IMG/VR virus record: IMGVR_UViG_3300007735_000804
Span: 124,001 to 188,000 of that record
Strand: one strand, 5' to 3'
Length of the DNA: 64,000 nucleotides
In this document: positions 1-64,000 of the stretch, piece by piece
Numbering within the stretch: position 1 is the first letter of the stretch
How the letters are laid out: every line of letters begins with the position of its first letter
Translations under genes and position numbers: made by a program
The notes under the pieces: model-generated
Told to the model about the DNA's origin: nothing
Seen by the model: the letters and a program-made list of their open reading frames with translations, nothing else
Database searches by the model: none

Positions 1-48
1 GTTTCAAGGTTGAAGCGGGTCATGGGGTCGTCCGTGGTTGACTGAATC

Positions 49-107
49 AGTATAAGGGGTCAGGTGGGGGGTTGGTGTCCCCCGTGTGCCAGATCAGCGA
101 CCGTCTG
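49..107 (-). promoter_or_regulatory. early promoter cassette (-10 TATACT + 22-bp palindromic element at 86-107)
   Basis: GTGCCAGAT-CAGC-GACCGTCTG 32 bp from the -10; ATG at 23 downstream. Confidence 0.7.
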
Positions 108-261
108 TGTAGTCTCCGATGATGATGCCAGTTGCGGCATCGCGGACCTGAGCGTACCCGTACTCCTCAGAGAGGTCCAGGCAGAGCAACCAGGCACGGT
201 CCTCATCGGTGGTGGTGTTCTCCCAGGGAGCGGAGGGGCAGATCACGTTGAGGCGGGTCAT
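94..261 (-). CDS. small hypothetical early protein (55 aa)
   Basis: ORF track 94..312 trimmed to ATG at 261, downstream of TGcTACAAT -10 at 285-290. Confidence 0.65.
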   Translation of the reverse strand: MTRLNVICPSAPWENTTTDEDRAWLLCLDLSEEYGYAQVRDAATGIIIGDYTDGR

Positions 262-308
262 GGTTGGTTGATTGAACTGAGAGTATTGTAGCAGGTCGGG
301 GGGAGGGG

Positions 309-485
309 TCAACCCTCCCCATCCTCTGGGGTCAGCGCCCAGACCACGCTCTCCAGAGGGGCAGCGTAGAAGTACTCCTCCCCGTTCTGGGTGACGCGCC
401 AGACCTGGCAGGTGGCGTTGGGCTCACGGGTGATACGCTCCACCCCGTAGGGTTGCAGCATCATGATGGCTTCGGAGATCAGCAT
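309..485 (-). CDS. small hypothetical early protein (58 aa)
   Basis: MLISEAIMM... start just downstream of the promoter at 509-514. Confidence 0.6.
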   Translation of the reverse strand: MLISEAIMMLQPYGVERITREPNATCQVWRVTQNGEEYFYAAPLESVVWALTPEDGEG

Positions 486-508
486 GGGTCGTTTGCTTTG
501 GTTCCCAT

Positions 509-568
509 AGTATAGAGGCAAAAGGGAGGGGGTGTGCCCCTCCGTTGTGCCATTATCAGAATTGGACC
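509..568 (-). promoter_or_regulatory. early promoter cassette with embedded terminator-like hairpin
   Basis: -10 TATACT 509-514; GGAGGGG/CCCCTCC hairpin 525-543; degenerate palindrome GTGCCATTA-TCAG-AATTGGACC 547-568. Confidence 0.6.
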
Positions 569-684
569 TCCTGCAGGGTCGGTTGGGGGGCAGCGTCCTC
601 AGCGGTGAGGGTCTCCAGGATCTGCAGGATCTGCTCTCCGTTGCGACCTTGACGGAGCAGGGAGAGGGCAAGGTTCAGGGTCAT
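556..684 (-). CDS. small hypothetical protein (42 aa)
   Basis: MTLNLALSLLRQGRNGEQILQILE...; fits the minus-strand gene tiling. Confidence 0.55.
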   Translation of the reverse strand: MTLNLALSLLRQGRNGEQILQILETLTAEDAAPQPTLQEVQF

Positions 685-719
685 GGTATGATGTCGGGTT
701 GGTTGGTAAGGGTCAGGGG

Positions 720-860
720 TCAGGGTGCCAGGTGGGCAGGCGACCCACAGGAGCGGTAGAAGGCGACCATGCGCTCCGCCTCCTCCAGGGTGCGGAACCA
801 TTGCGACCGCCACTCACAGGCATTGTAGGGGGTTTGGTAGCGAACTTCGTAGCGGATCAT
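720..860 (-). CDS. small hypothetical protein (46 aa)
   Basis: Read by hand: MIRYEVRYQTPYNACEWRSQWFRTLEEAERMVAFYRSCGSPAHLAP; -10 TGcTACAAT at 885-890. Confidence 0.65.
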   Translation of the reverse strand: MIRYEVRYQTPYNACEWRSQWFRTLEEAERMVAFYRSCGSPAHLAP

Positions 861-895
861 GGCGGGTCGGTTGGTTGCTTTGGTATTGTAGCAGG

Positions 896-1060
896 TCAGG
901 CAGCGATCAGCAGGTCGTCCTCCCAGCAGATGCGATCAGAGAACAGCAGGTCCGCGATTGCCTCCAGGTCCTGGCGGTCCTGATCTGCCTTCAGGATGGC
1001 AGCACGGCACTGGGCGGCAACTTCTTCCAGGGTGTACAGGGCGTTGCAGTTGTAGCGCAT
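896..1060 (-). CDS. small hypothetical protein (54 aa)
   Basis: Read by hand: MRYNCNALYTLEEVAAQCRAAILKAD...; downstream of the promoter at 1086. Confidence 0.6.
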   Translation of the reverse strand: MRYNCNALYTLEEVAAQCRAAILKADQDRQDLEAIADLLFSDRICWEDDLLIAA

Positions 1061-1085
1061 GAGGTCGTCCGTGGTTGACTTGTTC

Positions 1086-1144
1086 AGTATAAGGGGTCAG
1101 CGGGCAATCAGGTCGCCTGCAGTGTACAGTGCCTGGGCTGTCAC
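1086..1144 (-). promoter_or_regulatory. early promoter cassette
   Basis: -10 TATACT 1086-1091; TGTACAGTG-CCTG-GGCTGTCAC 1123-1144. Confidence 0.6.
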
Positions 1145-1264
1145 ATTACGGATGGGGCGAATCGGTTCCCATAGCAGGCAGAGCAGCACAGCAACAGCAG
1201 CAACGCGGAGCATGGTAGCACGGTGGAAGTCAGCAGAGCGGGAGCAGGTTAGGGATCGCATCAT
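1097..1264 (-). CDS. small hydrophobic hypothetical protein (55 aa)
   Basis: MMRSLTCSRSADFHRATMLRVAAVAVLLCLLWEP...; ATGA overlap with the upstream stop. Confidence 0.55.
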   Translation of the reverse strand: MMRSLTCSRSADFHRATMLRVAAVAVLLCLLWEPIRPIRNVTAQALYTAGDLIAR

Positions 1265-1602
1265 GCAAACACAAATCCATCGGAAAATTCGTATTCGTTG
1301 AACACAGGAGAAGTTCCTGCCTGTCCGACAAACTTATGAACAAACCACTTAAAGTTGCGCTGAAATACACATTCGCCCTTGATTCCAAACTCCTGAAGTA
1401 AAGCATTCAGGCGCGATTTGGTGGTCTTAGTTTGATACCCACCATCAAAGATTTCAAGGGAGGTATCATCAATCTTTGCAATCAGATTGCTGTGAAGGTA
1501 TACAAAACTCACACCTTCAATGGTGATAACTTCGGTATTGTCACACTTCCAATCGCGGTTATCACGAATGGCAGCGCACATTTCAGATTCGATCTTACGC
1601 AT
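1261..1602 (-). CDS. hypothetical early protein (MRKIESEMC...)
   Basis: ORF track; start trimmed to the ATG after the promoter at 1627. Confidence 0.75.
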   Translation of the reverse strand: MRKIESEMCAAIRDNRDWKCDNTEVITIEGVSFVYLHSNLIAKIDDTSLEIFDGGYQTKTTKSRLNALLQEFGIKGECVFQRNFKWFVHKFVGQAGTSPVFNEYEFSDGFVFA

Positions 1603-1626
1603 GAGGCGTCTCTCAGTGACAAACGT

Positions 1627-1685
1627 AGTATGGCATGGATCAGGGGTCAGCACAAGGGGGTGTGTGCCACCTGTTCAACTGGCAC
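1627..1685 (-). promoter_or_regulatory. early promoter cassette
   Basis: TGcCATACT -10; GTGCCACCT-GTTC-AACTGGCAC 1664-1685. Confidence 0.8.
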
Positions 1686-2571
1686 ACTTAAACCGTTGGT
1701 TGTTGAAGTTAGCGTTAGAAAAGACCTCACGATTCACCAGTTTGAACATACCAAACTCATTGGTCATGACATAACCCTCAGCATCAATTCTGTTGCCGTA
1801 GAGGTATGCTGCAGGACCATTGTTGCGGCAGAGGTATAAGCAATCATCCTTGATTGACTTCACCAATGCCCACAAACGCAGCAGGTTAGCATCACAATCA
1901 AAGTCGTCTGGGTTGATCTCTTCCCCAGCACGAATGCAGGCATTGATCTGTTGTTTGATCTTTGCCGCCTCTTTTACACTCACAAACTCACAGAGAGTTG
2001 CAATTTGACGGGCAAAGTCACAGACTTCTTTTACATCAGCAAACGATTCTTGCCCGTGCTGAATGTATGCTTGGGGTTGCACAAATTTCACGGTGTCAGT
2101 ATCATTCCAAACGGAACGATCAGGCATGGCAACAGCATCACGAAGATCGCTCGCAGCATAGTAACAAGTGTGCGGAGCGATGATGATACGTTGCTCTACT
2201 ACTTCAGGGAACTGATAGGTGATAGTGTTGGGGGTGTATTCAGTAGATCCACCAAACCCGATAAAGTCACCTTGATAAATGGTATTTGTAAAAGGTAGGC
2301 AATCAAAACAAGCGTGAAGAATTTCTGCAACCTGTCCCTGATGATTCTGATCGATTTCATCATGGGATTCGTTGATCTTGATTTTAACTTTGTTGAAGAC
2401 ACTTTTGGTGCCTACGAAGAAGTTACCAGTGGCAGGATTGCGACCCCAGACAATAGCGGGAGCACCATCAATCTTTACACTCAAGGTGCCACGGGCAGTA
2501 AACCAATCCAGAACAGAAAGATCACCCGTCAGGATGGTATCTTCGGGGTGTTCGAGGTGTGTGTTTTTCAT
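1675..2571 (-). CDS. DUF6267-like protein with ligase/covalent nucleotidyltransferase-type motifs
   Basis: HLEHPED N-terminus, KIDG (motif I KxDG), YQGD, EGYV, KLV. Confidence 0.65.
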   Translation of the reverse strand: MKNTHLEHPEDTILTGDLSVLDWFTARGTLSVKIDGAPAIVWGRNPATGNFFVGTKSVFNKVKIKINESHDEIDQNHQGQVAEILHACFDCLPFTNTIYQGDFIGFGGSTEYTPNTITYQFPEVVEQRIIIAPHTCYYAASDLRDAVAMPDRSVWNDTDTVKFVQPQAYIQHGQESFADVKEVCDFARQIATLCEFVSVKEAAKIKQQINACIRAGEEINPDDFDCDANLLRLWALVKSIKDDCLYLCRNNGPAAYLYGNRIDAEGYVMTNEFGMFKLVNREVFSNANFNNQRFKCAS

Positions 2572-2577
2572 GCTGTT

Positions 2578-2636
2578 AGTATGGCACGGAATCAGGGGAA
2601 TCACAAGGGGGTGTGTGCCAGTTCCTCAACTGTCAC
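2578..2636 (-). promoter_or_regulatory. early promoter cassette
   Basis: TGcCATACT -10; GTGCCAGTT-CCTC-AACTGTCAC 2615-2636. Confidence 0.8.
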
Positions 2637-2806
2637 TCCTCCAGCAGTTCAGGATAGTATTCTTCAACCTCTGCAATCAGTTCCTCATCACTATACCCAG
2701 AAAGATTTTCTTCAATCTGGTCACCAACAAGTCGCATCAGATCTTTGGTGCTCATGTTATCAAGGATGCGATCAATGTAAGCATCCAGAAGTTCTTGGCG
2801 GTTCAT
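2633..2806 (-). CDS. acidic hypothetical protein (57 aa)
   Basis: Read by hand: MNRQELLDAYIDRILDNMSTKDLMRLVG...EEYYPELLEE. Confidence 0.65.
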   Translation of the reverse strand: MNRQELLDAYIDRILDNMSTKDLMRLVGDQIEENLSGYSDEELIAEVEEYYPELLEE

Positions 2807-2808
2807 GA

Positions 2809-3078
2809 TCAGTTTGCGTAGAGTGGGAGTTTCTTACGGAGACGGATTGCGTCTTCTAATACATCACCAATCTGTTCGTAGATGTAGTCGCAACCTCCTA
2901 CATCACAGAGTACATCTTGAGTGAAAAGTGATGGGAAATACTCCTCTTGAGTCATCTCCTCATTATACTCAAACACATCATGTTGAGTGAATACAAATGC
3001 AGCACATCCTGCGTCCTCACCTTGACTCTCAATCAGTTGGTTGATAGTGTCACGAAGTTCGGAAAGTGTGCGGTACAT
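2809..3078 (-). CDS. hypothetical protein
   Basis: ORF track 89 aa; tiling. Confidence 0.65.
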   Translation of the reverse strand: MYRTLSELRDTINQLIESQGEDAGCAAFVFTQHDVFEYNEEMTQEEYFPSLFTQDVLCDVGGCDYIYEQIGDVLEDAIRLRKKLPLYAN

Positions 3079-3417
3079 AATCAGTTCAGGAGTTCAGTTA
3101 CAAAATTAAGAGTTATCTTTGTTCTTGCTGATAGTTGATGAAGTTTGTCATCATCAACATTTAGGACTACATTTTCACTCTTTGGTAGAAGTTCTTGAAA
3201 GGATTTGAGTGTAGTATAAATGTAATCCAGTTTTTCGGAATTAGTCATTCATCGTCTCCAAAGTTGTTAGTGAGGAAATCTTCAAGTTCGATGAGTTTGC
3301 TGTCACTCAAAGAGACAATGTACTCATCGACAATCATAGCGAGAAGGTCATGATCTTCCCTACATTTAGCATACAAGAACTCAAAGAGTTCTGTACCTGT
3401 AGAATAGCGAAGGTCAG

Positions 3418-3618
3418 TCATTTCAGAATGATACGATAATCAATGGATTTGACACACCAACCAGTAGCGGCGGTGATTTCTTCTACGAGGTCATCTTCAT
3501 CATCTGCTTCCCAAATTGTAGTACGAACATCGCAGATGAGATCTTCTTGCAAACCAGGAGAAAGTGGTTCACCATCAGACTCAAAATCAAACTCAATTTC
3601 AGTAACTTGGAATTGCAT
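3418..3618 (-). CDS. acidic hypothetical protein
   Basis: ORF track 66 aa, downstream of the promoter at 3653. Confidence 0.7.
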   Translation of the reverse strand: MQFQVTEIEFDFESDGEPLSPGLQEDLICDVRTTIWEADDEDDLVEEITAATGWCVKSIDYRIILK

Positions 3619-3652
3619 TACTTACGAAGAGGAGAATTGAAGTAACGAGTGA

Positions 3653-3710
3653 AGCATAGCACCAGGATGATGCCAGTGGAGATGACACCGACCAGTCCTA
3701 GAACTGTCAC
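3653..3710 (-). promoter_or_regulatory. early promoter cassette
   Basis: TGcTATGCT -10; CGACCAGTC-CTAG-AACTGTCAC 3689-3710. Confidence 0.6.
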
Positions 3711-3744
3711 AGCATCACCAGTGAACGAATAGGTTTCAATCATT

Positions 3745-3894
3745 TTAATAGGTCAGGAGTGCGGATACTTTATCATACAACTGGGAAACATCTACGCCCA
3801 GGATTTCACTACATTCCTCCCAATCTTCATGAAACTCGATGAGATCCAGCAGGGCACGAATCTCCGCTTGGTTTAGTTCAAGAACTTCTGCCAT
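3745..3894 (-). CDS. hypothetical protein (49 aa)
   Basis: MAEVLELNQAEIRALLDLIE... Confidence 0.55.
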   Translation of the reverse strand: MAEVLELNQAEIRALLDLIEFHEDWEECSEILGVDVSQLYDKVSALLTY

Positions 3895-3895
3895 T

Positions 3896-4015
3896 TCAGT
3901 AATCATAATCGGCGGCAAGATACTCATTCATGTTGAACTCTTCATCGTTCAACTCTGGGATATCAAAAATCTCACCAGGAGCATCTTGAATCTCTTGCCA
4001 AAGTTCATCAAACAT
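3896..4015 (-). CDS. very acidic mini-protein (39 aa)
   Basis: Read by hand: MFDELWQEIQDAPGEIFDIPELNDEEFNMNEYLAADYDY; first gene after the promoter at 4040. Confidence 0.6.
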   Translation of the reverse strand: MFDELWQEIQDAPGEIFDIPELNDEEFNMNEYLAADYDY

Positions 4016-4039
4016 GGTGTGTCTTTCAGGGACGAATGT

Positions 4040-4098
4040 AATGTATCAGGGGAGAGGGGGCAGATCAACCCCCCTTGTGCCACCTTCTCAACTGGCAC
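4040..4098 (-). promoter_or_regulatory. early promoter cassette
   Basis: TGaTACATT -10; GGGGG/CCCCC hairpin; GTGCCACCT-TCTC-AACTGGCAC 4077-4098. Confidence 0.8.
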
Positions 4099-4101
4099 AC
4101 A

Positions 4102-4260
4102 TTAAATTACAGAAACGTTAACCTCTTTAATATTCAAACCCATTAATTGGTTTGTAACACGATTGCAGATCACTTCGGTAGGGTTCTTTAACTTCGAACG
4201 CTCATACCAAATTGTACAGCAACCGTCATAAGTTTCGACACGAATTCGAATGTCTTTCAT
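4102..4260 (-). CDS. hypothetical protein (52 aa)
   Basis: Read by hand: MKDIRIRVETYDGCCTIWYERSKLKNPT... Confidence 0.6.
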   Translation of the reverse strand: MKDIRIRVETYDGCCTIWYERSKLKNPTEVICNRVTNQLMGLNIKEVNVSVI

Positions 4261-4283
4261 CGATCAATTGCGACGACTTGAGT

Positions 4284-4342
4284 AACATAACCCAGCACGT
4301 GGCAGAACGCAAGGGGGTGTGTGCCAGTTGATCAACCGTCCT
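4284..4342 (-). promoter_or_regulatory. early promoter cassette
   Basis: -10 TATGTT; GTGCCAGTT-GATC-AACCGTCCT 4321-4342. Confidence 0.65.
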
Positions 4343-4421
4343 CATTCTCAATAAGATCTTGTTATTGAGAATCAATAAGGACTAGTAATTGAGAATAAGA
4401 TCCAATATTTAAACTGGCACA

Positions 4422-4574
4422 CTAGTCGAACGGATCGAATTCTTTTACCCTAGAATGCACTTCCTCGTCACCCTGCAGGTCTAGGATATCACGCCAATTG
4501 ATATCATCCACATCTAGATCATCATATGCTATGATGTCTAGTGTAACTCGTATGTGACGTTTTTGTGCTATCAT
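4422..4574 (-). CDS. acidic hypothetical protein (50 aa)
   Basis: Read by hand: MIAQKRHIRVTLDIIAYDDLDVDDINWRDILDLQGDEEVHSRVKEFDPFD. Confidence 0.6.
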   Translation of the reverse strand: MIAQKRHIRVTLDIIAYDDLDVDDINWRDILDLQGDEEVHSRVKEFDPFD

Positions 4575-4583
4575 AAGATCTAG

Positions 4584-4736
4584 TTATGCGTAATGACGAT
4601 ATGCAAGTGCTTCGTAATCTTGCCCGTCTCGTGCATAATCTTCGTCGAGATCTTGTGCATCTTGTGCATAATACTCGTCGAGATCGTATGAATAATCTGT
4701 TGCGTATGTATAGTCGAGATCGTAATCGTCGTACAT
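4584..4736 (-). CDS. Asp/Tyr-rich mini-protein (50 aa)
   Basis: Read by hand: MYDDYDLDYTYATDYSYDLDEYYAQDAQDLDEDYARDGQDYEALAYRHYA; TTGCAA-18-TGcTATAAT promoter at 4768-4797. Confidence 0.6.
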   Translation of the reverse strand: MYDDYDLDYTYATDYSYDLDEYYAQDAQDLDEDYARDGQDYEALAYRHYA

Positions 4737-4914
4737 AATGCTCGTCGAGATTGTATGTGACTAGATGATTATAGCATAATTCTCGACGAGTTTGCAAGCC
4801 TTATGAATGCACAGGTCTCGTCGAGATCATAATGATATATATGTATTCTCGACTAGATTTGTGTTCTTATGATGACATTAGATCTCGTCGAGTTTCTTAT
4901 AAGGTCTCGTCGAG
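4641..4914. repeat. array of 9 CTCGWCGAG palindromic nonamers (6 perfect)
   Basis: Starts at 4641, 4674, 4710, 4741, 4782, 4817, 4848, 4884, 4906. Confidence 0.85.
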
Positions 4915-4953
4915 TTTTGTGTGGGTCTCGTGGCATTTTCGCGGGCGGCGGAC

Positions 4954-4982
4954 TTGACAAACTGCGCGTCTTATGATACGCT
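4954..4982 (+). promoter_or_regulatory. divergent sigma70-type promoter on the + strand
   Basis: TTGACA-17 bp-TACGCT with TG extended -10. Confidence 0.55.
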
Positions 4983-5007
4983 CGCTAAACTCACAAGTCT
5001 TGGAAGC

Positions 5008-5128
5008 ATTTATAAGGTATTAAACATAAGAACTGGAGAGATTTATAAGATATTAAACGCAAAACTTAACACCTTATTCTCAACGATATTCTCAATTGAT
5101 TCTCAATTATTGCAATCTTATTGAGAAT
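5008..5128. repeat. ATTTATAAGRTATTAAAC x2 and ATTCTCAA(T) x3 plus an inverted copy, before an AT-rich tract
   Basis: Direct repeats 5008-5025 and 5041-5058; ATTCTCAA at 5076, 5088, 5099; ATTGAGAAT at 5120. Confidence 0.75.
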
Positions 5129-5261
5129 GTTACAACAAACACAAATATATTTAAAAATACCTTTTTTAATTAAATTTAAGTTAAAATCCTATAAAACAGG
5201 TATAATTTCACTATTTGTATAACCTTGACTCTGTATATACTTCTCCCACAGAGATGCGTCT

Positions 5262-5522
5262 TCAATCGTATAAAAAGTTGCGATTTGTTTGGATTGTTTG
5301 CTCTTTTTGATTTTGGTGTAGATTACTTGGTATTTCATAATAATGTAGATGAATGGGTTGTGAATCGTTCCAATGTCTTATGACCCCTGCAATAATGAAT
5401 AGATTAGTAAGAAGATAAGTGCTGAATATAATAGTGCGTATATAAGCAACGTTGTCTGCTTCTCTATCATCATTAGTTGCTTTATTTCCTAATGCTTTTG
5501 CCCATAGTCTCCACATCTTCAT
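5262..5522 (-). CDS. hypothetical membrane protein
   Basis: MWRLWAKALG..D.EAD..A.IRT followed by a hydrophobic helix. Confidence 0.65.
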   Translation of the reverse strand: MKMWRLWAKALGNKATNDDREADNVAYIRTIIFSTYLLTNLFIIAGVIRHWNDSQPIHLHYYEIPSNLHQNQKEQTIQTNRNFLYD

Positions 5523-5745
5523 AAATTGATTTTCTTGACTTGACATAAGTTAATTCACCCCACTGATCAGAATAACACAATACAAGTAATCGATTATTAG
5601 CATGAAAAGGTGCTGCTGATAAATTTAGATCATCCTTTGGTTTAACCTTTGCTTCAATGGTAATGTACTCATTATCCTTATAATACACCCATCCTTCAAT
5701 ATGAGGTTTCCACTTCACATAATCATTCACCTTTGGTTCATACAT
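5482..5745 (-). CDS. hypothetical protein
   Basis: ORF track 87 aa. Confidence 0.7.
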   Translation of the reverse strand: MYEPKVNDYVKWKPHIEGWVYYKDNEYITIEAKVKPKDDLNLSAAPFHANNRLLVLCYSDQWGELTYVKSRKSIYEDVETMGKSIRK

Positions 5746-6028
5746 ACGCTGCTTCCAATGGAGTTTGTTTGATGATCATAGCAGAATATGGACTTGTATG
5801 CTCTACACTAACAATGTTCCCGACCGTGGATGAGTTAATGGGGGTGTGATATTGTTTTGTTTTGGTATTGTAGAATCCCCAAATACAACGAACGGGATCA
5901 CCAAGATTATAATCAAACCGACGATCATAATGAATCCAGATTGCGATGAGATTGCGCTTAAAGTCAGTTTGCTCATAATGCATTCCTTCTGGAGGTTTGT
6001 GAGGAAATTCAATTGTCACGGACTGCAC
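5738..6028 (-). CDS. hypothetical protein
   Basis: ORF track 96 aa. Confidence 0.7.
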   Translation of the reverse strand: MQSVTIEFPHKPPEGMHYEQTDFKRNLIAIWIHYDRRFDYNLGDPVRCIWGFYNTKTKQYHTPINSSTVGNIVSVEHTSPYSAMIIKQTPLEAAYV

Positions 6029-6166
6029 GAAGACGATTGGGGGAATAACCTAAAGACAAGTAATTGTTTAGCAACAGATCGCATTGCTCTTTTGTTAGAG
6101 CTTTTGCTTCCTCATCAATCAATTCCCATCCTGTTGTTGTCAGTTCTTGAATTTGATACAATTGCG

Positions 6167-6397
6167 TCATGTGGTAAATGCCTCCAGAAGTCCAGACTCA
6201 TATTCATCCTGCAATGGAAACTTCTGTGCATTCACAACACGTTCCATAATTCGATCTGTATATCGATCATCAAATGATTGCTCTTTAGATAGAATTTGAA
6301 ATGCTTCGGTATCTGATTCAGCAATCAGATTGATTAGACCACCATATTCAGATGAAGGAAATGGCACCCAGTAATCAACAATGTACAGATTTTTCAT
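6167..6397 (-). CDS. hypothetical protein (YIVDYWVPFPSSEYGG)
   Basis: ORF track; TTGACA/TAAAAT promoter at about 6421-6449. Confidence 0.7.
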   Translation of the reverse strand: MKNLYIVDYWVPFPSSEYGGLINLIAESDTEAFQILSKEQSFDDRYTDRIMERVVNAQKFPLQDEYESGLLEAFTT

Positions 6398-6410
6398 TGG
6401 TTGTTTGAAA

Positions 6411-6581
6411 CTACTCCTCTATTTTAGAATGAAATTTGTTGTTTGTCAACTGTCTTTGAAGTTCATACTTAACAGGTAAAAGATGTGAATGCAAATGGTG
6501 TTCATAGTCATTTCCTTTCAACAATGAAATGAGACTATCAATCTGATGAATGCCCAGCACCATCTTCATTTCTTCGGTCAT
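6411..6581 (-). CDS. hypothetical protein (56 aa)
   Basis: Read by hand: MTEEMKMVLGIHQIDSLISLLKGNDYE... Confidence 0.55.
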   Translation of the reverse strand: MTEEMKMVLGIHQIDSLISLLKGNDYEHHLHSHLLPVKYELQRQLTNNKFHSKIEE

Positions 6582-6760
6582 ACAAACTCTGCCATATAAT
6601 AATCAACAGTCACCTCAAGTTCTGCTGCTTTTGTTTCAAAATAACCTTGTGTATACTGTCGTGCTTCTTGATATTGCACATGATTCTCAATTTCAACATC
6701 AGCATGTTTCATAAAATCTTGAAATGCAATGATGAATTGTTTCAGATCTTCATCGTTCAT
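6578..6760 (-). CDS. hypothetical protein
   Basis: C-terminus KAAELEVTVDYYMAEFV; tiling. Confidence 0.6.
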   Translation of the reverse strand: MNDEDLKQFIIAFQDFMKHADVEIENHVQYQEARQYTQGYFETKAAELEVTVDYYMAEFV

Positions 6761-6886
6761 TGGCACATCCAATTGTTGAACAGTAATAAGAATCGTACAT
6801 TTTCCGATCACGTTGAATCAGAAAGGCATTATATCCGATGATGAACACCAATGCTATAATGCCGTAAACAACATATTTTGATTTCA

Positions 6887-7150
6887 TCAGCAGGCACCAT
6901 AGAAAGGGTTACCAGTTTGAGGCAGATCCTGATTGTCACCCGTGATGATGTAATCATATGCCAGGCGCTCACGAATTGCAACTGCCTTCTCCACACGATT
7001 CAGAAACTTCTTGGAGATTTGGTCAATACCCTTCCAGGACAGAATTTGCATACACCATTCTTCTGAAATGTCACCATAAGGAGTGGCAACAGGATAGAAA
7101 CCAACCAGCATCGTGCCGTCTTTGGACTGGAGGGTAGGGAAGTCAGGCAT
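6887..7150 (-). CDS. hypothetical early protein
   Basis: MPDFPTLQSKDG..., directly after the promoter at 7175. Confidence 0.7.
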   Translation of the reverse strand: MPDFPTLQSKDGTMLVGFYPVATPYGDISEEWCMQILSWKGIDQISKKFLNRVEKAVAIRERLAYDYIITGDNQDLPQTGNPFYGAC

Positions 7151-7174
7151 TGGGTGTCTCTCGATTACCTTTGT

Positions 7175-7232
7175 ATTATAGGGCATCCAGAATGATCTGG
7201 AGTGCCCTGTGTGCCAGTTCCTCAAGTGGTCG
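7175..7232 (-). promoter_or_regulatory. early promoter cassette with long spacer hairpin
   Basis: TATAAT; GGGCA-TCCAGA/TCTGGA-G-TGCCC hairpin 7181-7207; GTGCCAGTT-CCTC-AAGTGGTCG 7211-7232. Confidence 0.8.
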
Positions 7233-7434
7233 GCATCACCAGTTCAGCAACACGATCTTCACCAGGAAGACCCTCAAGAAGATCATACATCCGTTGGAAC
7301 TTGACACCAAGATTCATATAGTATGCTGCAAGTTGAGGATCTTCCTTGATATGATAAGCAGCATCTTCATTCACCTCAAGACAAGCAATGATGTCCAGAA
7401 GTTCGCCAGAAGTGAAGGTGATGGGGTTTTTCAT
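7222..7434 (-). CDS. hypothetical early protein
   Basis: ORF track 70 aa after the promoter at 7458. Confidence 0.7.
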   Translation of the reverse strand: MKNPITFTSGELLDIIACLEVNEDAAYHIKEDPQLAAYYMNLGVKFQRMYDLLEGLPGEDRVAELVMPTT

Positions 7435-7457
7435 CGTGTTCCCTTGATTACCTCTGT

Positions 7458-7515
7458 ATTATAGGTCAGAAGGATGGCACCACATCGTTGCGTAGACCAG
7501 TTTCCGAACTGTCCA
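7458..7515 (-). promoter_or_regulatory. early promoter cassette
   Basis: TATAAT; AGACCAGTT-TCCG-AACTGTCCA 7494-7515. Confidence 0.75.
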
Positions 7516-7672
7516 TCTGCTCAAAGACCGTGTAAAGTTTGTTATACAGTGCTGACACACTTCCATATTCCCGTGCAATTTGATGTTCCTCACGCAGAGT
7601 AAGAGTCTGTAGTGCAGACAAAATCACACCAATTTCATGAACATTCAGTTGTAAAATTGCTTCAGTCATCAT
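7466..7672 (-). CDS. hypothetical protein
   Basis: ORF track trimmed to MMTEAILQLNV. Confidence 0.6.
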   Translation of the reverse strand: MMTEAILQLNVHEIGVILSALQTLTLREEHQIAREYGSVSALYNKLYTVFEQMDSSETGLRNDVVPSF

Positions 7673-7819
7673 TCGATTCATCAAGTGCAAGTTCCAGGTA
7701 ATTGTAACCGATTGCCTTACGTCCTTCGTGAGTTTCAGTGTCAATCTTAACACCACTATTCTCCAATTTATCCAGACGACGATTGGTTGCAGTATTCATT
7801 TTTGTGGTCCAGTAATAAC

Positions 7820-7975
7820 TCATGAGATTCCTCCTTTCTTGTTATATTCTATCACAGAACGTCGTGCAGCGTAAGCCTCAAATTCAGATGCAAATGATGC
7901 AATAGACCGACCAGTATCTGCCCAATACAAATACCAACGTTTGGCAAACTGTCGGATGAGAATAGGTTTATCCAT
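7820..7975 (-). CDS. hypothetical protein
   Basis: ORF track trimmed to MDKPILIRQF. Confidence 0.6.
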   Translation of the reverse strand: MDKPILIRQFAKRWYLYWADTGRSIASFASEFEAYAARRSVIEYNKKGGIS

Positions 7976-8165
7976 TTGCAATTTGATTGAGAACGTTACG
8001 GGCAAAAGTCATAAAGGCATAGGGAGACACACCATTGTGCTCATAGAAGTCCAGCATATCAGATTGATTGTAAGTATTCACAATCAGCAAGCAGGCATCA
8101 TAGAGTGCTGCCTGGTGCTCTTCCTTGGATTGGAAAGAAACTGCACTGTAAGATGGTAGAGTCAC
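7968..8165 (-). CDS. hypothetical early protein
   Basis: ORF track, GTG start after the promoter at 8193. Confidence 0.65.
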   Translation of the reverse strand: MTLPSYSAVSFQSKEEHQAALYDACLLIVNTYNQSDMLDFYEHNGVSPYAFMTFARNVLNQIANG

Positions 8166-8192
8166 GGGTTCCGTTCCCTTGATTACCTTTGT

Positions 8193-8250
8193 ATTATACA
8201 GTCCTCATGAGGCGATTCGGGAAGTAATATGACACTTGCTCAACTGGCAC
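8193..8250 (-). promoter_or_regulatory. early promoter cassette
   Basis: TATAAT; ATGACACTT-GCTC-AACTGGCAC 8229-8250. Confidence 0.75.
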
Positions 8251-8706
8251 AACCTCCTCCACTTCATCCTCAAAATGCTCTACAAGTGTGGGACCATTAC
8301 AAATGAAACGGTCAGGATACAGTGCATAAAGAATGTTTTTCAGTTGCCGAGTTACACAACTCATCCCATCAGCATTATACCACTTATCCACATTCTTCAT
8401 TTGATTAACCAATAGTTCAAGCGAAGCATCGGTATGAGTATCATATTGCTGACGGAACTCACCAATAATAACCCAACGATTATCAGAGTTATTTGAAGGA
8501 TCAGTATGCTTCACATACAGATTCACCATCAATTCAAGTTCTTTCTGCGTATAACGCTCTTTCGGTCCTTGTGGTTTCTTCATAAAATATGTTGGCGAAA
8601 ACAGTTTAACAAGTTTGCTATTTGAATTATACTCCATCCCCTTCTCAATTTCAAAGGTTTTGTTCTTGATGATGCGGCGACGTGTTTGGATTGCAATGAG
8701 TTTCAT
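8194..8706 (-). CDS. hypothetical early protein (170 aa)
   Basis: ORF track; own promoter at 8730. Confidence 0.7.
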   Translation of the reverse strand: MKLIAIQTRRRIIKNKTFEIEKGMEYNSNSKLVKLFSPTYFMKKPQGPKERYTQKELELMVNLYVKHTDPSNNSDNRWVIIGEFRQQYDTHTDASLELLVNQMKNVDKWYNADGMSCVTRQLKNILYALYPDRFICNGPTLVEHFEDEVEEVVPVEQVSYYFPNRLMRTV

Positions 8707-8729
8707 GATGAATAGTGTTGTTGTTGGTT

Positions 8730-8787
8730 ATTATAGCGCAGAACAGAGGCGATTGCCAAAGAACTGTGCTACTTGTGGAACTGTCCA
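8730..8787 (-). promoter_or_regulatory. early promoter cassette
   Basis: TATAAT; GTGCTACTT-GTGG-AACTGTCCA 8766-8787. Confidence 0.75.
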
Positions 8788-9207
8788 CCCATTCTTATCA
8801 AATAGGTATTCAAGATATAGGGTTTCTTCTTGCTCCCGTGCCTCTATTTCGTGTGCTTGATGCCAATAGTCCACATTTTCCATGCATTCTTTACCATAAT
8901 ACATTTTTCCGCTTCGCAACCGCAGTGAACCGACTACCCACTGCCGCAGGTGCGTCAGTTCATGCAAAAGGGTTTTTATATACAACTCCTCATCCATATG
9001 GGCATTCAGTTCAATCAGAAAGTGACGGGGACGATAAGTTTCACCCACAACATCACAATACCCATAAACACACTCACGATTTAGACCACGATGCTCAATA
9101 TCCACCATGATCTTGTGTCGTGGAAAGAACCTATTCAGAAACCAAGCGGTAACATCCTCACAGACCCGCTTGCGATAACCATATCCAGAATGCGTGATGT
9201 AAGACAT
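8731..9207 (-). CDS. zincin-like (HExxH) metallopeptidase
   Basis: TLLHELTHLRQW plus downstream HEIEA (third ligand Glu). Confidence 0.75.
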   Translation of the reverse strand: MSYITHSGYGYRKRVCEDVTAWFLNRFFPRHKIMVDIEHRGLNRECVYGYCDVVGETYRPRHFLIELNAHMDEELYIKTLLHELTHLRQWVVGSLRLRSGKMYYGKECMENVDYWHQAHEIEAREQEETLYLEYLFDKNGWTVPQVAQFFGNRLCSAL

Positions 9208-9268
9208 TGACCCCAATGCAAAAACCAAATGAAAGAAGAAATGAAGATGAGTTTGTCAGTCTTGGTCA

Positions 9269-9637
9269 TTAGTTACAACCGAATGCGGCACCTCCTAAAA
9301 ATGCTCCAAGGGGAACAGACCATTTGTAACCATCACCACGACTCATACTAGCAGCAACACCACCGCCGAGTATACCACCTAAAAGGGTTTTTGTGGGATC
9401 ACAATAACTCCTTCGATTAGGTGAACTATTTCGATAATAGTTGCGTCCAGTGCTACCACAAGGTACATTGTATTTTTCAGTATTCACATATCCTTGTTGA
9501 TAGTTACCATACCGATCATAATATCCAGGCACATAAACCTCACGGGTCCTGGTGCATTCTTCATATTCAGTCACTTGTTGTGCAGAGACTGGTATTGAAA
9601 AGAAAGTAAGTGGTAAGAGAAGAAGTAATTGTTTCAT
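9269..9637 (-). CDS. secreted protein with C-terminal glycine zipper
   Basis: Signal peptide MKQLLLLLPLTFFSIPVSA; LLGGILGGGVAA...PLGAFLGGAAFG. Confidence 0.7.
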   Translation of the reverse strand: MKQLLLLLPLTFFSIPVSAQQVTEYEECTRTREVYVPGYYDRYGNYQQGYVNTEKYNVPCGSTGRNYYRNSSPNRRSYCDPTKTLLGGILGGGVAASMSRGDGYKWSVPLGAFLGGAAFGCN

Positions 9638-9640
9638 TGT

Positions 9641-9865
9641 TCAGCGAGCAGTAATGTTCAGAGTCTCCATCAGCATCATAGCAAGTTCGATCTGATTATC
9701 TTCATCAACCAGAGGAATGTTGGCATCTACAAACTCACTTGAAAGTTCCTGCAAGAGATCGGTCATTCGCGGATCGGCATACACAAAGTCAGCAAACTCA
9801 TCCTTAAAACCATCACGCAGCAGTTTGAGAGACTTGGTAACAGTCAGTTGTTTGGTGGTGTCCAT
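9641..9865 (-). CDS. hypothetical early protein
   Basis: MDTTKQLTVTKSL..., after the promoter at 9890. Confidence 0.7.
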   Translation of the reverse strand: MDTTKQLTVTKSLKLLRDGFKDEFADFVYADPRMTDLLQELSSEFVDANIPLVDEDNQIELAMMLMETLNITAR

Positions 9866-9889
9866 GGCGGGTGTGTTGAACATGATGTT

Positions 9890-9947
9890 ATTATAGGGCA
9901 TCTGGGGGTATTTAAGCGCCCCCATGTGCCAGTTGTTGAAGTGGACT
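9890..9947 (-). promoter_or_regulatory. early promoter cassette
   Basis: TATAAT; GGGGG/CCCCC hairpin; GTGCCAGTT-GTTG-AAGTGGACT 9926-9947. Confidence 0.75.
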
Positions 9948-10401
9948 AGCGAGCGTACAAGTAACCACCTGCCCAATCAGCATTTTCAAGCAACCATTCA
10001 CGCTGCTCAATGATACGCAGGTCGTATCGAACACCTTTGGCAGGTGCTTTCCAAGATGCAGACTTATAGACTTCACCAGTCTTCTTATCTACAAAAGCGT
10101 GGACACTGCGGGAACCATTAGCACTCATAATGATCTTGTGATATTTGCGACCCGTTTCAGGGTAGAACTCATAACCACAATTGCCGTTCTTCAGGTCAGC
10201 AATACATGCCTTATGATACTTAATACCAGTTTCGGTATTACCTTCCAGACGCTCTAGAGAACGCTGGTGCATCTTAATGCTGCGCTGGATAAAGTTCTGA
10301 CGCAGTGCCTCACAGAGGGCATAGGTGTGCCCCAAAACTGCCTCTGCGATGTTTTTCCGTGCCTCTGCTTGGGCGGAGTAGTCAGCGAAGGTGGTGGTCA
10401 T
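9946..10401 (-). CDS. conserved phage protein (GRKYHKI...SVHAFVD.KTG.VYKSASWKAPAK)
   Basis: Motif recalled from myophage hypothetical proteins; start after the promoter at 10423. Confidence 0.75.
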   Translation of the reverse strand: MTTTFADYSAQAEARKNIAEAVLGHTYALCEALRQNFIQRSIKMHQRSLERLEGNTETGIKYHKACIADLKNGNCGYEFYPETGRKYHKIIMSANGSRSVHAFVDKKTGEVYKSASWKAPAKGVRYDLRIIEQREWLLENADWAGGYLYAR

Positions 10402-10422
10402 TGGTTTGTTGCGTATGAACGT

Positions 10423-10481
10423 ATTATAGCGGCACCTAGGCACCGCTGGGAGGGTCAGTATGCCAGTTCAGAATCTGGCAC
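10423..10481 (-). promoter_or_regulatory. early promoter cassette
   Basis: TATAAT; ATGCCAGTT-CAGA-ATCTGGCAC 10460-10481. Confidence 0.75.
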
Positions 10482-10613
10482 CCAGTAGTCGTCATTCTCC
10501 AAGTATCCCATCCAATCTTGGGGGTCCGTCTCATACATAGAGATTTCCCGCAGTTCATCAATCAATTCAGATAGGTCCATTAGGAGTTATGCAACTGTGG
10601 ATATTATAGCAGA

Positions 10614-11024
10614 TTAAACTGCCAATGCACCAGAGGGAATTAGAACACTTTCCATATAGGAATCGTGCCAGTCACAGGTATCATAGCACAACCAATCTCC
10701 AGATTGAGTGTAGATATAGGCAAACTCTTCACCATTCTGAAGATAGGTTGCAAGATCACTATCAAGACGCGGGGGAGTATTTTCTCCACGTTGAGAGTAA
10801 TACTGGGGACCATAAACTCCCAGCACTTTGCTACCATCAAAGCGATCATCAGTCCAGCAGCAGGACATATCACCACCATCAATCAGTTCTGCAACTTTAT
10901 CACGAGTGTTGTAGTGAGTCTTCAGAATACGACCCAACCATTCGGGATAACCATCCCAATGGTGATACACAGAGAGCACAGAACCATCTTTGAGTTCAAG
11001 ACCGATGCGAGCGCGAGTTGCCAT
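10614..11024 (-). CDS. conserved phage protein (MxTRxRIG...YxHWDGYP family)
   Basis: ORF track 136 aa; own promoter at 11050. Confidence 0.75.
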   Translation of the reverse strand: MATRARIGLELKDGSVLSVYHHWDGYPEWLGRILKTHYNTRDKVAELIDGGDMSCCWTDDRFDGSKVLGVYGPQYYSQRGENTPPRLDSDLATYLQNGEEFAYIYTQSGDWLCYDTCDWHDSYMESVLIPSGALAV

Positions 11025-11047
11025 GGGGGCGTCTGTCGATTACTTTG

Positions 11048-11824
11048 TTAGTATAATACCTTCAGCAGCGGATTCTGGTGGTCTTGTGCCACCTCTTCAA
11101 CTGGCACAGCATTGAGGCGCTGTTGAGCAGTCAAAAAGTATTCTTCCTCACGCTCAATACCGATAAAGTTTCTATTTTCTAATTTAGATGCAATTCCAGT
11201 GGTGCCAGCACCCATACATGGGTCAAGCACCAGATCGCCCTCATTCGAGAATGTTCTAATCAACCAGCGATAAAGATCAACGGGTTTCTGTGTAGGATGG
11301 TGCTTACCTTCACCCTCCGCAGTCTTAAAATAGATAACGCTGCGAGGATACCTCAACCCACTGTCATTCTTAACATGAACTGCCTTTGTTTGCACACCAT
11401 ATGCTTCAGTGTCTCTTACAGCAGTTCCCTTATCATAAGGAGTTCCTTGTGTCATTTGAGGATTATATGTGGGTTGTTTCTTATAAAACACCACAATATC
11501 TTCATGAGCACGAAGAGGTTGCTTTTTGGCATTCAGATAACCTGTTGCTTTTGATTTCTCCCACACCATTGTGTACTTGAAGTCTTTATAATTTGAAGCA
11601 ATCAGAACACTTGTAAATGGTTGTGCTGCTGTTGAAATGATGGGGCAAGTTGGTTTACAAATATAATCCACAAGTTCCCAAAATCGCGGGTAATCAATGA
11701 TTGTGTCCCATTCATTTCTTTTATTCAGAGTTCCATAAGGAAAATCTGTCAATAACAAATCAATGCTCTGGGATGCAAGATTACCCAGAACATCAAACAT
11801 ATCTCTATTGTATAACTGACTCAT
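11048..11824 (-). CDS. N6-adenine/N4-cytosine DNA methyltransferase, beta class
   Basis: Motif IV LLTDFPY, HPTQKP, motif I LDPCMGAGTTG, GIERE; ATGA coupling to the upstream gene. Confidence 0.9.
   Translation of the reverse strand: MSQLYNRDMFDVLGNLASQSIDLLLTDFPYGTLNKRNEWDTIIDYPRFWELVDYICKPTCPIISTAAQPFTSVLIASNYKDFKYTMVWEKSKATGYLNAKKQPLRAHEDIVVFYKKQPTYNPQMTQGTPYDKGTAVRDTEAYGVQTKAVHVKNDSGLRYPRSVIYFKTAEGEGKHHPTQKPVDLYRWLIRTFSNEGDLVLDPCMGAGTTGIASKLENRNFIGIEREEEYFLTAQQRLNAVPVEEVAQDHQNPLLKVLY
11050..11107 (-). promoter_or_regulatory. early promoter cassette
   Basis: TATACT; GTGCCACCT-CTTC-AACTGGCAC 11086-11107. Confidence 0.8.
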
Positions 11825-12399
11825 TGATTCAACCACTCTACAAATTTGTTCACTTCTTCAACATCAAGTTGAAAATCAGCATTATACTGCTCCATGTAAA
11901 TTGCACGTTGGGCATTACGCTTTTTATGCTGATTGATAATGAATACTTTAACTTCTTTACCAGTCATTTTCTTAAAATATGCGAGATAATAATTAAAAGA
12001 ATCTTGTGATACACATTCTTGACCAGCAAGAATTGCATACTCTACACCATCAGGCACATCAGGCGATGCATCCAATTCAATAAAATCTAACACTGCACGT
12101 TTAAGATAGCAAGCATCCAAATAGCATTTGGATTCTACTGCTTTAACCATCACACCATCACGGTAGATATGCTTATCAACCTGCAAATTCTTCAACGAAA
12201 CTCCATCAATCTCTTCTGTTCTCTTATAATCATTCTTCTTTGCTTTTAGACTAATGTTGGTACAAATGCGTTGAATCAAATTTTCAAAAATTACACCAGA
12301 TCCATTTCTTGCTTTGCCACCGCCACCAATTAAATGAAGACGTGGAAGATCTTTTATCTCTTGATTATAAGTTTCAATGATAGTGTCAAGATTAGACAT
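11821..12399 (-). CDS. putative PD-(D/E)xK restriction-type endonuclease
   Basis: G..FE ... QVD ... ESKCYLD pattern; translationally coupled to the MTase. Confidence 0.6.
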   Translation of the reverse strand: MSNLDTIIETYNQEIKDLPRLHLIGGGGKARNGSGVIFENLIQRICTNISLKAKKNDYKRTEEIDGVSLKNLQVDKHIYRDGVMVKAVESKCYLDACYLKRAVLDFIELDASPDVPDGVEYAILAGQECVSQDSFNYYLAYFKKMTGKEVKVFIINQHKKRNAQRAIYMEQYNADFQLDVEEVNKFVEWLNQ

Positions 12400-12422
12400 G
12401 AAATACAGGATTCAATTTGTAA

Positions 12423-12480
12423 ACTATAGGGTAAAATGAGGAAGAACAGGGAATAAAGTGGTCAGTTGTCACACTGTCAC
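12423..12480 (-). promoter_or_regulatory. early promoter cassette driving the nuclease-MTase pair
   Basis: TATAGT; TGGTCAGTT-GTCA-CACTGTCAC 12459-12480. Confidence 0.65.
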
Positions 12481-12915
12481 ACCAAATGCCAAAACTCCAA
12501 TCGGTTTGCCAAAACTGTAATCGTATGTCAGAGCATCGTGGCAAACATAGTGGGGATGATTTACTGACACACCTAACCTCTCACACATTTCAGCATGATT
12601 ATCTTCCATCAATTCAACAGCATAAAGCATATGATCCAAGATGTGTTGTAAATCATGATATTCAAGAAGTTTATCACGCAAAGCAATCATAAAGTTACCA
12701 GAACCTGCCGAGTTATCAAGAAACTTGGCATTTGGATCTTTCAACTTCTCTTCTGGCAAACTATTCACCATCTGACGACAAACTTCAAGAGGTGTGAATA
12801 CTTCTTGAGTAACTTTGATTCGTTCATCAGATCTTTCAACTGAAGACCCAACTTCTTGATTGTGTTTGTTCTTTTTGTTTTTCGTAGAGTTCACAGATTT
12901 CACCTTTTGAGACAT
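12469..12915 (-). CDS. DNA methyltransferase SAM-binding half (motifs X-I-II-III)
   Basis: EVFTP, FLDNSAGSGNF, YAVEL, HDAL; no motif IV. Confidence 0.75.
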   Translation of the reverse strand: MSQKVKSVNSTKNKKNKHNQEVGSSVERSDERIKVTQEVFTPLEVCRQMVNSLPEEKLKDPNAKFLDNSAGSGNFMIALRDKLLEYHDLQHILDHMLYAVELMEDNHAEMCERLGVSVNHPHYVCHDALTYDYSFGKPIGVLAFGVTV

Positions 12916-13486
12916 GATTACGCCCATTTGTATTTGCACTAATTTTAACAAGATCTTCTTCAAGAGATAATAAAGTTTCAATAACCTTTTGGTCTCTTGC
13001 ATTCACAAAATAATGATCCAATTGCTTTGTGACTTTATTGATTGACATCTTTTCTTTCTTCGGCAGATACTTCTCAAAGTTATCTGTGAACATTTTACCA
13101 GCGTTACCAGTGCGAATGATAACTAGGTTGGCACGGTGTCGGTTCTCATAGTTCAAAAACTCAAAATCTGGATGACTTGTTTTCTCTATAATGATTGTTC
13201 TTGGTCTATCACCCAGTTGCCAAGTTTGAATTGATGCGTGAATACCTTGTGGAAATGTTTTCTCATCACAATCAACATCTTTTACGCAGTGAAGATATGA
13301 ATTACCCTTGATGATTTTATTCTGAACCGATGTCTTGCGAATTGAGTTTGGTAGAATTTCAAGAATGATACCATCCTTCTTGATGTGAAAAGATGACTTG
13401 ATGAGAAAATCAGTGGCAAGTTGTCCACAATTACCATAAGGAAAATTGCCAATAATCACATCAAAATCATTCATATCAAAAGTCAC
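12836..13486 (-). CDS. DNA methyltransferase catalytic/TRD half (motif IV onward)
   Basis: FDVIIGNFPY at the N-terminus, ILP, no FxGxG; TTGCAA-17-TATAAT promoter 13498-13526. Confidence 0.7.
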   Translation of the reverse strand: MTFDMNDFDVIIGNFPYGNCGQLATDFLIKSSFHIKKDGIILEILPNSIRKTSVQNKIIKGNSYLHCVKDVDCDEKTFPQGIHASIQTWQLGDRPRTIIIEKTSHPDFEFLNYENRHRANLVIIRTGNAGKMFTDNFEKYLPKKEKMSINKVTKQLDHYFVNARDQKVIETLLSLEEDLVKISANTNGRNHVSKGEICELYEKQKEQTQSRSWVFS

Positions 13487-13537
13487 AAGTTATGGACATT
13501 ATAAAACCCTCTTACATTTTTTGCAAGAGGATAATTA

Positions 13538-13750
13538 TCAATTGTCGTAGATTTTACACTCCGCAGCATCAGGATGTGTATCACAATAAAGTTCAAGCGG
13601 AGTTGGATCATATGAATCTTCCGGATGATGTTCTTTATATACTTTCAGTGCTTCTAGTTCCTCTTCTGTGTGTCTCCGTGCTTGTGGAGAAATTGTTGGG
13701 TCACTCAGAAGATCCTCATCTTTCTGAATGTGCTGGTTGATGTTTTCCAT
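13538..13750 (-). CDS. cp12: CP12 Calvin-cycle inhibitor (cyanophage type)
   Basis: PTPLELYCDTHPDAAECKIYD C-terminal motif. Confidence 0.92.
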   Translation of the reverse strand: MENINQHIQKDEDLLSDPTISPQARRHTEEELEALKVYKEHHPEDSYDPTPLELYCDTHPDAAECKIYDN

Positions 13751-13781
13751 AGTTTTGTATCAAGTTAATATATTTATTTTT

Positions 13782-13988
13782 CTATTCGCTAAGAGCACTA
13801 CCTCTCCAATTTTTAGGTGGAGGAGGATCACATTTCCCTTCAAGAGAACGAACCATTAGTTCAGCAAATTTTTCCATTTTTTCTGCAGAAACTGTCTGTG
13901 GAGCGTAACTAATTGCATCTTTTAGAGCTACAAGTTCATTCCATTCTTCTTGAGTGAGAGTTTCAGTACCAGTTTTTGCAAGGGTCAT
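13782..13988 (-). CDS. hypothetical protein
   Basis: ORF track trimmed to MTLAKTG. Confidence 0.65.
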   Translation of the reverse strand: MTLAKTGTETLTQEEWNELVALKDAISYAPQTVSAEKMEKFAELMVRSLEGKCDPPPPKNWRGSALSE

Positions 13989-14073
13989 AGAGTTTTTTGC
14001 GATGTATCCCAATGTTAGCATTTCAATACACTATTATCTAGTAACTTAATATTTTCTTTGGGATCAAGTTACA

Positions 14074-14430
14074 TTACTTAATGAAATCATCAAGGGCATC
14101 AAGGTCATCTTTGAGTTCTTGCTCCTTTTTCTTGTCGTGATAATAAGTCCAGAGAGCATTATGCACCTCCATCAGATGATCCACCCAGAAACCAGCAGGA
14201 TAAATGCCAAGTTCAGATTGCAAACCACGATGAGAACAACCCTCACTTTCTGCCTTACACATAATGTAGGTGATTGCTTCCACCATATCAATCTTGTCTT
14301 GTTCGGAAAGCATAAAATACTTTCCTACTGCACGTTCTCTTGCTTCTTCATTTGCTTTCTGAAGTTCCTTGAAGGAATCAGAGTCCCACCATTCTTTGAG
14401 TGCTTTGCCAAGTTCGTTAGGTTCAGTCAT
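14074..14430 (-). CDS. hypothetical protein
   Basis: ORF track trimmed to MTEPNELG. Confidence 0.65.
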   Translation of the reverse strand: MTEPNELGKALKEWWDSDSFKELQKANEEARERAVGKYFMLSEQDKIDMVEAITYIMCKAESEGCSHRGLQSELGIYPAGFWVDHLMEVHNALWTYYHDKKKEQELKDDLDALDDFIK

Positions 14431-14653
14431 CTTTTCCAAAAATAGTTCCAAAGAAACCAGAATCACCTGGTTTACGATTTTCAAGTTTATCAAGTAGAGA
14501 ATCAGTAGTCATTACAGATTCAATACGACTGATAAGATCTGCAATCACAGAACATACCATCGGGCGTTCTTGACGTGCAGCATATGCTAATGCATTACGC
14601 AGAGACTGTTCTGCTTCTTTTAGGGATTCTTCAACAGATTGTGATAGTGCCAT
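14423..14653 (-). CDS. hypothetical protein (LRNALAYAARQE)
   Basis: ORF track 76 aa. Confidence 0.7.
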   Translation of the reverse strand: MALSQSVEESLKEAEQSLRNALAYAARQERPMVCSVIADLISRIESVMTTDSLLDKLENRKPGDSGFFGTIFGKDD

Positions 14654-14865
14654 ACTTCAGGGTTCTCCAAGTCTTTACAACGGGGGTAGAAGATGCCGTC
14701 ACGATAACAAGCATCTTCTGGGTTTGGTTTATCATATTTTACCACATTTATTGGATAATCTCTAATGTTACAGAGTTCTCCTTGTCTGTGGATGTAATTA
14801 TCAAGGCATAAACTACCAACAAATGGGGCAATGCCTTTCAAGAAAAAAAGTGTATACATTAACAC
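14620..14865 (-). CDS. hypothetical protein
   Basis: ORF track 81 aa. Confidence 0.55.
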   Translation of the reverse strand: MLMYTLFFLKGIAPFVGSLCLDNYIHRQGELCNIRDYPINVVKYDKPNPEDACYRDGIFYPRCKDLENPEVWHYHNLLKNP

Positions 14866-15416
14866 TCATTAGTTTCAAGTGGTCTGAGAGATTTGCGAAT
14901 GGTAAAAGAACCATCCCTATTATCAATCCAGTGAATTGCATCACCCTCTTTGAGATTTGCTACTTCCAACAAATCTTGTGGAAAAGAGACAAAATATTCT
15001 GTTTCATCAGTATCACAATCTTTTGCCTCCTCAACTGGAAGAATCCATTTTTTTACTTTATCTTTTTCAGCAGCGTCACACATTGCATTCAGTTCTTCTT
15101 CTGTGTATTGTTGAGATTCTTCTGGATAATAACCCCCCCAGAAACTATCCCAAGATTTATCATTTTCTTTTACATCACCATCACGCAAGTCACCTACAGT
15201 TGCTTGCCAGGCAAGTTTGAACTTATCATCAAACTCTTGCAGATAATACTCAAGATATTCATAGGCAGCAGACATCATCACCTCTGCCTTATCATACTGA
15301 TGCTCCTGAATCCTATCTACTGCAGCATCAATAATTTCACGAGCAGAACAAATCTTGGATGTGACCATCTCAAGGTCATTCATCGTGCGCCAAACTTTTT
15401 GATATTCAACAGTCAT
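14859..15416 (-). CDS. protein with C-terminal AbrB/MazE/SpoVT-like domain
   Basis: YFVSFPQDLLEVANLKEGDAIHWIDNRDGSFTIRK; TTGACA/TATAGT promoter at about 15444-15471. Confidence 0.65.
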   Translation of the reverse strand: MTVEYQKVWRTMNDLEMVTSKICSAREIIDAAVDRIQEHQYDKAEVMMSAAYEYLEYYLQEFDDKFKLAWQATVGDLRDGDVKENDKSWDSFWGGYYPEESQQYTEEELNAMCDAAEKDKVKKWILPVEEAKDCDTDETEYFVSFPQDLLEVANLKEGDAIHWIDNRDGSFTIRKSLRPLETNEC

Positions 15417-15564
15417 TGAGGTGATCCTTGATTGCTTGTTCAACTATAACTTGGATCTCTTTACTTGTCAACCCATTTAACCAGGACCATTTTGGGTCTT
15501 GTGGGTCCCAATCCATTGTAAAAGAACCATCTTCATTTTCTGTTATTTTAAGAGTATCTTCCAT
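15406..15564 (-). CDS. hypothetical protein (52 aa)
   Basis: Read by hand: MEDTLKITENEDGSFTMDWDPQDPKWSWLNGL... Confidence 0.6.
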   Translation of the reverse strand: MEDTLKITENEDGSFTMDWDPQDPKWSWLNGLTSKEIQVIVEQAIKDHLNDC

Positions 15565-15727
15565 TATTTTGTTGCATCATTCAATTTATTTAATAAATTC
15601 TCCATCATAGGAGTCCAAAAAATACATCCCCATTTTTCTTGGTATGGTTTGTAAATTCTTCTAGCAAGAAGAAATCCCCGAATATAATCTATCTCTTCTT
15701 TAGTCAGAGATAATTGAAAATTTTCCA

Positions 15728-15916
15728 TTAGACACACTCATTACAATCAGTATCTTTATGTTTTTTACGAATCTTTTTAAGTTGTTTGAGTTCTTCCTTA
15801 ATCATTTTATAGGCAGCATCAGCATCAATCTTATCACCCATTTCTAGGGCAACAATAATGTCCACACGGGTTCCAAAGTGTGCTAATGCTTTTTCAAAAC
15901 AGTCTAATTCATACAT
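15728..15916 (-). CDS. conserved cyanobacterial/cyanophage small protein
   Basis: FGTRVDIIVALEMGDKI...AYKMIKEELKQLKK. Confidence 0.65.
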   Translation of the reverse strand: MYELDCFEKALAHFGTRVDIIVALEMGDKIDADAAYKMIKEELKQLKKIRKKHKDTDCNECV

Positions 15917-16184
15917 TGGTGTTAATCCTACAATGTTCAGCAAGAATATCTATGCGGGCATCAAGAGAATTTTCCATCCGATAAAGTTCATTTGTTGTAT
16001 TGATGTTTTCTTCTTCAAGAACTTTGATACGTTCCTCTAACTTAATAACGTGTTGAGTCAGCTGTTGAAGAAGTTCAATCAAAGAATATTCAGTATCTTG
16101 TTGATCGTAACAGACAATTTTATAACGTTCTTTAACGTTATCATTATCAGAAAAGAACCAGTTTATAAAACGTTTGATCATCAT
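15909..16184 (-). CDS. coiled-coil hypothetical protein
   Basis: ORF track 91 aa. Confidence 0.65.
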   Translation of the reverse strand: MMIKRFINWFFSDNDNVKERYKIVCYDQQDTEYSLIELLQQLTQHVIKLEERIKVLEEENINTTNELYRMENSLDARIDILAEHCRINTNV

Positions 16185-16314
16185 AATATACCTACCAATT
16201 TTAAATACCTTTGATACGCCATAAAGCGTTGTAGAGATGGAGTTACACCAAGACTTTCACAGCACCTGATGTAAGAAATAAACTCATACCACGGCGCTGT
16301 GGGGTCAGTGTCGC

Positions 16315-16521
16315 TCACAACTTACCTCCTACCTCACCCTCATAAGTTCGGGACGTAGTGAAACCTTCTTGCCGTCCTTTAAGATAAAAACGGGTCGCTG
16401 ATATACATTGCTCTTCAGTGAGAGATGTGACCAATCCTTTTCCATCTTTATCAGTGGAATCCCAAGTTCCCCATTTCTTTTGTTCAACATAGAAGGCGTC
16501 ATCAATTAGTTTCTTTTCCAT
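16315..16521 (-). CDS. hypothetical protein
   Basis: ORF track 68 aa. Confidence 0.7.
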   Translation of the reverse strand: MEKKLIDDAFYVEQKKWGTWDSTDKDGKGLVTSLTEEQCISATRFYLKGRQEGFTTSRTYEGEVGGKL

Positions 16522-17154
16522 TTGTCAAGTCAGGATGTGGGGCATAAAGAGGACCTTCATAATCACCAGCGTGAAGTTTCTGAAGTGCTTCTTTCACTTC
16601 TGGTGTTTCTTCCCAGATCCACTCATTACCGTGCTTATCAACAAAAGTTCTTACAGTCATTGTTCAAATTTATAGCTGAGTTTAATTTCTTTTTTCTTGA
16701 GTTTGTATCGGTCAATGTGTTTTTGACGATTGTGTTCGCTGTCAAAGTAACACTTACGAGTTTCATTCCCGTCTTTATAAACAAGTTTCCAAGGAAATTG
16801 ATCAAAGGGAAATTCTTCGGTGTAGTCCATCAGGTAGGTTGTTCAACTCTTTGAGTATACACTGTATCGAACAGTTCGTCAAGCACTTCACTACAGGTGT
16901 TATACTCTTTGCTGTCTAGCACAGTCTTATCATACTGATAACGACGAACAGCATTGTAGATGAGTTTATATTGTTCAGGTGTAAAGTTCATTCTGTACCT
17001 CCATAAAGTCGTTGCCCTTCCTCATATCCCATTCGATAAGCAGTTCGCAACCATTCCATCATAGCAATTTGATCTTTGGCATCATAATCACTCCAAAAAC
17101 GTTCGGAACGAAAACCATATCCTTCCATTTCATAAAACCAATCATCAAAGTTCA

Positions 17155-17349
17155 TTAGTCGTAAACGTTTTGTTCTTGTTGGATGCGGTCCAGATAATGG
17201 TATAAGGTCGCTTTAGAATACTTAAACTCCTTAAAACGGCGTGGGTTGTTCTTTTCCATCTTATGAAGCATATTGATCCATTGATAGCGACTATCCACTA
17301 TCCAACCATAGCGCCGCTCATCGTGAAGTAAATCAAAAATAGAAATCAT
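17155..17349 (-). CDS. hypothetical protein
   Basis: ORF track 64 aa. Confidence 0.6.
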   Translation of the reverse strand: MISIFDLLHDERRYGWIVDSRYQWINMLHKMEKNNPRRFKEFKYSKATLYHYLDRIQQEQNVYD

Positions 17350-17543
17350 TTGAACCCCTTACTCTTTTTCTGTGGAATATCAAGAACTTCAACGTGACTT
17401 AAAAACTGGTCTGGTGTTTGAAACCAATGTGCCTGAACATCCATATAGTCCTCTAAAACAATGGACTGACCATTGCTATACACCAACTTATAGTGGTGCC
17501 TGTCGTAAGGTTTATCACAGGTTTGTTTGAATGTTTCAGTCAT
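17346..17543 (-). CDS. hypothetical protein (KPYDRHHYKL...KGF)
   Basis: ORF track trimmed to MTETFKQT. Confidence 0.65.
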   Translation of the reverse strand: MTETFKQTCDKPYDRHHYKLVYSNGQSIVLEDYMDVQAHWFQTPDQFLSHVEVLDIPQKKSKGFK

Positions 17544-17802
17544 TTTCGTAAACTGGACGAGTGTTGTTACAGTGTAGGAAGTATTTGTATTCGGCAAGTG
17601 GACCATAGTGCCATTGTACCACGTCACAACCTTTATACTTACTCACAATAGTATAAGTGCCGTGATCGGGTTCAGGTTGTTCTACTTTTGTTTCTGGTTC
17701 TTTGACATTCAGTGCTACACCCACCATATAAAACAAGGTGAGCGTTGACATACCAATCACCACACCAAGCAGCACAGTACGATAATAATCAGTGTTTCTC
17801 AT
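17536..17802 (-). CDS. membrane-anchored hypothetical protein
   Basis: N-terminal TM helix; YKGCDVVQW...YFLHC. Confidence 0.65.
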   Translation of the reverse strand: MRNTDYYRTVLLGVVIGMSTLTLFYMVGVALNVKEPETKVEQPEPDHGTYTIVSKYKGCDVVQWHYGPLAEYKYFLHCNNTRPVYEND

Positions 17803-17990
17803 AATTCTTCTACCTCATCAGCAATTTCACGCAAAATCTCAATAGGGTCTTCAAGTTCTCCCCAATCGGTGCATAAACGATCAGCAACCTCACGAATCAC
17901 ACGAGCAATCAACTTCTGTCTATCGCCACTTTTAGGACGCATGGACAATTCCATCGTTGATTCTAGGATTTGTAGTGCTCTAGTCGTCAC
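17799..17990 (-). CDS. hypothetical protein
   Basis: ORF track; 4-bp overlaps on both sides. Confidence 0.6.
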   Translation of the reverse strand: MTTRALQILESTMELSMRPKSGDRQKLIARVIREVADRLCTDWGELEDPIEILREIADEVEEL

Positions 17991-18172
17991 GGGGTCTCAT
18001 CACTCCAATAATACTTCAGTTTATCACCATCCGCAGAAATATTCAAGTGATAGATTTTATCATCTTCGGTATACACACCAATCCAAAGTGTCCTCTCATT
18101 CATACTTTCCAGGTGAAACATCTTCACATCTTCCAGCACGATTTCGTCTGGGTTTTCTGTAAATCTACTCAT
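17987..18172 (-). CDS. hypothetical protein
   Basis: ORF track 61 aa. Confidence 0.65.
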   Translation of the reverse strand: MSRFTENPDEIVLEDVKMFHLESMNERTLWIGVYTEDDKIYHLNISADGDKLKYYWSDETP

Positions 18173-18307
18173 TGGTTTCTCTCCGTTGTTGTCCTAGTTC
18201 CCAACCCATTTCACATTTATTACAACCTTCTCCAATACATTCCCATCCATTGTGGCACTTCTCACATCCTTTACCACCACACTCATTACAAACAGGATGA
18301 CTATCCA

Positions 18308-18541
18308 TCACTCTGCCTCCCAGTTATTTCTCATTATACCACAATTACCATAACTCCTTTCAGTAGAACAAGTAGTATAAGGACTAACAGTTCCATTCAC
18401 ATAATCAACAAACTTCACACGATTTGGATGAAAGCACTTTTGTAAAGTAGGATATCCAAAGATACGAGAACTTATCCAATCAAAGACACCTTCATAATCT
18501 TTGTAATACTTACAATTGTGGCAGGTTTTGATTTCAGTCAT
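18308..18541 (-). CDS. Cys-containing hypothetical protein
   Basis: CxxC...C...C..R...CG...WE. Confidence 0.6.
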   Translation of the reverse strand: MTEIKTCHNCKYYKDYEGVFDWISSRIFGYPTLQKCFHPNRVKFVDYVNGTVSPYTTCSTERSYGNCGIMRNNWEAE

Positions 18542-18700
18542 TCACTTTCTCTCCAAATCTAAAAGGATAAAGTCGTTTCACACCACCAGAACCATACTTG
18601 ATTTCACATTCCAGTTGTTGGATATACACAGAAACATCGTAAGGAACCTTGTAGTGTTCCAGTTCTCGTGTTTCCTGATTATAGCACGAAATATAAGAAC

Positions 18701-18997
18701 TCATTTCAACACCTCATCAGCAGAAACATAATCATAATCATCAATACAAAGTTTGAACCTTACGAAATCAGTAAAATCTGTCTCATCTCTTTCATAGACA
18801 TAATATCCACCATTATTATCGGATTCCAAAAAATTTGAAAAATAGTCCTCAAATACAAGCATAATCGCAAGGGCACGGGATTGGTCGTGCTCTGTGATGG
18901 TCTTATGAGGATGTGCTACGATCTTGGTGATACAGTTGAAAAGCTCCTCACGAGTATATGAGAATGCTGTTGCTTCTGGATTGAGATTGTAAGTCAT
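18701..18997 (-). CDS. hypothetical protein
   Basis: ORF track 98 aa. Confidence 0.65.
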   Translation of the reverse strand: MTYNLNPEATAFSYTREELFNCITKIVAHPHKTITEHDQSRALAIMLVFEDYFSNFLESDNNGGYYVYERDETDFTDFVRFKLCIDDYDYVSADEVLK

Positions 18998-19203
18998 TGT
19001 CCTAATCGTAGTTTGCGTTCGGGTGATGGAATGTGTCCGTAGAAAATATCATCATAGGGATAGATGTATTCATCATACCATCCAGAAGAAAGAGCTTCCC
19101 AAAACTCACGATAATCCTCATCATCATAACACTCCCAAGCATACAGGAAGTTATGAAATCCGTCAAGGAAGAGTTCCCATTTTGTTGGTTCTTGAAATCT
19201 CAT
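18994..19203 (-). CDS. hypothetical protein
   Basis: ORF track 69 aa. Confidence 0.6.
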   Translation of the reverse strand: MRFQEPTKWELFLDGFHNFLYAWECYDDEDYREFWEALSSGWYDEYIYPYDDIFYGHIPSPERKLRLGQ

Positions 19204-19363
19204 TTTACATCCTCAAAGAAAATTGTATGATACTCACCTTCTACTTCTTCAAAGGTAAAGTTTTCGTGCCAAGCATAAGGTAACATCTCTTTTACTGTTA
19301 AGATTTGGTTTTGCTCAAGAACATCCTTATATGGACCGAAACCAGTATATCTAACTTTATAAG

Positions 19364-19630
19364 TCATTTCAACCTTTCTAATACATTACGAATATGAGAT
19401 ACTGAAAGATAAAACTCTCTGGTGTTTTGTCCTCCCAATACAATTGCGTTGAGTTCTTCAAGTGCTTCGTTGATGAGTTCTCTTCGTTCTGCTTCTTCAA
19501 GCATTTCTTCGTGGGTCATAAGTTCTCGGAGTTTCTGTTTGCCGTATTCTGTGAGGTGTTGTTTATTGGTGCGGAGTTCTTGGATTTCTTCTGGTGTGAG
19601 ATTGAGCCACGGAGCATCATCAGGTTCCAT
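19364..19630 (-). CDS. hypothetical protein
   Basis: ORF track 88 aa. Confidence 0.6.
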   Translation of the reverse strand: MEPDDAPWLNLTPEEIQELRTNKQHLTEYGKQKLRELMTHEEMLEEAERRELINEALEELNAIVLGGQNTREFYLSVSHIRNVLERLK

Positions 19631-19901
19631 ACTTCCTCTCTACTTCTTGAACTCGTTCCATAAAACTGTCCTCTCCGTGATCGCCAGAATACAAAAAGTC
19701 AATGTGCCTCATAATGTCCGCCATTTTGTGAATGAAATGCACCTGTTCTTCCAGATACTCAATCACTTCTGGAGCATAATCTTTGACATATCCATACTCA
19801 TCTGGTTTATTGTTGTTTTGGATTTCTTCTTCCAGTTCATAAGCAAACTGGCAAACCTGATGGTAGATGTATCCGTTTCCGTTAAAGTGCCCGCCGCTCA
19901 T
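19620..19901 (-). CDS. hypothetical protein (MSGGHF...SGD.G.DSF)
   Basis: ORF track 93 aa. Confidence 0.7.
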   Translation of the reverse strand: MSGGHFNGNGYIYHQVCQFAYELEEEIQNNNKPDEYGYVKDYAPEVIEYLEEQVHFIHKMADIMRHIDFLYSGDHGEDSFMERVQEVERKYGT

Positions 19902-20227
19902 TCTTCATTCTCCCAAAATGCTTTCCATTCCAATTTATCCACATCAGTCATTTCTACAACCTCAAATCCACTTACATCTTCTTGAGGTAGTGAAAGACCA
20001 AAATGTTTGATAATTAAATCTGTGGGATCGTTCACCAACCAATCTCCAAAATCTTCTGGATTATTCAGTTCATCGTGTTCGTGAGCATAAGGATTGAACT
20101 TCACACAGAAAGTCACCTTATAACCAACAGCACATTCTTTTGATTGTGTTAGAAACTCTTTTCTTTCTTCAATTTGTTTTTCAAGTACTTGAAGTTCTTC
20201 ATAAGAAAGTTTAGAAAGGTCGGTCAT
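19898..20227 (-). CDS. hypothetical protein
   Basis: ORF track 109 aa. Confidence 0.65.
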   Translation of the reverse strand: MTDLSKLSYEELQVLEKQIEERKEFLTQSKECAVGYKVTFCVKFNPYAHEHDELNNPEDFGDWLVNDPTDLIIKHFGLSLPQEDVSGFEVVEMTDVDKLEWKAFWENEE

Positions 20228-20400
20228 TCCTCATCCTCTTCATAAGGGAACATTTCATCATACTCCTCATCAGTAAGAGTAAGATACTGAACATTAGCAT
20301 TCTTGTGCTCTTCAGCATACACTAACTGGTAGTGTGCGAAAGAAGAAGGGTCAGTGCTAGCAAACTCTAGCAGACCATCAACAAAACAAAGGTAGTTCAT
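20224..20400 (-). CDS. hypothetical protein
   Basis: ORF track trimmed to MNYLCFVDG. Confidence 0.6.
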   Translation of the reverse strand: MNYLCFVDGLLEFASTDPSSFAHYQLVYAEEHKNANVQYLTLTDEEYDEMFPYEEDEE

Positions 20401-20657
20401 TCTACAATCAAACAATAACGACACTGGAAAGCAAAAGCATCCTTTTCGTGAGTAAATTTCTCCCCATTTAGTTCCCAAGAATACAGAACTTCAATCCAAG
20501 GCTTTGTGTCTCCATAAGAATTGAGACCTTCAACAGTCACAAAACCTTTGGAACCATCTGCCCGTGCCCAACGAGAACCAATTTGGATTTCGTGTGCCTT
20601 AAAGAAATGACGAACGATTGCTTTGCGTCCGTCTATGATTTCAGTTTCGTAGTCCAT
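20397..20657 (-). CDS. hypothetical early protein
   Basis: ORF track; after the promoter at 20680. Confidence 0.7.
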   Translation of the reverse strand: MDYETEIIDGRKAIVRHFFKAHEIQIGSRWARADGSKGFVTVEGLNSYGDTKPWIEVLYSWELNGEKFTHEKDAFAFQCRYCLIVE

Positions 20658-20679
20658 CGGTTTGGTTGCTTATGAGAGT

Positions 20680-20738
20680 ATCATACCAAAAAGGGCACCT
20701 GAAATCAAGTGCCCTTGTTCCAGTTTGAGAAGTGTCCT
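20680..20738 (-). promoter_or_regulatory. early promoter cassette with embedded terminator
   Basis: TGgTATGAT; AAGGGCAC/GTGCCCTT hairpin followed by a T run; GTTCCAGTT-TGAG-AAGTGTCCT 20717-20738. Confidence 0.75.
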
Positions 20739-20937
20739 AGAGAACTTCCCACTCCGTTTCCCAGTGACAATCGTTGCTTACATTCACCCAAAAGAAGTAT
20801 TTCTGGTTCTCTGATGCGAGAAACAGCATACCATCACCCTTATCCTGCTCAACAATACAGACAGGATTTCCTCCCATCATGTTAGCAAGACGATTCTTTG
20901 CTTTACTGCTCTTCGGTTTTACAGTCACTCTTCGCAT
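20737..20937 (-). CDS. hypothetical protein (VKPKSSKAKNRLANMM)
   Basis: ORF track 66 aa. Confidence 0.7.
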   Translation of the reverse strand: MRRVTVKPKSSKAKNRLANMMGGNPVCIVEQDKGDGMLFLASENQKYFFWVNVSNDCHWETEWEVL

Positions 20938-21329
20938 TGTTCTTCCTCATCAGACAAGACAGTTCCCATAGGACCTTTTTTAAGACGTGCCCACTCTTCT
21001 TCTGCCTGTTGCATATCATCAAACTTCTTCCTCAGGTCTTCACCCAAAGTCAGGTCAAACTCATCAGCAACCTTACGCATATCTTCTTCTTTGCGGTGTT
21101 CACCGAATGCGAGACCACAAGCACCTTTCATAATGTTGATGTCATCGTGACCCATTGCACGGGCAACGGTTGCGAAAAAGTTAAACAGTTGATAAGTGTT
21201 AAGGTCTTCAGCAGGAATTTCAAAAGTATAATGCTCTTCGGGGAGCATCATATCATCAAAACCACTGCTGTAATGGGTGGAGGTCCATTCAGTATCAAAA
21301 GAGACTTTGAGGCGAGCTTTGTAGGTCAT
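20925..21329 (-). CDS. hypothetical early protein
   Basis: ORF track trimmed to MTYKARLK after the promoter at 21351. Confidence 0.7.
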   Translation of the reverse strand: MTYKARLKVSFDTEWTSTHYSSGFDDMMLPEEHYTFEIPAEDLNTYQLFNFFATVARAMGHDDINIMKGACGLAFGEHRKEEDMRKVADEFDLTLGEDLRKKFDDMQQAEEEWARLKKGPMGTVLSDEEEQCEE

Positions 21330-21350
21330 TGGTCTGTTGTGTATGAATGT

Positions 21351-21408
21351 ATTATAGAGTATCAGGAGTCTTCTGTGGAGTCTGCTGTGCCAGTTCGTCA
21401 AGTGTCCT
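21351..21408 (-). promoter_or_regulatory. early promoter cassette
   Basis: TATAAT; GTGCCAGTT-CGTC-AAGTGTCCT 21387-21408. Confidence 0.75.
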
Positions 21409-21760
21409 CGTCGGGCAGTTCTTCATTCAAATCTACATCAATTCCATCAGTGAGTTCTTTCATTCGTTCAAAGAAATCTTCATCTAATGGAATCAGTTTC
21501 TCTTCTCCACGTTCAATACGATCACACATTTCCATCAGATACTCAAGAAACTCTTTTGGATAAGTTTCATCTAGGTTGATAGAAGTCCAGAACCATTGAT
21601 AACACTCTTTGTAAGGATCGTCATCTGATAGTAGAGCATAATTCTCATAGTTTCCACTGATGAGATCTCTCCACATCTTAAAGTTATTCCAGATCTCTCT
21701 CCAACCAGTTTGGAAGCAGTGACCGATGTAATACTCAAACCAGTTCATCTTTTTGGACAT
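21398..21760 (-). CDS. hypothetical protein
   Basis: ORF track trimmed to MSKKMNWF. Confidence 0.65.
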   Translation of the reverse strand: MSKKMNWFEYYIGHCFQTGWREIWNNFKMWRDLISGNYENYALLSDDDPYKECYQWFWTSINLDETYPKEFLEYLMEMCDRIERGEEKLIPLDEDFFERMKELTDGIDVDLNEELPDEDT

Positions 21761-22016
21761 AGAACAATTCATCCCGCCAGTTACGACCAGCAATATCAAA
21801 ACTAAATCCTAACTTACCAAGAGTGAATAGAAATGAGAACAATCTACCATATCCCATACAGATTTGTAGATAAGGCCATTCTATCCAGTTACCATATTCA
21901 CCAATATCAAATTCAACTTGAAGAAGTGAATATCGTTCTGTAAGAAATAGTGCTAGGTAAAACTCTTTACCATAATCTTCTCTGATACCCCATTTTGCGA
22001 CTTGAAACAGTTTCAT
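21735..22016 (-). CDS. hypothetical protein
   Basis: ORF track 93 aa. Confidence 0.65.
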   Translation of the reverse strand: MKLFQVAKWGIREDYGKEFYLALFLTERYSLLQVEFDIGEYGNWIEWPYLQICMGYGRLFSFLFTLGKLGFSFDIAGRNWRDELFYVQKDELV

Positions 22017-22195
22017 ACCATTTTCCTCTTATCAGTATCAAAGATTGTCCATTTTGCTATTTTAAGGCACATTAGCAGAGTTTGGTGTTCACGCTGATAC
22101 AAGTTCCAGTCACCTTTACATTTAGCAGCGTGTCTTCTACGATAGGCACAAGTCCATACGTTCTTGTATATTTGTGCCTTTTCGGTAAGTGTCAT
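22013..22195 (-). CDS. hypothetical protein
   Basis: ORF track 60 aa. Confidence 0.6.
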   Translation of the reverse strand: MTLTEKAQIYKNVWTCAYRRRHAAKCKGDWNLYQREHQTLLMCLKIAKWTIFDTDKRKMV

Positions 22196-22425
22196 TTATT
22201 TTTAAACTCTTCTTGAAGTTCTTTGGCAATTTTATATGCTCTTCTCCACATCAAATATTTTACCACTGGATTTGTTGGATTGTGAAGTATCCACCATTTA
22301 GTCTTCTCATATTGAACTCTTGCCAGTTGAGTCAGCATATAGAATGCCCTCGCTACGGATTGATCGGTAACAATCAAATACCCAACACAAAAGAATATAA
22401 TAAAGTAAATGTATGAAGCACTCAT
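22192..22425 (-). CDS. membrane-anchored hypothetical protein
   Basis: N-terminal hydrophobic helix; HPxNP motif. Confidence 0.65.
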   Translation of the reverse strand: MSASYIYFIIFFCVGYLIVTDQSVARAFYMLTQLARVQYEKTKWWILHNPTNPVVKYLMWRRAYKIAKELQEEFKNK

Positions 22426-22618
22426 TTTGTATCTTTTTTCACAACTACTGGGCAAGTAGGAATTGATTTTTGTATCTCTTCAATTATTTCGTTTTTAATT
22501 TGTCTAGGTAAACCCTCTTTTGCTTCAATACGATTAATAACGCTAACAGCCTGACTGCAGGTAATAATCGTCGTAAGAAATAGAGCAGTCATAGCTCTCT
22601 CCTATGCTTGAAGAATAT

Positions 22619-22846
22619 TTATAGAAACTTTTCTAAAGTTGCAGTATTCTTTTTAGATATCTTAATCTGTTTTTTAATGTAAGAAAGTGCAGTATCATAG
22701 GTATTGGCAGTATGCACTTGTTGTCCGTTATGAATGATTATAAACTTTTTATCATACGGAACTGCTGCCCATATACCATCTTTGGTCACATAACCATTTG
22801 GATCTCCTGGTTTAGGATTCAGGAGACCTTCATTTTGAATGTTCAT
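22619..22846 (-). CDS. hypothetical protein (GYVTKDG.WAAVP)
   Basis: ORF track. Confidence 0.65.
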   Translation of the reverse strand: MNIQNEGLLNPKPGDPNGYVTKDGIWAAVPYDKKFIIIHNGQQVHTANTYDTALSYIKKQIKISKKNTATLEKFL

Positions 22847-22983
22847 CGGGCAGCGCAAACATTTACAATACGTCCGTTAGGATTGCGAGCAAGCACAACG
22901 TCTTGTGCTTCACGGGGACTGTTAGCATGAACCTGTTCGCTTAAGCGACGGTTACCAGCGACGTAGATAACTTCGTATTTCAT
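22843..22983 (-). CDS. small hypothetical protein (A...ALARNP-type)
   Basis: MKYEVIYVAG...ARNPNGRIVNV; TTGTCA-17-TATAAT promoter 23006-23034. Confidence 0.65.
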   Translation of the reverse strand: MKYEVIYVAGNRRLSEQVHANSPREAQDVVLARNPNGRIVNVCAAR

Positions 22984-23020
22984 AGCGAGAGTTGAGAACG
23001 TGAGTATTATAGCAGAAAAG

Positions 23021-24202
23021 TCAGCGCCTGACAACGCTGATAGCAGGTAAACCCTGCTGAAACACGGTGTCTACGACCGCCTGAACGCTCTTGGCGGTGC
23101 TGACCCCCACCTTATCATAGACAGGCACACAGACCAGTCCAAAGGTCTTCTGGGCGCCTCCCAGACGGATCACGCGACCGATGCTCTGAGAGATACCGAT
23201 GTAGTCCATGTTCCGCATGAACAGAACTGCTTCCAGACCAGACACATTGATGCCCTCGGACAGAATGCTGTGATGAAGAACCACAAACTTTTTGGAGGAG
23301 TCTTTGCCCCAAGCATTGAGAGTGTCAAAGAATACCTCACGGTTGACCTTTTGACCGTCAATCACAGCACCAGTCTTGGAAGTGATATACATCCAAGAAT
23401 AACCACGCTCTTTGAGGTCAGAGCAGAAGTCAGACTGTGAAATCAGATTGATGATCTGTTTGGTAGAACGAGCGCAGATTAGGATCTTATCCAGACCGTT
23501 ATCGTCAATGGTCTCCAGCAGGTTAGCAGAGTCACGATCAGCAATCATCTGCTTGTCCTGAACCATCTCAAGTTGCTTGACCACAACTTTAGGGGGCAAA
23601 ATGTAACCTTGCTCCACCAGTTCAGGAGCAGGAACATTACAAATGACGTTGCCGTAGACCTCTGGCATATTCATACCAGGTTTAGAAATGGTTGCAGAAT
23701 GCTTTGGAGTCGCAGTGAAGAAATAGCAGCGGTCAGCAGCAGAAGCGAAGTGCTCCGTAGCAGGGAAAAAGTTACGTTGGACTGAATTGTGTGCTTCATC
23801 GAAGTAAATGGTATCAACGTGAATATCTGCCTGCTGCAGACGTTGCAGGGAGTTGTAGGTAGTGAAGATCAGTTGATGTTTGTAGGCACGACGAGACCAG
23901 TTGTGAATCTCACTGGGTTTCGTGGTGCTCTGGTGATGAGTCTCACCGCTGTGAACGTGCAGCACAGCAACGTTGGTGATAAACTCAAGGTACTCGGCAG
24001 ACAACTGCTCCGCCAGGAGGATGCGAGGTGCCACCACTACGATGGTTTTAGGAGCATCAGACTGGAACTCACGCAGAGCATCAAAGATCATCGTAGGGGT
24101 CTTGCCCGCACCAGTCGGCATGATCAGCTGACCTAGTTGATGCTGTTCCATAGCATCAAGACCACGCTGCTGGTGGGGACGAAGTTCGAACACAGGTCTC
24201 AT
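23021..24202 (-). CDS. superfamily 2 (ResIII/DEAH-like) helicase
   Basis: Q motif LRPHQ, Walker A PTGAGKT, DEAH, TAT, EGINV, QSIGRVIR. Confidence 0.9.
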   Translation of the reverse strand: MRPVFELRPHQQRGLDAMEQHQLGQLIMPTGAGKTPTMIFDALREFQSDAPKTIVVVAPRILLAEQLSAEYLEFITNVAVLHVHSGETHHQSTTKPSEIHNWSRRAYKHQLIFTTYNSLQRLQQADIHVDTIYFDEAHNSVQRNFFPATEHFASAADRCYFFTATPKHSATISKPGMNMPEVYGNVICNVPAPELVEQGYILPPKVVVKQLEMVQDKQMIADRDSANLLETIDDNGLDKILICARSTKQIINLISQSDFCSDLKERGYSWMYITSKTGAVIDGQKVNREVFFDTLNAWGKDSSKKFVVLHHSILSEGINVSGLEAVLFMRNMDYIGISQSIGRVIRLGGAQKTFGLVCVPVYDKVGVSTAKSVQAVVDTVFQQGLPAISVVRR

Positions 24203-24215
24203 TGCGTATGAAACT

Positions 24216-24271
24216 ATTATAGCAGAAAACCGCCCCTAGTGCGACCCAGTGGACGGTTCTTAAAGTGGCTT
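24216..24271 (-). promoter_or_regulatory. early promoter cassette (degenerate)
   Basis: TGcTATAAT; TGGACGGTT-CTTA-AAGTGGCTT 24250-24271 (29 bp offset). Confidence 0.55.
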
Positions 24272-24333
24272 AGACTCTCATCTTCAACCCAGACAAAGGT
24301 AGTCTATATGGATTTGAGTATTATGTCAAGACC

Positions 24334-26169
24334 TTAATATAAATCGAACCATGCAGATCCATTGAATCCTTGATGTTTATTGGTGCTTGTATTGTAAATG
24401 ATCGCACCTGGTACAGTTGATAATCCAGATCTACCTGAATTTGAAACTTTTGGTGGAATCATAAATCGGAGAGTATCGCCAAAGTTTATATGATTGGATC
24501 CCGCAGCACTAAAATCTGCGAAACAACTTGGTGTAGTAGTTCCAACTCCGACTCCTTGAAAATAAGCTACACCTCTAGCGGCATCAATACTTACGTTATA
24601 CGATTGTCCTGGAGCATCATTAAAAATTGTTGTTCCAATTCCAATTCCACCATTATCATTAATTATGATTTGATTGCTGGTATAATAATTAGACCCAGAA
24701 TTTATTATCACTGGGTAAGTTTGTGAAACATTTGTTTTGATACCAATATTGCCAGATGTTCTTAATGTAGTTACAGATGTAATTCCAGTTACGAGAACAG
24801 TTCCAAGTGTGGAAATTCCTGATGTGTTTATATTACCAATAAATGTTCCAGTTATTGAATTTGCGTTAAAAGTAGTTACAGAGAAATTATTTGCAGTTAA
24901 AAGTGAATTTATAGTTAGATTACCATCAACTGTAAGATTTCCATTAACATATGAACTACCAGTTACTGTAGAAGTTCCAACAACATGTAAAGTATTAGTT
25001 GGAGTTGTGATACCCAATCCCAGACAACCACCATAAGTTAAAGTCATCAGTGGAGAGTTTGCACTCTTACCATAGATCCAGTTGAAACTACCAGTATTAA
25101 TTCCAGCGATAGAACCTAGATGTAAATAATTGTTTAGATTTCCAAGACCATAATTAATTACATCTAGAGAAGAAGTTGTGCTATACTTTTGACTTACATT
25201 AGTATTTCCAAATCTTAAATCACCATTGTTTCCAGTACGAGTAACACTTCCTCCAATTGAAATGTAAGCCTCATTACCATTATCACTTGTTAATTGAACT
25301 GATGCTCCAGTATTTGCATCACGAATATGGATGACCGCGTTAGGATTATTTGTTCCTACGCCAATTGCCCCTAAAGGTGCAATATTCAGTAGTGTATAAA
25401 TTGTAGATATTCCAGATGTAGAAAATCCACTATTGATTGAGGTAATAATTCCAATTTGTGCGTTAATTGTCCGTGTTGTTAATATTCCACTTGAATTGTA
25501 ATTATTTGCTGAAATATTAGTTACTGTGATACTTGGACTTCCACTTAAACTTAATGCAGTAGAGGCAATTCCCGTAACATTTCCCCTAAAACCACTAATT
25601 GCTGTGATAATTCCAGCAACATTGATGTTTGAAGGAAGTCTAGAATTATTTAAAGTTCCAGAAGATATATTAACCGCATCAATTCCTGTTATATTTGTCC
25701 CAAACCCAGCAAAAGATAATGCTGTCACTATTCCAGTGTAGGATGCATTTCCAGTCGAGTTGATTGTAACTCCAGTTCCAACTTGTAAATTTCCTCTTGG
25801 AATCGTAGTTCCTATACCAACACTAAAAGATGTAGAAATTGTAGAGTTACTGCTGTTTACATACCAACCATCAACAGCAATCGCATAAATTCCAGTTAAA
25901 CCAGACGCACTTCCAGAGAAAGACGTTGCAGTAACAATGCCCGTAACTGATACACCTTGAGTTGCACTTAAAACTCCTACCGTTGCGATACCAGCATATA
26001 AACTATTTGCTGTCACAAAACCAACAATTTTTGCATTTCCGCGAATATCTAAAAATTCAGTGGGAATAGAAGTTCCGATTCCCACTAAACCATTTGGATT
26101 TACAATAAAATTGTCGTCATCAATCTGAACACCATTACGAAGATTAAATGACTTTCTATAATTTGCCAT
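24334..26169 (-). CDS. tail fibre-associated structural protein
   Basis: Repeated G.VGIGTT.P...LDV.G and GIVTA motifs; C-terminal GAIIYNT. Confidence 0.75.
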   Translation of the reverse strand: MANYRKSFNLRNGVQIDDDNFIVNPNGLVGIGTSIPTEFLDIRGNAKIVGFVTANSLYAGIATVGVLSATQGVSVTGIVTATSFSGSASGLTGIYAIAVDGWYVNSSNSTISTSFSVGIGTTIPRGNLQVGTGVTINSTGNASYTGIVTALSFAGFGTNITGIDAVNISSGTLNNSRLPSNINVAGIITAISGFRGNVTGIASTALSLSGSPSITVTNISANNYNSSGILTTRTINAQIGIITSINSGFSTSGISTIYTLLNIAPLGAIGVGTNNPNAVIHIRDANTGASVQLTSDNGNEAYISIGGSVTRTGNNGDLRFGNTNVSQKYSTTSSLDVINYGLGNLNNYLHLGSIAGINTGSFNWIYGKSANSPLMTLTYGGCLGLGITTPTNTLHVVGTSTVTGSSYVNGNLTVDGNLTINSLLTANNFSVTTFNANSITGTFIGNINTSGISTLGTVLVTGITSVTTLRTSGNIGIKTNVSQTYPVIINSGSNYYTSNQIIINDNGGIGIGTTIFNDAPGQSYNVSIDAARGVAYFQGVGVGTTTPSCFADFSAAGSNHINFGDTLRFMIPPKVSNSGRSGLSTVPGAIIYNTSTNKHQGFNGSAWFDLY

Positions 26170-26178
26170 TTGAAATTT

Positions 26179-26811
26179 TTAACTATTTATTGGTCTGTTG
26201 ATCTGATAAACTTTCGGAATATATGTATCAATAGTTGCTTGTATATCAAAACTTTTACCTTTTCCAATTTTCAGATATTTGCCAAAATTGAGACTGGTAA
26301 AACTTTCATCTTCTGAACTCTTATATGCTATTGTGTTTGGTTCCGAATCATATATTGGATTTGTAATCCAAATATCTTTTTCGTTATCAACAAGATTAAT
26401 TGTCTCCCCTGTTGATATTTTAATTTGCTCACCATTTAAAGTTATGGGCGTATTAAAACAGACCCAATCAATTCCTTCATCTACATTTGTAGTAAATAAA
26501 GTATCCATATGTACAGAATAACACCATTTTGTATTATCTTCTAATGCTGTTATTAGTATTGCTTTTTGCGGTCTTCTATTAAAACAATCACCGGCAGATA
26601 CAATACCCGATGCATTACTATCAATTTCTCGACAATTAAGACTACCACTAGTTACAAAAGTACATCCATAATCTTCTATTTGATTGTCATCACCAATTGG
26701 AATTTTTGATAAGTCGCATGTAATAAATATTTCTCCTTTATTCATATTCCAATAAGATGTGCATAATTTATTTTTACTATCCCTAAATCTTTTAAATTCT
26801 ACTGGTTGCAT
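26179..26811 (-). CDS. hypothetical protein, possibly cupin-like
   Basis: TFVTSGSL...AGDCF...ITALEDNTKWC; coupled to the adhesin gene. Confidence 0.6.
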   Translation of the reverse strand: MQPVEFKRFRDSKNKLCTSYWNMNKGEIFITCDLSKIPIGDDNQIEDYGCTFVTSGSLNCREIDSNASGIVSAGDCFNRRPQKAILITALEDNTKWCYSVHMDTLFTTNVDEGIDWVCFNTPITLNGEQIKISTGETINLVDNEKDIWITNPIYDSEPNTIAYKSSEDESFTSLNFGKYLKIGKGKSFDIQATIDTYIPKVYQINRPINS

Positions 26812-27707
26812 TATGCTACCCCCCCTAATCTAATTCCTTCTACTAGCCAAGTTGCATAACCACTATTAACTATATAGTTTCCTCCAGATCCTCCATTGCC
26901 CCCATTGCCCCCATTGCCGTCGGTGCCCTTATTACCGCTAGATCCAAGATCTCCACCACTACCCCCAGTTCCTGATTCAGCTCTTCCGCTGTTAGAACCG
27001 CCACCACCGGCGCCGCCACTGACAAGAGTTCCACTATTGCCATCATTACCACCAGATCCACCGTTACCCGCATCATATCCTGCACCACCTCCGCCACCTC
27101 CACCATCGGAAGTATCAGTATAGCAATCTTGAGTAAAACAAGATTTAGGTATACAATAGTTTTGATATCCATATCCACCAGCGCCACCGCCACCGCCACC
27201 GCCTGCTATAGTACCATTGTTTGTAATAAAGGTGGATAATAAAAGTGTTAGAGCTGGACCACCATTACCTCCAGCATCACCATTTGTATTTCCTCCATTA
27301 CCACCTTTTCCAACAATAAAGTTATTGTTTATTAGGTATAATGAAGATCCTGCAGGAAATGTTCCAGTATCAAAAGCAGTTGATGTAGTGCTAGTAGATC
27401 CTATTACTCCATTCACCGTTACATATAATTTAACGGGTAAATTATTACTTACAATTGTTGCAATTGATTTGTACCCCCCAACAACAGATGCATTTGAAAG
27501 ATCAGAATATGCATTATAGTTTTGATTTGTACCTATTGTTCTCGTAGCGTTGATAATCTTTCCATAAAAATTAGAAAATTTTATAGGACCACTATTTGGA
27601 ATGCCTGCATCTAGTCCATAATAATTTGATAGAGATACTGGACTAGCAACACCAAATTCATCAGTTATTTCAGTAAAAGAAAGTTGCCCAGAAGATTTAA
27701 TAGTCAT
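26811..27707 (-). CDS. Gly-rich tail-fibre tip adhesin (T-even gp38-like)
   Basis: [12 protein letters not shown]...SLSNYY...P.SG.I..SNFYG N-terminus; polyglycine C-terminus; follows an S74 fibre. Confidence 0.7.
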
Positions 27708-27712
27708 TCTTA

Positions 27713-30700
27713 TTATTTCTTGTTAATTGACTTTTTTAAATCATCAATTTCAGTTTTTAAATCTTTAATTGCCTCAATCAGAAGTGGCACGAGTTTCTCA
27801 TAACGAACTGCAAGATAACCATTTTCTCTAGATGTAACTGCTTGAGGTAAGACTTCAAGAATTTCTTGTGCAACAACACCAATATCACTACCTTCCTTAC
27901 CAGATTCATTGTTCCAATCAAAGGTATTGCCACTAATTGAAATGACTTTCTCAAGCGCATCTGGAATTGGGGTAATATTATCCTTAAGTCTTTGGTCTGA
28001 AGTATAAAATGCGGTAATATCACCAGTTACATTTAAAGCACCATTAACTTGTGTTGAAGCATTAAACAACTGCAGAATTGTATTGTAAGATCCAGCACCA
28101 TTCTTAACATTAAATTGGATTTGACCACTATTTGTGGTGTTATTAATTCCAAATACACCATCACCACCACCATCACTATGAAGATCTCCTTGTCCGGCGC
28201 CACTAGAGTTAATGTTTAAGGCATTTACGGAGGTGCTGCCAGAAACAGATAGAGTGCTTGAGAGTGTCGTAGATCCAGTGACATTCAATGTAGAATTGAA
28301 TGTGGATATTCCAGTTACATTTAGTGTTGAATTAAGTGATGTTGCTCCAGTAACGCCCAATGTAGAACTTAATGTTGTTGCTCCAGTAACGCCTAATGTA
28401 GAACTTAATGTTGTTGCTCCAGTAACGTCCAATGTAGAACTTAATGTCGTTGCTCCAGTTACATTTAAGGTCCCACCAACATTTAGATTTTTACCAATAC
28501 CAACTCCACCCGAAATAATTAAGTTTCCAGTTGTGGTTGAAGTTGATTGCGACCCTTGTGTTAGACGAACTATATTGTTAAAAGTAGATAGTGCTTTTAT
28601 TCTCAACTCTTTGTTGAAGGTGACAGGACCATCAAATTGAGAAAGAACCGCGCCAGATACACCACCTTCAACTAGAAGTCTTTCTTTAACAGTAACTTCA
28701 TCAAATACAACACTGAGTTTATTTGGGTCTTGACCCGTTACTGTTGGATTTGGAATGTCATAAGAAATAACTTCTCCGCTGGATGCGGAAGTTTTGGTGT
28801 TACCAGTGTAAAAATCACCATTGTTGTTCATACCTGTATAAACAACAACCCCACAAGAACGCTCTTGAGAATTTGCCAAGAAGTTTTCTTGGTCATTTAG
28901 AGTCTTAACTTGAACTTGTGGTAAACCTGTAGAATAGTTGCCAGGACCATAACCAAGATATTCAAAGGTATGTCCAGAAGCGCGAAGAATTGATGGTCTG
29001 CGGAATTCAATCGCAATTGGGTTGATTTTGCGAATTAATGAATTAGCATCATGATCTTCTTGAACTGTACCAAGAGCTCCACGAATAACAGACGCAGAAG
29101 TAGTATTATTACTACTTATAACTCTCATAATTTCATTATCAATTTGAATATAAGAACCTAGTGGTAATCTTTGTGCTGTTCCAATTCCAACACCAGTAAT
29201 ATTAATTACAGTGCCAGTGGTTAATGTAGATGTAAGTGTAAATTTATCGTTTGCATAGAAAGCGACGCTACGTGCCCCAAAGTTTTCACCCCTATCATCA
29301 GAAGTTGCTTCATTAGAACTGAGACCATGCTTTAAGATATAACCGCTTGCTGTTGCAATACCTACGTTAGTAATTGCTGTAAATGTTGTTACGCCAACCT
29401 TTTTCTCTACAATATAATCTCCAAGATTGTTGTTGTTAGAATCGATAATTCTGAATTTATTTCCAACAAGAAGACCGTGTGCAGAAGAAGTTGTAAATGT
29501 TGTAATACCAGTCGTGGATTCGGAAATTGCAGACGATAGACCAATAGAAGGTCCAACTACAAATACATATTGACTACTTAAAATTATTGGATCTCCAGAA
29601 GTTTTAGCAATTGAAATTGTAGTTGAAGATGGGACAGATGTAATTCTGTAATAACCATCAGATGTTGTTCCAGTACCCGTAACTTGAATTACATCATTAA
29701 TATTGGTGGAAATACCTGCTGTAGTGATAGTATATCTTGCATTTCCATTACCAGTTCCGATTTTTGTTCTATCGAAGTGTAACCCAGTTGCTGAATAACC
29801 AGAACCAGGTGCCATAAGTTCTGCAGAAACTACACCACCACCAACTACTTCAACTTTTGCCGTTGCTCCATTCCAAGTTCCAACGGATGGATTTGAACTG
29901 CTATTTAAAAGTTTTACATTATAATAAACTCCATCATTGTAAGATGCACCTGAAGTTAGAGATGAATATGTTACAATTCCAGAAAGACCATGGAATCTTG
30001 GGAATGTAATTGTGGCAATTCCTGAAGATGATGCAATAGAACTAATTGTAAGACCAATACCTATATCTTTAAGTGTAAGGTCTGCAGTTTCTCTAGTGAT
30101 ACTGTTCTTTAAATCATTTGTATCAATCGCACCAATTGGAGAGCGTTTTGCAAAAGTTTTTGCAGATGGTGGATTATCATTTATATTATCACGATCAAGT
30201 TGTGGATATAAGTCTACTGGCAGTTGCCCATATTCAAGGTTTGTGAATAGATTTGCATTAACTGTATTGCTTGCATTTAAAACATATAAATGATATATGC
30301 CGTCTTGTTGATTGTAAATATATGGGGAAATAACTTCATTTCGGTAAATATACAAGTTTCCTTGCAAATCATTCCTCTCAAATCTTGGAAGATTTACATC
30401 TCTAGTTGTTGTAGTATCTGTAAATGTTCCTGGTGTATGCCCATTACCTTCTACATCTGTAGTTGAATATTGAAAAGTATATGCGTCGCTGATAGCAGTA
30501 ATCGCAAATCTTCCATTATAACCTTCATTGAATGTGCCACTTACATTTGAAGAACTTTTCACATTTCTGATGATTACTAGATCTCCAACTTGAAGATCAT
30601 GTGGTAATTCTGAAATAACTGTAACTGTGCTAGAAATTACAGAACAAGTTGAAATAAATCTTGGGTTTTTTAAGTAATCATAATCAGTACTCGCAATACT

Positions 30701-33214
30701 TGTTCTGGTAAAATCAGTGCTAGTTCTAATGCCAGTAGAACTAGATTCTTGAATTACAAATCCAGTTTCAGGATCTTTTGCATTTCGAAGTTCTTTTGGA
30801 ATAACAACTCTAAATTTATAAAGTTTTTCATCCAAACTTCTTTCATCTGATGTGCGCTTAATATAAGCAAGATCTGTAGTTGTTCCATATGTTGCCGTTC
30901 CACCAATACTTAAAGCATTATAAATTTGATTATTTGAATTGACATGAATAAACCAGTTTTTATTTTGTGCATCAAATTGAACTGGCGATCCAAATTCTCC
31001 AGATTCTTTATCCGAAACACGACTCAAGATATGAAGATTAGTTCCTCCCGATAATTGAATAGCTTGACCCTGAAGTGCGTTTGTATAAGAAGACGCAAGT
31101 CTGATCGTATTATTATCACCAACATTAATAGCATAATAAGTTTCATGAGCATCAATATTTTCAGGAAGATCACCATCATCACTTATAATTTTAACTTTTT
31201 CACCTGTAATAAAATTGTTAGAACCGACTGTAAATGATGTTGTAAACCCCGTGGATGGGGTTGTAGTTGCATTATAATATTTGACTGAACTTGTAGTTCC
31301 ATAAGCTGTTGTGAGTCCAGTTGCACTTATTACATTATCACACATGTAAATACTAGATTCACTTGTTCCAGTACTTAGAGGAACATATAACTTATCATTT
31401 AATTTTGCACCAATTCGATAACCTTGTGTTTGCGATGATGGTGCTGCGTCGGGGGAGTTGAATCCATAAAGATAAAGATGACTTGAGATACCAACAGAAG
31501 TTGTTAAACCAACATCTAGTGATAACCATTCAACATTCTCTTCAGATGAAACAACAGATCTTGGAGGAATGATTGACGTAATAAAAGCATTATTATCTTT
31601 ATCAAATGATTCTTTTTTAAATCCAGAAGAATTTAAAGAAATTTGTCCAAAGTTTGAGTTGGAGTTAGTGATTGAACCATCGCCACCAGACTCTGCATCA
31701 AAATGTTTATTAAAACCAATTGCGAATACAGAAACAATTTGAATGAACGCATCATTACTAATTTTAATGTGACTTGTTTCCCATCCTTGACGATAAATTG
31801 CATCTGGATCTAGATGATAAACTTGACTTGAATCTGTTTGTGATGAACCATTTGGAAGATCGGAACCAGTAACTGTGGTATAATCTATTTTTTCATAAGT
31901 TCTCGATGACTTATTATACTTTGCAAATGCACGATCATCTTTTTGAAGAGATACTGCAGTAAATTGTGCAACAACTGTGCTTCTGAAACCAGATGCTTTA
32001 CTACCATCGGCATGAAGACCATTCATACCCCATACAGAACGTAATGAGGTATTAAAGATATAAGGTGAGGCACCAGATACAGTATCAGTTTCAACGGTTA
32101 CTGTTGCACTCGCAGGACTTGGACTTGGATTAATTGTTGGATAAGATCCCAGTGCTGGTAAAAGATAAGTAAATGATGTGGAACTCTCAACACTTCTAAC
32201 TATTGTTGAAATATTATAGGGTTGAGTAACACCAGAACCACCGACTCCATTAATTTTAATAGGAGTTCCTGCATTTAATCCATGCTCATTTGATGTTGTA
32301 ACTGTAACAAGAGATGTTGCAACACTACCATTACCAGAAATAATTGAAGAGATTGAAATTGGGTCTGCAGCAAAGGCACCAACAATCTCCCACTCTGGAT
32401 TTCTCTTTGCAAACCCAAGAGGACTTCCTGGATATTTTTGAGTTATTTGACGATAAGCATTATAAGCATTACCAACCTTACTATAATACATATCAAGGTC
32501 TGTGATTCCATAAGACCCAACCTTGTTTACTCCATCACAAAACTCAAAACAAGTTAGTTTGTGATGAGAGAAATTAGGTGTAGATGTATTAATTGATCCA
32601 AAATTATCTGGATTAGTATAAACAAAACTACTTGGATCTGCATCAAATAAAGAGAATTGCCAGAAATAACAAGCACCAGTAATTCTAAAAATCGCAGATT
32701 TTGCTACAGTATCATCAGTTGGATTTGGAACATATTTTGGACGAATCTTGGTTTTTCTTAAATCGAGACCAACAATAGAGGTGCCTCTTGGAACAACAAC
32801 ACCACCATAATAACTATTAAACTTATAAAGAATATTATCTTCTTGTGTTAGATCAAAGTTAGAGTCTAATCCAAGAGAAAGAACAGAAGACGCTAAAACT
32901 CCTACACCACCTGCTCTTGAAACCGCATAAGCAGTACCACCGTTATCATAAATGGCAAAACCAGGTCTATTGTCAATTAAGTGCTCACCAGGGAACAACA
33001 GAATCGTTGTCTTCTCTGTAATATCATTATTATCTCCAGCAACATAAGAGAATCTTGCTGCTTCTAACAGTGCTCTCTGAACTGTTTTAAAAGGACGGGC
33101 AAGAGAATTACCTTCATTCTCTATACTATCTGTAGAATCAAGGTCGTTAGGATTGACATAAAGAATACGACCTTCAGTATTCTTAATAAAATTATCTAAC
33201 TTATTAAGAGGCAT
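27713..33214 (-). CDS. long tail fibre with C-terminal intramolecular chaperone (peptidase S74)
   Basis: 1833 aa; [10 protein letters not shown]...GVVAQE...[17 protein letters not shown]. Confidence 0.85.
28340..28470. repeat. 36-bp tandem repeat (12-aa [11 protein letters not shown]) in the fibre
   Basis: GTTGCTCCAGTAACGYCYAATGTAGAACTTAATGT x3 plus degenerate flanks. Confidence 0.85.
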
Positions 33215-33249
33215 CGGATTATTACGACCAGAATATTTCTATGTTCTAT

Positions 33250-33555
33250 TTAGCTGGTCAAATCTTCCTCACCATATTCATATTCGATGTCATCTGGCAT
33301 ATCTTCAGGGTTCTCTAACTCAACTGGAAAGAAGCAAGGATGGACTTCTTCATCTATCAGATAGAAAGAAGTGCGATATAAATCATCTGGTTCAAAAGAT
33401 CTGTTTTTATCAGCTGCTCTACAAAGATCTTGATCATACAAATGTCCATCAGGCATTTCATCAAACGTAAAAGGAACGTGGTTGATGAAGTACATTTTCA
33501 CAATCATACTGCCATTGTTGTACCAGCAATATGCGTGATCTATGCGATAAGACAT
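33250..33555 (-). CDS. conserved cyanophage hypothetical protein
   Basis: IVKMYFINHVPFTFDE...YLIDEEVHPC. Confidence 0.75.
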   Translation of the reverse strand: MSYRIDHAYCWYNNGSMIVKMYFINHVPFTFDEMPDGHLYDQDLCRAADKNRSFEPDDLYRTSFYLIDEEVHPCFFPVELENPEDMPDDIEYEYGEEDLTS

Positions 33556-33586
33556 AGGGTTTTCCCATATCTTATATTTATTTTTA

Positions 33587-33659
33587 TACCCGTGAGTGGA
33601 TTCGAACCACCGCTTGGAACATTTTAAGTGTTCTGCCTCTTCCGCTGGGCTACACGGGC
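33587..33659 (-). tRNA. tRNA-Leu(UAA), short variable arm
   Basis: GCCCGTG/CACGGGT-A acceptor, GAACA-CTTAAAA-TGTTC anticodon arm, GGTGG-TTCGAAT-CCACT T arm. Confidence 0.9.
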
Positions 33660-33736
33660 TGGTGGTCGCAGTGGGAATCTAACCCACCTTCGGCGGTTTA
33701 TGAGACCGCTGCATTCGAACAGATTGCTATACGACC
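33660..33736 (-). tRNA. tRNA with CAU anticodon (Met or Ile2), encoded CCA
   Basis: GGTCGTA/TGCGACC-A-CCA, GCGGT-CTCATAA-ACCGC, T loop TTAGATT. Confidence 0.85.
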
Positions 33737-33768
33737 TACATTCGCTATTCGCAAACAACGAATAGCAA

Positions 33769-33856
33769 TACGAGTGCCTGGATTCGAACCAGGTCAAAGC
33801 CGCTAATCTGGCGGAAAGAGTTTATAAGACTCCTCTGACTACCAAGTCTCACTCGC
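33769..33856 (-). tRNA. atypical tRNA with UAU anticodon (nominally Ile) and long variable arm
   Basis: GCGAGTG/CACTCGT-A, GGAGT-CTTATAA-ACTCT, CCGC/GCGG variable stem, CCTGG-TTCGAAT-CCAGG. Confidence 0.8.
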
Positions 33857-33866
33857 AATACAAATA

Positions 33867-34040
33867 CTACGGAGCTTCATTATTAAGCTCAGTATGTATT
33901 CGTATAAGGTCATCATCAAAGGGCATCATAACTGCTGCCTGTCCATCTTCATTGATAATACCTATGTGCTCGCCATTCTCTACACGAGTCATAAGTTCAT
34001 CCCATCGTTCCTGAAACTCTTCCACAGTGAAAACTTCCAT
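33867..34040 (-). CDS. Phd/YefM-like small protein (57 aa)
   Basis: Read by hand: MEVFTVEEFQERWDELMTRVENGEHIGIINEDGQAAVMMP... Confidence 0.6.
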   Translation of the reverse strand: MEVFTVEEFQERWDELMTRVENGEHIGIINEDGQAAVMMPFDDDLIRIHTELNNEAP

Positions 34041-34051
34041 GGTGTTGATAT

Positions 34052-34258
34052 TTAGTTGGACTCACCATACACGGCAAGATCAGCGTACTCAATTTGTTCG
34101 GGGTCAAGATTTGCGGTAACAACTTCCAGAACGTTCATAAACTCTTGAACGGTCTCACATTCAACCAGACGTTCACTACCTTGATCGCTCAATAGAAGGA
34201 AGGTGCGAGTGCAGACATCAATCACAATACCTTGAACGGTTTCTTGTGCGGTGCTCAT
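34052..34258 (-). CDS. conserved hypothetical protein
   Basis: ORF track; TTGACA-17-TATAAT promoter 34284-34312. Confidence 0.75.
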   Translation of the reverse strand: MSTAQETVQGIVIDVCTRTFLLLSDQGSERLVECETVQEFMNVLEVVTANLDPEQIEYADLAVYGESN

Positions 34259-34301
34259 TGAGGGTTTTCTTGATTACCCCCATATTATAAAGGGTCTTGG
34301 G

Positions 34302-34859
34302 TCAGGTGTCAAGTGGTTTTAAAAAATTCTCCAGAGGGCGATGGGCACCAAACATCCAAAGAATTCTGGGGATGTCTCCTTTTACTTCTGTAACATAATG
34401 TGGTTGCTCTGAAGCATAATAGCAGTGCAAATCTCCGACATTTATATCAATCAATTTTCCATCCACATATAAATTCCCACCACTTTCTGGTGCTTGCGTC
34501 ATTACATTGCATCTAAAAGTTGTCAGACCATCGGGTGATTTTGGATCTTGATGCTCATAAACATCACCTCCATTATATGTAACTGAAACAACAACTCCTT
34601 GGCTTCCGTGACCTAGAATTAAAGGATTATCTTGTAAATTCATAAATTTTCTAATTTTATCAGATATTTCGATTACATATAGTGGATATTTTTTACCTGC
34701 CATATGCATTCTACTTGTAAATCTTTTTTCATAAGCAAATTTACCTCTAGAAAGTCCAGGGGCAACCCAATGCTCTTTAATTCCTTGTAATGCAATATTA
34801 GATAATTTCTTACACTCTTCTTCAGTAAGAAAATTTCTAAAAATTTGAACCATATTCAA
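34302..34859 (-). CDS. 2OG-Fe(II) oxygenase (prolyl-hydroxylase-like)
   Basis: FLTEEEC, HQD...GG.L...H.V..V....R. Confidence 0.85.
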   Translation of the reverse strand: MNMVQIFRNFLTEEECKKLSNIALQGIKEHWVAPGLSRGKFAYEKRFTSRMHMAGKKYPLYVIEISDKIRKFMNLQDNPLILGHGSQGVVVSVTYNGGDVYEHQDPKSPDGLTTFRCNVMTQAPESGGNLYVDGKLIDINVGDLHCYYASEQPHYVTEVKGDIPRILWMFGAHRPLENFLKPLDT

Positions 34860-35596
34860 TAACCAAATCTTTCAAAATCCTTTTTATATAAATTTTTAAT
34901 TAATTCAATAGTAGTATCTGTTATATTTTTTTCTATTTTTTTAGATCCATTATGATGAGGATGTTCTCCCTTGATATTATAGTGCCCTCTTAAAAAATTA
35001 GAACATTCTTTAAGATTTTCAAGTTTAAAAATTTTTAATTTATTGTCGAGATTCACATCTAAAATATCATTCATTCCCAAAAACATTCTAGATGGATATT
35101 TTTCGGGTAATCCATTGGTAGCAAACTCTTTTACAAACTCATTAAAGTCTTTAATCTTGTATTCTTCTTCTTTTTTAGTCAAAGAAAATAATACAGATTC
35201 GTGATTAGAATTCGTACAATAATTCCAAATACTAAACAACCTATCAACAGGATTCCTTACGATTGAAAAAACTTTTTTACTGTCATGCTCAAAAATGTTC
35301 TTACAAAATCCTTGTCTAATTTCAGAAAGACGGTTGATAAAAAAGGTTTGCTCTCCAGAAATAAAATGAAGTAGTCCCCAATCATTTGAATCATCACTAG
35401 TTTTATATGTTGGGGGACATGTTACATAAGGTTGAAACCAGCAATCATCCGACTCATAATCTCTATAAGTAAACACCTTATCAGAAGTGCCGATAAAATG
35501 AGACATACTGATACTAGAAGATCTAGGTATGGGACAATACATCAACAGATCTTCATTCTCATCATTTAATTTTTGTTTTAGATCTTTTAGAATCAT
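34856..35596 (-). CDS. sulfotransferase family 2 protein
   Basis: 5'-PSB-like PIPRSSSIS, 3'-PB SIVRNPVDRLFS, C-terminal Y..DF..FGY. Confidence 0.8.
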   Translation of the reverse strand: MILKDLKQKLNDENEDLLMYCPIPRSSSISMSHFIGTSDKVFTYRDYESDDCWFQPYVTCPPTYKTSDDSNDWGLLHFISGEQTFFINRLSEIRQGFCKNIFEHDSKKVFSIVRNPVDRLFSIWNYCTNSNHESVLFSLTKKEEEYKIKDFNEFVKEFATNGLPEKYPSRMFLGMNDILDVNLDNKLKIFKLENLKECSNFLRGHYNIKGEHPHHNGSKKIEKNITDTTIELIKNLYKKDFERFGY

Positions 35597-35597
35597 A

Positions 35598-35777
35598 CTA
35601 CCACTTTCCTACAGGACACTTTTGACCAGAAAGTCTAACTTTTACAGGCATAAAGCATCCACACTTTTTACATTGACGAGTTGGTTTGAAAAAATGTTCA
35701 CATTGTAAACAGAATTTCATTCTATCGACCGCTTGGCGATTTTCATTATTTTCGGTATTTTCGTTATCCATATCCAT
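35598..35777 (-). CDS. small Cys-rich protein (CxxC...CxxCGC...CPxxKW)
   Basis: Read by hand: ...RMKFCLQCEHFFKPTRQCKKCGCFMPVKVRLSGQKCPVGKW. Confidence 0.75.
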   Translation of the reverse strand: MDMDNENTENNENRQAVDRMKFCLQCEHFFKPTRQCKKCGCFMPVKVRLSGQKCPVGKW

Positions 35778-35822
35778 AATCTTAAATGTTTTATTTTATT
35801 ATAAAATGTTTTGATTAATTTG

Positions 35823-36377
35823 TCAATTTGAATTATTTGATTCTGCTTCTAACTCTGCCTCTGCCTGTGCAAGAAGTTCTTCATCAGATAATGTTGTTAA
35901 AGATATCCCACCAGAAGTTAAAGGATTGTTTTCTCGTGCTTCAGTAATCAAATCCTCTACAGAAGTATTTGTTTTTTCTAAATAATCTTCTATAAAAGAA
36001 TCAAGAACGTCAAGTAATCTAGTATCACCATTTCTTGCAAGATACTTTGAAATAGAATCTAAACTGAAAGGACGATGTGATGTTCTTCCTGGAGTAAGAG
36101 GTTTTATCGCTATTCCATCTGGAGGAATTACAGGTTCTATTTTAATTGGCGTTGGATCATCAGTTTCTTTTCTTACAGAGGATCTTTCTTGACCAATATA
36201 AACATCAGGATTGCAAACATCTTCTTGTTTTTTTATAAAATCTGGATCATATTTAGATACTTCATGATCAATATCTTCTAAGCTAGCGCCAGGGGCAATT
36301 GGTACAATTGCCCAAGATCCATCTTCATATTCAACTTTAACTTGCCCTGGGGCAACATCTAAAATTTTGTATTGCAT
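35823..36377 (-). CDS. hypothetical protein (adhesin-adjacent)
   Basis: ORF track 184 aa; late-type ATAAATA upstream. Confidence 0.7.
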   Translation of the reverse strand: MQYKILDVAPGQVKVEYEDGSWAIVPIAPGASLEDIDHEVSKYDPDFIKKQEDVCNPDVYIGQERSSVRKETDDPTPIKIEPVIPPDGIAIKPLTPGRTSHRPFSLDSISKYLARNGDTRLLDVLDSFIEDYLEKTNTSVEDLITEARENNPLTSGGISLTTLSDEELLAQAEAELEAESNNSN

Positions 36378-36402
36378 AAAAAAAAATTAATTCTTGTATT
36401 AT

Positions 36403-37272
36403 TTATCCAACTCTTCCAAGACGAGTTCCTGTTGCGGACCAAGTAACATTGTTATCATTGACAATATAATAACCTGCTAAACCACCAGCGGCGCCAGCAG
36501 ATCCAGCAGTATAATTACCATTTGCTCCAGTTCCACCATTTCCCCCAGATACTCCAAAAGTTCCACCATTGCCACCAGTTCCCCCATTACCAGCATTTGT
36601 TCCGCCAGCAGCACCACCAGAACCATTAGTATTATTTCTTGCATATCCTTGACCTAATCCACCAGTACCCCCAGCACCTCCAGCATAATAGTTAGTCCCT
36701 GTACAAGTATCACAGCAAGTATAGCAGTTGCAGCATTGTCCTCCTTTACCACAACAATAGCAACCTCCGTCACCACAACAAGTCTGACAACAACCACAAT
36801 TGCAACACTCATGGCAATTACAATCATAGGTGTAGTTTTGATATCCTTGACCCCCAGTACCACCTTGTCCACCACCACCTCCGCCACCATAAATGGTTCC
36901 TGCGTTATTAATCGTCACTGCAGATCCTGCATAAATTGCATTTCCTCCAGTTCCGCCATTGGCAGCACCACCAGCACCCTGAATAGAACCATTATTAACA
37001 AGAATGAGACTCCCAGACATGCTTGAATTTATGTACAAAGCATAATCTGATACATTAGGAGACCCAACAACTACACCTGAATTAATAGTAAGTCTTTTTG
37101 GAACATTAGATGTCCAATATGATCCAAATAAAACAGCAACGTTTACATTAATTGTATTGGTGGCAATAGTAGCGGAAGCTTCATAATCTCCATATATTGA
37201 AGATCTTGCCGAATATATACTTCCCATGTAATAAATTTTTACAGTATTAGGTGAATAAAAATTACTAGGCAT
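36403..37272 (-). CDS. Gly-rich gp38-like adhesin with an 18-Cys insert
   Basis: L..VNNGSIQGAGG...G.IYGGGGGGG...RLG C-terminus like 26811-27707; CNCHECCNCGCCQTCC... insert. Confidence 0.7.
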   Translation of the reverse strand: MPSNFYSPNTVKIYYMGSIYSARSSIYGDYEASATIATNTINVNVAVLFGSYWTSNVPKRLTINSGVVVGSPNVSDYALYINSSMSGSLILVNNGSIQGAGGAANGGTGGNAIYAGSAVTINNAGTIYGGGGGGGQGGTGGQGYQNYTYDCNCHECCNCGCCQTCCGDGGCYCCGKGGQCCNCYTCCDTCTGTNYYAGGAGGTGGLGQGYARNNTNGSGGAAGGTNAGNGGTGGNGGTFGVSGGNGGTGANGNYTAGSAGAAGGLAGYYIVNDNNVTWSATGTRLGRVG

Positions 37273-37281
37273 ATAAGTTAT

Positions 37282-37725
37282 TTATTGTAACCCCAATAAG
37301 ATCTTTAATTCTTCAACGGTTAATCCTGCACTTTCTAGTTTTTGTTCTGGTGTCAATTGTACTTCTGGTGCATCTTCTATTAACCAACTTTCACTAGCAT
37401 TATCCCATTTAATTCTTTTTCTTAATTTTGGTTCTGGAGGATCTGGCGGTTGCTTTCTGGTTGCATTTGTCGGCAAAAAATTCGGATCATCAACCCATAG
37501 CTTCATTCTTGTATCAAGATCATACCAAGTTCCCCTATTGTCTTTAATAATCTTCCAGGATTGCCCATCAAATATTGGAATATAACCTGGAGAATAATTT
37601 GGTGCTTGAATCATCGTTGCATGTGCTGGTATTAACCATACATCTGGTTCATCTAATGGTGAAGGATCAGCAAAACCTTCAGAAGTAAAATACTTATACT
37701 CTGGGTGATAATTATAAATTTTCAT
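37282..37725 (-). CDS. tail fibre assembly chaperone (Tfa-like)
   Basis: IYNY...ADPSPLDEP.VWLIPAHAT...P...F....W....DNRG. Confidence 0.75.
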   Translation of the reverse strand: MKIYNYHPEYKYFTSEGFADPSPLDEPDVWLIPAHATMIQAPNYSPGYIPIFDGQSWKIIKDNRGTWYDLDTRMKLWVDDPNFLPTNATRKQPPDPPEPKLRKRIKWDNASESWLIEDAPEVQLTPEQKLESAGLTVEELKILLGLQ

Positions 37726-37734
37726 AATTTTAAA

Positions 37735-38205
37735 TTAAAAATAGTTTAAATTTATTACAACTCTAGCAGGAGCATCCGTACAACTAGTACCACAGTGCTC
37801 TAAATTACTATCAAAAATAACAACTCTATTTGCAACACTATTTACCTTTTTTCCATTTTTAAATTTTGTATACCCATCGCAAGTATTAAGATAAAAGACC
37901 GCAGTTTTCATATTTGGAAAATCAATATGATAATCGTGTTCTTCTATTGTTTCTGTTCTTGGATTTAAATTTGCTTTAACTCTAACTAAAGATTGTACGT
38001 TGAGTTTTTCTCTCAAGCACAAAATATTTGAATACAAATGTGTTGGTTGATCGTATTGATAAAAGCAATGTGTATTTTGATGGAATTTACTTCCAGTTGT
38101 AACAGATCCAAAAAACCAGGGAAAACTAGTCCCCATAACTAAACGACGAATCATATCAAATTGATTATGATTTAAAAAATCATCAATAATCTCAAAATTT
38201 GTCAT
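37735..38205 (-). CDS. 2OG-Fe(II) oxygenase
   Basis: IIDDFL, HID, GYTKF, NRVVIFD...H...R.VIN.NY. Confidence 0.85.
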   Translation of the reverse strand: MTNFEIIDDFLNHNQFDMIRRLVMGTSFPWFFGSVTTGSKFHQNTHCFYQYDQPTHLYSNILCLREKLNVQSLVRVKANLNPRTETIEEHDYHIDFPNMKTAVFYLNTCDGYTKFKNGKKVNSVANRVVIFDSNLEHCGTSCTDAPARVVINLNYF

Positions 38206-38232
38206 ATTAATCTCATAAAATAATATTTATGG

Positions 38233-41200
38233 TCAATATTTTATGCAAGGAAGAAGTGCTAGGTTACGTGGACGAGTTTCAGATCCACCAGCGGGATCAG
38301 TTGTCCAATCAGTATAGAATGGGTTATTATCATTGTCATTTCCTGTTCTTGAACCTGGATAGTAATTTGGCAATCCAGAGTTACCATTATTTTCAGCGTA
38401 ATAAAAGTTTCTAAAATTGTGAGCATGTGATTGAATATCTTGAGATTGGAATGATCCAAAGGTTCTTCCACCATCTACACCTCTTCCACCATCCCAACCC
38501 CGAATGAATTCTCCACGCAAATCAGGAAGATTAAATGTTGTGCTACCATCACCTGCACCATAAGTAGTTCCAAGAATGGTAAACAATACAGAATACGTTG
38601 TTCTTGAAATTGCTGCACCATTACATGATAGATACCCAGTTGGAGCACTTGATGCTGCAAAATAAAATACAGATCCAGTAGGAACAACACTGCTGCCTAC
38701 TGAAGTGTCGTACCAAATGTCACCATCACAAAGACCAACTGGTTCTGTAGGTTGAACAAATCTTCTACCATATGCATTACTAGTTGACCCAATGCCAATA
38801 ATATTACCACCAGTTACTGAAATTGGATTTGGACAAGCATATCCAATTTGATTTACGGTAACGTTACCACCACCGCCACCACTAATTGAAACATTCACTA
38901 ATCCTGCAGATGGGCTTATTGCTGTAACTGCAGATCCAATGAAATTAATCGTTGTAATTCCAAGTTGAGTTCCTACAGTTGCACCTTCTTCTTGAATTGT
39001 AATTCCTGCAATGCCACCAGCACTAGATACTGATTTCCATGTCCAACCGCCAGAACCATTTGCAGTTAAAACAAAATTATTAGTTCCAGTCCCACCGCCA
39101 GAATCTTGAATGCTAGATGGTTTTATACTTGGAACAGTAAGCAAATCAGTAGAAGGGGTGTATGTAATTGCAGAATCTACAAATGCTGTGGTGATTCCAC
39201 TAGTAACACTAGACAAAACTAGATATCTAGATGAACCACTAGTATCAGTCGTTACATTAAGACTTGATGCTACTCCAATTGTAATAGTATTTGGATCAGA
39301 CCAAACAGGTGCATTACTTGTATCATTCCAAGTAAGAATTCTACCATTAGCATTTGGATCTGCTAAAAATGTGGTTGTATTTGACGCTGTTTGATATGGT
39401 ATAGAACCTGCAGCACCACCTTTAAGATTTGTAGCAATGCCAGAGTTATCAGCATAATTTGCTTTATCGACAATTAATCCAGTTGGATTGACCCAAGAAG
39501 GTGCTGAACCAGAATTATATTGAAGAAGTTGACCTGTAAGTGTTCCGTTTGATATGAATGCAGTTGTATTCGCTGCCGTCTGATAAGGTATTTGATAAGC
39601 AGCACCACCTTTAAGATTTGTAGCAATGCCAGCATTTGTAGCAATACCGGCATTATCCGCATAAGATGCTTTATCTACACTTAATCCAGTTGGATTTACC
39701 CAAGAGGGTGCTGAAGTTCCATTGGATTGTAGTAGTTGTCCTGAAGTTCCATTAGGAATGAATGCAGTTGTATTTGCTGCCGTTTGATAAGGAATTTGAG
39801 ACGCAATACCACCTTTAAGATTGGTAGCGATACCAGAGTTGTCAGCATAATTAGCCTTATCTACAGTAAGACCAGTTGGATTGACCCAAGAAGGTGCTGA
39901 ACCAGAGTTATATTGGAGAAGTTGACCTGTAGTAGATCCATTAGGAATAAATGCAGTTATATTCGCTGCCGTCTGATAAGGTATTTGATAAGCAGCACCA
40001 CCTTTAAGATTTGTGGAAATACCAGCATTGTTAGCATAGTTTGCTACGCTAAAATCAATACTTACATTAGATGCTGCTGTTACTCTACCTTTAGCATCTA
40101 CTGTCAAAATACCCACTTGAGTTGCAGATCCATAAGTACCTGCTACAACACCACTATTACTTAAAATAGTAGTAATGGTGACGTTCTGACTTCCATCAAA
40201 CGTAGTACCAATACCAACACCAATTACATCACCATCAATATCAATATTTCTTGGTGTTGCCAGTCTGGTTGCAGTATCAGCATTTCCCGAAATAGCGCCC
40301 ACGAAAGTGTTAGCGTAAACGTTATTCCATTTATTAGAAGTTGCACCTAAATTTAAAGTGCCATTTGTTGATGGAAGTACATTTCCACCAAATGTTGACA
40401 CACCAGCGATATTTAATTGTTTGGAGAATAAATTAGGTCCAGTAACTGTTGCAATACCCGCAAATGTTGATAAACCAGAAACAATGAGTTGAGATGTTGA
40501 AGTTCCGCTACCAGCTACTGTAAGGGTAGTTGTAGGGTTCGAAACATTGATCCCAAGAGAATTTGTGCTTGGATTATAAACAATTTCACTATCAACTAAT
40601 GCCGATGTAATACCACTGGTTCCACTTGATAAAAGTAAATATCTATCAATATTGGCATTATCAGTTGTTACTGTAAGACTTGATGCTGCACCAGTTAACG
40701 TTCCAATTATATTGGTAGCATAAAAATTATTCCAGCGAAATGATGGAGATCCTAAATTATAAGTGTTATCTACTGATGGAAGAATATTTCCTCCAAATGT
40801 TGATACACCAACGATTCTTATATTACCTTGAACATATAAAGATGATGTTGGATTTGCAGTTCCTATACCAATATTACCAGAACTATTAATAACTAAATGA
40901 TTTGCATTATCACTATTAGTAGCATTAAAGAAAATAGCATTATCCGCAGAAAGTAATCCAAATCTTGCTTTTTCTGTCCCTTGTCTAAAATATCTTACAT
41001 AAGTTTGATCTTGTGCTGCTAAACCTCTATCAATTCTAAAGATACCTTGTAAATGCAAACTGTCTTGTGGATTTGTGGTCCCTATGCCAAGATTATTTGT
41101 GTTGGGGTTATAAACAATCCCATCATCAGAAAGTGCTGTCGTAATACCACTTGTTTTACTAGACAAGACAAAATATCTAGATGTATTTGCATCATCTGTA

Positions 41201-43296
41201 GTTACTGTAAGACTCGATGCCGCTCCAGTAATATTGCCAATTATATTATTGACATAAAAATTATCCCAACGAAGTGATGGAGATCCTAAATTATAAGTAT
41301 TATCTGCTGATGGAGATACATTGGAACTAATTCGAGCATTAAATGTAACTGTATCACTATTAGCGTCTCCTAAAGTTACATTGCCTCCAACATTTAAATT
41401 CTTCTCAATACCAACACCACCTTCAACAACTAATGCCCCAGTATCTTTATTTGTAGACTCTGTAGTGTTTGATATTGAAGTAATACCAGAAACAACTAGT
41501 TGATCATTAATTGATGTAGTGCCGCCAGAAGAATCAATTGTTAAATTACCTGTTGTTGTATCAATTGTATTATCATTTGTAATTCCAATTTGAATATTAT
41601 CAATATATGCTCCGGCGAGAGTACTAACCCCAACTACTCTCAAATTTCTAGTAGTGGTTATACCAGAAACACCTAAAGTTGCAACTGTAGCAACTCCACT
41701 TACGGTGAAGTCTCTTGTAGATACGATTCCTGTAAAGAAACCATTTCTAGCAAAAAGTTCGTCATAAAAAACATCATCTTTTATGAATAAATCCCCACCA
41801 ACATATAAATCACCACCAGTTGTCGTAATACCACCTAAAGTTGCTAAATTAACTGCTCCACCAACATTGAGACGTTTTTCAATACCAACACCACCTTCAA
41901 CAATAAGAGCACCAGTATCTTTGTCCGTAGATTCAGTTGTATCATTGATATAAACGGCATCATTAATTTGGGTTGTTCCTAGAGCAGAATCTAAAATTAA
42001 ATTTCCTGTTAAAGTACTAATAGTATTAGTATCTAATTTGATATTATCAAAAGTTCCAACACCAGTAACGTTTAAATTATTAACATTAACTATAGATGAA
42101 AATGTTGAAACACCACTAACATTTAATTGATTAAGAGTAAGAGTTTGATAAACTTGAAGATTTTGAGTTGTTGTAAGACCAGTGACTCCTAGATCGCTAT
42201 TAATATTGACCTTTTGTAAAAAGGTTGATACTCCAGTTACATATAAATTCGTAACATCTATAGCGCCAATAAATTTTGATGCTGTTACAATACCAGCAAA
42301 ATATGCATTTGTACCAGTTATAAAACCTAATGTTGCAATACCAGATACAACAAGATTACGAGTTGTAGTTGTCCCTGTTACGCCAAGAGTTGAAACCGCA
42401 AGATTATCAACTGTGACACCGCCTCTAAAACTAGATATTCCTAAAACATCTAGTAAAACTCTTGGTTGCGTAGTTCCAATACCAATTCGATTATTGTTAT
42501 CATCAAACACAAAATTGGGAGCACCACCAATTAAACCAGCACTGTTATGAAATTGTATGTTTTGATATGTACCACCAGCACCTGCATTAATTGTTCCAGG
42601 ATTTGTCCAATTCAATCCACCAAAATTATTTTTAACTAAAATTTGAGAATTAGTTCCTGGTTGATTATTGGAATCATAAATTGTTCCAGTTAATCTTAAA
42701 TCTCCTTGAATATGAAGTTCTTGTGTTGGATTTGTGGTTGCTATACCAACCAAACCATCAAGAGTTGTAGTAATTACAGTGCCGCCAGCACCAACAAAAA
42801 TCCTATCACCAGCAGATAAGAGTCCTGTAGGTGAATCAAAAGTAAGTTTTGATGAGGTTGAAAATTCATTTGATGCATTGAATAAAAGTTCTTTATTATT
42901 TCCAGGAGCAAATACAGTAATTGTGACTGCTACACCTGGAGAACTATCAGGATTTAAATAACCTTTGGCAGAAACCGCTGCACCAACAAAATTTAATTGA
43001 GTAATACTACTCAATCCACCAGTCGGAGTTAAAACTCCATCGTCAAATACACTAATTGAACCAGGAATGATGCCACCCTGATTTATAATCCAATATCTAT
43101 CAGTCGCACCAGATCCAACAGAGGCAAGAATATATTGAGTTCCTGGGGGTATAGGCTTTGCTCCAATAGAAGATGGACCTACTAATGGATTGCCAAGATT
43201 TGGTTCTACTTCATCAGTATACAAATACTTGTATCTATCGTTGCGTAATTGTTCTTGCGGGGTTAGTCTAGTACGACCCGATAAGTAACGTGGCAT
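38233..43296 (-). CDS. tail fibre with C-terminal tail-collar domain
   Basis: 1687 aa; VPTGSVFYFA...CNG..ISRTTY..LF...GTTYG.GDGSTTFNLPDLRGEFIRG...ETRPRN. Confidence 0.85.
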   Translation of the reverse strand: MPRYLSGRTRLTPQEQLRNDRYKYLYTDEVEPNLGNPLVGPSSIGAKPIPPGTQYILASVGSGATDRYWIINQGGIIPGSISVFDDGVLTPTGGLSSITQLNFVGAAVSAKGYLNPDSSPGVAVTITVFAPGNNKELLFNASNEFSTSSKLTFDSPTGLLSAGDRIFVGAGGTVITTTLDGLVGIATTNPTQELHIQGDLRLTGTIYDSNNQPGTNSQILVKNNFGGLNWTNPGTINAGAGGTYQNIQFHNSAGLIGGAPNFVFDDNNNRIGIGTTQPRVLLDVLGISSFRGGVTVDNLAVSTLGVTGTTTTRNLVVSGIATLGFITGTNAYFAGIVTASKFIGAIDVTNLYVTGVSTFLQKVNINSDLGVTGLTTTQNLQVYQTLTLNQLNVSGVSTFSSIVNVNNLNVTGVGTFDNIKLDTNTISTLTGNLILDSALGTTQINDAVYINDTTESTDKDTGALIVEGGVGIEKRLNVGGAVNLATLGGITTTGGDLYVGGDLFIKDDVFYDELFARNGFFTGIVSTRDFTVSGVATVATLGVSGITTTRNLRVVGVSTLAGAYIDNIQIGITNDNTIDTTTGNLTIDSSGGTTSINDQLVVSGITSISNTTESTNKDTGALVVEGGVGIEKNLNVGGNVTLGDANSDTVTFNARISSNVSPSADNTYNLGSPSLRWDNFYVNNIIGNITGAASSLTVTTDDANTSRYFVLSSKTSGITTALSDDGIVYNPNTNNLGIGTTNPQDSLHLQGIFRIDRGLAAQDQTYVRYFRQGTEKARFGLLSADNAIFFNATNSDNANHLVINSSGNIGIGTANPTSSLYVQGNIRIVGVSTFGGNILPSVDNTYNLGSPSFRWNNFYATNIIGTLTGAASSLTVTTDNANIDRYLLLSSGTSGITSALVDSEIVYNPSTNSLGINVSNPTTTLTVAGSGTSTSQLIVSGLSTFAGIATVTGPNLFSKQLNIAGVSTFGGNVLPSTNGTLNLGATSNKWNNVYANTFVGAISGNADTATRLATPRNIDIDGDVIGVGIGTTFDGSQNVTITTILSNSGVVAGTYGSATQVGILTVDAKGRVTAASNVSIDFSVANYANNAGISTNLKGGAAYQIPYQTAANITAFIPNGSTTGQLLQYNSGSAPSWVNPTGLTVDKANYADNSGIATNLKGGIASQIPYQTAANTTAFIPNGTSGQLLQSNGTSAPSWVNPTGLSVDKASYADNAGIATNAGIATNLKGGAAYQIPYQTAANTTAFISNGTLTGQLLQYNSGSAPSWVNPTGLIVDKANYADNSGIATNLKGGAAGSIPYQTASNTTTFLADPNANGRILTWNDTSNAPVWSDPNTITIGVASSLNVTTDTSGSSRYLVLSSVTSGITTAFVDSAITYTPSTDLLTVPSIKPSSIQDSGGGTGTNNFVLTANGSGGWTWKSVSSAGGIAGITIQEEGATVGTQLGITTINFIGSAVTAISPSAGLVNVSISGGGGGNVTVNQIGYACPNPISVTGGNIIGIGSTSNAYGRRFVQPTEPVGLCDGDIWYDTSVGSSVVPTGSVFYFAASSAPTGYLSCNGAAISRTTYSVLFTILGTTYGAGDGSTTFNLPDLRGEFIRGWDGGRGVDGGRTFGSFQSQDIQSHAHNFRNFYYAENNGNSGLPNYYPGSRTGNDNDNNPFYTDWTTDPAGGSETRPRNLALLPCIKY
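39410..40030. repeat. about 60-aa tandem module x3-4 (TNLKGG...IPYQTAANTTAF...APSWVNPTGL.VDKA)
   Basis: Near-identical DNA copies inside the 1687-aa fibre. Confidence 0.8.
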
Positions 43297-43298
43297 AA

Positions 43299-43970
43299 TT
43301 ATGCGGTACTATTTTCAAGAATACTACAAATAAATTCCATCTGAAGTGGTCCTACATTGCCGCCACTCAAATAGGTATGTGCAATCCCAACTACTTTTCC
43401 AGAATTAGTTACAAAAGTTCTAGATGTTCCAACTGTATCGACAATAGAAGTGACAGTAAAAGATTGTTGGGGAGATGGGAAAATTGTTGTTGTAAGTCCA
43501 AATGAACCACTACAAGTAAATGCCAAACCACTCATTGTGACTTCATCACCAACACTAAAATTATGAGGACTGATTGTAGTTATTGTTGTTATACCAGTAT
43601 TATGATCATACTTACAGTTAGTAATTGATACTATTCCAGATTGAACTCCTCTAATTACAATAGAATCAGTAATAACTGGGGTTTTTTCCAATACTAATCT
43701 ACCATCAATAATTACTAAGGTGTCTTGTGGTGGAACTTCAACATTCTTGACAACTCTTATATCTCTTGTATTTCCTGCAGTTCTGGAAGATGTACTTTTT
43801 CGTCTATGCGTTAATGTAACGGTTGGATATGTATTGCCAATGCCGACGTTTGCAACTTGAGCATAAAGAAGAATTGCAGAGACTCCTGTAGGAGTTGTAT
43901 ATACAATATTTTCTCCTGGAGCAACTGGAACTGCAATGGTTAAAAACTTATTAAGTGGTGCAACTGCCAT
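43299..43970 (-). CDS. virion structural protein (fibre-associated)
   Basis: YD..TG..TITT..PHNF.VGD.V module; 2-3 bp spacing within the fibre operon. Confidence 0.7.
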   Translation of the reverse strand: MAVAPLNKFLTIAVPVAPGENIVYTTPTGVSAILLYAQVANVGIGNTYPTVTLTHRRKSTSSRTAGNTRDIRVVKNVEVPPQDTLVIIDGRLVLEKTPVITDSIVIRGVQSGIVSITNCKYDHNTGITTITTISPHNFSVGDEVTMSGLAFTCSGSFGLTTTIFPSPQQSFTVTSIVDTVGTSRTFVTNSGKVVGIAHTYLSGGNVGPLQMEFICSILENSTA

Positions 43971-43973
43971 ATT

Positions 43974-46900
43974 TTATCTCAACGCAAGTATAAGTGGGGT
44001 AACTTCTGCTTGTATTGCCTTACTAAAGTCTCTTCCTCTAATCGTTGCTGTTGGTTGATTGATTTGAAATCCTTCACCAATGTCAAAGTTTCCTTTTTGG
44101 TCAGTGCTTGTAAATGGTACTTGAGCTCCATCTAGTGCGACAATCTCATTCTGTTTTATTGGAACAGCGCCTTTAAAAGGTGTTGCTGTATTTATATCAA
44201 CACCCGTACCAATATATTCAAAAGAGTGAGAGCTCGTAAGAATGCGACTAATTCTTTTAAGTGAAACTTCTTCTCCACCAAATAATTCATATGGGATGAA
44301 TTCATTAAAAGTAACTGTTGTAATGCCAGTAACTGGTGTTGGGGCAGTTGCAACATCAACTGTATAGTAAATTGGTTGTGTTACTATTGTTGCCGTAGCA
44401 CCTCCAGTGCCATCAATAAAAACTTCAAGATTTTGTGTTGGAAGATAATTTCTACCGCTACTAACAACATCAATTGCAGTAATTGCACCAGAAACTTCAT
44501 CAATAGTTGGACTTACTTCTGCAATAACTCCTTGGGGTCCTTTTGGTTGTTGAGTTAAATCGCCAGCATCCCGAATAATTACAGTTGGTGGTGATGCTGC
44601 ACTATAACCAGACCCACCATTAGTAACAATAATTTCTTGAACTTGCAACATAGGTTGTTGCAAAATTGTTGTTGATAGACCTGTTGTTATAGCATCGGGA
44701 TATCTACTCAAATCAATCTTAAAAAATAAAGCTTGCCCATCATAAGGTCTTCTTACGGTTCCTATTCCTCCGTTTGAATTATCTTTCATATTCGCAAAAG
44801 TAACTATATCACTTACAGCATCAACACCAGGTTGGGTTCTTGTAGGTGGATATGTACTTACAATACCAGTAAACTCTGTAGATCCTAAACCTACAGCATA
44901 TAGACCATAATTGCCAAAAGATGAGTTAGAGTTCGTAAGATCACAAGAACCTCCACTTGCGGCAAAAATACCAATATCGCAGTTAATTGTAAAAATAGAA
45001 ACCAATTGAGCATAACCATTGTTGGTAATGGATACTCCAATACCATTTTCATTATATTGCGTAAAAGAGTCACATACCATTGATTTTAGATCGTTACCAA
45101 TTGTTGCTGCTGTAGCATGATTTCCATCAATCTTCATACCAATACTCTTGGTCATGAAATTGGTACAGTTTCTTACATAAGGACTTCTCCATCTACCACT
45201 AGATCCTTCTGTTGCTGGACCAGGTGATATATATCCAGATACGGCATAATTTGCTGGATTTGTAGGTGGAAATGCAACTGCACCACAACCAGTATGAGCA
45301 ACTGCAACACTTGTACCTGCAAAATTAAGATTTTCAATTAGACATCCACGTCGAACATGAAAAACATCTTTTGTTGGATTATTTGGAATAATCGTAACCA
45401 GTCTTAAATCTTGTCCAGAAACTGAAACATCAGTCCTTAATCCAATTGGATTATTTTCTTGATATACTCCGGAGCGAACAAAAATAGTATCACCTTCTTG
45501 TGCAATTGAGGCAGCCGCACCTACAGTTCTTTTCGCATCACCTTCAAGATAACCAGTGTTTGCATCATTACCATCCATTGTAACCCAAATAGCATTTTGA
45601 GTTTGTACTCCTGGCGGTCTCCAAGAAACACCAGACCCAACAGACGAAAGGCGATAATCAAATTTTCCTGATGCTGTGCTATTGTTTACATCAATTAAAG
45701 AAGAATCTAATTCTAAAGTCCCAACTAGTTTAGTATCTTCGCCTACATTTAAATTTTTCTCAATACCAACTCCACCTTGAGTAATTAATGCTCCAGTATC
45801 TTTGCTTGTCGATTGTGTTGCACTATTAAATGTAACATCTCCATCAACATCTAAAATATCATTAAGTGTGGTGGCACCATCAACATTCAGAGTTGTATCT
45901 AGATCAGTTGCACCTTTGACATTTAAAGTGGTCTGAAGAACCGTAGCACCATCAACATTCAGAGTTGTATCTAGATCAGTTGCACCTTTGACATTTAAAG
46001 TAGTTTGGAGTACTGTTGCACCATCAACATTCAGAGTTGTATCTAGATCAGTTGCACCTTTGACATTTAAAGTAGTTTGGAGTACTGTTGCACCATCAAC
46101 ATTCAGAGTTGTATCTAGATCAGTTGCACCTTTGACATTTAAGGATGATTGAAGAACTGTATTACCATCAACATTCAAGGTCGCATCAAAATCAACTGCT
46201 CCAGTGGTGTGAAGAGTACCTCCAATGTCTAAAGTTGATGTTGGCGTATTACTTTGAATACCAACATTTGTCATTCTGTAAATACTTCCAGTAGAATCAA
46301 ATCCCCATAAGTCTTGAGTCTTAATATCTGCTATAAAATTGGGATTGGATGGATTTGGAATAGGTGTTATTGTTGTAGTTCCTATACCAAGACTGTTGAC
46401 TTCTACAAAGTTTAATACTGTAAATGATTTTGCAATTCCAGTTACTGGTATATAAGTTCCATCATCTTGAACAAAAATACCATTGCTAAAATTTGGAGAT
46501 GCTGCTATCCAACGAACTCCTCCAGAGTCCATGTTTAAGTAATAACCATTTATTCCTGGAGAATTTACAGAATCGTAAATGAAATCATCAATTTTTACAC
46601 TTCCAGCTACATCAAGTTTTTGTTCTGGATTTGTGCTTCCTATTCCAATTCTATCACTAACAATCGCTGTTCCGATTACATCCAATGTTGTTCTTGGATT
46701 AGTAGACGCAATGCCAACTCTACCATTATTTGCATTTGCTGTTAAAGTTGTTCCACCAACACCAACATCTAATCTTTCTCTTACCGTTAGAATTCCTACA
46801 TTTACAGTTTTGGTAAAATAAACATCATCATAAAAATTTGCTGGTCCGTAAAAATTTGACGACCCTAAAATATCTAAATCTTGTACGGTAAGTTTAGTAT

Positions 46901-47003
46901 TAAAAACATTATAATGAAGAGTTCCGTAAATATAAACATCTTTGAAAAATACAGCGTCTTCATTAAAATTAGATTGTAATCCAAAATATTGAGGATCTGC
47001 CAT
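43974..47003 (-). CDS. tail fibre/baseplate-associated structural protein
   Basis: VGIGST.P motifs, YAQLVSIFT...SNSSFG and HSFEYIG blocks shared with 27713-33214. Confidence 0.75.
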   Translation of the reverse strand: MADPQYFGLQSNFNEDAVFFKDVYIYGTLHYNVFNTKLTVQDLDILGSSNFYGPANFYDDVYFTKTVNVGILTVRERLDVGVGGTTLTANANNGRVGIASTNPRTTLDVIGTAIVSDRIGIGSTNPEQKLDVAGSVKIDDFIYDSVNSPGINGYYLNMDSGGVRWIAASPNFSNGIFVQDDGTYIPVTGIAKSFTVLNFVEVNSLGIGTTTITPIPNPSNPNFIADIKTQDLWGFDSTGSIYRMTNVGIQSNTPTSTLDIGGTLHTTGAVDFDATLNVDGNTVLQSSLNVKGATDLDTTLNVDGATVLQTTLNVKGATDLDTTLNVDGATVLQTTLNVKGATDLDTTLNVDGATVLQTTLNVKGATDLDTTLNVDGATTLNDILDVDGDVTFNSATQSTSKDTGALITQGGVGIEKNLNVGEDTKLVGTLELDSSLIDVNNSTASGKFDYRLSSVGSGVSWRPPGVQTQNAIWVTMDGNDANTGYLEGDAKRTVGAAASIAQEGDTIFVRSGVYQENNPIGLRTDVSVSGQDLRLVTIIPNNPTKDVFHVRRGCLIENLNFAGTSVAVAHTGCGAVAFPPTNPANYAVSGYISPGPATEGSSGRWRSPYVRNCTNFMTKSIGMKIDGNHATAATIGNDLKSMVCDSFTQYNENGIGVSITNNGYAQLVSIFTINCDIGIFAASGGSCDLTNSNSSFGNYGLYAVGLGSTEFTGIVSTYPPTRTQPGVDAVSDIVTFANMKDNSNGGIGTVRRPYDGQALFFKIDLSRYPDAITTGLSTTILQQPMLQVQEIIVTNGGSGYSAASPPTVIIRDAGDLTQQPKGPQGVIAEVSPTIDEVSGAITAIDVVSSGRNYLPTQNLEVFIDGTGGATATIVTQPIYYTVDVATAPTPVTGITTVTFNEFIPYELFGGEEVSLKRISRILTSSHSFEYIGTGVDINTATPFKGAVPIKQNEIVALDGAQVPFTSTDQKGNFDIGEGFQINQPTATIRGRDFSKAIQAEVTPLILALR
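45877..46177. repeat. 72-bp tandem repeat x4 (24-aa LNVKGATDLDTTLNVDGATVLQTT)
   Basis: Units start at 45877, 45949, 46021, 46093. Confidence 0.9.
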
Positions 47004-47004
47004 A

Positions 47005-47586
47005 TTACGTTACCGCATCAACTACAGTATTAACAACATTAGCAAACATTCCTGCAGTGTTTAAAATTTGAGAAACTTTATCAAGACCAATTTTACTTTC
47101 TTCAAACACTTTTGTTGTAAAATCTTTTTTTAATAACTCTATCAAATTTCCACTTGTTCCTTTAACATCGACTTTTTGACCATCTATCATAATACGACCA
47201 GAACCAGATTTCATACTAATATTTCTTCCCGCCTTAAAATGCAGATCTTCCTCTGCCTCTATCATAATATTTGTGGCATAAATGCGAACCATTCCGTTTG
47301 CTGAAATGGATACGTTGCCATTATTGCCAATAATAACTATGTCTTCTCGCCCTTCTTCATTTTTTTTACCTGCACAAATTTGAAGAGAGTGATCATTATA
47401 AATTGACATCAATCCACTACTACTTAAACTGATTGATGACTGATTATCTCCATTATCCGTTACGCCATAAATTTTATAAACATCTACTCCACTACCTCCC
47501 ATTTGAGGGTTAGCAGTGTCAATCCTAAAATTAGGATTAAAACTAATTAATTGTCTTTTAAAAAAATTTTTGGGTCTTTCTGCCAT
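47005..47586 (-). CDS. baseplate spike beta-helix-like protein (gp5 C-terminal-like)
   Basis: Beta-strand repeats NVSISANG...NIMIEAEEDLHFKAGRNISMKSG; follows gp5. Confidence 0.55.
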   Translation of the reverse strand: MAERPKNFFKRQLISFNPNFRIDTANPQMGGSGVDVYKIYGVTDNGDNQSSISLSSSGLMSIYNDHSLQICAGKKNEEGREDIVIIGNNGNVSISANGMVRIYATNIMIEAEEDLHFKAGRNISMKSGSGRIMIDGQKVDVKGTSGNLIELLKKDFTTKVFEESKIGLDKVSQILNTAGMFANVVNTVVDAVT

Positions 47587-47587
47587 T

Positions 47588-49552
47588 TTATATTGGGCAA
47601 TCTATTGATGTTTTAATGTCTCCAGAAACCTTAACTGTACCCAAAAGTGGACGAAGAATTGCTCCAGTTCCAGTGTTTGATGTAATTGTAAGAATTGGTA
47701 AGGTATCAATAACATTATTTAGAGGTTTAACTCGATAGATACGACCATCAACAATTTGGGAATCGTAAGTATTTCCAACACTATCAGTAATTACAACATC
47801 TTTATATCCAGTTCCACCATTCTCTATTATCACATCTATAATAGAATATTCATCAATATTACCAATTGAATAATTTTCTCCTTCAGAAACTATGTAAATT
47901 GATTTAATTTCTCCACTTCCATTTAAAGTTGCTCTTGCAACTGCACCATAACCTTGATCTGCATCATCAATAATTTCAACAAATGGTGGAAATGCATAAC
48001 CAGATCCAGGATTTGTAACTTGAACTCCAATAACACTTGCAGTTGTATTACCATCCGAATTAGTTACAACATTTCCAAAAATTGGAACTGCTTCAGCACC
48101 AGAACCACCACCACCAAAGATATTAATTGTAGGTGGGCTTGCAAATTGTAATGCATCCGTAAAACATTGTTGAACAGAATTAATGTCAACACCAGAATTT
48201 ACAATATCTGTAATATTTTGTACAGAATCAAAAGTATCTACCATCGAGTTTGTTAATGATGATACTGATCCAGATGAACCACCACCTACAGTCCATTGAT
48301 TTACAAGATTTTTGAAATTATCTGTGCTTTGATTACAAGCAAATCCCACACCAAATTGAGATAATAAACCTATAGATTCTCTGAGAACATTACCAAGATC
48401 AAAATCTGAGAAAAATTGTAAAAGTTGTACTACTGCTTCTATAGGTCCACTCAATAGATTTTCTAAAACACCAATGACAGAATTTAAAAGAGTTCCTGCG
48501 AATTGATCAACTGCACAACTTACAAATCTATCTACATTATCAACAACAGAATTTAAAATATCAGAAACAACACCTTTTAATTCTTCAATAACAGAACCAG
48601 CAACACATCCAAATGCTTCTTCAAGTGACTTAACTGGTATTACCATAGCTTCTTGAGCTAGAAGACCAGCTTGGTGTGCTAATGCTGGATTACCAGTCGC
48701 TATAAGGAATTGGGCGTAGACTAGATCATATAGTAATTTTAAACCTTCCTTCAATAAACCAACTAGACCTGGAAAACTACCTCCATTTTCTTCATCGCCA
48801 TTAATCAAATAATCAAACATACCACCCACAAAATCATTACAATAAGTAACAATTGTATCTGCTGCTCTATCAATTTCTGTTTGAATTTTTTGAAGATCTC
48901 CTTGAAGTTGTCTTAAATCCTTGAGAAGATTATCGACAGTTGATTTTATTTTATCAATCTGAGTATTTTTAACCGTGTTAGCAAGAGGAAACTTATCTCC
49001 AATTGCATCACTTTCTGGAACTATTTGCTCACCTACTTCTTGTGATAATTGTTGTGCTTGCTCTGGTGTAATGCTTTGAGGTGAACGTTGAGAATTTTCG
49101 GTGGGTTGATTACTTTCACTTGGAGTAACTTTCGCTTTTTCTACTTTACTAGAATAACCAGTAAACGCTTCAAATGGAGATTGATAACTTGTTGAAGGAA
49201 CAAAATCACTTCTACCAAATGTTGCAAGAATAACTGGAATTTGAGCATTATCACCATCTAAAAAGAATCCAAGAACAACATCGCCTTGTTGAAGTTGAAC
49301 TCCAGTCGCTACATTCGCAGCACCACTCCCTGCCGTGGTTGGAATCAAACATTGTGCCCAAGGTAGATCTTCATTTGGAAGATCCGCCTCACTATAAGGA
49401 TGATAACCTAAAATTCTAACCTTAAAACGATTTCCCCAACCACCACCTTCTATTTGTTGTCCCATAGAAGATAATGGTGGAATCTGACCGATCCACCAAC
49501 GAAACCCGTCTCTACCAATAAAGTGACTTTGAAGTAATGATTGATCTAACAT
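47588..49552 (-). CDS. gp5: baseplate hub subunit gp5 (OB-fold, no T4 lysozyme domain)
   Basis: GRDGFRWWIGQ...RFKVRILGYH...LPWA...VLGFFLDGDNAQIPVIL. Confidence 0.85.
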   Translation of the reverse strand: MLDQSLLQSHFIGRDGFRWWIGQIPPLSSMGQQIEGGGWGNRFKVRILGYHPYSEADLPNEDLPWAQCLIPTTAGSGAANVATGVQLQQGDVVLGFFLDGDNAQIPVILATFGRSDFVPSTSYQSPFEAFTGYSSKVEKAKVTPSESNQPTENSQRSPQSITPEQAQQLSQEVGEQIVPESDAIGDKFPLANTVKNTQIDKIKSTVDNLLKDLRQLQGDLQKIQTEIDRAADTIVTYCNDFVGGMFDYLINGDEENGGSFPGLVGLLKEGLKLLYDLVYAQFLIATGNPALAHQAGLLAQEAMVIPVKSLEEAFGCVAGSVIEELKGVVSDILNSVVDNVDRFVSCAVDQFAGTLLNSVIGVLENLLSGPIEAVVQLLQFFSDFDLGNVLRESIGLLSQFGVGFACNQSTDNFKNLVNQWTVGGGSSGSVSSLTNSMVDTFDSVQNITDIVNSGVDINSVQQCFTDALQFASPPTINIFGGGGSGAEAVPIFGNVVTNSDGNTTASVIGVQVTNPGSGYAFPPFVEIIDDADQGYGAVARATLNGSGEIKSIYIVSEGENYSIGNIDEYSIIDVIIENGGTGYKDVVITDSVGNTYDSQIVDGRIYRVKPLNNVIDTLPILTITSNTGTGAILRPLLGTVKVSGDIKTSIDCPI

Positions 49553-50890
49553 TTATAATGCCTTTGCCTCTACATTAATACCAAATGTATCTCTTACTAA
49601 TTTCATCGAAGTATATGAATAATTTGCATCAAAGTGATGGCACAACTCCTTAATCATATATAGACCACTAGTTTCAGTGTCATATTCTTTTGCTTTTGAT
49701 TGTGTGATTTTTGGAAACTGACACTCTATAATATCACCTGCTCTTAAATTTGTGTTCGATGGCACCATTACACTTAAAGTTTGTGTAAACAAAATATTGT
49801 ATCTCATAAGAGATTGAGACTGATATTCCGTTTGATCAGAATTAATTGCTGTTGATACATCCTTCTCCATCGTACCAACGTCATAAACTGCAGTAATAAG
49901 ACGAGTTGGAACATCTCCTAACGTCTTGTCGGATCCCTCTGAAAGTGGTGGTAATTTAAGTTGACTACCAAGATTTTTAGTTTTACCTGCATAATTCTCA
50001 AGTTTAAACATTCCCTCTTCTGGTTTAGAAAATGAAAAATCTAGTGGGTTAAAAAACATTCTATGACTACCATATGTTCCTAACTTTAATTTTTCAATCA
50101 AATTTTGATTTTTTTCGGTTACATAATTCAAAATTTTAAAATCATTGTTTACTTTATTATTATTTTCATCATAAGATTCATTCGCTTGGTTATAAGTATA
50201 GACTGCTTTTGCAGGTTGCTTTATCAAATCATCAACAGATCTAAACTGAAAACCATCTTTTGTTTGATAAAATAAAAATCCTGCAGTAGCACTTCCAGAA
50301 CTTTCAGGAACTGCTTTTGATGCTAACCATATTAATACACTAAATGGTTTTCTTAAATTTCCAATAAATCCATACTTGTTAGATGACTTATCGATTGTCC
50401 CTATCTTATTTGTCTTTAAAGTATCTTTTAAAATTTTCTCTACAGAATTGCTGATTTTTAAACTTGTTGGATATTTTTGTCCAACTCTTGTAGTCTCATT
50501 TGTAATTGCTTCTCTTGAAACAAGATGTAATGTAAAACTTTCTTGGTTAGTTTCAGAAATAACATCAGTAATGCTTGAAACATATAAGTAATCTTCTACT
50601 TTTTTTGAAAAATCAAGTCCAGGATTTGTCTGTGAATTACCTGCAACTTTCATCGAAAGTCTTTCACCACCGCGAAGTGGAAGACCATTATAAATTGATT
50701 GCTTATCAGTTCCCCCTTCTGCAGTAATTGTATTACCTGTGTTTATAATTTTAACCTTTGCTGTAATCGTGGGTGAAAAAATGTCCTCAAAATAATCAAC
50801 GGAAATGGCACCAGTCGAAATATCAATTGTTCGACTGCGATCATTTGACTCTAAAACTAACTCTTCGTATATTGACTTTGTAATCGACAT
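49553..50890 (-). CDS. baseplate hub protein (gp27-like)
   Basis: YFEDIFSP...LPLRGGE...GFLFYQTKDGFQFRS...SGLYMI..LCH.F...LVRD. Confidence 0.7.
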   Translation of the reverse strand: MSITKSIYEELVLESNDRSRTIDISTGAISVDYFEDIFSPTITAKVKIINTGNTITAEGGTDKQSIYNGLPLRGGERLSMKVAGNSQTNPGLDFSKKVEDYLYVSSITDVISETNQESFTLHLVSREAITNETTRVGQKYPTSLKISNSVEKILKDTLKTNKIGTIDKSSNKYGFIGNLRKPFSVLIWLASKAVPESSGSATAGFLFYQTKDGFQFRSVDDLIKQPAKAVYTYNQANESYDENNNKVNNDFKILNYVTEKNQNLIEKLKLGTYGSHRMFFNPLDFSFSKPEEGMFKLENYAGKTKNLGSQLKLPPLSEGSDKTLGDVPTRLITAVYDVGTMEKDVSTAINSDQTEYQSQSLMRYNILFTQTLSVMVPSNTNLRAGDIIECQFPKITQSKAKEYDTETSGLYMIKELCHHFDANYSYTSMKLVRDTFGINVEAKAL

Positions 50891-52668
50891 TATAGGTACG
50901 CCAAATCTAAAAGAAGTTTATTCTTGATAAAGTTATTTAACATCATAAAGTTCGATGCTGGAGTTTGACCAGTATCTCCACCACCTCCACCTCCTCCCAT
51001 AATAACATTCTGTTGAGATGGTGGTTGAGCAATAATAATGTCTTGCCCTCTTCTTTCTGGAGTGATTCCTGCTGGATATGACATTCTTTGTTGTGGTGGT
51101 GCTGATATTTGCGCTGGCGAAGATTTTACTACTCCCGGAGATGTTCCACCTTTAAATTCAAAATGCCCTCCATGACTTCCAGAATAATCATATGCATACC
51201 AACCATATCTAGCACCATATTTTCTCATCCAAGCATTTGAAGGACCATGTATATCTAATGCTAATCCCTTAAGGTGTTTGGATTTTATGGCGCCACCAAC
51301 TTTTACATTTTTTTCAAAACTGCGCTGACTACTTGCAACGTCAGATCCTTTTACTATCCCTCCAGAATCTCTCATCATAGCAGCAAATGCTTCTGCTGCA
51401 GATCTAGAAAGAACTACTGGTCTACCATAAACATCTTTTGCACCATCAGGAGTAAATCCACCACCAGTATCCGCAGTTCCAGATGTATATTGGGAAGAAC
51501 CAGCAGTAACAATAGATGGTTTTGAAGGTGACTGTATATTTTGTTGAGTTGGTTTCCCAAGTGGAGTATTTTTCGCTTTATACATTAATGCTATTTGCTC
51601 TTTTGTATATTTGGAATACTTTGTCCAAGCACCAGGACCTTGTGTTTTAAGTAGTCCCATTGCCAATAAATCTTGATTATTTTGATCAAATCTATCATTA
51701 TCCTTTAATCCAGCAGATGTTTGTGCAGATATAAGAGATCCTGGAATAATTTGATATCTACCAGCTGCCCACAAAGTTTTTTTAACATTTTGATATTGCT
51801 TGACTTCACCAATGCTCATATCGGTAAGATTTTTTCCAAGCCATTTCTTTGATCCTCCCGGGCGATCACCAGCTTGACCATTGTTCATTGCGTTATAATC
51901 ACCACCACTTTCTGGTCCTGCAATAATATCTAAAGCTTGTTTATGAATCGGTTGCAATTTTCCACCTTGACCTGATGTTCCAGGGTCATTATAAGCCCCC
52001 TCATCAGTTATTTCTGTTCCAAATCCAGGAATTTGTTCCCCACTATACTTACCTTGAGTCAAAGGTGTAGTTACAAGACCAAATGCCTCTTCTATCTGCA
52101 CCCCTAATCCAGCAATTGTCGAATTTAATTGGTCAAATGAACTTCTTAATCGATTTGAACTATCTAGAAAATCAAAACTCGCAATATTTTGTCCCAATGC
52201 ACCCATAATATTGCCAAAATTAGCAAATAATTGAATTGTATTGTTGAAGAATCCAGATAACAATTGCCCTGCTCTTTGTAATCTAGCAATAAACTCTTTA
52301 CCAATTCCAAGCAAAGTTGGAAGGTTATTCAATAACCAACCAGCAGTTAAATAACCAACAAATCCTATAAGTCTTTCAAAAAATCCTTTTGAGGTATCTG
52401 CTTGTGCAAGATTTTGAGCACCATTAGGTTTCTGTAATGTATCTACTGCCTCAATTTCATCTTCAAGTTGTTTTCTTCTCTCCGTCTCAACACGACGAGT
52501 TCTCAACATTTTGGTTTGAGTAAATATTTCTCTTTTAACTTTCGTTCTTTTAAATACAACTTGAGAAATATTTTGTATAGACTTATTTGCAGTCGTAACA
52601 CCTTTTTTAGCAAGGTCTGTAGTTTTTGATAGTTTTTGAAAATTAACAGAAGGAGCTAAAAGTGCCAT
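50890..52668 (-). CDS. virion-associated peptidoglycan hydrolase (lysozyme-like + M15 peptidase)
   Basis: ESGGDYNA...AAGRYQI...FD..NQD; SSQRS...SKHLKGLALD...HGGHFE. Confidence 0.75.
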   Translation of the reverse strand: MALLAPSVNFQKLSKTTDLAKKGVTTANKSIQNISQVVFKRTKVKREIFTQTKMLRTRRVETERRKQLEDEIEAVDTLQKPNGAQNLAQADTSKGFFERLIGFVGYLTAGWLLNNLPTLLGIGKEFIARLQRAGQLLSGFFNNTIQLFANFGNIMGALGQNIASFDFLDSSNRLRSSFDQLNSTIAGLGVQIEEAFGLVTTPLTQGKYSGEQIPGFGTEITDEGAYNDPGTSGQGGKLQPIHKQALDIIAGPESGGDYNAMNNGQAGDRPGGSKKWLGKNLTDMSIGEVKQYQNVKKTLWAAGRYQIIPGSLISAQTSAGLKDNDRFDQNNQDLLAMGLLKTQGPGAWTKYSKYTKEQIALMYKAKNTPLGKPTQQNIQSPSKPSIVTAGSSQYTSGTADTGGGFTPDGAKDVYGRPVVLSRSAAEAFAAMMRDSGGIVKGSDVASSQRSFEKNVKVGGAIKSKHLKGLALDIHGPSNAWMRKYGARYGWYAYDYSGSHGGHFEFKGGTSPGVVKSSPAQISAPPQQRMSYPAGITPERRGQDIIIAQPPSQQNVIMGGGGGGGDTGQTPASNFMMLNNFIKNKLLLDLAYL

Positions 52669-52669
52669 T

Positions 52670-54250
52670 TTACATTACCACATTATAATTGAGTTGTGAA
52701 TATAAAACATAGAAGTTATCAGTATTTCCAGAAGGAACAAATGGAACATCAGTAAGTGGTTGTTGCTGTGGTGCAGGTGCAACTTGTGTTCTATCTTGTC
52801 CTCCGCTTGCAACAATTATATTTGGTTTTGGATCTGGTAAAGTTCCAACTGGTGCTATTGGTTTTGGTGGTGCTTGAACTTTTGCTTGACTCGTTTTTTT
52901 AGTTGGTTCTGATAGTTTTTGCTGCAACCCTTCAAAATCAATCGTTCCATATGGTGATGTAGACTCTGTTGGTTGTGTTTGTATGTCATTAAATGCGTTC
53001 AATTGATTTGCAGTATCTACAGAGAATGAAAATTCACTTAACTGTGGTGTTGCTGGTGTTTGTGGTTGAACTGGTGGCATCTCTGCAGGAGTTGGCGATG
53101 CTGCGGTTGGTTTTACTTTTGCTGTTGATGGTTCTTCTTTTTTACCAAAAAATGTACCTTTACCAAATCCAAATTCTCTTGCAACATCTAAACCAGCAAA
53201 TCCCAAACCAATACCAGGAATCGCAGATCCATAAGATAATAAACCTCCAACAATATCACCTTTAGCAATTCGATATGTACCAACTCCAAGTGCTAATGGT
53301 GTAAAGACTTTAGAAGCAACATTTCCTGCACCTCTTAAAAGACCACTAGCACCTTTACCTACATTTTTAGCTGCGCCCAAAAATTTGTCAAGGAAATTTC
53401 CACCTCTAGATAAAACTTTTCCACCACTTGTTGTAATTGGTACTTTTCCAGCAGTTTTTGCAGCAGCAGATCCAAGACCAAATAATTTCGAAAATGCTGC
53501 ACCTGCTGCTCTGAATGGTGCTAAAGCAATTTTGGCAGCTAACCCAGCAATTCTAAAAGTAAGAGCACTAATGGTTCTCATTACGAGACCAAAACCTATC
53601 TTAATTGCAGCAAATGCACCAATAGTATAAAGAACATTTTTAATTACAGAATTTTTAATTTCTTCAAGTTTTTTTGTATCGCCAGATGTAAATGCCTTGA
53701 GAGTTTCAATTCCCTGATTTGTTAACCAACCGAAAAATAGCGTTGTCATCGCACCCATTATTCGGTCAAATAAACCAACAACTTTCTTTTGAATATTAAG
53801 AACTGGTCTTGCTAAAGCTGCTGTTATTCTTCTTTCTAGTAAACTTTCTCGACCAGCTCTAATTTGTCTTTCGTTTAATCTTCTTTCTGCTTCTTGTTCA
53901 TCTTTTAAATTCTTTTGTTCAAGTTGACCCTCTAATAAAAGTTGTCTACCAAGATTTCCAATTCCACCAGATAGAACCTGAACATTAACACGAATTACGT
54001 CTAGACTTTGTTGAAGAGCACCTACAGATTGTTGCGTTTGTTCAATCTGCAAATTTTGAGTTCTATCAACTAAACTTGTTTGTGGTCTTACAATTATAGC
54101 ACTACCCTTTCCAGTTTCTCCGCCTCCTCCACCGCTTGCAAATCCAGATACTCTGGTGCTTCTAAATATTGCTTTTCTTCTCTCCGCAGACAAATAAGAC
54201 CCGGTAACAGGATCAACCCCAGTTTGTGCTATAGTTACGGGATCAGCCAT
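52670..54250 (-). CDS. baseplate hub/tape-measure-like protein
   Basis: Coiled coil plus Gly/Ala-rich hydrophobic segments; position after gp26-gp51. Confidence 0.6.
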   Translation of the reverse strand: MADPVTIAQTGVDPVTGSYLSAERRKAIFRSTRVSGFASGGGGGETGKGSAIIVRPQTSLVDRTQNLQIEQTQQSVGALQQSLDVIRVNVQVLSGGIGNLGRQLLLEGQLEQKNLKDEQEAERRLNERQIRAGRESLLERRITAALARPVLNIQKKVVGLFDRIMGAMTTLFFGWLTNQGIETLKAFTSGDTKKLEEIKNSVIKNVLYTIGAFAAIKIGFGLVMRTISALTFRIAGLAAKIALAPFRAAGAAFSKLFGLGSAAAKTAGKVPITTSGGKVLSRGGNFLDKFLGAAKNVGKGASGLLRGAGNVASKVFTPLALGVGTYRIAKGDIVGGLLSYGSAIPGIGLGFAGLDVAREFGFGKGTFFGKKEEPSTAKVKPTAASPTPAEMPPVQPQTPATPQLSEFSFSVDTANQLNAFNDIQTQPTESTSPYGTIDFEGLQQKLSEPTKKTSQAKVQAPPKPIAPVGTLPDPKPNIIVASGGQDRTQVAPAPQQQPLTDVPFVPSGNTDNFYVLYSQLNYNVVM

Positions 54251-54416
54251 TCGATTGGTTCTTTAAGTTTTCTTCTTCAATATACTGTTGGAGAAGACTA
54301 ATATAAACTTCCCTTTCCCAAGGAATCATATTTTCCAACTCTGTTAATGAATATTTATGATGCTGAATGAGGGCAAAGTTAGTTTTATAGTATGACGCAA
54401 GATCCTCATGCGTCAT
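54243..54416 (-). CDS. gp51: baseplate hub assembly catalyst gp51-like (57 aa)
   Basis: Read by hand: YYKTNFALIQHHKYSLTELENMIPWEREVY. Confidence 0.8.
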   Translation of the reverse strand: MTHEDLASYYKTNFALIQHHKYSLTELENMIPWEREVYISLLQQYIEEENLKNQSNG

Positions 54417-54418
54417 TG

Positions 54419-55138
54419 CTAGGCGAAAAAACTTGTTAGACCCTCCAGAACAACCTCACTTTCAACATCTGTATTTGGATTCTTAATCTTAATAGTATGA
54501 GAAAGTTTTGGCATAGTCTCAAAGAATTTCTCAATTTGCTTAAATTGTTGTGATGTAAGTTGTTCTAGAAACTCTTTAAGTTCTTTCTTTGTTACATCAG
54601 ATGCCGACCAAGATTCTTCTTCATTATAAATTTGCTCGACACAGGCACAAATCATATCAAAAGTATCATCAACAGAAATATTATTATCAGAAGTAAAATT
54701 ATTTTTAATGAACTCTTGCATTGAAGGATATTTCATTCTCAACGTCAGATTTTCATCAAGTTTAATATCTCTTGAATGATCTTCTCTAAATTCTACTTGA
54801 ATATCATCCAAATTAATACTCATTGGAACTTGTGTAGTATTATCATCTGGACAAGTAAGTAAAATGTCTACACTTTCTCCAACAGACTTTCCACGAATAT
54901 TAAGAAACAAATATTCAATATCAAAAGTTGCCAGTTGCTCAATTTTAATACCACGAGTTATGATGCAGTTACTAATAACTTCTTTAACAGATTCTGCGAT
55001 TTGCTTTGGATCTTCACTCTCCATCGCAATAATCAGAATCTTTTCTTCTTTAACAAGAAATGGTCGATATTTAACTGATTTTTTTAATGACGGAATTTCC
55101 AACTCATACGTTGGCGTAGAAATCTTTGGTAAAGGCAT
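54419..55138 (-). CDS. gp26: baseplate hub subunit gp26
   Basis: MPLPKI.TPTYEL...YRPFLVKEEKIL...FDIEYLFLNIRGKSVGE. Confidence 0.85.
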   Translation of the reverse strand: MPLPKISTPTYELEIPSLKKSVKYRPFLVKEEKILIIAMESEDPKQIAESVKEVISNCIITRGIKIEQLATFDIEYLFLNIRGKSVGESVDILLTCPDDNTTQVPMSINLDDIQVEFREDHSRDIKLDENLTLRMKYPSMQEFIKNNFTSDNNISVDDTFDMICACVEQIYNEEESWSASDVTKKELKEFLEQLTSQQFKQIEKFFETMPKLSHTIKIKNPNTDVESEVVLEGLTSFFA

Positions 55139-55164
55139 AATGACCTATAGAACTTCAGTAAAAT

Positions 55165-55172
55165 TATTTATA
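55165..55172 (-). promoter_or_regulatory. T4-type late promoter TATAAATA
   Basis: Exact consensus 27 bp upstream of the gp26 ATG. Confidence 0.8.
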
Positions 55173-55175
55173 GTC

Positions 55176-56015
55176 TTATGGACCAAATCCTGGAGGATAT
55201 TGTCCTATTTCTTTAGCAACATAATCGGGCGATCTGTTCCAATCAATACTATTAGTAGTATCTACAGAAAAATTATAACTTTCTTGAGTTGCACTAAAAA
55301 TATCTTCTGAAGATAATGAACTATCAAGAGGTCTATTCCCATCTAAAGGATCTAAATTATTATTATTTCCTAAAACTTCATCAATACGATTAGTTTTACC
55401 TGCAATATAACGATCATAACTAAATGTTGCAGATACTTTAAGTGTATCAGAACTCATGTATGAGACAGGAATTGAACTCATATTTCTTGGATAAAATCCT
55501 CTGAAATTATACTCAATTTCTTTTTTATAATCCCTATCAAACTTTACAATCTTTACAGCATTTGCTTTATAATATGCAGGATATTGCATTCTTACGAAGT
55601 AATTATTAACATTCTGACTAATTGGAGCATTTTCACCTCCTAATCCAATAGAATTGAAAGATCCACTAGCAATAAATTCCATCCATGATTCTAAAAATTT
55701 AATCATTCTATAATCTCGATCAACATAAAAATCAAAACTAATTTCATCATAAATTCTAGAGTGTGCAAATTTTTCCTGAACTCCCATAAAGTTTCCAGAA
55801 ATTGTATTTGATCCTAAATTAGTTGTTGGAAGTGAAGCACTGTAGCAAAGAAGACCTGCACTTTCTGCAATAAATCTAGAATCAACACCTTTACCCCCCA
55901 AAAAAGTCATCAATTCTGGTGGAAGAGAACCAAATTGAACTTCGTAATGAGAAGTTTGGGCCAGACTTGTTAATAGTGGTTTAATATCCGATATTCTACG
56001 GGGACTTACTGCCAC
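55176..56015 (-). CDS. tail tube-like baseplate initiator (gp54/gp19-like)
   Basis: LLCYSASLP...RIYDEISFDFYVD...ESWM...F...YP...KVSATFSY. Confidence 0.65.
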   Translation of the reverse strand: MAVSPRRISDIKPLLTSLAQTSHYEVQFGSLPPELMTFLGGKGVDSRFIAESAGLLCYSASLPTTNLGSNTISGNFMGVQEKFAHSRIYDEISFDFYVDRDYRMIKFLESWMEFIASGSFNSIGLGGENAPISQNVNNYFVRMQYPAYYKANAVKIVKFDRDYKKEIEYNFRGFYPRNMSSIPVSYMSSDTLKVSATFSYDRYIAGKTNRIDEVLGNNNNLDPLDGNRPLDSSLSSEDIFSATQESYNFSVDTTNSIDWNRSPDYVAKEIGQYPPGFGP

Positions 56016-56055
56016 TCTAAATACCTTATATGATTTTTACAGTATAAGTATTTAG

Positions 56056-56493
56056 ATGTCTTATAAGGGAAAATACAAACCATCATACCCAAAAAAATAT
56101 AAGGGAGATCCAACAAATATCATCTATCGTTCTTTGTGGGAGCGTAAATTTATGGTTTATTGTGATACCAATGAAAAAATATTAGAATGGGGCAGTGAAG
56201 AAGTATTTGTATGGTACAAGTCTCCAATTGATGGGAAACCTCACCGATATTTTCCAGATTTTTATATCAAAGTTCAAGAAGCAAACGGAACCACTAAAAA
56301 ATATCTTATTGAAATCAAACCACGAAGGCAGACGGTTCCACCAATAAAACCTCAAAGACAGACAAAAAAATACATCAGTGAAGTCTATGAGTATGCTAAA
56401 AATCAATCAAAGTGGGAAGCAGCACGAGAATGGTGTGCTGATCGTGGATATGAGTTCAAAATCATCACGGAATCAGAATTAGGTATCGGTTAA
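56056..56493 (+). CDS. gp4: head completion nuclease gp4
   Basis: YKGKYKP..P.KYKGDP.NIIYRSLWE...HRYFPDF...EIKP...NQSKW.AA. Confidence 0.92.
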   Translation: MSYKGKYKPSYPKKYKGDPTNIIYRSLWERKFMVYCDTNEKILEWGSEEVFVWYKSPIDGKPHRYFPDFYIKVQEANGTTKKYLIEIKPRRQTVPPIKPQRQTKKYISEVYEYAKNQSKWEAAREWCADRGYEFKIITESELGIG

Positions 56494-56861
56494 TGCCTAG
56501 AAAGACACTTCAACAACGAAATCGCATTGCTCCCCTCGTTAAAAAACTGATTGGGATTGAAAGTGCTGATGATTTAATGCTTGAACTGATGAATGTTCTC
56601 ACAGAAACTAAAGAACCTCCAAGAGCTGGACGTTATTATATTTTTGTTTATAATGCTAAAACACCAAATATGAGATATGATCAAAATCCATTTGTTTATA
56701 TAAAGAATGTTTATACCTGGGGTTTTAGGGCATTAAATTATCATTGGGGTGAAGATAGACAATATACTTGGGATGAAATCGCTGGAGGAATATATGAGAT
56801 TTATAAAGACGAAATTGCAGATATGAGAAGAATACCTTTTGGCAATATTCGAACTAAATAA
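56493..56861 (+). CDS. DNA end protector gp2-like (short)
   Basis: GRYYIFVYNAKT...YDQNP...GF...NYHW; position after gp4. Confidence 0.55.
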   Translation: MPRKTLQQRNRIAPLVKKLIGIESADDLMLELMNVLTETKEPPRAGRYYIFVYNAKTPNMRYDQNPFVYIKNVYTWGFRALNYHWGEDRQYTWDEIAGGIYEIYKDEIADMRRIPFGNIRTK

Positions 56862-56874
56862 CTAAAAAACATAA

Positions 56875-57789
56875 ATGGCGGCCGCAACGCAAGATTTAAA
56901 AATATTTCGTTATCCTTATAAAAAACTTGAAAAAAATGAAGATTATCTAAAAATAGAGTGCTTGGAATATAGACCTCCAGGTATTGGTGAATCTTTTGGT
57001 GTTTCAGACTTTGGGTTAGCAAGTTCAGATGATGCTTATCGTAGTGTAGGACAAAAAGATATAAGAGGAACAATTATATTACCAATACCAGAAGGACTTC
57101 CTCAAAATGGAAATAGTGTTTCTTGGGGAGATAGTAAAATAAATCCCTTACAAGCAGGATTAATTGGGGTAGGAAATGAAGCTGTAACTGGAGGTCCAAT
57201 TGAAGGAGTTAAAGCTTTATTTAATACAGGTGCAAAAGTTTTAGAGGCAGCACAAACGGGAGTCGGTCAAAAGGCAGTTCAATCTGGATTTGTTAGTGCT
57301 GCAGTAGGGCAGTTGCTAGCGCAAGACAACTTATTTGCTGATGTTTTAGGGAGACAAACTGGTGCTGTTTTTAATGAAAATGTAGAACTACTTTTCCGTG
57401 GAATTAATCTACGTGATGCGTTTAGTTTTACTTTTGATATAATACCAAGATTTAAAAAAGAAGCAGAAGAAGTAAAGCAAATGATAATTTTCCTCAAAAA
57501 AGAAATGTCTGCTAAAAAAGGAACAAGTTCCGGATCTGCCTCTGGTTTATTTTTAAAAGCACCAAGCGTATTCAAAATTCAATATATGAGTGGTGGAAAA
57601 CCCCACCCCTATCTAAATAGGTTCAAGATTTGTGCAATGCCTTCTCTCTCGGTCAACTTTAATGGATCGAATACCTATGCAACATATTCTGATGGAACAC
57701 CAGTTCATATGCAATTAACTTTAACGTTCCAAGAACTGACTCCAATTTACGATGTAGATTATAACAACCCAGTAGGTACAGGTTACTAA
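56875..57789 (+). CDS. gp48: baseplate tail-tube cap gp48
   Basis: IILPIP...N..W...N.ELLF.G...R.F.F.F...P...E...P..F...L.F.EL. Confidence 0.85.
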   Translation: MAAATQDLKIFRYPYKKLEKNEDYLKIECLEYRPPGIGESFGVSDFGLASSDDAYRSVGQKDIRGTIILPIPEGLPQNGNSVSWGDSKINPLQAGLIGVGNEAVTGGPIEGVKALFNTGAKVLEAAQTGVGQKAVQSGFVSAAVGQLLAQDNLFADVLGRQTGAVFNENVELLFRGINLRDAFSFTFDIIPRFKKEAEEVKQMIIFLKKEMSAKKGTSSGSASGLFLKAPSVFKIQYMSGGKPHPYLNRFKICAMPSLSVNFNGSNTYATYSDGTPVHMQLTLTFQELTPIYDVDYNNPVGTGY

Positions 57790-58436
57790 TGACTTATTTT
57801 AGAGAGTTACCAAATCTAGAATATCAATCCTTTCTATCAGATAGAAAATCTGTTGATGAATACATAACGGTTAAAAATTTATTTCGTAGAGTCAAACTTC
57901 GTGACGATCTACAAAATGTTTTCACAATTTTTGACAAATACCAAATACCTGATGGTTCAAGACCTGAATTAGTTGCAGAAGAACTTTATGGTAACACTCA
58001 ATATGATTGGGTTGTTTTAATTGGTGCAGGAATTACAAGAGTCAGAGACCAATGGCCTCTTTCTGATGCACAAGTTTATGATTATGCAGAATCAATTTAT
58101 GGTGCAGATTTAAATACCATACATCACTATGAAACTACAGAAGTTAAAGACTCACAAGATCGTCTAATTCTTCCAGCAGGTAAAGTTGTTGATTCTAATT
58201 TTACAATTCCAAATCCAAGCAGTCCAGCAGAATCTTTAAATCCAGTAGTAGGAATATCAAACTATGAATATGAAGTTCTGAAAAATAACGAAAAACGTAG
58301 TATTTACGTTATCAGACCACGATATCTTCAGCAAGTTTTAAATGATACAAGAAAAGCGATGACTTATGATCAATCATCGCAATATGTAAATAATAAACTT
58401 ATTAAAACCGAAAATACAAGGGCATCAAACCCATAA
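57789..58436 (+). CDS. gp53: baseplate wedge protein gp53
   Basis: YFRELPN..Y...NLFRR...RPE.VA..LYG....DWVVL...WP...HHYE. Confidence 0.9.
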   Translation: MTYFRELPNLEYQSFLSDRKSVDEYITVKNLFRRVKLRDDLQNVFTIFDKYQIPDGSRPELVAEELYGNTQYDWVVLIGAGITRVRDQWPLSDAQVYDYAESIYGADLNTIHHYETTEVKDSQDRLILPAGKVVDSNFTIPNPSSPAESLNPVVGISNYEYEVLKNNEKRSIYVIRPRYLQQVLNDTRKAMTYDQSSQYVNNKLIKTENTRASNP

Positions 58437-59015
58437 GAGTTTTAAGTTCTTATCAAAGGTCATCACATATCGGTGTTTGCGGGAGCGTTCTTTCCATTCT
58501 CCTGCAGCACCTTTAACTTTGCCTCTAGAGTGTTTAGTTCCGTCTGCATAGTAGAAATCTTTCTTTGGGTCTGAAAGTCCGCAATATTTAAAATTACAAG
58601 CGCGATAGATTGTACCATAATGGAAATCACTATCAGCGTAAAAGATGATTGCCCTAACTTTTGTATCCTTCCGTAACTGTCTAATCGCTCTTGAAACAAA
58701 CCAAGAAGTGATATTATATTCGGTTCCTTGGGTTTCAGGGTGGATGCAAAGTCGTGAAAGTTCAAATAGTCCTTCTTGCTCATTCCGCTCTAGTCCAAAT
58801 GCTCCTTGTGCGATTTCAGGAACAGGGAGACCTGTGAAGACACAGACTCCCTGAATGCCACCAATATTCAACGGGCAAAAGTCGTTGCCCTTATAAAGAC
58901 CGTAGTTATATCCTGAACGAAACCCTTTTGAAAAGTCCTTGAGATAATGAAACCGCAGAAGTAACTCTGCGGCTTCGGATTTACTTACACGGTCAATGTA
59001 GTAATCGTTTTTCAA
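58425..59015 (-). CDS. Mom-like (GNAT-fold) DNA modification protein
   Basis: HYL...ELSRL...N..SWFVSRAI...YAD...GTIY.A.NF.Y.G...KHRY. Confidence 0.7.
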   Translation of the reverse strand: MKNDYYIDRVSKSEAAELLLRFHYLKDFSKGFRSGYNYGLYKGNDFCPLNIGGIQGVCVFTGLPVPEIAQGAFGLERNEQEGLFELSRLCIHPETQGTEYNITSWFVSRAIRQLRKDTKVRAIIFYADSDFHYGTIYRACNFKYCGLSDPKKDFYYADGTKHSRGKVKGAAGEWKERSRKHRYVMTFDKNLKLLWV

Positions 59016-59932
59016 TCTTCGGCAAGACGGGCGAAATACTGCAAGGCATCATCATCCTCATCTTCCTCAACCGCAGCACGACGGGTGGGTTGAAGATTGT
59101 TAAGTTCGGTGCGAAGGTCTTCATCGAGTTCCTTCACAGAACCACGGGTATTATCTTCATCAAGATCTTCGGGGTCCTGATAGCGAGGAGTGCCTTTGGT
59201 GCCAAGAACATAATCAAGACGCTTCTTCAGTTCATCATAAGACTTAAACTGATCGGCAGCGGTCAGTTCGGCAAGCGAATACTGCTTCTTCCACACTGCT
59301 TCCATGGCATCATCATCGTCCAGGAGAGCTTCAGAGCGAGCAAACTCACTGGAGTCATAGTTACGATAACCAGCGACATTCTTTGCCTTCAGTTTGAAGT
59401 TAGCGCCCTGCCAGAAGTCAAACGGATCAATCGCTTCCTCATCTTCAAACTCAGGTTGCATTGCAGCGGTGAGTTTGTCAAAGATCTTCTTACCATACTT
59501 GAACAGGAACACCTTACCTTCGTTGGCAGGGTTGGCAGGATCCTTCACCACATAGATGTTGGACACATAGGTCAGTTTACGCTTCTGCTTGCGGGCAAGT
59601 TCTTTACCAGCATCAGTGCCGTTGTTCCAGAGTTCGGAGTTCAGTTCGGACACAGGATCCTTCTGACCCAGAGTAGTCAGGGAGTTCTCAATATACCAAC
59701 CACCAGGACCTTGGAAGGCGTGGGAATAGAGTTTCACAAACGGCAGGTCTTCGCCGTTAGGGGCAGGTAGGAAACGGATCACGGCATAACCATTGCCGCC
59801 CTTATCTACATCCAGTTTCCACAGACGGTCATCACTAGAACCGCTGCTAGTATTCATTTTTTCTACTTCTTTGACCAGTTTGGCAGTAAGATTGCCAAGT
59901 TTGGACTGCTTTTTAAGGTCGGAAAACGACAT
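59012..59932 (-). CDS. gp32: single-stranded DNA-binding protein gp32
   Basis: DDRLWK...GNGYAVIRFLPAP...WYIENS..T...FKYGKKIFDK...NYDSS; acidic tail. Confidence 0.97.
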   Translation of the reverse strand: MSFSDLKKQSKLGNLTAKLVKEVEKMNTSSGSSDDRLWKLDVDKGGNGYAVIRFLPAPNGEDLPFVKLYSHAFQGPGGWYIENSLTTLGQKDPVSELNSELWNNGTDAGKELARKQKRKLTYVSNIYVVKDPANPANEGKVFLFKYGKKIFDKLTAAMQPEFEDEEAIDPFDFWQGANFKLKAKNVAGYRNYDSSEFARSEALLDDDDAMEAVWKKQYSLAELTAADQFKSYDELKKRLDYVLGTKGTPRYQDPEDLDEDNTRGSVKELDEDLRTELNNLQPTRRAAVEEDEDDDALQYFARLAED

Positions 59933-59975
59933 TTGGATTACCTCGGATAGTTTGGATTCGGGGGATTACTCGGAT

Positions 59976-60004
59976 AGTATAGCGAAGATTGAATCACCTG
60001 TCAA
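59976..60004 (-). promoter_or_regulatory. sigma70-type promoter for gp32
   Basis: TTGACA-17-TATACT. Confidence 0.75.
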
Positions 60005-60326
60005 TGAATTGTTTGAGTGACTCAATGGTCTTGTTCATACTACTGAATAAAACTTGCATATCAGTCTCTGGTGGGAACCCCATCAGAGCCACTGACTTGC
60101 GTAGGTTCTCTTTCATCTCAACCGCTTGGGGGTCGTCTGAAAGGGACAACCTAGTATACATCACTCTCTGCTTTTCTAGCAAGAGCTCAAGTTTTTCAAT
60201 GTGTTCCAGTTTGGTCTCACGGGGCATCATACCGAAAGTCAAAATGCTTCCGTAGATTTCTTCTTGTAACTTGTTGATTTCTCTCAATTCGTCTTGAATA
60301 ATATCGGAGTCAAAAAAGCTACTCAT
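59994..60326 (-). CDS. DUF1825-like conserved cyanophage protein
   Basis: FFDSDII...L..LLEKQ...Y.RLSLSDDP.A. Confidence 0.75.
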   Translation of the reverse strand: MSSFFDSDIIQDELREINKLQEEIYGSILTFGMMPRETKLEHIEKLELLLEKQRVMYTRLSLSDDPQAVEMKENLRKSVALMGFPPETDMQVLFSSMNKTIESLKQFIDR

Positions 60327-60915
60327 TGATTATTTCCCGTAAAATGCGTTTAAACTGGAATATGTCTGTATTTAGAAAAGGAGAATACTTTTTGATTTTT
60401 AAAGATACGGTCTCCCACACTGGGTCTAAAAGTTTCTTATCAAACTTATTCCCGAACAGGAATATTCTATCATAGATCACTAGGGTTTCTAGTGAAATTT
60501 TCCCACCCAGGAACTTTTTAAGGACGGGTGGATGACCTTTGGAACAGTTCAAGGCATCGTCTAATTTTGTCTCCGAGAACAATTCGCTGCTTTGTTCTTT
60601 GAACAAGTAAGTCAAACTCTGTTGGCGTCGCATCCACTCTTGGTAGGTTCTTTCTCCAGAATTGATAATCTCACCAATCCATAAATTACCAGGTGTGTCT
60701 GCAGATACAAAGTTTGATACAAGAAAATCTACGACCTCTTTGTCATTATACTTGCGACTTGTTTTTTCGAACCAGTATTTATCGCGCCGTTTATTAAAAG
60801 ACGTTAAACTGGCACGAGTCTTTGCACCGTATTTAAAGAAGTCGTATTTTGGGTTTGTGAAATGATTTTTGAGTGACAAATAATGTTGATAAGTTTCAAA
60901 GGGTGTCACAATCAT
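60319..60915 (-). CDS. gp59: helicase loader gp59
   Basis: YLSLKNHFT...YDFFKY....AS..SF.KR.DKYWF. Confidence 0.9.
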   Translation of the reverse strand: MIVTPFETYQHYLSLKNHFTNPKYDFFKYGAKTRASLTSFNKRRDKYWFEKTSRKYNDKEVVDFLVSNFVSADTPGNLWIGEIINSGERTYQEWMRRQQSLTYLFKEQSSELFSETKLDDALNCSKGHPPVLKKFLGGKISLETLVIYDRIFLFGNKFDKKLLDPVWETVSLKIKKYSPFLNTDIFQFKRILREIINE

Positions 60916-61172
60916 AGAGGCAGTTTTGCTTTCGAAGTTCGTTTCATAAAGTTAAGACGGGTTGCGTCCCACTTTAATCGCTCTTTCAACGGTTTTGAAA
61001 TCAGTTTTGTAACTGATTCTACTTCAAGACTATTGATTTCGCAATAATGACAAATCGCATCAATATAATTCATATTTTCTGCTGCCACAATATGTTCTAT
61101 CTCCAAAGCAAACTTTGATGGAGTTAAAAACTTATTCTCGATGACCTGTTCTAATTCTTTATTTGGTTCCAT
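60912..61172 (-). CDS. gp33: late transcription coactivator gp33
   Basis: F..EIE.IV......YIDAI..YCE.N.LE......LISKPLKE.L..DA..LN. Confidence 0.9.
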   Translation of the reverse strand: MEPNKELEQVIENKFLTPSKFALEIEHIVAAENMNYIDAICHYCEINSLEVESVTKLISKPLKERLKWDATRLNFMKRTSKAKLPL

Positions 61173-61839
61173 ATTCGTTAAGTTTATCTCCAACAAACTT
61201 TCTAATGTATTCTGTGAGAAGTTTGATGTATTTTGATTTGTCTCTTTCTTCATAAACGACGCATTCTCCATTTTCACAAGCCATGATGATTACAAGTTTT
61301 TTGACTGAAATACCAGTCAGTTCGTAGAGCATACAACCATATGCCATACATTGAACAAAATAATGTTCGATCCACTCTCGTGGTTTAGGTTTTTTAGAAG
61401 TCTTAAAATCGATTATTGATAGTTCGCCATCAAACTCGGCAATACAATCTACGGTTCCAGCAATACCCAGTTGCTTACTATATAGGGATCCTTCAAGGGC
61501 GTAAATATTATTTATGCGTTTTAAATCCGTTTTCGCAATCTTAAAAAGAAAATCCGCCATCGGCGCAACAGGCGGAAGGTCTTGATTTTTAAGATGGTTT
61601 TCTGTAAGAGAATGAAAGTCTGTGCCGCGAGAAGTAGCCGCTTTAGTAACCTTTTGCGCCTCATCCTCACCAACCTTTTTGCGCCAGTTATCGAAGATTT
61701 CACGATTAAAGTGACTCGTAACAGAGGTAATCGAAACTAGACGAAGAAGAACTTCTTCATCTGGAACTTTATAATAACGAACACCATCGATTGTCTCACG
61801 CTCCAACTTTGGGAGTTCAATATCAATATGTTTGAACAT
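61159..61839 (-). CDS. PD-(D/E)xK exonuclease (Cas4/RecB-like phage exo)
   Basis: SITSV, RGT.FH, E, AGTVDC, IIDFKTS, Q..AY. Confidence 0.85.
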   Translation of the reverse strand: MFKHIDIELPKLERETIDGVRYYKVPDEEVLLRLVSITSVTSHFNREIFDNWRKKVGEDEAQKVTKAATSRGTDFHSLTENHLKNQDLPPVAPMADFLFKIAKTDLKRINNIYALEGSLYSKQLGIAGTVDCIAEFDGELSIIDFKTSKKPKPREWIEHYFVQCMAYGCMLYELTGISVKKLVIIMACENGECVVYEERDKSKYIKLLTEYIRKFVGDKLNEYGTK

Positions 61840-62594
61840 TAAAAACCAGCATCCATTTTTGCCATAATATATTCTTTGACAAGTCCAGAACGAACAATGT
61901 CTTCGACTCCAAATTCAATTATATCAAAAGATGGCATTTTACGCAAGACTGTCATAAAATCGACAATACCATTGCGCTCATTTGTTTTCTGTAAGTCAGA
62001 TTGTGAAGCATCACCACAGAAACAAATCTTGGTATTTTCACCCACACGAGTAATGATAGAGTCTAATTCATGGAAGTTTAGATTTTGAAATTCATCCACG
62101 ATAATGATGGCATTATCAAGAGTTGTACCACGGAGGAATGAAGTGCTCCAGAACTTGATAGTCTCTTGTGACTTGAGGTTACCATAAAGCATCTCAAAGT
62201 CAGCGTCAGAAGGCATCTGGAACATATACTTCACCATATTCTTATAAGGAATCTGATAAATGTCTGCCTTGTCTTCATGAGAACCAGGCAGGAATCCAAT
62301 CTCTCTTGTGGCAACTAATGAACGAACAAGATAAATTCTTTCATAAGGACTTCTTTCATCAAGAACATCTTTTAAAGCGTTATAAAGGGTAATGAAAGTT
62401 TTACCTGTTCCGGCACAACCATACGCGACAATGTGTTTACCTTCAGCATAAGAATCAAAAAGTTTTCTTTGATTATCTGTAAGAGGATCAATATCGACCA
62501 AATAATCGGAACTTAATGGTTTTTTACGCTTCATTTGACGAGTAGTAAGACCAACCCCGATTGGTTGCTCTGCTCTTCTGTTTCTTCTTGCCAT
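61839..62594 (-). CDS. phoH: PhoH-like protein
   Basis: GCAGTGKT, GFLPG, FLRGTT, IVDEFQN, TRVG, GD..QSD, IVRSGLV. Confidence 0.95.
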   Translation of the reverse strand: MARRNRRAEQPIGVGLTTRQMKRKKPLSSDYLVDIDPLTDNQRKLFDSYAEGKHIVAYGCAGTGKTFITLYNALKDVLDERSPYERIYLVRSLVATREIGFLPGSHEDKADIYQIPYKNMVKYMFQMPSDADFEMLYGNLKSQETIKFWSTSFLRGTTLDNAIIIVDEFQNLNFHELDSIITRVGENTKICFCGDASQSDLQKTNERNGIVDFMTVLRKMPSFDIIEFGVEDIVRSGLVKEYIMAKMDAGF

Positions 62595-62595
62595 A

Positions 62596-62844
62596 TTAGA
62601 GTTTCTTTACATTTGAACCTGGTGCTCTAGATGCCTTATCTAGGACATCATTCCATCCTGGATTTCGATTGATAAGTTTATTTCTCCACTCTCCCACTTC
62701 TCCAGGAGAAGGGCAAGTAGAAGGATCAGACCAATCGCGGATCCATTCTGGATTCTCATTTTTCCACTGATCCCAGTCGTGGATACTCATTTCCACTTCT
62801 TTCTGTTCACCAGTTTTTGTATTCACTACAGGATATGTTGCCAT
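62596..62844 (-). CDS. conserved cyanophage hypothetical protein
   Basis: MATYPV.N..TGE...GW.DVL......PGS. Confidence 0.8.
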   Translation of the reverse strand: MATYPVVNTKTGEQKEVEMSIHDWDQWKNENPEWIRDWSDPSTCPSPGEVGEWRNKLINRNPGWNDVLDKASRAPGSNVKKL

Positions 62845-62871
62845 TGTTATAATTTCAAGATATTTTATTTA

Positions 62872-63528
62872 TCAGTAAATCCAACCCTCAAACTTCGTCC
62901 ATTCAAGTGCCTCTGCAACTGAAGGAAACTGCTCAATAAAAACATTTTTACATGCAAGTGCGATATCCATATGTTCCTTTTGAGTTCCGTTTGCGGTGCG
63001 AAGATTAATGTAATGGATCCAACTGCGACAAGATCCGCTCATATAGATGCGTGTGGGCGTCGCCAAGGGCAGTACAAACCTTGCACACTCTTTTGCTACA
63101 CCATGAGTAAGAAGTTCTTTGTAGAGTTGCATAGAGTGTGTAAAATGCTCTTGAATCTTGCTCTGCAATTTGAGTTTCTCATATCCTGGAATATCATCAA
63201 TCGAATTCTGACGATTCTTGGTATCTTGACGACGAAGATCGGGAACAGGAATATATTCGGAAATCAATGAAGTATCAGCATAACGCTGGGAAAACTCTTG
63301 ATAGGTGAATGAACGGTGACGCAGAATCTGTGCTGCAATGCCACGGTTCGTTTCGATCTCAAGAGTCATAAAAGACTGCTCAAAAACAGACCAATGATTA
63401 TGCTTAATGCAATAAGCAAGCAACTTGGCATAGTTTTCGTTCTCTTGATTAGCAGGGTTGCTAACTCTAGCAACATACGCCATTGTTTTTTCTGCATCGG
63501 GTGTCACGCTGATGAGTTTTACTGCCAT
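62872..63528 (-). CDS. thyX: FAD-dependent thymidylate synthase ThyX
   Basis: H.SVFE, QILRHRSFTYQEFSQRY, ECARFVLP, TQKEH. Confidence 0.95.
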   Translation of the reverse strand: MAVKLISVTPDAEKTMAYVARVSNPANQENENYAKLLAYCIKHNHWSVFEQSFMTLEIETNRGIAAQILRHRSFTYQEFSQRYADTSLISEYIPVPDLRRQDTKNRQNSIDDIPGYEKLKLQSKIQEHFTHSMQLYKELLTHGVAKECARFVLPLATPTRIYMSGSCRSWIHYINLRTANGTQKEHMDIALACKNVFIEQFPSVAEALEWTKFEGWIY

Positions 63529-63692
63529 TTCTTTCCAAATCCTTTCGATGTTTTTGCTTCTAGTCCTGCAAGTTCTTCTTTTAGTGCTCGCAGTTGTTGT
63601 TTCATTTCTATAATTTTTTCTTCAGTATAAAGATGATCTTGCTTAACAAGTCTTTCAAGCAATTTTATCAATTTCCGTGCCCTATTAGTCAT
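63519..63692 (-). CDS. small hypothetical protein (57 aa, KGF C-terminus)
   Basis: Read by hand: MTNRARKLIKLLERLVKQDHLY...SKGFGKKWQ. Confidence 0.65.
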   Translation of the reverse strand: MTNRARKLIKLLERLVKQDHLYTEEKIIEMKQQLRALKEELAGLEAKTSKGFGKKWQ

Positions 63693-63858
63693 CTAAATCA
63701 GAATCCTCAAAAATTTCGTCGTAATCTAGAATAGGTCTCTTTCTCACTTCTGGTTCTGTATATTTGTATGTAGAAGTGTCAGAATAAATTTCTGCTTTCA
63801 GAGAATCAACCAACAGTTCAAGATTACGAACAATCAGTTTTAGTTTGTCTTTGTCCAT
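63685..63858 (-). CDS. small conserved hypothetical protein (57 aa)
   Basis: Read by hand: MDKDKLKLIVRNLELLVDSLKAEIYSD...DYDEIFED. Confidence 0.7.
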   Translation of the reverse strand: MDKDKLKLIVRNLELLVDSLKAEIYSDTSTYKYTEPEVRKRPILDYDEIFEDSDLDD

Positions 63859-63890
63859 AAGATACCATTCTCTTCGTCAATTTTATCATA

Positions 63891-63915
63891 AAAAAAGGAG
63901 GGAATCAACCCTCCT
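63891..63915 (-). terminator. intrinsic terminator overlapping a sigma70-type promoter
   Basis: AGGAGGG-TTGATT-CCCTCCT-TTTTT on the minus strand; TTGATT-17-TAAAAT within it. Confidence 0.7.
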
Positions 63916-64000
63916 AAACATCAAGCAATTTGTGGTTGCTTTGCCATATTCAGTTGTGCTTCACGAAGACGCTTTTCTTTCAGCAGTTTTTGTTTAATAA

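What the first reader, a model, noticed from the sequence alone, without database searches (positions are those of the whole stretch)
33769..33856. UAU-anticodon tRNA with a non-canonical body (long variable arm, 4-nt D-loop)
Seen: GCGAGTG-A-GACT-TGGT-AGTC-A-GAGGAGT-CTTATAA-ACTCTTT-CCGC-CAGATTA-GCGG-CTTTGA-CCTGG-TTCGAAT-CCAGG-CACTCGT-A. It has one nucleotide between the acceptor and D stems (no U8), a 4-nt D-loop, an anticodon stem extendable to about 7 bp with G-U pairs, a long variable arm, A73 and A4-U69. Known: bacterial tRNA-Ile are short-arm with C4-G69, AUA is normally read by lysidine-CAU, and long arms mark Leu/Ser/Tyr/Sec tRNAs. Inference: a nuclease-evading AUA decoder, a mis-acylated tRNA that reads AUA as Leu or Ser, or a decoy.
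Basis: partly seen in the sequence, partly recalled or inferred. Interest (0 to 1): 0.65.

Follow-up and report, generated by a model that had tools for sequence, protein, structure and literature searches.

The report
Phage AUA-reading tRNA with second anticodon-like arm
This cyanophage gene is a real but unannotated tRNA that reads the rare isoleucine codon AUA and carries, where a variable arm would sit, a second hairpin that copies the anticodon arm of ordinary isoleucine tRNA (GAU), a design shared by many phages and mobile bacterial tRNA clusters and possibly a way to be charged with isoleucine by any host.

Summary
Window 33769-33856 (- strand) folds exactly as described. ARAGORN calls it tRNA(UAU); the Rfam tRNA model misses it. 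It is no oddity of one genome. The same gene sits in cyanophages S-SRM01, S-SKS1 and S-CRM01, unannotated in all three, in over 100 viral contigs, and in a Nostoc mobile island. Relatives with other bodies occur in long tRNA gene clusters of Acidobacteria and Proteobacteria. All five helices covary (95-99% paired; 0/500 shuffles reach the covariation score). The acceptor/T arrangement is 7/5 with A73, not Sec-like 8/5.

The new point is the long arm. It is a 3-5 bp hairpin with a 7-nt loop whose centre is always GAU, the anticodon of the major tRNA-Ile. It lies 5-6 nt before the T stem, as a normal anticodon arm does. In a scan that did not specify the arm, 47 of 52 clusters have it. Among other long-arm tRNAs about 2 of 310 do.

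ATA codons of this phage sit at Ile-like positions, so Leu or Ser recoding is not supported. Metatranscriptome contigs cover the tRNA pair and not its flanks.

Best reading: an AUA decoder that needs no lysidine synthetase (TilS), charged by host isoleucyl-tRNA synthetase (IleRS) through a pseudo-anticodon arm. The charging step is inferred, not shown.

The parts
33769..33856 (-). tRNA(UAU), G1 to A73, 88 nt; CCA is not encoded
   Evidence: ARAGORN; covariance model R1 scores 103 bits over 33769-33856; covariation
33822..33828 (-). true anticodon loop CUUAUAA; anticodon UAU at 33824-33826
   Evidence: the loop is invariant in the 14 window-type relatives
33800..33814 (-). pseudo-anticodon arm: 4-bp stem CCGC/GCGG and 7-nt loop CAGAUUA (33804-33810), with GAU at 33806-33808
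   Evidence: GAU sits at the loop centre in 47/52 clusters from a scan that did not specify the arm; the 29'-41' position is C-G in 32/47; the stem is 100% paired and all 4 pairs covary
33794..33799 (-). 6-nt single-stranded link (CUUUGA) between the GAU hairpin and the T stem, the length of a class-I variable loop
   Evidence: the link is 5 nt in 57 and 6 nt in 22 of 82 clusters
33837..33849 (-). reduced D region: one linker A, a 4-bp D stem and the 4-nt loop UGGU
   Evidence: all 4 D-stem pairs show compensatory changes
33744..33766 (-). hairpin (8-bp stem, 7-nt loop) in the 32-nt spacer between the UAU and CAU tRNAs
   Evidence: read from the sequence; the same 3' flank, TTGCTATTCG, recurs in many loci
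33660..33736 (-). tRNA(CAU) with encoded CCA, the near-constant downstream partner of the UAU tRNA
   Evidence: ARAGORN and Rfam, 52.7 bits; linkage in most phage loci, often 1-5 nt apart
33587..33659 (-). tRNA(UAA), 73 nt, short variable loop; third member of the conserved trio
   Evidence: ARAGORN and Rfam, 56.6 bits; the trio is conserved in S-SRM01 and S-SKS1

Best explanation
This is a functional phage tRNA gene. It belongs to a widespread, so far unannotated family of UAU-anticodon tRNAs that read AUA. These tRNAs have two anticodon-type arms. The first arm is a canonical decoding arm (loop C/U-U-UAU-A-A) joined to the D stem by one nucleotide. The second arm sits where a variable arm would be. 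It is a 3-5 bp hairpin with a 7-nt loop Y-A-GAU-N-N, and 5-6 nt separate it from the T stem, as for a normal anticodon arm followed by a class-I variable loop.

The phage is AT-rich and uses ATA at 14 per 1000 codons. It makes this tRNA, co-transcribed with a CAU tRNA, to read AUA in a GC-rich Synechococcus-type host, where that codon and its tRNA are rare.

Inferred mechanism: the IleRS of bacteria that have TilS charges a plain UAU anticodon poorly. The GAU hairpin, with its C-G pair at the position equivalent to the C29-G41 Ile identity pair, would offer IleRS the G34-A35-U36 determinant in cis. The tRNA would then be charged with Ile, while the ribosome reads the UAU arm. A at loop position 2 (not U33) and mostly U at position 6 (not A37) would keep the mimic from decoding. 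AUA decoding would then need no host TilS and could move between hosts, which fits the family's presence on phages and mobile tRNA clusters.

Shown: the gene, its fold, the family, the invariant GAU loop, Ile-like ATA usage, and RNA-library coverage. Inferred: charging with Ile, and the role of the hairpin.
For: Structure and family:
- ARAGORN calls the gene.
- S-SKS1 shows compensatory changes.
- Covariation: 99.5% paired with 20/27 double-sided pairs on 14 sequences; 95.5% paired with 26/27 on 76 sequences; no shuffle of 500 reaches the observed pairing or covariation score.
- Many members encode A73 followed by CCA.

The GAU hairpin:
- A scan for the UAU loop, a 26-40 nt spacer and the T loop, with the arm unspecified, gave 47/52 clusters with a hairpin of at least 3 bp and a 7-nt loop centred on GAU.
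- The next commonest central triplet was seen 6 times.
- Some loops are CUGAUAA, the exact tRNA-Ile anticodon loop (L408), or CAGAUAA.
- The hairpin is found in 165/170 long UAU tRNAs and about 2/310 other long-arm tRNAs.
- The 29'-41' pair is C-G in 32/47; real tRNA-Ile(GAU) in the same loci has C-G in 20/32.
- The link to the T stem is 5-6 nt in 79/82.

Need for such a device:
- E. coli IleRS charges UAU inefficiently.
- The wobble-contacting Trp is conserved in tilS-bearing species (PMC3575796).
- The phage encodes no IleRS-type or TilS-type protein.

Coding: ATA codons align to I 41/V 23/L 9, like ATT and ATC. ATA is used at 14 per 1000 codons in the phage, against 2.5 per 1000 in a Synechococcus host (PMC9964418).

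Expression: metatranscriptome contigs (X15, depth about 270-540; also X17, X19) cover 33662-33857 and stop there. The flanking ORFs have depth 0-3.5.

Mobility: the tRNA is found in phages, in long bacterial tRNA gene clusters and in a Nostoc island with integrase and HNH genes. Of 151 cyanobacterial genomes, only that Nostoc has it.
Against: - No aminoacylation or decoding data exist.
- Geometry is a problem. A class-I synthetase such as IleRS approaches from the side away from a variable arm. The hairpin would have to lie beside the decoding arm, or the two arms would have to swap stacking on the D stem. Neither was modelled.
- The mimic usually lacks A37, and t6A37 helps E. coli IleRS.
- The C4-G69 Ile element is absent here (A4-U69).
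- All 5 bacteria tested that carry such a tRNA also have TilS, so it does not replace the lysidine system.
- The adjacent CAU tRNA looks more like tRNA-Ile2 than tRNA-Met, so AUA decoding may be duplicated.
- RNA-library contigs cannot prove transcription, ends or strand. Conserved tRNA sequence shared by many phages could inflate their depth.
- The literature search was limited to the held library.
Confidence: 0.55

Rival explanations
1. It is an Ile-charged AUA decoder, but IleRS reads the true anticodon loop (A35, U36, A37, A38) and A73. The GAU hairpin does something else. It might brace a core weakened by the tiny D arm, recruit or block a U34 or other modification enzyme, limit AUG misreading, or act as bait or shield against a host nuclease or toxin that targets tRNA-Ile.
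For: The true loop and A73 carry most of the Ile determinants other than position 34. The hairpin departs from a real Ile loop at positions 33 and 37. In the cyanophage clade the loop CAGAUU is complementary to AAUCUG in the D arm of the adjacent CAU tRNA: 39/66 adjacent CAU tRNAs show at least 5 nt of complementarity, against 26/1506 other tRNAs. That hints at an RNA-RNA role.
Against: The hairpin occurs with canonical D arms as well as reduced ones, so it is not a brace for one body type. Only GAU is invariant. It is tied to the one anticodon that Trp-type IleRS rejects. The complementarity to the CAU tRNA does not covary in the few other clades available. No conserved partner gene was seen beside it.
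Confidence: 0.22
2. It is a mischarged class-II-like tRNA, loaded with Leu, Tyr or Ser, that inserts a non-Ile residue at AUA. Nematode nev-tRNA-Ile(UAU) takes Leu and bacterial allo-tRNAs take Ser in this way.
For: It has a long extra arm and A73, the discriminator of Leu and Tyr tRNAs. LeuRS and SerRS ignore the anticodon. Precedents exist: nev-tRNA (PMC3333845) and allo-tRNA, whose commonest anticodon is UAU (PMC5389517). Rfam's nearest model is tRNA-Sec.
Against: ATA codons sit at Ile/Val-type positions, not Leu or Ser positions. The arm has a sequence-conserved loop and a 5-6 nt 3' link, unlike Leu/Ser/Tyr arms. A73, not G73 or U73, argues against Ser identity. The phage keeps a normal long-arm tRNA-Leu(UAG) and two tRNA-Ser genes.
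Confidence: 0.08
3. It is a tRNA-like RNA that does not take part in translation. It could be an IleRS sponge or regulator, a processing or stability element for the downstream CAU tRNA, or a target or leftover of HNH homing endonucleases.
For: It is tightly joined to the CAU tRNA, often 1-5 nt apart. HNH genes lie beside it in S-SRM01, S-CRM01 and Nostoc. Standard tRNA models miss it. By established knowledge, T4 also encodes tRNA-like stable RNAs of unknown function in its tRNA cluster.
Against: The 7/5 acceptor-T geometry, A73, the CCA encoded in many members, the GG in the D loop and the T-loop consensus are all conserved. So is a perfect decoding loop with UAU in every member. That is hard to explain without decoding. 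In long bacterial tRNA gene clusters it occupies the slot of the AUA decoder among near-complete tRNA sets.
Confidence: 0.1

Closest known systems
tRNA-Ile(UAU) of bacteria without TilS (Mycoplasma mobile type, 'Ile3'; PMC3575796)
   Same: It has a UAU anticodon that reads AUA without lysidine. It faces the same two problems: IleRS recognition of U34 and AUG misreading.
   Different: Those tRNAs are ordinary class-I tRNAs, and there the synthetase changed (Trp to Arg). Here the tRNA carries an added GAU hairpin. The carriers tested keep TilS, and the gene rides on phages and mobile tRNA clusters.
allo-tRNAs (Mukai et al., PMC5389517)
   Same: Both are non-canonical bacterial or phage tRNAs picked up by the tRNA-Sec model. 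Both have a long extra arm, a short D loop and a long anticodon stem. UAU is the commonest allo-tRNA anticodon, and Acidobacteria are rich in both.
   Different: Allo-tRNAs are defined by 8/4 or 9/3 acceptor/T stems and mostly G73 or U73, with Ser or Ala identity. This tRNA is 7/5 with A73. The GAU loop is not described in that paper's main text. Some acidobacterial UAU tRNAs found here (L150 type) may overlap with that set; this was not checked.
nematode nev-tRNA-Ile(UAU) (PMC3333845)
   Same: It combines a UAU anticodon with a long extra arm.
   Different: It is eukaryotic, has a tRNA-Leu body and is charged with Leu in vitro. No GAU loop is known for it. Here ATA usage is Ile-like.
bacterial tRNA-Sec (Rfam RF01852)
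   Same: It shares the 4-nt D loop UGGU, the extended anticodon stem and the long extra arm. It is the best Rfam match, at 30.6 bits.
   Different: The match is below the gathering score of 47. The anticodon is not UCA. The stems are 7/5, not 8/5. The D stem is 4 bp, not 6. The discriminator is A73.
anticodon-arm mimics bound by synthetases (E. coli thrS operator, yeast AspRS mRNA; PMC9976931)
   Same: In these cases a hairpin that copies a cognate anticodon loop is bound by the matching synthetase.
   Different: Those mimics lie in mRNAs and regulate translation. Here the mimic would lie inside a tRNA and act as an identity element.

Membership tests
canonical bacterial tRNA (Rfam RF00005) | scores at or above the gathering score of 29 bits | tested here: not met
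   RF00005 is not reported at gathering. Under clan competition tRNA-Sec at 30.6 bits outscores it. tRNAscan-SE 2.0 missed the identical gene in S-SRM01 (PMC8557907).
canonical bacterial tRNA (Rfam RF00005) | 7-bp acceptor plus 5-bp T stem, T loop UUCGAAU, GG in the D loop, 7-nt anticodon loop with U33 and a purine at 37 | tested here: met
tRNA-Sec (RF01852) | gathering score of 47 bits; UCA anticodon; 8/5 (bacterial) acceptor/T stems; 6-bp D stem | tested here: not met
   The score is 30.6 bits and the anticodon is UAU. Base -1 is not conserved, so there is no eighth pair. The D stem is 4 bp.
allo-tRNA (PMC5389517) | 12-bp acceptor branch split 8/4 or 9/3 | tested here: not met
   The 7 acceptor pairs and 5 T-stem pairs all covary.
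allo-tRNA (PMC5389517) | discriminator G73 or U73 (Ser identity) | tested here: not met
   A73 is invariant in the 14 window-type relatives and is followed by CCA in many members.
tRNA-Ile(UAU) of TilS-less bacteria | UAU anticodon in a class-I tRNA-Ile body; the carrier lacks tilS | tested here: not met
   The anticodon criterion is met. However, the body has an extra arm, and 5/5 carrier genomes have TilS above the cut-off.
class-II tRNA (Leu/Ser/Tyr type) | a variable arm whose loop sequence is not conserved, joined to the T stem by 1-2 nt (established knowledge); codons of that amino acid | tested here: not met
   The loop centre GAU is invariant, the link is 5-6 nt, and ATA positions are Ile-like.
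UAU tRNA with GAU pseudo-anticodon arm (family proposed here) | UAU decoding loop; a second hairpin of at least 3 bp with a 7-nt loop centred on GAU; 5-6 nt to the T stem; A73 | tested here: met
   The window copy has loop CAGAUUA, a 4-bp stem, a 6-nt link and A73. The family is defined.
UAU tRNA with GAU pseudo-anticodon arm (family proposed here) | charged with isoleucine, with the GAU hairpin acting as an IleRS determinant | not testable with these tools
   This needs aminoacylation assays.

The most novel reading that the evidence does not exclude
A natural 'two-headed' tRNA in which identity and decoding are physically separated. IleRS reads a GAU pseudo-anticodon arm, while the ribosome reads a UAU arm on the same molecule. 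That would give phages and mobile tRNA clusters an AUA decoder that works in any host without lysidine synthetase. It would also give a natural blueprint for letting anticodon-reading synthetases charge tRNAs with arbitrary anticodons.
Probability: 0.4. Interest if true: 0.92.

Novelty: new variant of a known kind. Interest (0 to 1): 0.8.

Why it matters
- Annotation: standard tools miss a tRNA class present in hundreds of phage contigs and in several bacterial phyla. Phage tRNA inventories and codon-supply analyses therefore lack the AUA decoder.
- Mechanism: how a UAU anticodon can be used in bacteria whose IleRS rejects it is an open point in AUA decoding. A cis-acting anticodon mimic would be a third solution, beside lysidine and a changed IleRS. 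It can be tested directly with transcripts and purified enzymes.
- Principle: an identity element that is itself a copy of another anticodon arm would be new for tRNA recognition. It would also be useful for genetic-code engineering.
- Ecology: it fits AT-rich cyanophages that infect GC-rich hosts, and the spread of tRNA sets on mobile elements.

Tried and rejected
- The 8/5 tRNA-Sec-like reading (U-1:A73 pair): rejected. Base -1 is T or A about equally, and CCA follows A73 in many members.
- Allo-tRNA membership: rejected on 7/5 stems and A73.
- Leu/Ser recoding: not supported by the codon-position test.
- Kissing between the V loop and the D arm of the neighbouring CAU tRNA: strong in the cyanophage clade, but no covariation elsewhere. 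Left as unexplained.
- Classifying the CAU tRNA as Met or Ile2: BLAST against E. coli found nothing. The acceptor-stem rules of PMC1635315 lean towards Ile2 but are not decisive.
- Named isolates for divergent family members (L450, L363, L390): none at E <= 1e-5.
- Supplement of the allo-tRNA paper, to compare sequences: not held.
- Ten literature searches found no description of a GAU loop in the extra arm of UAU tRNAs. This covers only the held open-access library.
- One call failed on a parameter slip and was redone correctly (then 70).

Full report
**What is there.** The window is part of a 213-kb T4-like cyanophage record (G000 C1 124001-188000). Its nearest named kin are Synechococcus phages S-SRM01 and S-SKS1. 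On the minus strand, between a tail-fibre gene and small ORFs, ARAGORN finds three adjacent tRNA genes:
- UAU at 33768-33857;
- CAU at 33660-33736;
- UAA at 33587-33659.

The minimum-free-energy fold is that cloverleaf. Rfam's general tRNA model does not reach its gathering score for it. The best Rfam match is tRNA-Sec at 30.6 bits, against a gathering score of 47. The rest of the genome holds ten ordinary tRNAs. These include tRNA-Ile(GAU), a long-arm tRNA-Leu(UAG) and two tRNA-Ser genes.

**It is a conserved gene with a proven fold.**
- The trio recurs in S-SRM01 and S-SKS1, and S-CRM01 has a diverged copy. None of the three records annotates it. The S-SRM01 paper, which used tRNAscan-SE 2.0, lists 11 tRNAs without it.
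- The S-SKS1 copy differs by paired changes in the acceptor stem, the extra arm and the T stem.
- On 14 window-type sequences, 99.5% of cells pair and 20 of 27 pairs change on both sides. No shuffle of 500 reaches this, and slid controls give 37-50% pairing. All five helices are supported, including the 4-bp D stem and the 7-bp anticodon stem.
- A covariance model (R1) aligned 76 diverse relatives. Of these, 95.5% of cells pair and 26 of 27 pairs change on both sides; the covariation score is 0.88 against 0.19 for shuffles.
- The possible eighth acceptor pair (U-1:A73) is not conserved: base -1 is T in 57 loci and A in 54. Many relatives encode A73-CCA. The molecule is therefore 7/5 with A73, not Sec-like 8/5 and not allo-tRNA-like 8/4 or 9/3.

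**The extra arm is an anticodon-arm mimic.** The arm's loop sequence stayed constant between otherwise diverged copies, so I scanned for it.
- A genome scan for the UAU loop plus a hairpin loop CMGAUUA found ARAGORN-callable UAU tRNAs in several groups. These were Acidobacteria (Pyrinomonadaceae, Bryobacterales, Terriglobia), Acidithiobacillus, Caulobacterales, Rhodospirillales, a Mollicutes genome, a Pseudobdellovibrionaceae genome and two Nostoc species. Most lie inside long tRNA gene clusters.
- That pattern presupposes the loop. I therefore repeated the scan in viral contigs with only the UAU loop, a 26-40 nt spacer and the T loop.
- Of 52 sequence clusters of long UAU tRNAs, 47 have a hairpin of at least 3 bp with a 7-nt loop whose positions 3-5 are GAU. 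The next commonest central triplet occurs 6 times.
- The loop reads Y-A-GAU-(U>A)-(A>G). Variants include CAGAUAA, CUGAUUU and, in L408, CUGAUAA, the exact anticodon loop of tRNA-Ile(GAU).
- The stems differ freely, but the pair two steps from the closing pair is C-G in 32 of 47. Real tRNA-Ile(GAU) genes in the same loci have C29-G41 in 20 of 32.
- The hairpin is specific to UAU tRNAs: 165 of 170 long UAU tRNAs have it, against about 2 of 310 long-arm tRNAs with other anticodons.
- It lies 5 nt (57 clusters) or 6 nt (22 clusters) before the T stem in 79 of 82 clusters, the length of a class-I variable loop. Its distance from the decoding arm varies.
- From the 3' side the molecule thus looks like a normal tRNA-Ile(GAU) with an extra UAU arm inserted. 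From the 5' side it looks like a UAU tRNA with an odd variable arm.
- The bodies differ widely: reduced D arm here and in Nostoc, canonical D arms in many others. UAU, GAU and A73 stay constant.

**What it most likely does.** The decoding loop is textbook (C32, U33, UAU, A37, A38), so the tRNA should read AUA.
- ATA makes up 14 per 1000 codons in this phage. It makes up 2.5 per 1000 in an estuarine Synechococcus host.
- ATA codons align to I 41%, V 23%, L 9% in P-SSM2 homologues. This matches ATT and ATC, and differs from TTA (L 54%) and TCA (S 45%). The genome therefore treats ATA as Ile.
- Published work shows that E. coli IleRS charges a UAU anticodon inefficiently. The Trp that stacks on the wobble base is conserved in species with tilS, and a Trp-to-Arg change is what lets M. 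mobile use UAU. A plain UAU tRNA also reads AUG on E. coli ribosomes (PMC3575796).
- The phage encodes no IleRS-family or TilS-family protein.
- A GAU hairpin tied to exactly this anticodon, conserved across phyla with no conserved partner gene nearby, is most simply read as a cis-acting copy of the IleRS anticodon determinant. A in place of U33 and U in place of A37 would stop it from decoding.
- This step is an inference. The geometry is a real difficulty: IleRS binds away from the variable-arm side. It would need the hairpin to lie beside the decoding arm, or the two arms to exchange stacking.

**Expression.** Public metatranscriptome assemblies hold contigs that cover 33662-33857, which is the CAU and UAU tRNAs, and stop there. 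Depth is about 270-540 in run X15, while the flanking ORFs have depth 0-3.5. Two lake runs hold contigs identical to 33767-33856 with unrelated flanks. This suggests an abundant stable RNA. Contigs cannot prove transcription, ends or strand, and sequence shared among phages could inflate depth.

**Distribution and mobility.**
- All five bacterial carriers tested have TilS, so the tRNA is an accessory, not a replacement.
- Among 151 sampled cyanobacterial genomes only the Nostoc that seeded the search has it. The weaker hits are tRNA-Leu(UAA), one CAU-anticodon tRNA inside a tRNA cluster, and tRNA-Sec.
- In Nostoc it lies in an island with HNH, ParB-type, integrase and AbiEii-like genes.
- HNH endonuclease genes also flank it in S-SRM01 and S-CRM01.

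**Comparison with known kinds.** It works like the TilS-independent tRNA-Ile(UAU) of M. mobile, but it solves recognition on the tRNA side. It resembles allo-tRNAs and tRNA-Sec in outline but fails their defining features. It shares anticodon and arm with nematode nev-tRNA-Ile(UAU), which takes Leu, but its codon usage argues against that. The nearest conceptual precedents are the anticodon-like hairpins in mRNAs that ThrRS and AspRS bind. Ten searches of the held literature found no description of the GAU arm. I therefore rate it a new variant of a known kind, with a more novel reading still open.

**Limits.** There are no biochemical data. The literature check covers open-access holdings only. 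The identity of the partner CAU tRNA is unresolved. Clusters were defined by shared 8-mers, not by a tree.

Noticed in passing
window 33587-33659 (-): The UAA-anticodon tRNA is only 73 nt, with a short variable loop, G1.U72 and A73, although bacterial tRNA-Leu normally has a long arm. Short-arm tRNAs with Leu anticodons are common in the phage loci and bacterial tRNA clusters collected here (UAA 45 short/51 long, CAA 35/9, UAG 29/33). TTA codons of the phage align to Leu.
   Followed up: partly
window 33660-33736 (-): The CAU tRNA encodes its CCA. Its T loop is UUAGAUU (A56) and its D loop lacks GG (CUGUUCG). Close relatives have UUCGAUC and CUGGUG. This looks like a G19:C56 to U19:A56 swap of the elbow pair. 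Its acceptor stem (U3-A70, C4-G69) leans towards tRNA-Ile2 rather than tRNA-Met, but this is unresolved.
   Followed up: partly
window 33804-33810 versus 33717-33727 (-); phage loci L004-L122: The V loop CAGAUU of the UAU tRNA is complementary to AAUCUG in the D arm of the adjacent CAU tRNA in the cyanophage clade. At least 5 nt of complementarity is seen in 39/66 adjacent CAU tRNAs, against 26/1506 other tRNAs. There is no covariation in the few other clades.
   Followed up: partly
window 33744-33766 (-): A perfect 8-bp hairpin with a 7-nt loop lies in the spacer between the UAU and CAU tRNAs. The same flank recurs in many related loci. It may be a processing signal.
   Followed up: no
window 33867-34040 (-), 34052-34258 (-), 34856-35596 (-): A small ORF just upstream of the tRNAs weakly matches the Phd/YefM antitoxin family (20.5 bits, below the cut-off); its S-SKS1 homologue is annotated as Phd-like antitoxin. 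Next to it lie a DUF7294 ORF and a sulfotransferase.
   Followed up: partly
L003 2365-3050 (S-CRM01); L001 5752-6171 (S-SRM01); L221 779-1225 (Nostoc): HNH endonuclease genes sit directly beside this tRNA in three unrelated contexts. S-CRM01 keeps a leftover second copy of the window-type GAU hairpin plus a T-arm-like stem downstream of its own UAU tRNA. This suggests turnover driven by homing endonucleases.
   Followed up: partly
L435, L444, L452, L365, L377 and others; L354, L371, L372, L413: Viral contigs hold at least two further non-canonical classes of UAU-anticodon tRNA without a GAU hairpin. One has a GUAUCGG...CCGUA element around the anticodon arm. The other has a long GGCAAA...GUGCC extra arm.
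   Followed up: no
L188 (Acidithiobacillus), L219 (Bryobacterales), L205 (Terriglobia), L209 (Pyrinomonadaceae): Long bacterial tRNA gene clusters of 25-38 genes carry the UAU tRNA with the GAU hairpin together with short-arm Leu-anticodon tRNAs. The non-standard tRNA designs seen in the phage trio therefore travel together in mobile tRNA sets.
   Followed up: partly

What the first reader, a model, noticed from the sequence alone, without database searches (positions are those of the whole stretch)
34302..38205. Tailoring-enzyme cluster wrapped around the Cys-rich adhesin: possible RiPP-like virion modification system
Seen, in transcription order: collar fibre, 2OG-Fe(II) oxygenase, Tfa chaperone, Cys-loop adhesin, unknown, CxxC/CxxCGC/CP mini-protein, sulfotransferase, second 2OG-Fe(II) oxygenase. 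All are co-oriented, very AT-rich, with late-type ATAAATA motifs near 38225, 37279 and 36400. The other adhesin is followed by a coupled cupin-like gene (26179-26811). Known: such oxygenases are common in cyanophage tail islands but their substrates are unassigned. Inference: hydroxylation followed by sulfation (plus a metal/redox chaperone) chemically diversifies the receptor-binding tip, as a precursor + tailoring-enzyme cluster would.
Basis: partly seen in the sequence, partly recalled or inferred. Interest (0 to 1): 0.68.

Follow-up and report, generated by a model that had tools for sequence, protein, structure and literature searches.

The report
Oxygenase–sulfotransferase genes beside phage adhesin
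A freshwater cyanophage carries, right behind the genes for its receptor-binding tail-fibre tip, a coupled hydroxylase-like oxygenase and sulfotransferase plus a small six-cysteine protein; related phages repeat the arrangement, so these enzymes may chemically modify the fibre tip, but this is not shown.

Summary
The gene list is confirmed. On the minus strand lie a 1687-aa fibre with a Collar domain, a 156-aa 2OG-oxygenase-like protein, a Tfa chaperone, a Gly-rich gp38-type adhesin with 18 Cys in a 44-aa loop, a 184-aa protein, a 59-aa six-Cys mini-protein, a Sulfotransfer_2 enzyme and a second 2OG oxygenase.

The cluster is not one unit. It combines three cassettes that occur apart in related uncultured phages:
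- fibre, oxygenase and Tfa;
- adhesin, 184-aa protein and mini-protein;
- a tightly coupled sulfotransferase–oxygenase pair.

The mini-protein and the two enzymes sit behind a perfect sigma-70 (early-type) promoter, not a late motif.

- 34 of 43 dereplicated relatives of the second oxygenase lie within four genes downstream of a gp38-like adhesin.
- The sulfotransferase follows a fibre-tip gene in five of six architectures.
- The mini-protein tracks Cys-bearing adhesins.
- Sulfotransferase-linked adhesins are about twice as Tyr-rich as other adhesins of the family.

The second oxygenase folds like prolyl hydroxylases. No substrate is shown, and "RiPP-like" is not supported. Iyer et al. (2010) already predicted hydroxylation then sulfation of tail-collar or Gly-rich proteins in bacteria. 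I rate this a new variant of a known, still unproven, kind.

The parts
38233..43296 (-). 1687-aa tail fibre with a C-terminal Phage Tail Collar domain (aa 1541-1598)
   Evidence: ORF list; Pfam Collar E 9.3e-23; the homologue in L001 is annotated PF07484
38224..38230 (-). ATAAATA motif 18 nt upstream of the 156-aa gene (possible late-type -10 element)
   Evidence: the motif is not enriched in the window
37735..38205 (-). 156-aa DSBH / 2OG-Fe(II)-oxygenase-like protein ('o156'); the PHROG label 'DNA endonuclease V' is probably wrong
   Evidence: Pfam 2OG-FeII_Oxy_3 E 2.5e-4, below cut-off; phrog_274 E 1e-47; no PDB sequence hit to T4 endonuclease V; invariant H93, D95, H137, R148; hhalign to the second oxygenase E 1e-3 with the motifs aligned; Atlas look-alike clusters are viral, one of them carrying PF13640 in 15% of its members
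37282..37725 (-). 147-aa Tfa-type tail fibre assembly chaperone
   Evidence: phrog_105 E 6.5e-17 and phrog_35518 E 2.5e-16
36403..37272 (-). 289-aa Gly-rich (25% G) gp38-type adhesin
   Evidence: phrog_10745 E 2.9e-40; adhesin-family ('c3') HMM E 3e-27; alignment A4 shows conserved Gly-rich motifs flanking a hypervariable insert
36697..36828 (-). Hypervariable Cys/Tyr-rich loop of the adhesin (aa 149-192; 18 Cys in 44 residues)
36400..36406 (-). ATAAATA motif 22 nt upstream of the 184-aa gene
35823..36377 (-). 184-aa protein ('u184'), constant partner of Cys-bearing adhesins; its N-terminus resembles the ~130-aa 'c8' proteins that follow adhesins in related phages; probably an assembly factor
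   Evidence: no Pfam or PHROG hit; found in the adhesin-u184-mini triplet in L001, L112-L124 and L190; hhalign to c8 E 1.7e-4, probability 50%
35798..35826 (-). Perfect sigma-70 consensus promoter (TTGACA-17-TATAAT), 20 nt upstream of the mini-protein ATG
   Evidence: 2 matches in 64 kb against 0.12 expected; an 11/12 version sits at the same place in L001
35598..35777 (-). 59-aa Cys6 mini-protein (C-x2-C ... C-x2-C-x-C ... C-P-x2-K-W), zinc-ribbon-like
   Evidence: phrog_13558 E 7e-16 and DUF6171 E 3e-4, below cut-off; invariant C23, C26, E27, C36, C39, C41, K46, C54, P55, W59; at least 589 IMG/VR relatives
34856..35596 (-). 246-aa PAPS-type sulfotransferase (Sulfotransfer_2); 5'-PSB loop PIPRSSS with invariant Arg25; 3'-PB motif RNPVDRLFS
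   Evidence: Pfam 41.1 bits, cut-off 22; alignment A1; AlphaFold2 model pLDDT 91.8; nearly all strong structural matches are sulfotransferases, the best being HS 2-O-ST at Z 10.5
34302..34859 (-). Prolyl-hydroxylase-like 2OG-Fe(II) oxygenase ('O185'); likely start is the ATG at 34853 (183 aa), 2 nt after the sulfotransferase stop codon
   Evidence: invariant H103, D105, H154, R165; AlphaFold2 model pLDDT 93.5; Foldseek top hits are PHD, P4H and vCPH; gene junction read
34284..34312 (-). Second perfect sigma-70 consensus promoter; marks the downstream border of the enzyme cassette and drives the DUF7294 68-aa gene
   Evidence: conserved in L001 (11/12) and at the same position in L021, L032, L112 and L124

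Best explanation
The region is a tail-fibre accessory island of a freshwater T4-like cyanophage (Kyanoviridae-like). It is built from three separable cassettes.

1. A long fibre ending in a Collar domain, followed by a small DSBH oxygenase and the fibre's Tfa chaperone.
2. A receptor-binding cassette: a gp38-type Gly-rich adhesin whose hypervariable loop is packed with Cys and Tyr, a 184-aa assembly factor, and a 59-aa six-cysteine zinc-ribbon-like protein. The last occurs only with Cys-bearing adhesins. I infer that it helps load metal onto, or fold, the Cys loop.
3. A closely abutted enzyme pair: a PAPS-dependent sulfotransferase and a prolyl-hydroxylase-like 2OG/Fe(II) oxygenase. In this phage the pair is transcribed together with the mini-protein from a strong sigma-70-type promoter.

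Most likely mechanism (inferred, not shown): the enzymes are made from early in infection and use host 2-oxoglutarate, O2, Fe(II) and PAPS. They modify newly made fibre-tip proteins post-translationally. The oxygenase hydroxylates side chains. The sulfotransferase adds sulfate either to the Tyr-rich adhesin loops or to hydroxyl groups made by the oxygenase. This would change the charge and chemistry of the receptor-binding surface.

Shown here: gene identities, catalytic motifs, folds, promoters and the recurrent neighbourhoods. Inferred: the substrate, the order of reactions and the role of the mini-protein.
For: Enzymes:
- Sulfotransfer_2 hit above the Pfam cut-off, with PSB and PB motifs conserved in 21 homologues.
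- The sulfotransferase model matches sulfotransferase folds almost exclusively among its strong hits.
- The second oxygenase has an invariant HxD...H...R motif, and its best structural matches are prolyl hydroxylases (Dictyostelium PHD, P. putida P4H, PBCV-1 collagen P4H, PHD2).

Neighbourhoods:
- Of 43 dereplicated (<=90% identity) IMG/VR relatives of the second oxygenase with at least 3 kb upstream, 34 have a Gly-rich gp38-like adhesin within four genes upstream on the same strand. 37 have a fibre gene or another protein over 450 aa within six genes. I estimate, without testing it, a few percent for random placement in a ~200-kb genome.
- The intervening genes and adhesin subtypes vary, so this is not just one frozen synteny block.
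- The sulfotransferase (two subfamilies) abuts or overlaps the oxygenase gene, by a 4-nt overlap or a 2-nt gap, in window/L001, L004/L013, L021-23, L024-30 and L032.
- It directly follows an adhesin or collar-type tip gene in five of six architectures, including L007/L010/L012/L194, where a different oxygenase family (2OG-FeII_Oxy_5) precedes the adhesin.

Mini-protein: adhesins near it have a median of 7 Cys (n=16) against 1 (n=56), Mann-Whitney p=7e-7.

Tyrosine: sulfotransferase-linked adhesins have a median of 7.3% Tyr (n=7) against 3.3% (n=39), p=1e-4. The PSB loop carries an invariant Arg, as tyrosylprotein sulfotransferases do (Arg78 of TPST2; PMC10951654).

Precedent: Iyer et al. 2010 predicted hydroxylation then sulfation of tail-collar and Gly-rich proteins from bacterial operons (PMC2938197). 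The upstream fibre here carries a Collar domain.

The whole cluster is intact at about 99% identity in an independent riverine metagenome.
Against: - No direct evidence of any modification exists, and I found no paper showing hydroxylated or sulfated phage fibres.
- The enzyme genes sit behind an early-type sigma-70 promoter, whereas fibre genes are expected to be late.
- The sulfotransferase-oxygenase pair also occurs among secreted-protein genes with no adjacent adhesin (L004, L013).
- The adhesin-u184-mini triplet usually lacks both enzymes.
- Most adhesins linked to the second oxygenase have no sulfotransferase (3 of 43).
- The sulfotransferase is structurally closer to heparan-sulfate O-sulfotransferases (Z 9-10.5) than to TPST (Z 6.4).
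- The adhesin family has no conserved proline, which a prolyl hydroxylase would need.
- The P4H-like fold also includes small-molecule enzymes (WelO5, HalD) and AlkB among the hits.
- The neighbourhood and composition statistics use related sequences, so they overstate independence.
- Tail-fibre regions are known hot spots for accessory genes, and tRNAs and a Phd-like gene lie in the same gap.
Confidence: 0.42

Rival explanations
1. The sulfotransferase and oxygenases are auxiliary or host-directed enzymes. They would act on a non-virion substrate, such as host envelope polysaccharide or lipid (for example receptor masking) or a small metabolite. They lie in the fibre island only because that region tolerates and exchanges accessory cassettes.
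For: - A perfect early-type sigma-70 promoter lies in front of mini-sulfotransferase-oxygenase.
- Architecture B places the pair among signal-peptide proteins, an HExxH protein and a secreted nuclease, with no adhesin.
- The best structural matches of the sulfotransferase are carbohydrate O-sulfotransferases.
- Contig breakpoints at about 34297-34320 and 35804 show cassette swapping at the promoter borders.
- tRNAs and a Phd-like gene share the same gap.
- Iyer et al. suggested secondary-metabolite roles for cyanophage dioxygenase arrays. Sullivan et al. suggested 2OG-level or repair roles.
Against: - The adjacency of the second oxygenase to adhesin genes is very strong and repeated (34 of 43) across varied gene orders.
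- The sulfotransferase follows a tip gene in five of six architectures.
- Sulfotransferase-linked adhesins are Tyr-enriched.
- The phage genome has no clear glycosyltransferase and no PAPS-synthesis gene that would suggest a polysaccharide pathway.
Confidence: 0.33
2. The Cys6 mini-protein is itself the substrate or obligate partner of the enzymes, as in a small RiPP-like peptide pathway. The oxygenase and sulfotransferase would tailor it, and the product would act with or on the adhesin.
For: - The mini gene abuts the sulfotransferase gene in both possible orders (window and L001; L007 and L010).
- More distant mini homologues lie directly upstream of P4H-like oxygenases in 12 loci.
- K46 and P55 are invariant and could be hydroxylation sites.
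Against: - The mini-protein is conserved along its whole length as a six-Cys fold, with no leader/core split and no variable core.
- Pfam and PHROG scans found no recognition domain, protease or exporter in the cluster.
- Its closest relatives occur with the adhesin and u184 but without any enzyme.
- It has no conserved Tyr, Ser or Thr for sulfation.
Confidence: 0.08
3. The DSBH proteins are nucleic-acid repair or modification enzymes (AlkB-like, or 'endonuclease V' as labelled) and are unrelated to the fibres.
For: - The PHROG label of the 156-aa family is 'DNA endonuclease V'.
- AlkB and ALKBH5 appear among lower-ranked fold hits of the second oxygenase.
- A DNA-repair role has been suggested in the cyanophage literature.
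Against: - The 156-aa protein has no Pfam hit to the pyrimidine-dimer glycosylase family and no PDB sequence hit to T4 endonuclease V.
- It carries an HxD...H...R oxygenase motif.
- The top fold hits of the second oxygenase are prolyl hydroxylases.
- Tight coupling to a sulfotransferase has no rationale in DNA repair.
Confidence: 0.06

Closest known systems
Predicted bacterial hydroxylation-sulfation operons for tail-collar and collagen-like Gly-rich proteins (Iyer, Abhiman, de Souza, Aravind 2010, NAR; PMC2938197)
   Same: A classical 2OG/Fe(II) dioxygenase and a sulfotransferase are encoded next to a protein with a phage tail-collar domain and a Gly-rich protein. The proposed logic is the same: hydroxylate, then sulfate, an extracellular fibrous protein.
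   Different: - Those operons are cellular. [quoted passage not shown]
- Here the system is in a lytic cyanophage, and the oxygenases are P4H-like.
- No PAPS gene is present.
- The Gly-rich protein is a gp38-type adhesin, and a Cys6 mini-protein is part of the set.
- Neither system has been tested experimentally, as far as I could find.
Viral collagen prolyl 4-hydroxylase of PBCV-1 (vCPH, PDB 5c5t) and bacterial or eukaryotic PHD/P4H enzymes
   Same: The second oxygenase shares the fold (Foldseek E about 3e-7, TM about 0.6) and the HxD...H...R iron/2OG site. vCPH is a virus-encoded enzyme thought to hydroxylate virus-encoded Pro-rich proteins.
   Different: Sequence identity is only 12-18%. 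No Pro-rich or collagen-like substrate lies next to it, and the linked adhesins lack a conserved proline. The substrate residue is unknown.
Tyrosylprotein sulfotransferases (TPST1/2; tick TPST)
   Same: A PAPS-dependent sulfotransferase fold with Arg, not Lys, at the catalytic position of the 5'-PSB loop. The candidate substrates are Tyr-rich loops.
   Different: Structural similarity to TPST (Z 6.4) is lower than to heparan-sulfate 2-O-, 6-O- and 3-O-sulfotransferases (Z 9-10.5). Pfam places the protein in Sulfotransfer_2. Few acidic residues lie around the adhesin tyrosines.
gp38 adhesins of T2/T6/S16-type phages (Gly-rich motifs separating hypervariable receptor-binding loops)
   Same: Small Gly-rich distal-tip adhesins with conserved poly-Gly motifs and hypervariable inserts, encoded next to the fibre and chaperone genes.
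   Different: The hypervariable insert here is a 44-residue stretch with 18 Cys and many Tyr. It comes with a dedicated 184-aa protein and a Cys6 mini-protein. The Pfam GP38 match is only sub-threshold, and only for the paralogue.
Tandem 2OG-dioxygenase arrays of marine cyanomyoviruses (e.g. Syn9 gp49-gp58; Iyer et al. 2010, Sullivan et al. 2010)
   Same: Several unrelated DSBH oxygenases cluster in T4-like cyanophage genomes, often beside structural genes (also seen in S-SCSM1).
   Different: Those arrays were interpreted as secondary-metabolite, 2OG-level or DNA-repair functions, and no sulfotransferase partner was described. Here the oxygenase family is almost absent from cultured phages: one 30%-identity hit in 50,697 records.

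Membership tests
2OG-Fe(II) oxygenase superfamily (second oxygenase, 34302-34859) | HxD/E...H iron triad plus a basic residue binding the 2OG C5 carboxylate | tested here: met
   H103, D105, H154 and R165 are invariant in 35 homologues
2OG-Fe(II) oxygenase superfamily (second oxygenase, 34302-34859) | Double-stranded beta-helix fold similar to solved members | tested here: met
   AlphaFold2 pLDDT 93.5; at least 500 Foldseek hits at E <= 1e-3, led by PHD, P4H and vCPH. There is no Pfam hit.
2OG-Fe(II) oxygenase superfamily (156-aa protein, 37735-38205) | Profile match and conserved triad | tested here: inconclusive
   Pfam 2OG-FeII_Oxy_3 at 22.4 bits, below the cut-off of 27. H93, D95, H137 and R148 are invariant in 7 sequences. 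hhalign to the second oxygenase gives E 1e-3 at 21% probability.
T4 endonuclease V / pyrimidine-dimer glycosylase (PHROG label of the 156-aa protein) | Sequence similarity to T4 DenV or a Pyr_excise profile | tested here: not met
   No such Pfam hit at E <= 0.1. phmmer against all PDB sequences at E <= 1 finds no endonuclease V.
PAPS-dependent sulfotransferases (Sulfotransfer_2) | Profile match above the curated cut-off | tested here: met
   41.1 bits against a cut-off of 22, covering aa 14-246
PAPS-dependent sulfotransferases (Sulfotransfer_2) | 5'-phosphosulfate-binding strand-loop-helix and 3'-phosphate-binding motif (R-x-P...R...S) | tested here: met
   P22-x-P24-R25-[ST]-x-S and R114-N-P-x-x-R119-L-F-S122 are invariant or nearly so in 21 sequences. 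In the model, strand 17-20, a loop and helix 28-34 form the expected element. Arg replaces the usual Lys, as in TPST.
PAPS-dependent sulfotransferases (Sulfotransfer_2) | Sulfotransferase activity and acceptor identity | not testable with these tools
   Fold neighbours are heparan-sulfate O-sulfotransferases, followed by cytosolic STs and TPST. This does not define the acceptor.
RiPP biosynthetic cluster | Short precursor peptide with a leader and a variable core | tested here: not met
   The proposed 'precursor' is a 289-aa gp38-type structural adhesin. The 59-aa mini-protein is conserved throughout as a Cys6 fold.
RiPP biosynthetic cluster | Leader-recognition (RRE) domain, leader protease or exporter | tested here: not met
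   No such Pfam or PHROG family appears in any of the eight proteins.
gp38-type Gly-rich adhesins | Conserved Gly-rich motifs separating hypervariable segments, in a small protein encoded beside the fibre and chaperone genes | tested here: met
   Alignment A4. The paralogue at 26811-27707 hits phrog_2056 'tail fiber protein; host specificity' at E 1e-17 and Pfam GP38 at E 1.5e-4, below cut-off. The 289-aa protein matches the same family HMM at E 3e-27.
gp38-type Gly-rich adhesins | Location at the fibre tip and receptor binding | not testable with these tools
   No isolate or structure is available.
Iyer-Aravind hydroxylation-sulfation system for collar or Gly-rich proteins | Co-encoded 2OG dioxygenase, sulfotransferase and a tail-collar or Gly-rich protein | tested here: met
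Iyer-Aravind hydroxylation-sulfation system for collar or Gly-rich proteins | beta-hydroxylase or PhyH-type oxygenase families and a PAPS synthetase in the operon | tested here: not met
   The second oxygenase is P4H/PHD-like. No APS-kinase match exists in the 213-kb genome.

The most novel reading that the evidence does not exclude
Some cyanophages would tune host recognition through enzyme-installed chemistry on the receptor-binding tip as well as by mutating the adhesin. The adhesin loops would carry sulfate esters, either sulfotyrosine or sulfated hydroxylated residues. A metal-thiolate or disulfide Cys knot in the loop would be assembled by a dedicated Cys6 mini-protein. The sulfotransferase-oxygenase pair would be a mobile 'tip-tailoring' cassette that can be plugged behind different adhesins.
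Probability: 0.22. Interest if true: 0.85.

Novelty: new variant of a known kind. Interest (0 to 1): 0.58.

Why it matters
Phage host range is normally explained by the sequence of receptor-binding proteins. If fibre tips are hydroxylated or sulfated by phage enzymes, host recognition would have a chemical layer that sequence alone does not reveal. Predictions of host range from genomes would then miss it.

It would also give a function to part of the large, unexplained set of 2OG oxygenases in cyanophage genomes, and it would test a 2010 prediction about collar and Gly-rich proteins.

The practical value here is a set of concrete, testable pairs: adhesin with sulfotransferase and oxygenase, and Cys-bearing adhesin with mini-protein. 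These come from neighbourhood data on about 250 loci.

If the enzymes instead act on host or metabolite substrates, the finding is an ordinary accessory-gene island.

Tried and rejected
- Complex prediction of the adhesin (A4) with the mini-protein (A3) gave no verdict (score 0.00). It counts neither for nor against binding.
- tblastn of the adhesin and the sulfotransferase against 50,697 phage records found nothing. The second oxygenase found only a 30%-identity relative in S-SCSM1. Cultured phages therefore could not be used for synteny.
- megablast and blastn of the region matched only a tRNA segment and short fragments.
- The sulfotransferase alignment found only 3 loci in IMG/VR. In the metagenome collection it found 4 close and 12 distant (25-32% identity) loci. 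The distant ones sit in unrelated contexts and were not used.
- The two 'RNA-Seq' runs that hold parts of the region are probably DNA, and they are contigs only, so nothing can be said about expression.
- 'Cupin-like' for 26179-26811: no Pfam or PHROG hit. hhalign to the small-cupin family gave 13% probability, and the Atlas model is poor (pLDDT 0.56) with TM below 0.5 to cupins. This is inconclusive.
- hhalign found no relation between Tfa and the c19 or c74 chaperone-like families, between mini and c17, between u227 and the second oxygenase, or between the Oxy_5 family and the second oxygenase.
- The collar-like nature of the short 'c16' tip proteins could not be established.
- No paper mentions DUF6171.
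- Phage-encoded PAPS synthesis or glycosyltransferases, which would point to a polysaccharide pathway, were not found.
- I considered the late-promoter claim. It is kept only as a weak possibility for the upstream genes.

Full report
**What is in the sequence.** The window is part of a complete 213-kb viral record. That record carries psbA and a Kyanoviridae Gp96-family gene, so it is a T4-like cyanophage. Near-identical DNA recurs in river, lake and sediment metagenomes of at least seven studies. One riverine data set covers the whole cluster at about 99% identity.

All genes of the finding lie on the minus strand:
- a 1687-aa fibre (38233-43296) with a Pfam Collar domain near its C-terminus;
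- a 156-aa protein, o156 (37735-38205);
- a 147-aa Tfa-type chaperone (37282-37725; PHROG E 6.5e-17);
- a 289-aa Gly-rich adhesin (36403-37272);
- a 184-aa protein, u184 (35823-36377);
- a 59-aa Cys6 protein, mini (35598-35777);
- a 246-aa sulfotransferase, ST (34856-35596);
- a 183/185-aa protein, O185 (34302-34859).

**Gene identities.**
- ST passes the Pfam Sulfotransfer_2 cut-off (41 against 22 bits). Its 21 metagenomic homologues keep a P-x-P-R-[ST]-x-S phosphosulfate loop and an R-N-P-x-x-R-L-F-S 3'-phosphate motif. A confident model (pLDDT 91.8) has sulfotransferases as nearly all its strong structural matches. The best are heparan-sulfate 2-O-, 6-O- and 3-O-sulfotransferases (Z 10.5 to 9.2). 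Tyrosylprotein sulfotransferase ranks lower (Z 6.4).
- O185 has no Pfam hit, but H103, D105, H154 and R165 are invariant in 35 homologues. Its model (pLDDT 93.5) is most similar to prolyl hydroxylases: Dictyostelium PHD, P. putida P4H, the PBCV-1 collagen P4H and PHD2. WelO5 and AlkB rank lower.
- o156 is less certain. It has a sub-threshold 2OG-FeII_Oxy_3 hit, an invariant H93-x-D95...H137...R148 motif, and a full-length but weak profile alignment to O185 in which these motifs coincide. The PHROG label 'DNA endonuclease V' is not backed by any similarity to T4 endonuclease V.
- The adhesin belongs to the same Gly-rich family as the second adhesin of the window (26811-27707), which has PHROG 'host specificity' hits and a sub-threshold Pfam GP38 hit. 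In alignment A4 the conserved Gly-rich motifs flank a hypervariable insert. Here that insert is 44 residues with 18 Cys and several Tyr.

**The cluster is modular.** Contexts of homologues in metagenomes and IMG/VR show three separable cassettes.
- The closest relatives of mini (at least 70% identity; L112-L124, L190) always lie in the triplet adhesin-u184-mini, without ST or O185.
- ST and O185 form a tightly abutted pair, with a 4-nt overlap or a 2-nt gap. The pair is found with the triplet (window, L001/L002), directly behind other adhesins or collar-type tip proteins (L021-L023, L024-L030, L032; a second ST subfamily with a canonical PKTAG loop), and once among secreted-protein genes with no adhesin nearby (L004/L013).
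- In a further architecture (L007, L010, L012, L194) ST directly follows a Cys- and Tyr-rich GP38-like adhesin. That adhesin is preceded by a different oxygenase family (2OG-FeII_Oxy_5) and followed by mini, an unknown protein and a SAM methyltransferase.
- o156 relatives occur in tandem oxygenase arrays behind Gly-rich proteins and a chaperone-like gene.
- Metagenomic contigs break away from the window sequence at about 34297-34320 and 35804, that is, at the cassette borders.

**Transcription signals.** The motif is not enriched in the window, the full T4 late motif is absent from the region, and one copy is only 6 nt from the adhesin ATG.

The only two perfect sigma-70 consensus promoters (TTGACA-17-TATAAT) in the 64 kb lie here; 0.12 are expected by chance. 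One is 20 nt upstream of mini. The other is just after O185, in front of a DUF7294 gene. Near-consensus versions are conserved at both places in L001.

In T4-type phages sigma-70 promoters are the early class, and TATAAAT-like motifs are the late class (as used by Sullivan et al. 2010). So mini, ST and O185 form their own, probably early, unit. This argues against a simple picture of one late operon.

**Does the neighbourhood support virion modification?**
- The O185 family has more than 120 metagenomic members and at least 146 IMG/VR loci. It is nearly absent from cultured phages.
- After dereplication at 90% identity, 34 of 43 loci with enough upstream sequence have a Gly-rich gp38-like adhesin within four genes upstream on the same strand. 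33 of 43 have a small Cupin_2-like gene beside O185, 10 have a further PF13640 oxygenase, and only 3 have ST.
- The genes between the adhesin and O185 vary (four different chaperone-like families), and so do the adhesin subtypes. The association is therefore not one frozen block.
- Adhesins next to mini have a median of 7 Cys (n=16). Other Gly-rich adhesins have a median of 1 (n=56; Mann-Whitney p=7e-7).
- Adhesins linked to ST have a median of 7.3% Tyr (n=7, about four lineages), against 3.3% in other family members (n=39, p=1e-4). Against Cys-bearing adhesins that lack ST the figure is 4.1% (p=0.003).
- ST family 1 carries Arg at the catalytic position of the phosphosulfate loop. Tyrosylprotein sulfotransferases do the same (Arg78 of TPST2, Arg74 of tick TPST; PMC10951654).

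These statistics use related sequences and are leads, not proofs.

**Comparison with what is known.**
- Iyer et al. 2010 (PMC2938197) described bacterial operons that combine 2OG dioxygenases, sulfotransferases and either tail-collar-domain proteins or Gly-rich collagen-like peptides. They proposed hydroxylation followed by sulfation. In the same paper the tandem dioxygenases of cyanophages were attributed to secondary metabolism.
- Sullivan et al. 2010 (PMC3037559) proposed 2OG-level control or DNA repair.
- I found no paper that links cyanophage oxygenases or sulfotransferases to fibre modification, and none that shows hydroxylated or sulfated phage fibres.
New elements are the ST-O185 pair, its attachment to gp38-type adhesins, and the mini-protein.
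- Nothing defining a RiPP system is present.

**Verdict.** The anatomy is solid. The mechanism is inferred. I consider post-translational modification of fibre-tip proteins the most likely single explanation (about 0.4).

Against it stand:
- the early-type promoter;
- the architecture without an adhesin;
- the carbohydrate-sulfotransferase-like fold;
- the lack of a conserved proline in the adhesins;
- the general tendency of accessory genes to gather in fibre islands.

The main rival is action on a host or metabolite substrate (about 0.33). The phage has no APS kinase, so PAPS must come from the host. It has no clear glycosyltransferase. The complex prediction for adhesin and mini gave no verdict and is not used.

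Noticed in passing
window 36697-36828 (- strand; adhesin aa 149-192): The hypervariable loop of the adhesin has 18 Cys in 44 residues (CC, CxC and CxxC runs) with flanking Tyr. This is metallothionein-like in composition. Homologues have loops of different length with 4-13 Cys at the same position.
   Followed up: partly
window 35798-35826 and 34284-34312 (- strand): These are the only two perfect TTGACA-17-TATAAT promoters in the 64 kb, against 0.12 expected. They bracket the mini-ST-O185 unit. The second is conserved in front of the DUF7294 gene in several related loci.
   Followed up: yes
window 37735-38205; PHROG phrog_274; L015 (Synechococcus phage WH25-B): The family annotated 'DNA endonuclease V' in PHROGs and in deposited cyanophage genomes shows no similarity to T4 endonuclease V. 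It has an HxD...H...R oxygenase motif, so the label is probably a propagated mis-annotation.
   Followed up: partly
window 33587-33857: A cluster of three tRNA genes (Leu-TAA, Met-CAT, Ile-TAT) lies between the two fibre operons. The tRNA-Ile segment is 98% identical to Synechococcus phage S-SRM01, which was the only megablast hit of the region.
   Followed up: no
window 34297-34320 and about 35804: Contigs from several metagenomes match up to these points and then continue into unrelated sequence. This indicates cassette replacement exactly at the promoter-bearing intergenic borders.
   Followed up: partly
L032 6057-7010; L021 3514-3807; L028 3442-3783: A second sulfotransferase subfamily is fused in L032 to an N-terminal domain of about 110 aa. 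That domain is a separate ORF directly upstream of the sulfotransferase in other loci. It has no family hit.
   Followed up: partly
L035-L099 (e.g. L085 6615-6974): A small (~119 aa) Cupin_2-like protein with an HxH...H motif sits beside the O185 oxygenase in 33 of 43 dereplicated loci. It is absent from this window's genome.
   Followed up: partly
L130-L191 (e.g. L138 4941-5177): More distant, longer (~78 aa) relatives of the Cys6 mini-protein lie directly upstream of PF13640 P4H-like oxygenases in 12 loci and of fibre-like genes in 9.
   Followed up: partly
L182 1657-2661: A 334-aa protein near mini and P4H-like genes has long Y-N-P-P-P-Y-D-N-T-Y repeats followed by a Hint/intein-like CFVFGTEILMADG motif. 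It could be a prolyl-hydroxylase substrate.
   Followed up: no
window 1-2000: GC content is 0.55 here against about 0.33-0.43 elsewhere. The ORFs include DUF6267 (1675-2604) and Kyano_Gp96 (1261-1653) family genes.
   Followed up: partly
window 33867-34040 and 34052-34258: A Phd/YefM-antitoxin-like 57-aa gene (sub-threshold hit) and a DUF7294 68-aa gene follow the enzyme cassette. The same pair recurs at this position in related loci and, by annotation, in phage WH25-B.
   Followed up: no

What the first reader, a model, noticed from the sequence alone, without database searches (positions are those of the whole stretch)
36403..37272. Tail adhesin displaying a metallothionein-like 18-cysteine loop
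Seen: within a polyglycine gp38-like scaffold, the loop after GYQNY reads TYDCNCHECCNCGCCQTCCGDGGCYCCGKGGQCCNCYTCCDTC (18 Cys in 40 aa, six CC pairs). The paralogue at 26811-27707 has the same GYQNY anchor followed by a short 3-Cys loop ([11 protein letters not shown]). Known: hypervariable loops between Gly-rich motifs set host range in T-even gp38. Inference: an exchangeable knob domain, either disulfide-knotted like ultralong antibody CDR-H3 or loaded with Zn/Fe/Cu, used for receptor binding, possibly by mimicking a metal cargo.
Basis: partly seen in the sequence, partly recalled or inferred. Interest (0 to 1): 0.72.

Follow-up and report, generated by a model that had tools for sequence, protein, structure and literature searches.

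The report
Cysteine-packed loop on cyanophage tail adhesin
A freshwater T4-like cyanophage has a gp38-type tail-fibre tip protein whose one swappable surface loop carries 18 strictly conserved cysteines in 40 residues, an extreme form of a cysteine-stapled "knob" common in this family; whether it holds disulfides or metal ions is still open.

Summary
ORF 36403-37272 (-) encodes a 289-aa, 25% glycine protein. All 18 of its cysteines lie in residues 151-190, including six CC pairs.

Two metagenomic relatives (73-81% identical) keep all 18 cysteines. Their Cys codons show 22 synonymous TGT/TGC swaps and no replacements.

Across 114 family members the same insert is 12-110 aa long. Near-identical scaffolds often carry unrelated inserts. 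Cysteine counts are even in 31 of 34 Cys-bearing insert clusters.

My best reading is an exchangeable, disulfide-stapled receptor-binding knob, of which this is the densest known case. A metal-thiolate cluster is not excluded. "Metal-cargo mimicry" has no support.

Still open: which end of the polyglycine sandwich the loop leaves from, which fibre the protein caps, and whether it is present in virions.

The parts
36403..37272 (-). gp38-type adhesin gene A (289 aa; stop codon at 36403-36405)
36703..36822 (-). 18-Cys core of the loop (aa 151-190): three Cys-rich runs separated by two Gly turns (GDGG and GKGGQ)
   Evidence: All 18 Cys are kept in P0001 and P0002, with only synonymous codon changes. 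Model pLDDT is 55-79 here.
36682..36843 (-). Whole variable insert (aa 144-197) between invariant Gly anchors. Modelled as a long beta-hairpin (strands 143-157 and 183-196) with an uncertain tip.
36475..36888 (-). Second Gly-rich extension of the beta-helix (aa 129-266), which forms most of the polyglycine-II sandwich and contains the insert
   Evidence: Invariant Gly columns. hhalign anchors aa 108-135 to S16 gp38 residues 128-157, including PGII helix 3. Structural match.
36937..36978 (-). First Gly-rich extension (aa 99-112), corresponding to the first two PGII helices of S16 gp38
   Evidence: S16 architecture is described in PMC6851490. The assignment is by inference.
37282..37725 (-). Tail-fibre assembly (Tfa-like) chaperone gene, 147 aa, ending 10 nt before the adhesin start
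   Evidence: PHROG 105 E 6.5e-17 and PHROG 35518 E 2.5e-16. Same position in L003 and L004.
37735..38205 (-). Small 2OG-Fe(II) oxygenase-like gene between the fibre and Tfa genes (context only; role unknown)
   Evidence: PF13640, E 2.5e-4, below cut-off. PHROG 274, E 1e-47. Conserved in L003.
38233..43296 (-). 1687-aa tail fibre ending in a Collar domain and an HxH-containing tip; candidate carrier of adhesin A
   Evidence: PF07484 Collar, E 8e-24, in the last 189 aa. The docking job gave no answer.
35823..36377 (-). Conserved 184-aa gene of unknown function directly downstream of the adhesin
   Evidence: No family hit. A 183-aa gene occupies the same position in L003.
26811..27707 (-). Second, distantly related gp38-type gene B (298 aa) with a 15-aa, 3-Cys insert
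   Evidence: PF05268 at 22.1 bits against a cut-off of 25. PHROG 2056 'tail fiber protein; host specificity', E 1e-17. The only other copy in the genome.
27713..33214 (-). 1833-aa fibre-like protein ending in a Peptidase_S74 self-cleaving chaperone; gene B starts 6 nt after its stop
   Evidence: PF13884, E 1.7e-15. ORF map.

Best explanation
This is the tip adhesin of a tail fibre of a freshwater T4-like cyanophage. It belongs to the S16/T2 gp38 structural class: a beta-helix from which Gly-rich stretches build a polyglycine-II sandwich. This branch of the family has essentially one variable element, an insert after the third polyglycine helix. That insert behaves as a cassette that is swapped between otherwise near-identical scaffolds, and it is usually held together by paired cysteines. 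In this phage lineage the cassette is a 54-residue hairpin-like projection whose 40-residue core is 45% cysteine. I think the most likely state on the released virion is up to nine disulfides, formed after lysis in oxic water. These would make a very compact, rigid, protease- and shear-resistant knob. The few non-Cys side chains, above all the variable turn at residues 167-172, would then contact the host receptor. Shown: the sequence feature, its selection, the gp38 fold, the fibre-operon context, the cassette behaviour and the family-wide Cys parity. Inferred: disulfide state, receptor contact, the host-facing position, and which fibre it caps.
Against: Nothing measures the redox or metal state. 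At 45% Cys over 40 residues with six CC doublets, I believe the loop is denser than any disulfide-rich mini-protein I know of (from memory, hepcidin and small conotoxins are about 32-38%). Nine intraloop disulfides may therefore be strained. The phage assembles in a reducing cytoplasm, and I found no sulfhydryl oxidase or thioredoxin in the genome. The parity argument comes from relatives with unrelated inserts. The model is unreliable in the loop (pLDDT 55-79). The conserved extra Gly stretch (aa 136-143) before the insert may be an additional sandwich helix. In that case the insert would leave from the end nearer the beta-helix rather than from the far tip. Pfam GP38 does not score this protein itself. 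The S16-type Trp-tipped attachment helices are not evident. The docking job on the neighbouring fibre tip gave no answer, which is not evidence either way.
Confidence: 0.55

Rival explanations
1. The loop is a metal-thiolate cluster of the metallothionein kind (for example two M3Cys9-type clusters, or a Cu(I) cluster). It would be loaded in the cytoplasm and carried on the virion as a structural core, or as a metal- or redox-sensitive switch for the adhesin.
For: Cys density and motif types (CC, CxC and several CxxC) resemble metallothioneins. 18 = 2 x 9 matches the Cys count of two metallothionein beta-domain-type clusters (my own knowledge, not tested). Assembly is cytoplasmic, and no phage-encoded thiol oxidase was found. 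Six CC doublets are awkward for a disulfide-only fold. One phase of a 3-residue period holds 10 of its 13 positions as Cys (P = 0.03 uncorrected), which could line thiols along one ridge.
Against: No match to any metallothionein or other Pfam family at E <= 10. The PDB sequence search found only chance RING-finger hits at E about 0.9. Conserved or variable aromatics (Tyr, Trp, His) sit inside the loop, which is unusual for classical metallothioneins. His154 is not conserved. Related inserts have even Cys counts, often 6 or 10, which fits pairing rather than Cys4 sites. From general knowledge, thiolate clusters are oxidant-labile in oxic surface water.
Confidence: 0.28
2. The cysteines serve intermolecular chemistry. 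They could cross-link the adhesin covalently to its fibre or to neighbouring fibres, or undergo thiol-disulfide exchange with the host surface, as ultra-high-sulfur keratin-associated proteins cross-link.
For: Pam3 tail fibres are attached to the baseplate by intermolecular disulfides (PMC9942802). The Cys-Gly-rich composition resembles keratin-associated proteins (my own knowledge).
Against: Every Cys position is fixed and the total is even, which suggests a defined internal pattern. The neighbouring fibre proteins are very Cys-poor, at 0.24-0.33%, so they offer few partners. Nothing supports this directly.
Confidence: 0.1
3. The protein is not a virion adhesin. Instead it is an assembly factor like T4 gp38, or a non-structural protein, and the loop has no role in host recognition.
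For: There are no virion proteomics for this family. The docking job gave no answer. The S16-type attachment domain is not recognisable.
Against: The fold is that of the adhesin-type gp38 of S16 and PP01, whose function the literature contrasts with the chaperone role of T4 gp38 (PMC6851490). A separate Tfa-like chaperone gene lies directly upstream. Cassette swapping on conserved scaffolds is the pattern expected of a host-range determinant.
Confidence: 0.07

Closest known systems
gp38 adhesins of T2-type Straboviridae (S16 gp38, PDB 6F45; PP01 gp38, PDB 9V85)
   Different: Sequence similarity is marginal: hhalign probability 24% over 28 columns, and no Pfam GP38 hit for this protein. There is one large insert (12-110 aa) instead of five short loops of 6-10 aa (PP01 loops in PMC12892980). 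The insert is Cys-rich, whereas the T-even proteins have two scattered Cys. The N-terminal Trp-tipped three-helix attachment domain is not recognisable. The host is a cyanobacterium. The gene is separated from the fibre gene by an oxygenase gene and a Tfa gene.
Pam3 cyanophage tail fibre gp24 and its disulfide-linked baseplate (PMC9942802)
   Same: A cyanophage fibre with a polyglycine-II lattice domain likened to S16 gp38, and a virion with experimentally mapped disulfides.
   Different: Pam3 gp24 is a trimeric fibre with a TNF-like domain. Its cysteines are few and attach the fibre to the wedge, and they do not form a Cys-dense receptor loop. No sequence relationship was tested here.
Stalk-and-knob ultralong CDR-H3 of bovine antibodies (analogy only; my own knowledge)
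   Same: A beta-ribbon stalk is predicted to carry a small, hypervariable mini-domain, and the cysteine number varies between family members but is almost always even.
   Different: There is no homology. Diversity here comes from cassette exchange between phages, not somatic mutation. The stalk and knob are predicted at low confidence.
Metallothioneins and ultra-high-sulfur keratin-associated proteins (compositional look-alikes; my own knowledge)
   Same: Very high Cys content with CC, CxC and CxxC spacing, and Gly-rich spacers.
   Different: No detectable sequence relationship. The loop is embedded in a folded adhesin, contains aromatic residues, and metal binding or cross-linking is untested.

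Membership tests
gp38 adhesin (S16/T2 type, Pfam PF05268) | Sequence match to the GP38 family model above its cut-off | tested here: not met
   hmmscan of this protein against Pfam-A found no family at E <= 0.1. Gene B scores 22.1 bits against a cut-off of 25. However, nearly all 120 listed homologues, including P0001 at 81% identity, carry a precomputed PF05268.19 hit. The failure therefore probably reflects the model version and Gly-rich composition, not non-membership.
gp38 adhesin (S16/T2 type, Pfam PF05268) | Central beta-helix whose two turns extend into a polyglycine-II sandwich | tested here: met
gp38 adhesin (S16/T2 type, Pfam PF05268) | Hypervariable segments between conserved Gly-rich motifs | tested here: met
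   Invariant Gly anchors flank an insert of 12-110 aa. Column entropy is 2.3-2.9 bits in the insert against 0.6-1.0 in the Gly motifs. Unrelated inserts occur on near-identical scaffolds. The link to host range could not be tested.
gp38 adhesin (S16/T2 type, Pfam PF05268) | N-terminal attachment domain of three helices, each with a conserved Trp at its apex, that plug into the gp37 trimer (PMC6851490) | tested here: not met
   The model has one helix (45-54) and low-confidence strands in residues 1-36. The protein has only two Trp. Attachment, if any, must differ from S16.
gp38 adhesin (S16/T2 type, Pfam PF05268) | One monomer caps the tip of a trimeric long tail fibre, and the gene lies next to the fibre gene | tested here: inconclusive
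   Gene A lies three genes after the 1687-aa fibre gene, and gene B directly after the 1833-aa fibre-like gene. The docking job (fibre tip x3 plus adhesin) returned 'no answer'.
Metallothionein | Recognisable metallothionein family signature | tested here: not met
   The 50-aa loop alone matched no Pfam family at E <= 10.
Metallothionein | High Cys content in CC/CxC/CxxC motifs with few aromatic residues | tested here: inconclusive
   Cys is 45% of 40 aa, with six CC doublets. However, Tyr172 and Tyr184 lie inside the loop, and P0001 has Trp and P0002 has His there.
Metallothionein | Binds metal ions through thiolate clusters | not testable with these tools
   Needs ICP-MS or spectroscopy.
Diversity-generating retroelement target | Reverse transcriptase and a template repeat of the variable region in the genome | tested here: not met
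   No RVT_1 match and no second copy of the loop DNA in the 213-kb genome.

The most novel reading that the evidence does not exclude
The virion displays a genuine metal-thiolate (metallothionein-like) cluster at the business end of a tail-fibre adhesin. Metal occupancy or redox state would then gate receptor binding, coupling phage infectivity to the trace-metal or redox chemistry of the water. A weaker but still new version: the loop forms a nine-disulfide mini-domain denser than any known knottin-like fold.
Probability: 0.25. Interest if true: 0.85.

Novelty: new variant of a known kind. Interest (0 to 1): 0.6.

Why it matters
Host recognition by T4-like cyanophages is poorly understood, and these adhesin-like genes are filed as hypothetical proteins. 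This work gives a concrete candidate host-range determinant with a simple architecture: a conserved polyglycine scaffold carrying one swappable, cysteine-stapled cassette. It also supplies an extreme member that could serve as a model. If the loop is disulfide-knotted, it would be among the most cysteine-dense folded units known, and a natural stalk-and-knob display scaffold. If it is metal-loaded, phage adsorption could depend on trace-metal or redox conditions, which would matter for cyanobacterial bloom ecology. I found no description of such inserts in the searchable literature.

Tried and rejected
- **tblastn against GenBank phages:** the protein found nothing. A family member (P0075) hit only the N-terminal domain of Rhizobium phage proteins. 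So no cultured-phage relative or proteomics link was obtained.
- **PDB sequence searches:** the protein, the family profile and gene B gave only Gly-linker or chance hits.
- **Loop-only homologue search:** only P0001 was returned.
- **Back-translated loop motif scans:** the 11-residue motif found nothing in IMG/VR or JGI metagenome contigs. A shorter 7-residue motif gave 25 hits in IMG/VR, all out of frame or chance.
- **ESM Atlas search with the loop:** only weak, uninformative leads.
- **Docking of the adhesin on three copies of the fibre tip:** the verdict was 'no answer', so it is not used as evidence.
- **Thiol-oxidising enzymes in the genome:** neither Erv1/ALR nor thioredoxin was found.
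- **Diversity-generating retroelement:** rejected.
- **Tandem DNA duplication as the origin of the loop:** tandem repeats lie only in the Gly-rich motifs, not in the loop.
- **3-residue periodicity of the cysteines:** suggestive only. P = 0.03 before correction for four periods, and lag statistics are not significant.
- **The downstream genes of the two adhesin copies:** they are not homologous to each other.
- **Position of the insert on the sandwich:** I could not decide whether it leaves the far or near end, because no model coordinates are returned and the Gly-rich sequence aligns to S16 only around helix 3.

Full report
**What is in the sequence**

The ORF at 36403..37272 on the minus strand encodes 289 residues. 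It has 71 Gly and 18 Cys. Every Cys lies between residues 151 and 190 (window 36703-36822), and there are six CC doublets.

The gene at 26811..27707 (-) encodes 298 residues, with GYQNY at residue 180 followed by three Cys. The clustering is not chance. A union bound for all 18 Cys falling in one 40-residue window is 1.6e-15, and the other 18 ORFs of the operon average 0.64% Cys.

The two window genes are the only copies in the genome and are distant relatives: 40% identity over residues 43-170 by tblastn, and little similarity by composition-corrected BLASTP.

**Whose genome it is**

The window is bases 124001-188000 of a 213,274-bp IMG/VR virus record judged complete, with 38% G+C. It carries psbA (E 1.7e-87) and a T4-type major capsid protein (E 1.4e-154). 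It is therefore a T4-like cyanomyovirus.

The gene's DNA is held by river, lake, freshwater and sediment metagenomes as well as viral metagenomes. The habitat is therefore inland water rather than the open ocean. The only GenBank phage match near the locus is a 98-nt tRNA-like gene shared with the freshwater Synechococcus phage S-SRM01.

**What the protein is**

- **Sequence families.** Pfam does not score this protein, and gene B falls just under the GP38 cut-off (22.1 against 25 bits). PHROG 10745 (unknown function) matches at E 3e-40, and gene B matches 'tail fiber protein; host specificity'.
- **Homologues.** A search of 5.8 billion proteins found 644 homologues. Nearly all of the 120 listed carry a precomputed PF05268 hit.
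- **Profile alignment.** Profile-profile alignment to the two T-even proteins is weak (probability 24%). It does place residues 108-135 on S16 128-157, that is, the ring before and including polyglycine helix 3.

The beta-helix plus polyglycine-II sandwich described for S16 gp38 (PMC6851490) is therefore present. The N-terminal part is different. S16 uses three helices with Trp at their tips, whereas this protein has one modelled helix and only two Trp.

**Gene context**

All genes lie on the minus strand of a long structural operon. The order is:

1. A 1687-aa fibre ending in a Collar domain (PF07484, E 8e-24).
2. A small 2OG-Fe(II)-oxygenase-like gene.
3. A tail-fibre-assembly (Tfa-like) gene (PHROG 105, E 6.5e-17).
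4. The adhesin, 10 nt further on.
5. A 184-aa unknown, a 59-aa Cys-containing protein and a sulfotransferase.

The same order occurs on the contigs of the two closest relatives (L003 and L004). Gene B starts 6 nt after a 1833-aa protein that ends in a Peptidase_S74 self-cleaving chaperone.

A separate Tfa-type chaperone stands beside an S16-type fold, which argues that this protein is the adhesin type and not an assembly factor like T4 gp38. I tried to dock the adhesin on three copies of the fibre tip, using alignments for both. The tool's verdict was 'no answer', so I draw nothing from it.

**Is the loop selected?**

Yes. P0001 (81% identical) and P0002 (73%) keep all 18 Cys.

| Comparison | Cys codons: synonymous / non-synonymous | Non-Cys loop codons: replacements |
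|---|---|---|
| Window vs P0001 (L003) | 10 / 0 | 4 |
| Window vs P0002 (L004) | 4 / 0 | 9 |
| P0001 vs P0002 | 8 / 0 | 8 |

In this lineage the insert is more conserved than the non-Gly scaffold: 84% against 65%, and 74% against 57%.

Contigs from independent samples show the same picture. A river metagenome contig spans the gene with a single codon change, GAC to AAA at 36769-36771 (D168K). That is the residue both relatives have. Lake and sediment contigs are identical over the parts of the loop they cover.

Variation concentrates in the first Gly turn and its neighbours (residues 167-172). The C-terminal half of the loop (175-190) is almost invariant. I take 167-172 as the likely exposed apex, by inference.

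**Family pattern**

In the 114-sequence alignment the Gly-rich motifs are nearly invariant. The segment between Gly143 and Gly198 ranges from 12 to 110 residues (median 72) and has the highest column entropy.

Of 417 sequence pairs with more than 60% non-Gly scaffold identity, 305 have under 30% insert identity. P0059 and P0062, for example, are 97% identical in scaffold and 22% in insert. No pair shows the reverse pattern. The insert is therefore a cassette exchanged among scaffolds. The genome has no reverse transcriptase and no template repeat, so this is not retroelement-driven diversification.

Cysteine is a family habit. 96 of 114 inserts contain Cys. The commonest counts are 8, 6, 10 and 12. 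The count is even in 88 of those 96 inserts and, after clustering inserts at 40% identity, in 31 of 34 Cys-bearing clusters (binomial P = 8e-7).

The window protein and its two relatives are the densest, at 33% of the insert against 21% for the next. P0003, the next-nearest scaffold, has 8 Cys. Four sit on each flank of the insert, in the same local motifs as here, around an unrelated middle. This suggests a conserved stem with a replaceable tip.

The exact loop is very rare. A loop-only search returned only P0001, and back-translated motif scans of IMG/VR and JGI metagenome contigs found nothing real.

**How it most likely works**

The even counts, often 6 or 10, point to paired cysteines (disulfides) as the family rule rather than Cys4 metal sites. 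Disulfides in cyanophage tails have experimental precedent in Pam3, whose fibre also has a polyglycine lattice (PMC9942802).

My preferred model is a beta-ribbon stem (modelled strands 143-157 and 183-196) carrying a densely cross-linked tip. The tip would be oxidised after lysis and would present a few variable side chains to the receptor.

Several points weigh against certainty:

- Cys density of 45% with six CC doublets exceeds that of the disulfide-rich mini-proteins I know.
- Assembly takes place in a reducing cytoplasm.
- No phage sulfhydryl oxidase or thioredoxin was found.
- The parity argument is borrowed from unrelated inserts.

A metal-thiolate cluster therefore stays a live rival at about 0.28. 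The loop matches no metallothionein or any other Pfam family, and its internal aromatics are atypical for metallothioneins. A weak 3-residue periodicity of Cys (P = 0.03, uncorrected) is noted but not relied on. Nothing bears on 'metal-cargo mimicry'.

**What remains unsettled**

- **Redox and metal state of the loop.**
- **Where the insert sits on the sandwich.** S16 and PP01 have a far-end receptor loop directly after helix 3 (PP01 loop B, Q161-V170; PMC12892980). The length of the remaining Gly-rich region (70 against 63 residues) fits the same topology. However, this family has an extra, nearly invariant Gly stretch (136-143) before the insert. If that stretch is an additional sandwich helix, the insert would emerge at the end nearer the beta-helix. 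No coordinates were available to decide.
- **Which fibre the protein caps, and how**, given the different N-terminus.
- **Presence in virions.**

**Verdict**

The gp38-like scaffold and the exchangeable-loop reading are supported. The chemistry of the loop is open, with disulfides favoured, and the metal-mimicry idea is unsupported. I rate it a new variant of a known kind and moderately to highly interesting.

Noticed in passing
window 33587-33857 (-): A cluster of three tRNA-like genes (Leu-taa, Met-cat, and a 90-nt call as Ile-tat that Rfam does not confirm) sits between the two fibre modules. The third is the only stretch of the locus shared (98% over 98 nt) with Synechococcus phage S-SRM01.
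   Followed up: partly
window 37735-38205 (-); L003 723-1199: A small 2OG-Fe(II)-oxygenase-like gene is conserved between the fibre gene and its Tfa chaperone. It might modify the fibre or adhesin. PHROG 274 labels the family 'DNA endonuclease V', which looks like a misnomer.
   Followed up: no
window 34856-35596 (-) and 35598-35777 (-); L003 3204-4145: A sulfotransferase (PF03567, E 3e-10) and a 59-aa protein with CxxC...CxxCxC spacing (zinc-ribbon-like) are conserved just downstream of the adhesin in the tail-fibre operon.
   Followed up: no
window 27713-33214 (-) and 26811-27707 (-): The 1833-aa fibre-like protein ends in a Peptidase_S74 intramolecular chaperone that is normally cleaved off. 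The second gp38-like gene starts 6 nt after its stop, which suggests it may cap the newly exposed fibre end.
   Followed up: partly
window 38236-38802 (-): The Collar-plus-HxH tip of the 1687-aa fibre belongs to a huge family: 61,447 representatives at E <= 0.001. It often occurs several times per protein, in proteins of up to 4,800 aa.
   Followed up: partly
window 36769-36771: A river-metagenome contig carries the same gene with a single codon change, D168K, in the first Gly turn of the Cys loop. This is a charge reversal at the position that also differs in P0001 and P0002.
   Followed up: yes
window 36625-36869: One contig of run X19 joins these two points with GAG in between, skipping 243 nt that include the whole insert. 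The matching side is only 21 nt, so it is probably another gp38-like gene with a minimal insert rather than a deletion variant.
   Followed up: no
family alignment A1, N-terminal 60 columns: Many family members begin with a conserved module (MPLPCPGP...) that has two Cys and also occurs at the start of Rhizobium phage 'receptor recognition' proteins. Gene A lacks it and has short repeated strands instead. The attachment end therefore looks modular as well.
   Followed up: partly
family inserts, e.g. P0013, P0030, P0041, P0062: A second, unrelated insert type (10 members in A1, mostly 12 Cys, typically five CC doublets) also has a CC-dense core. Very Cys-dense cassettes may therefore have arisen more than once in this family.
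   Followed up: partly
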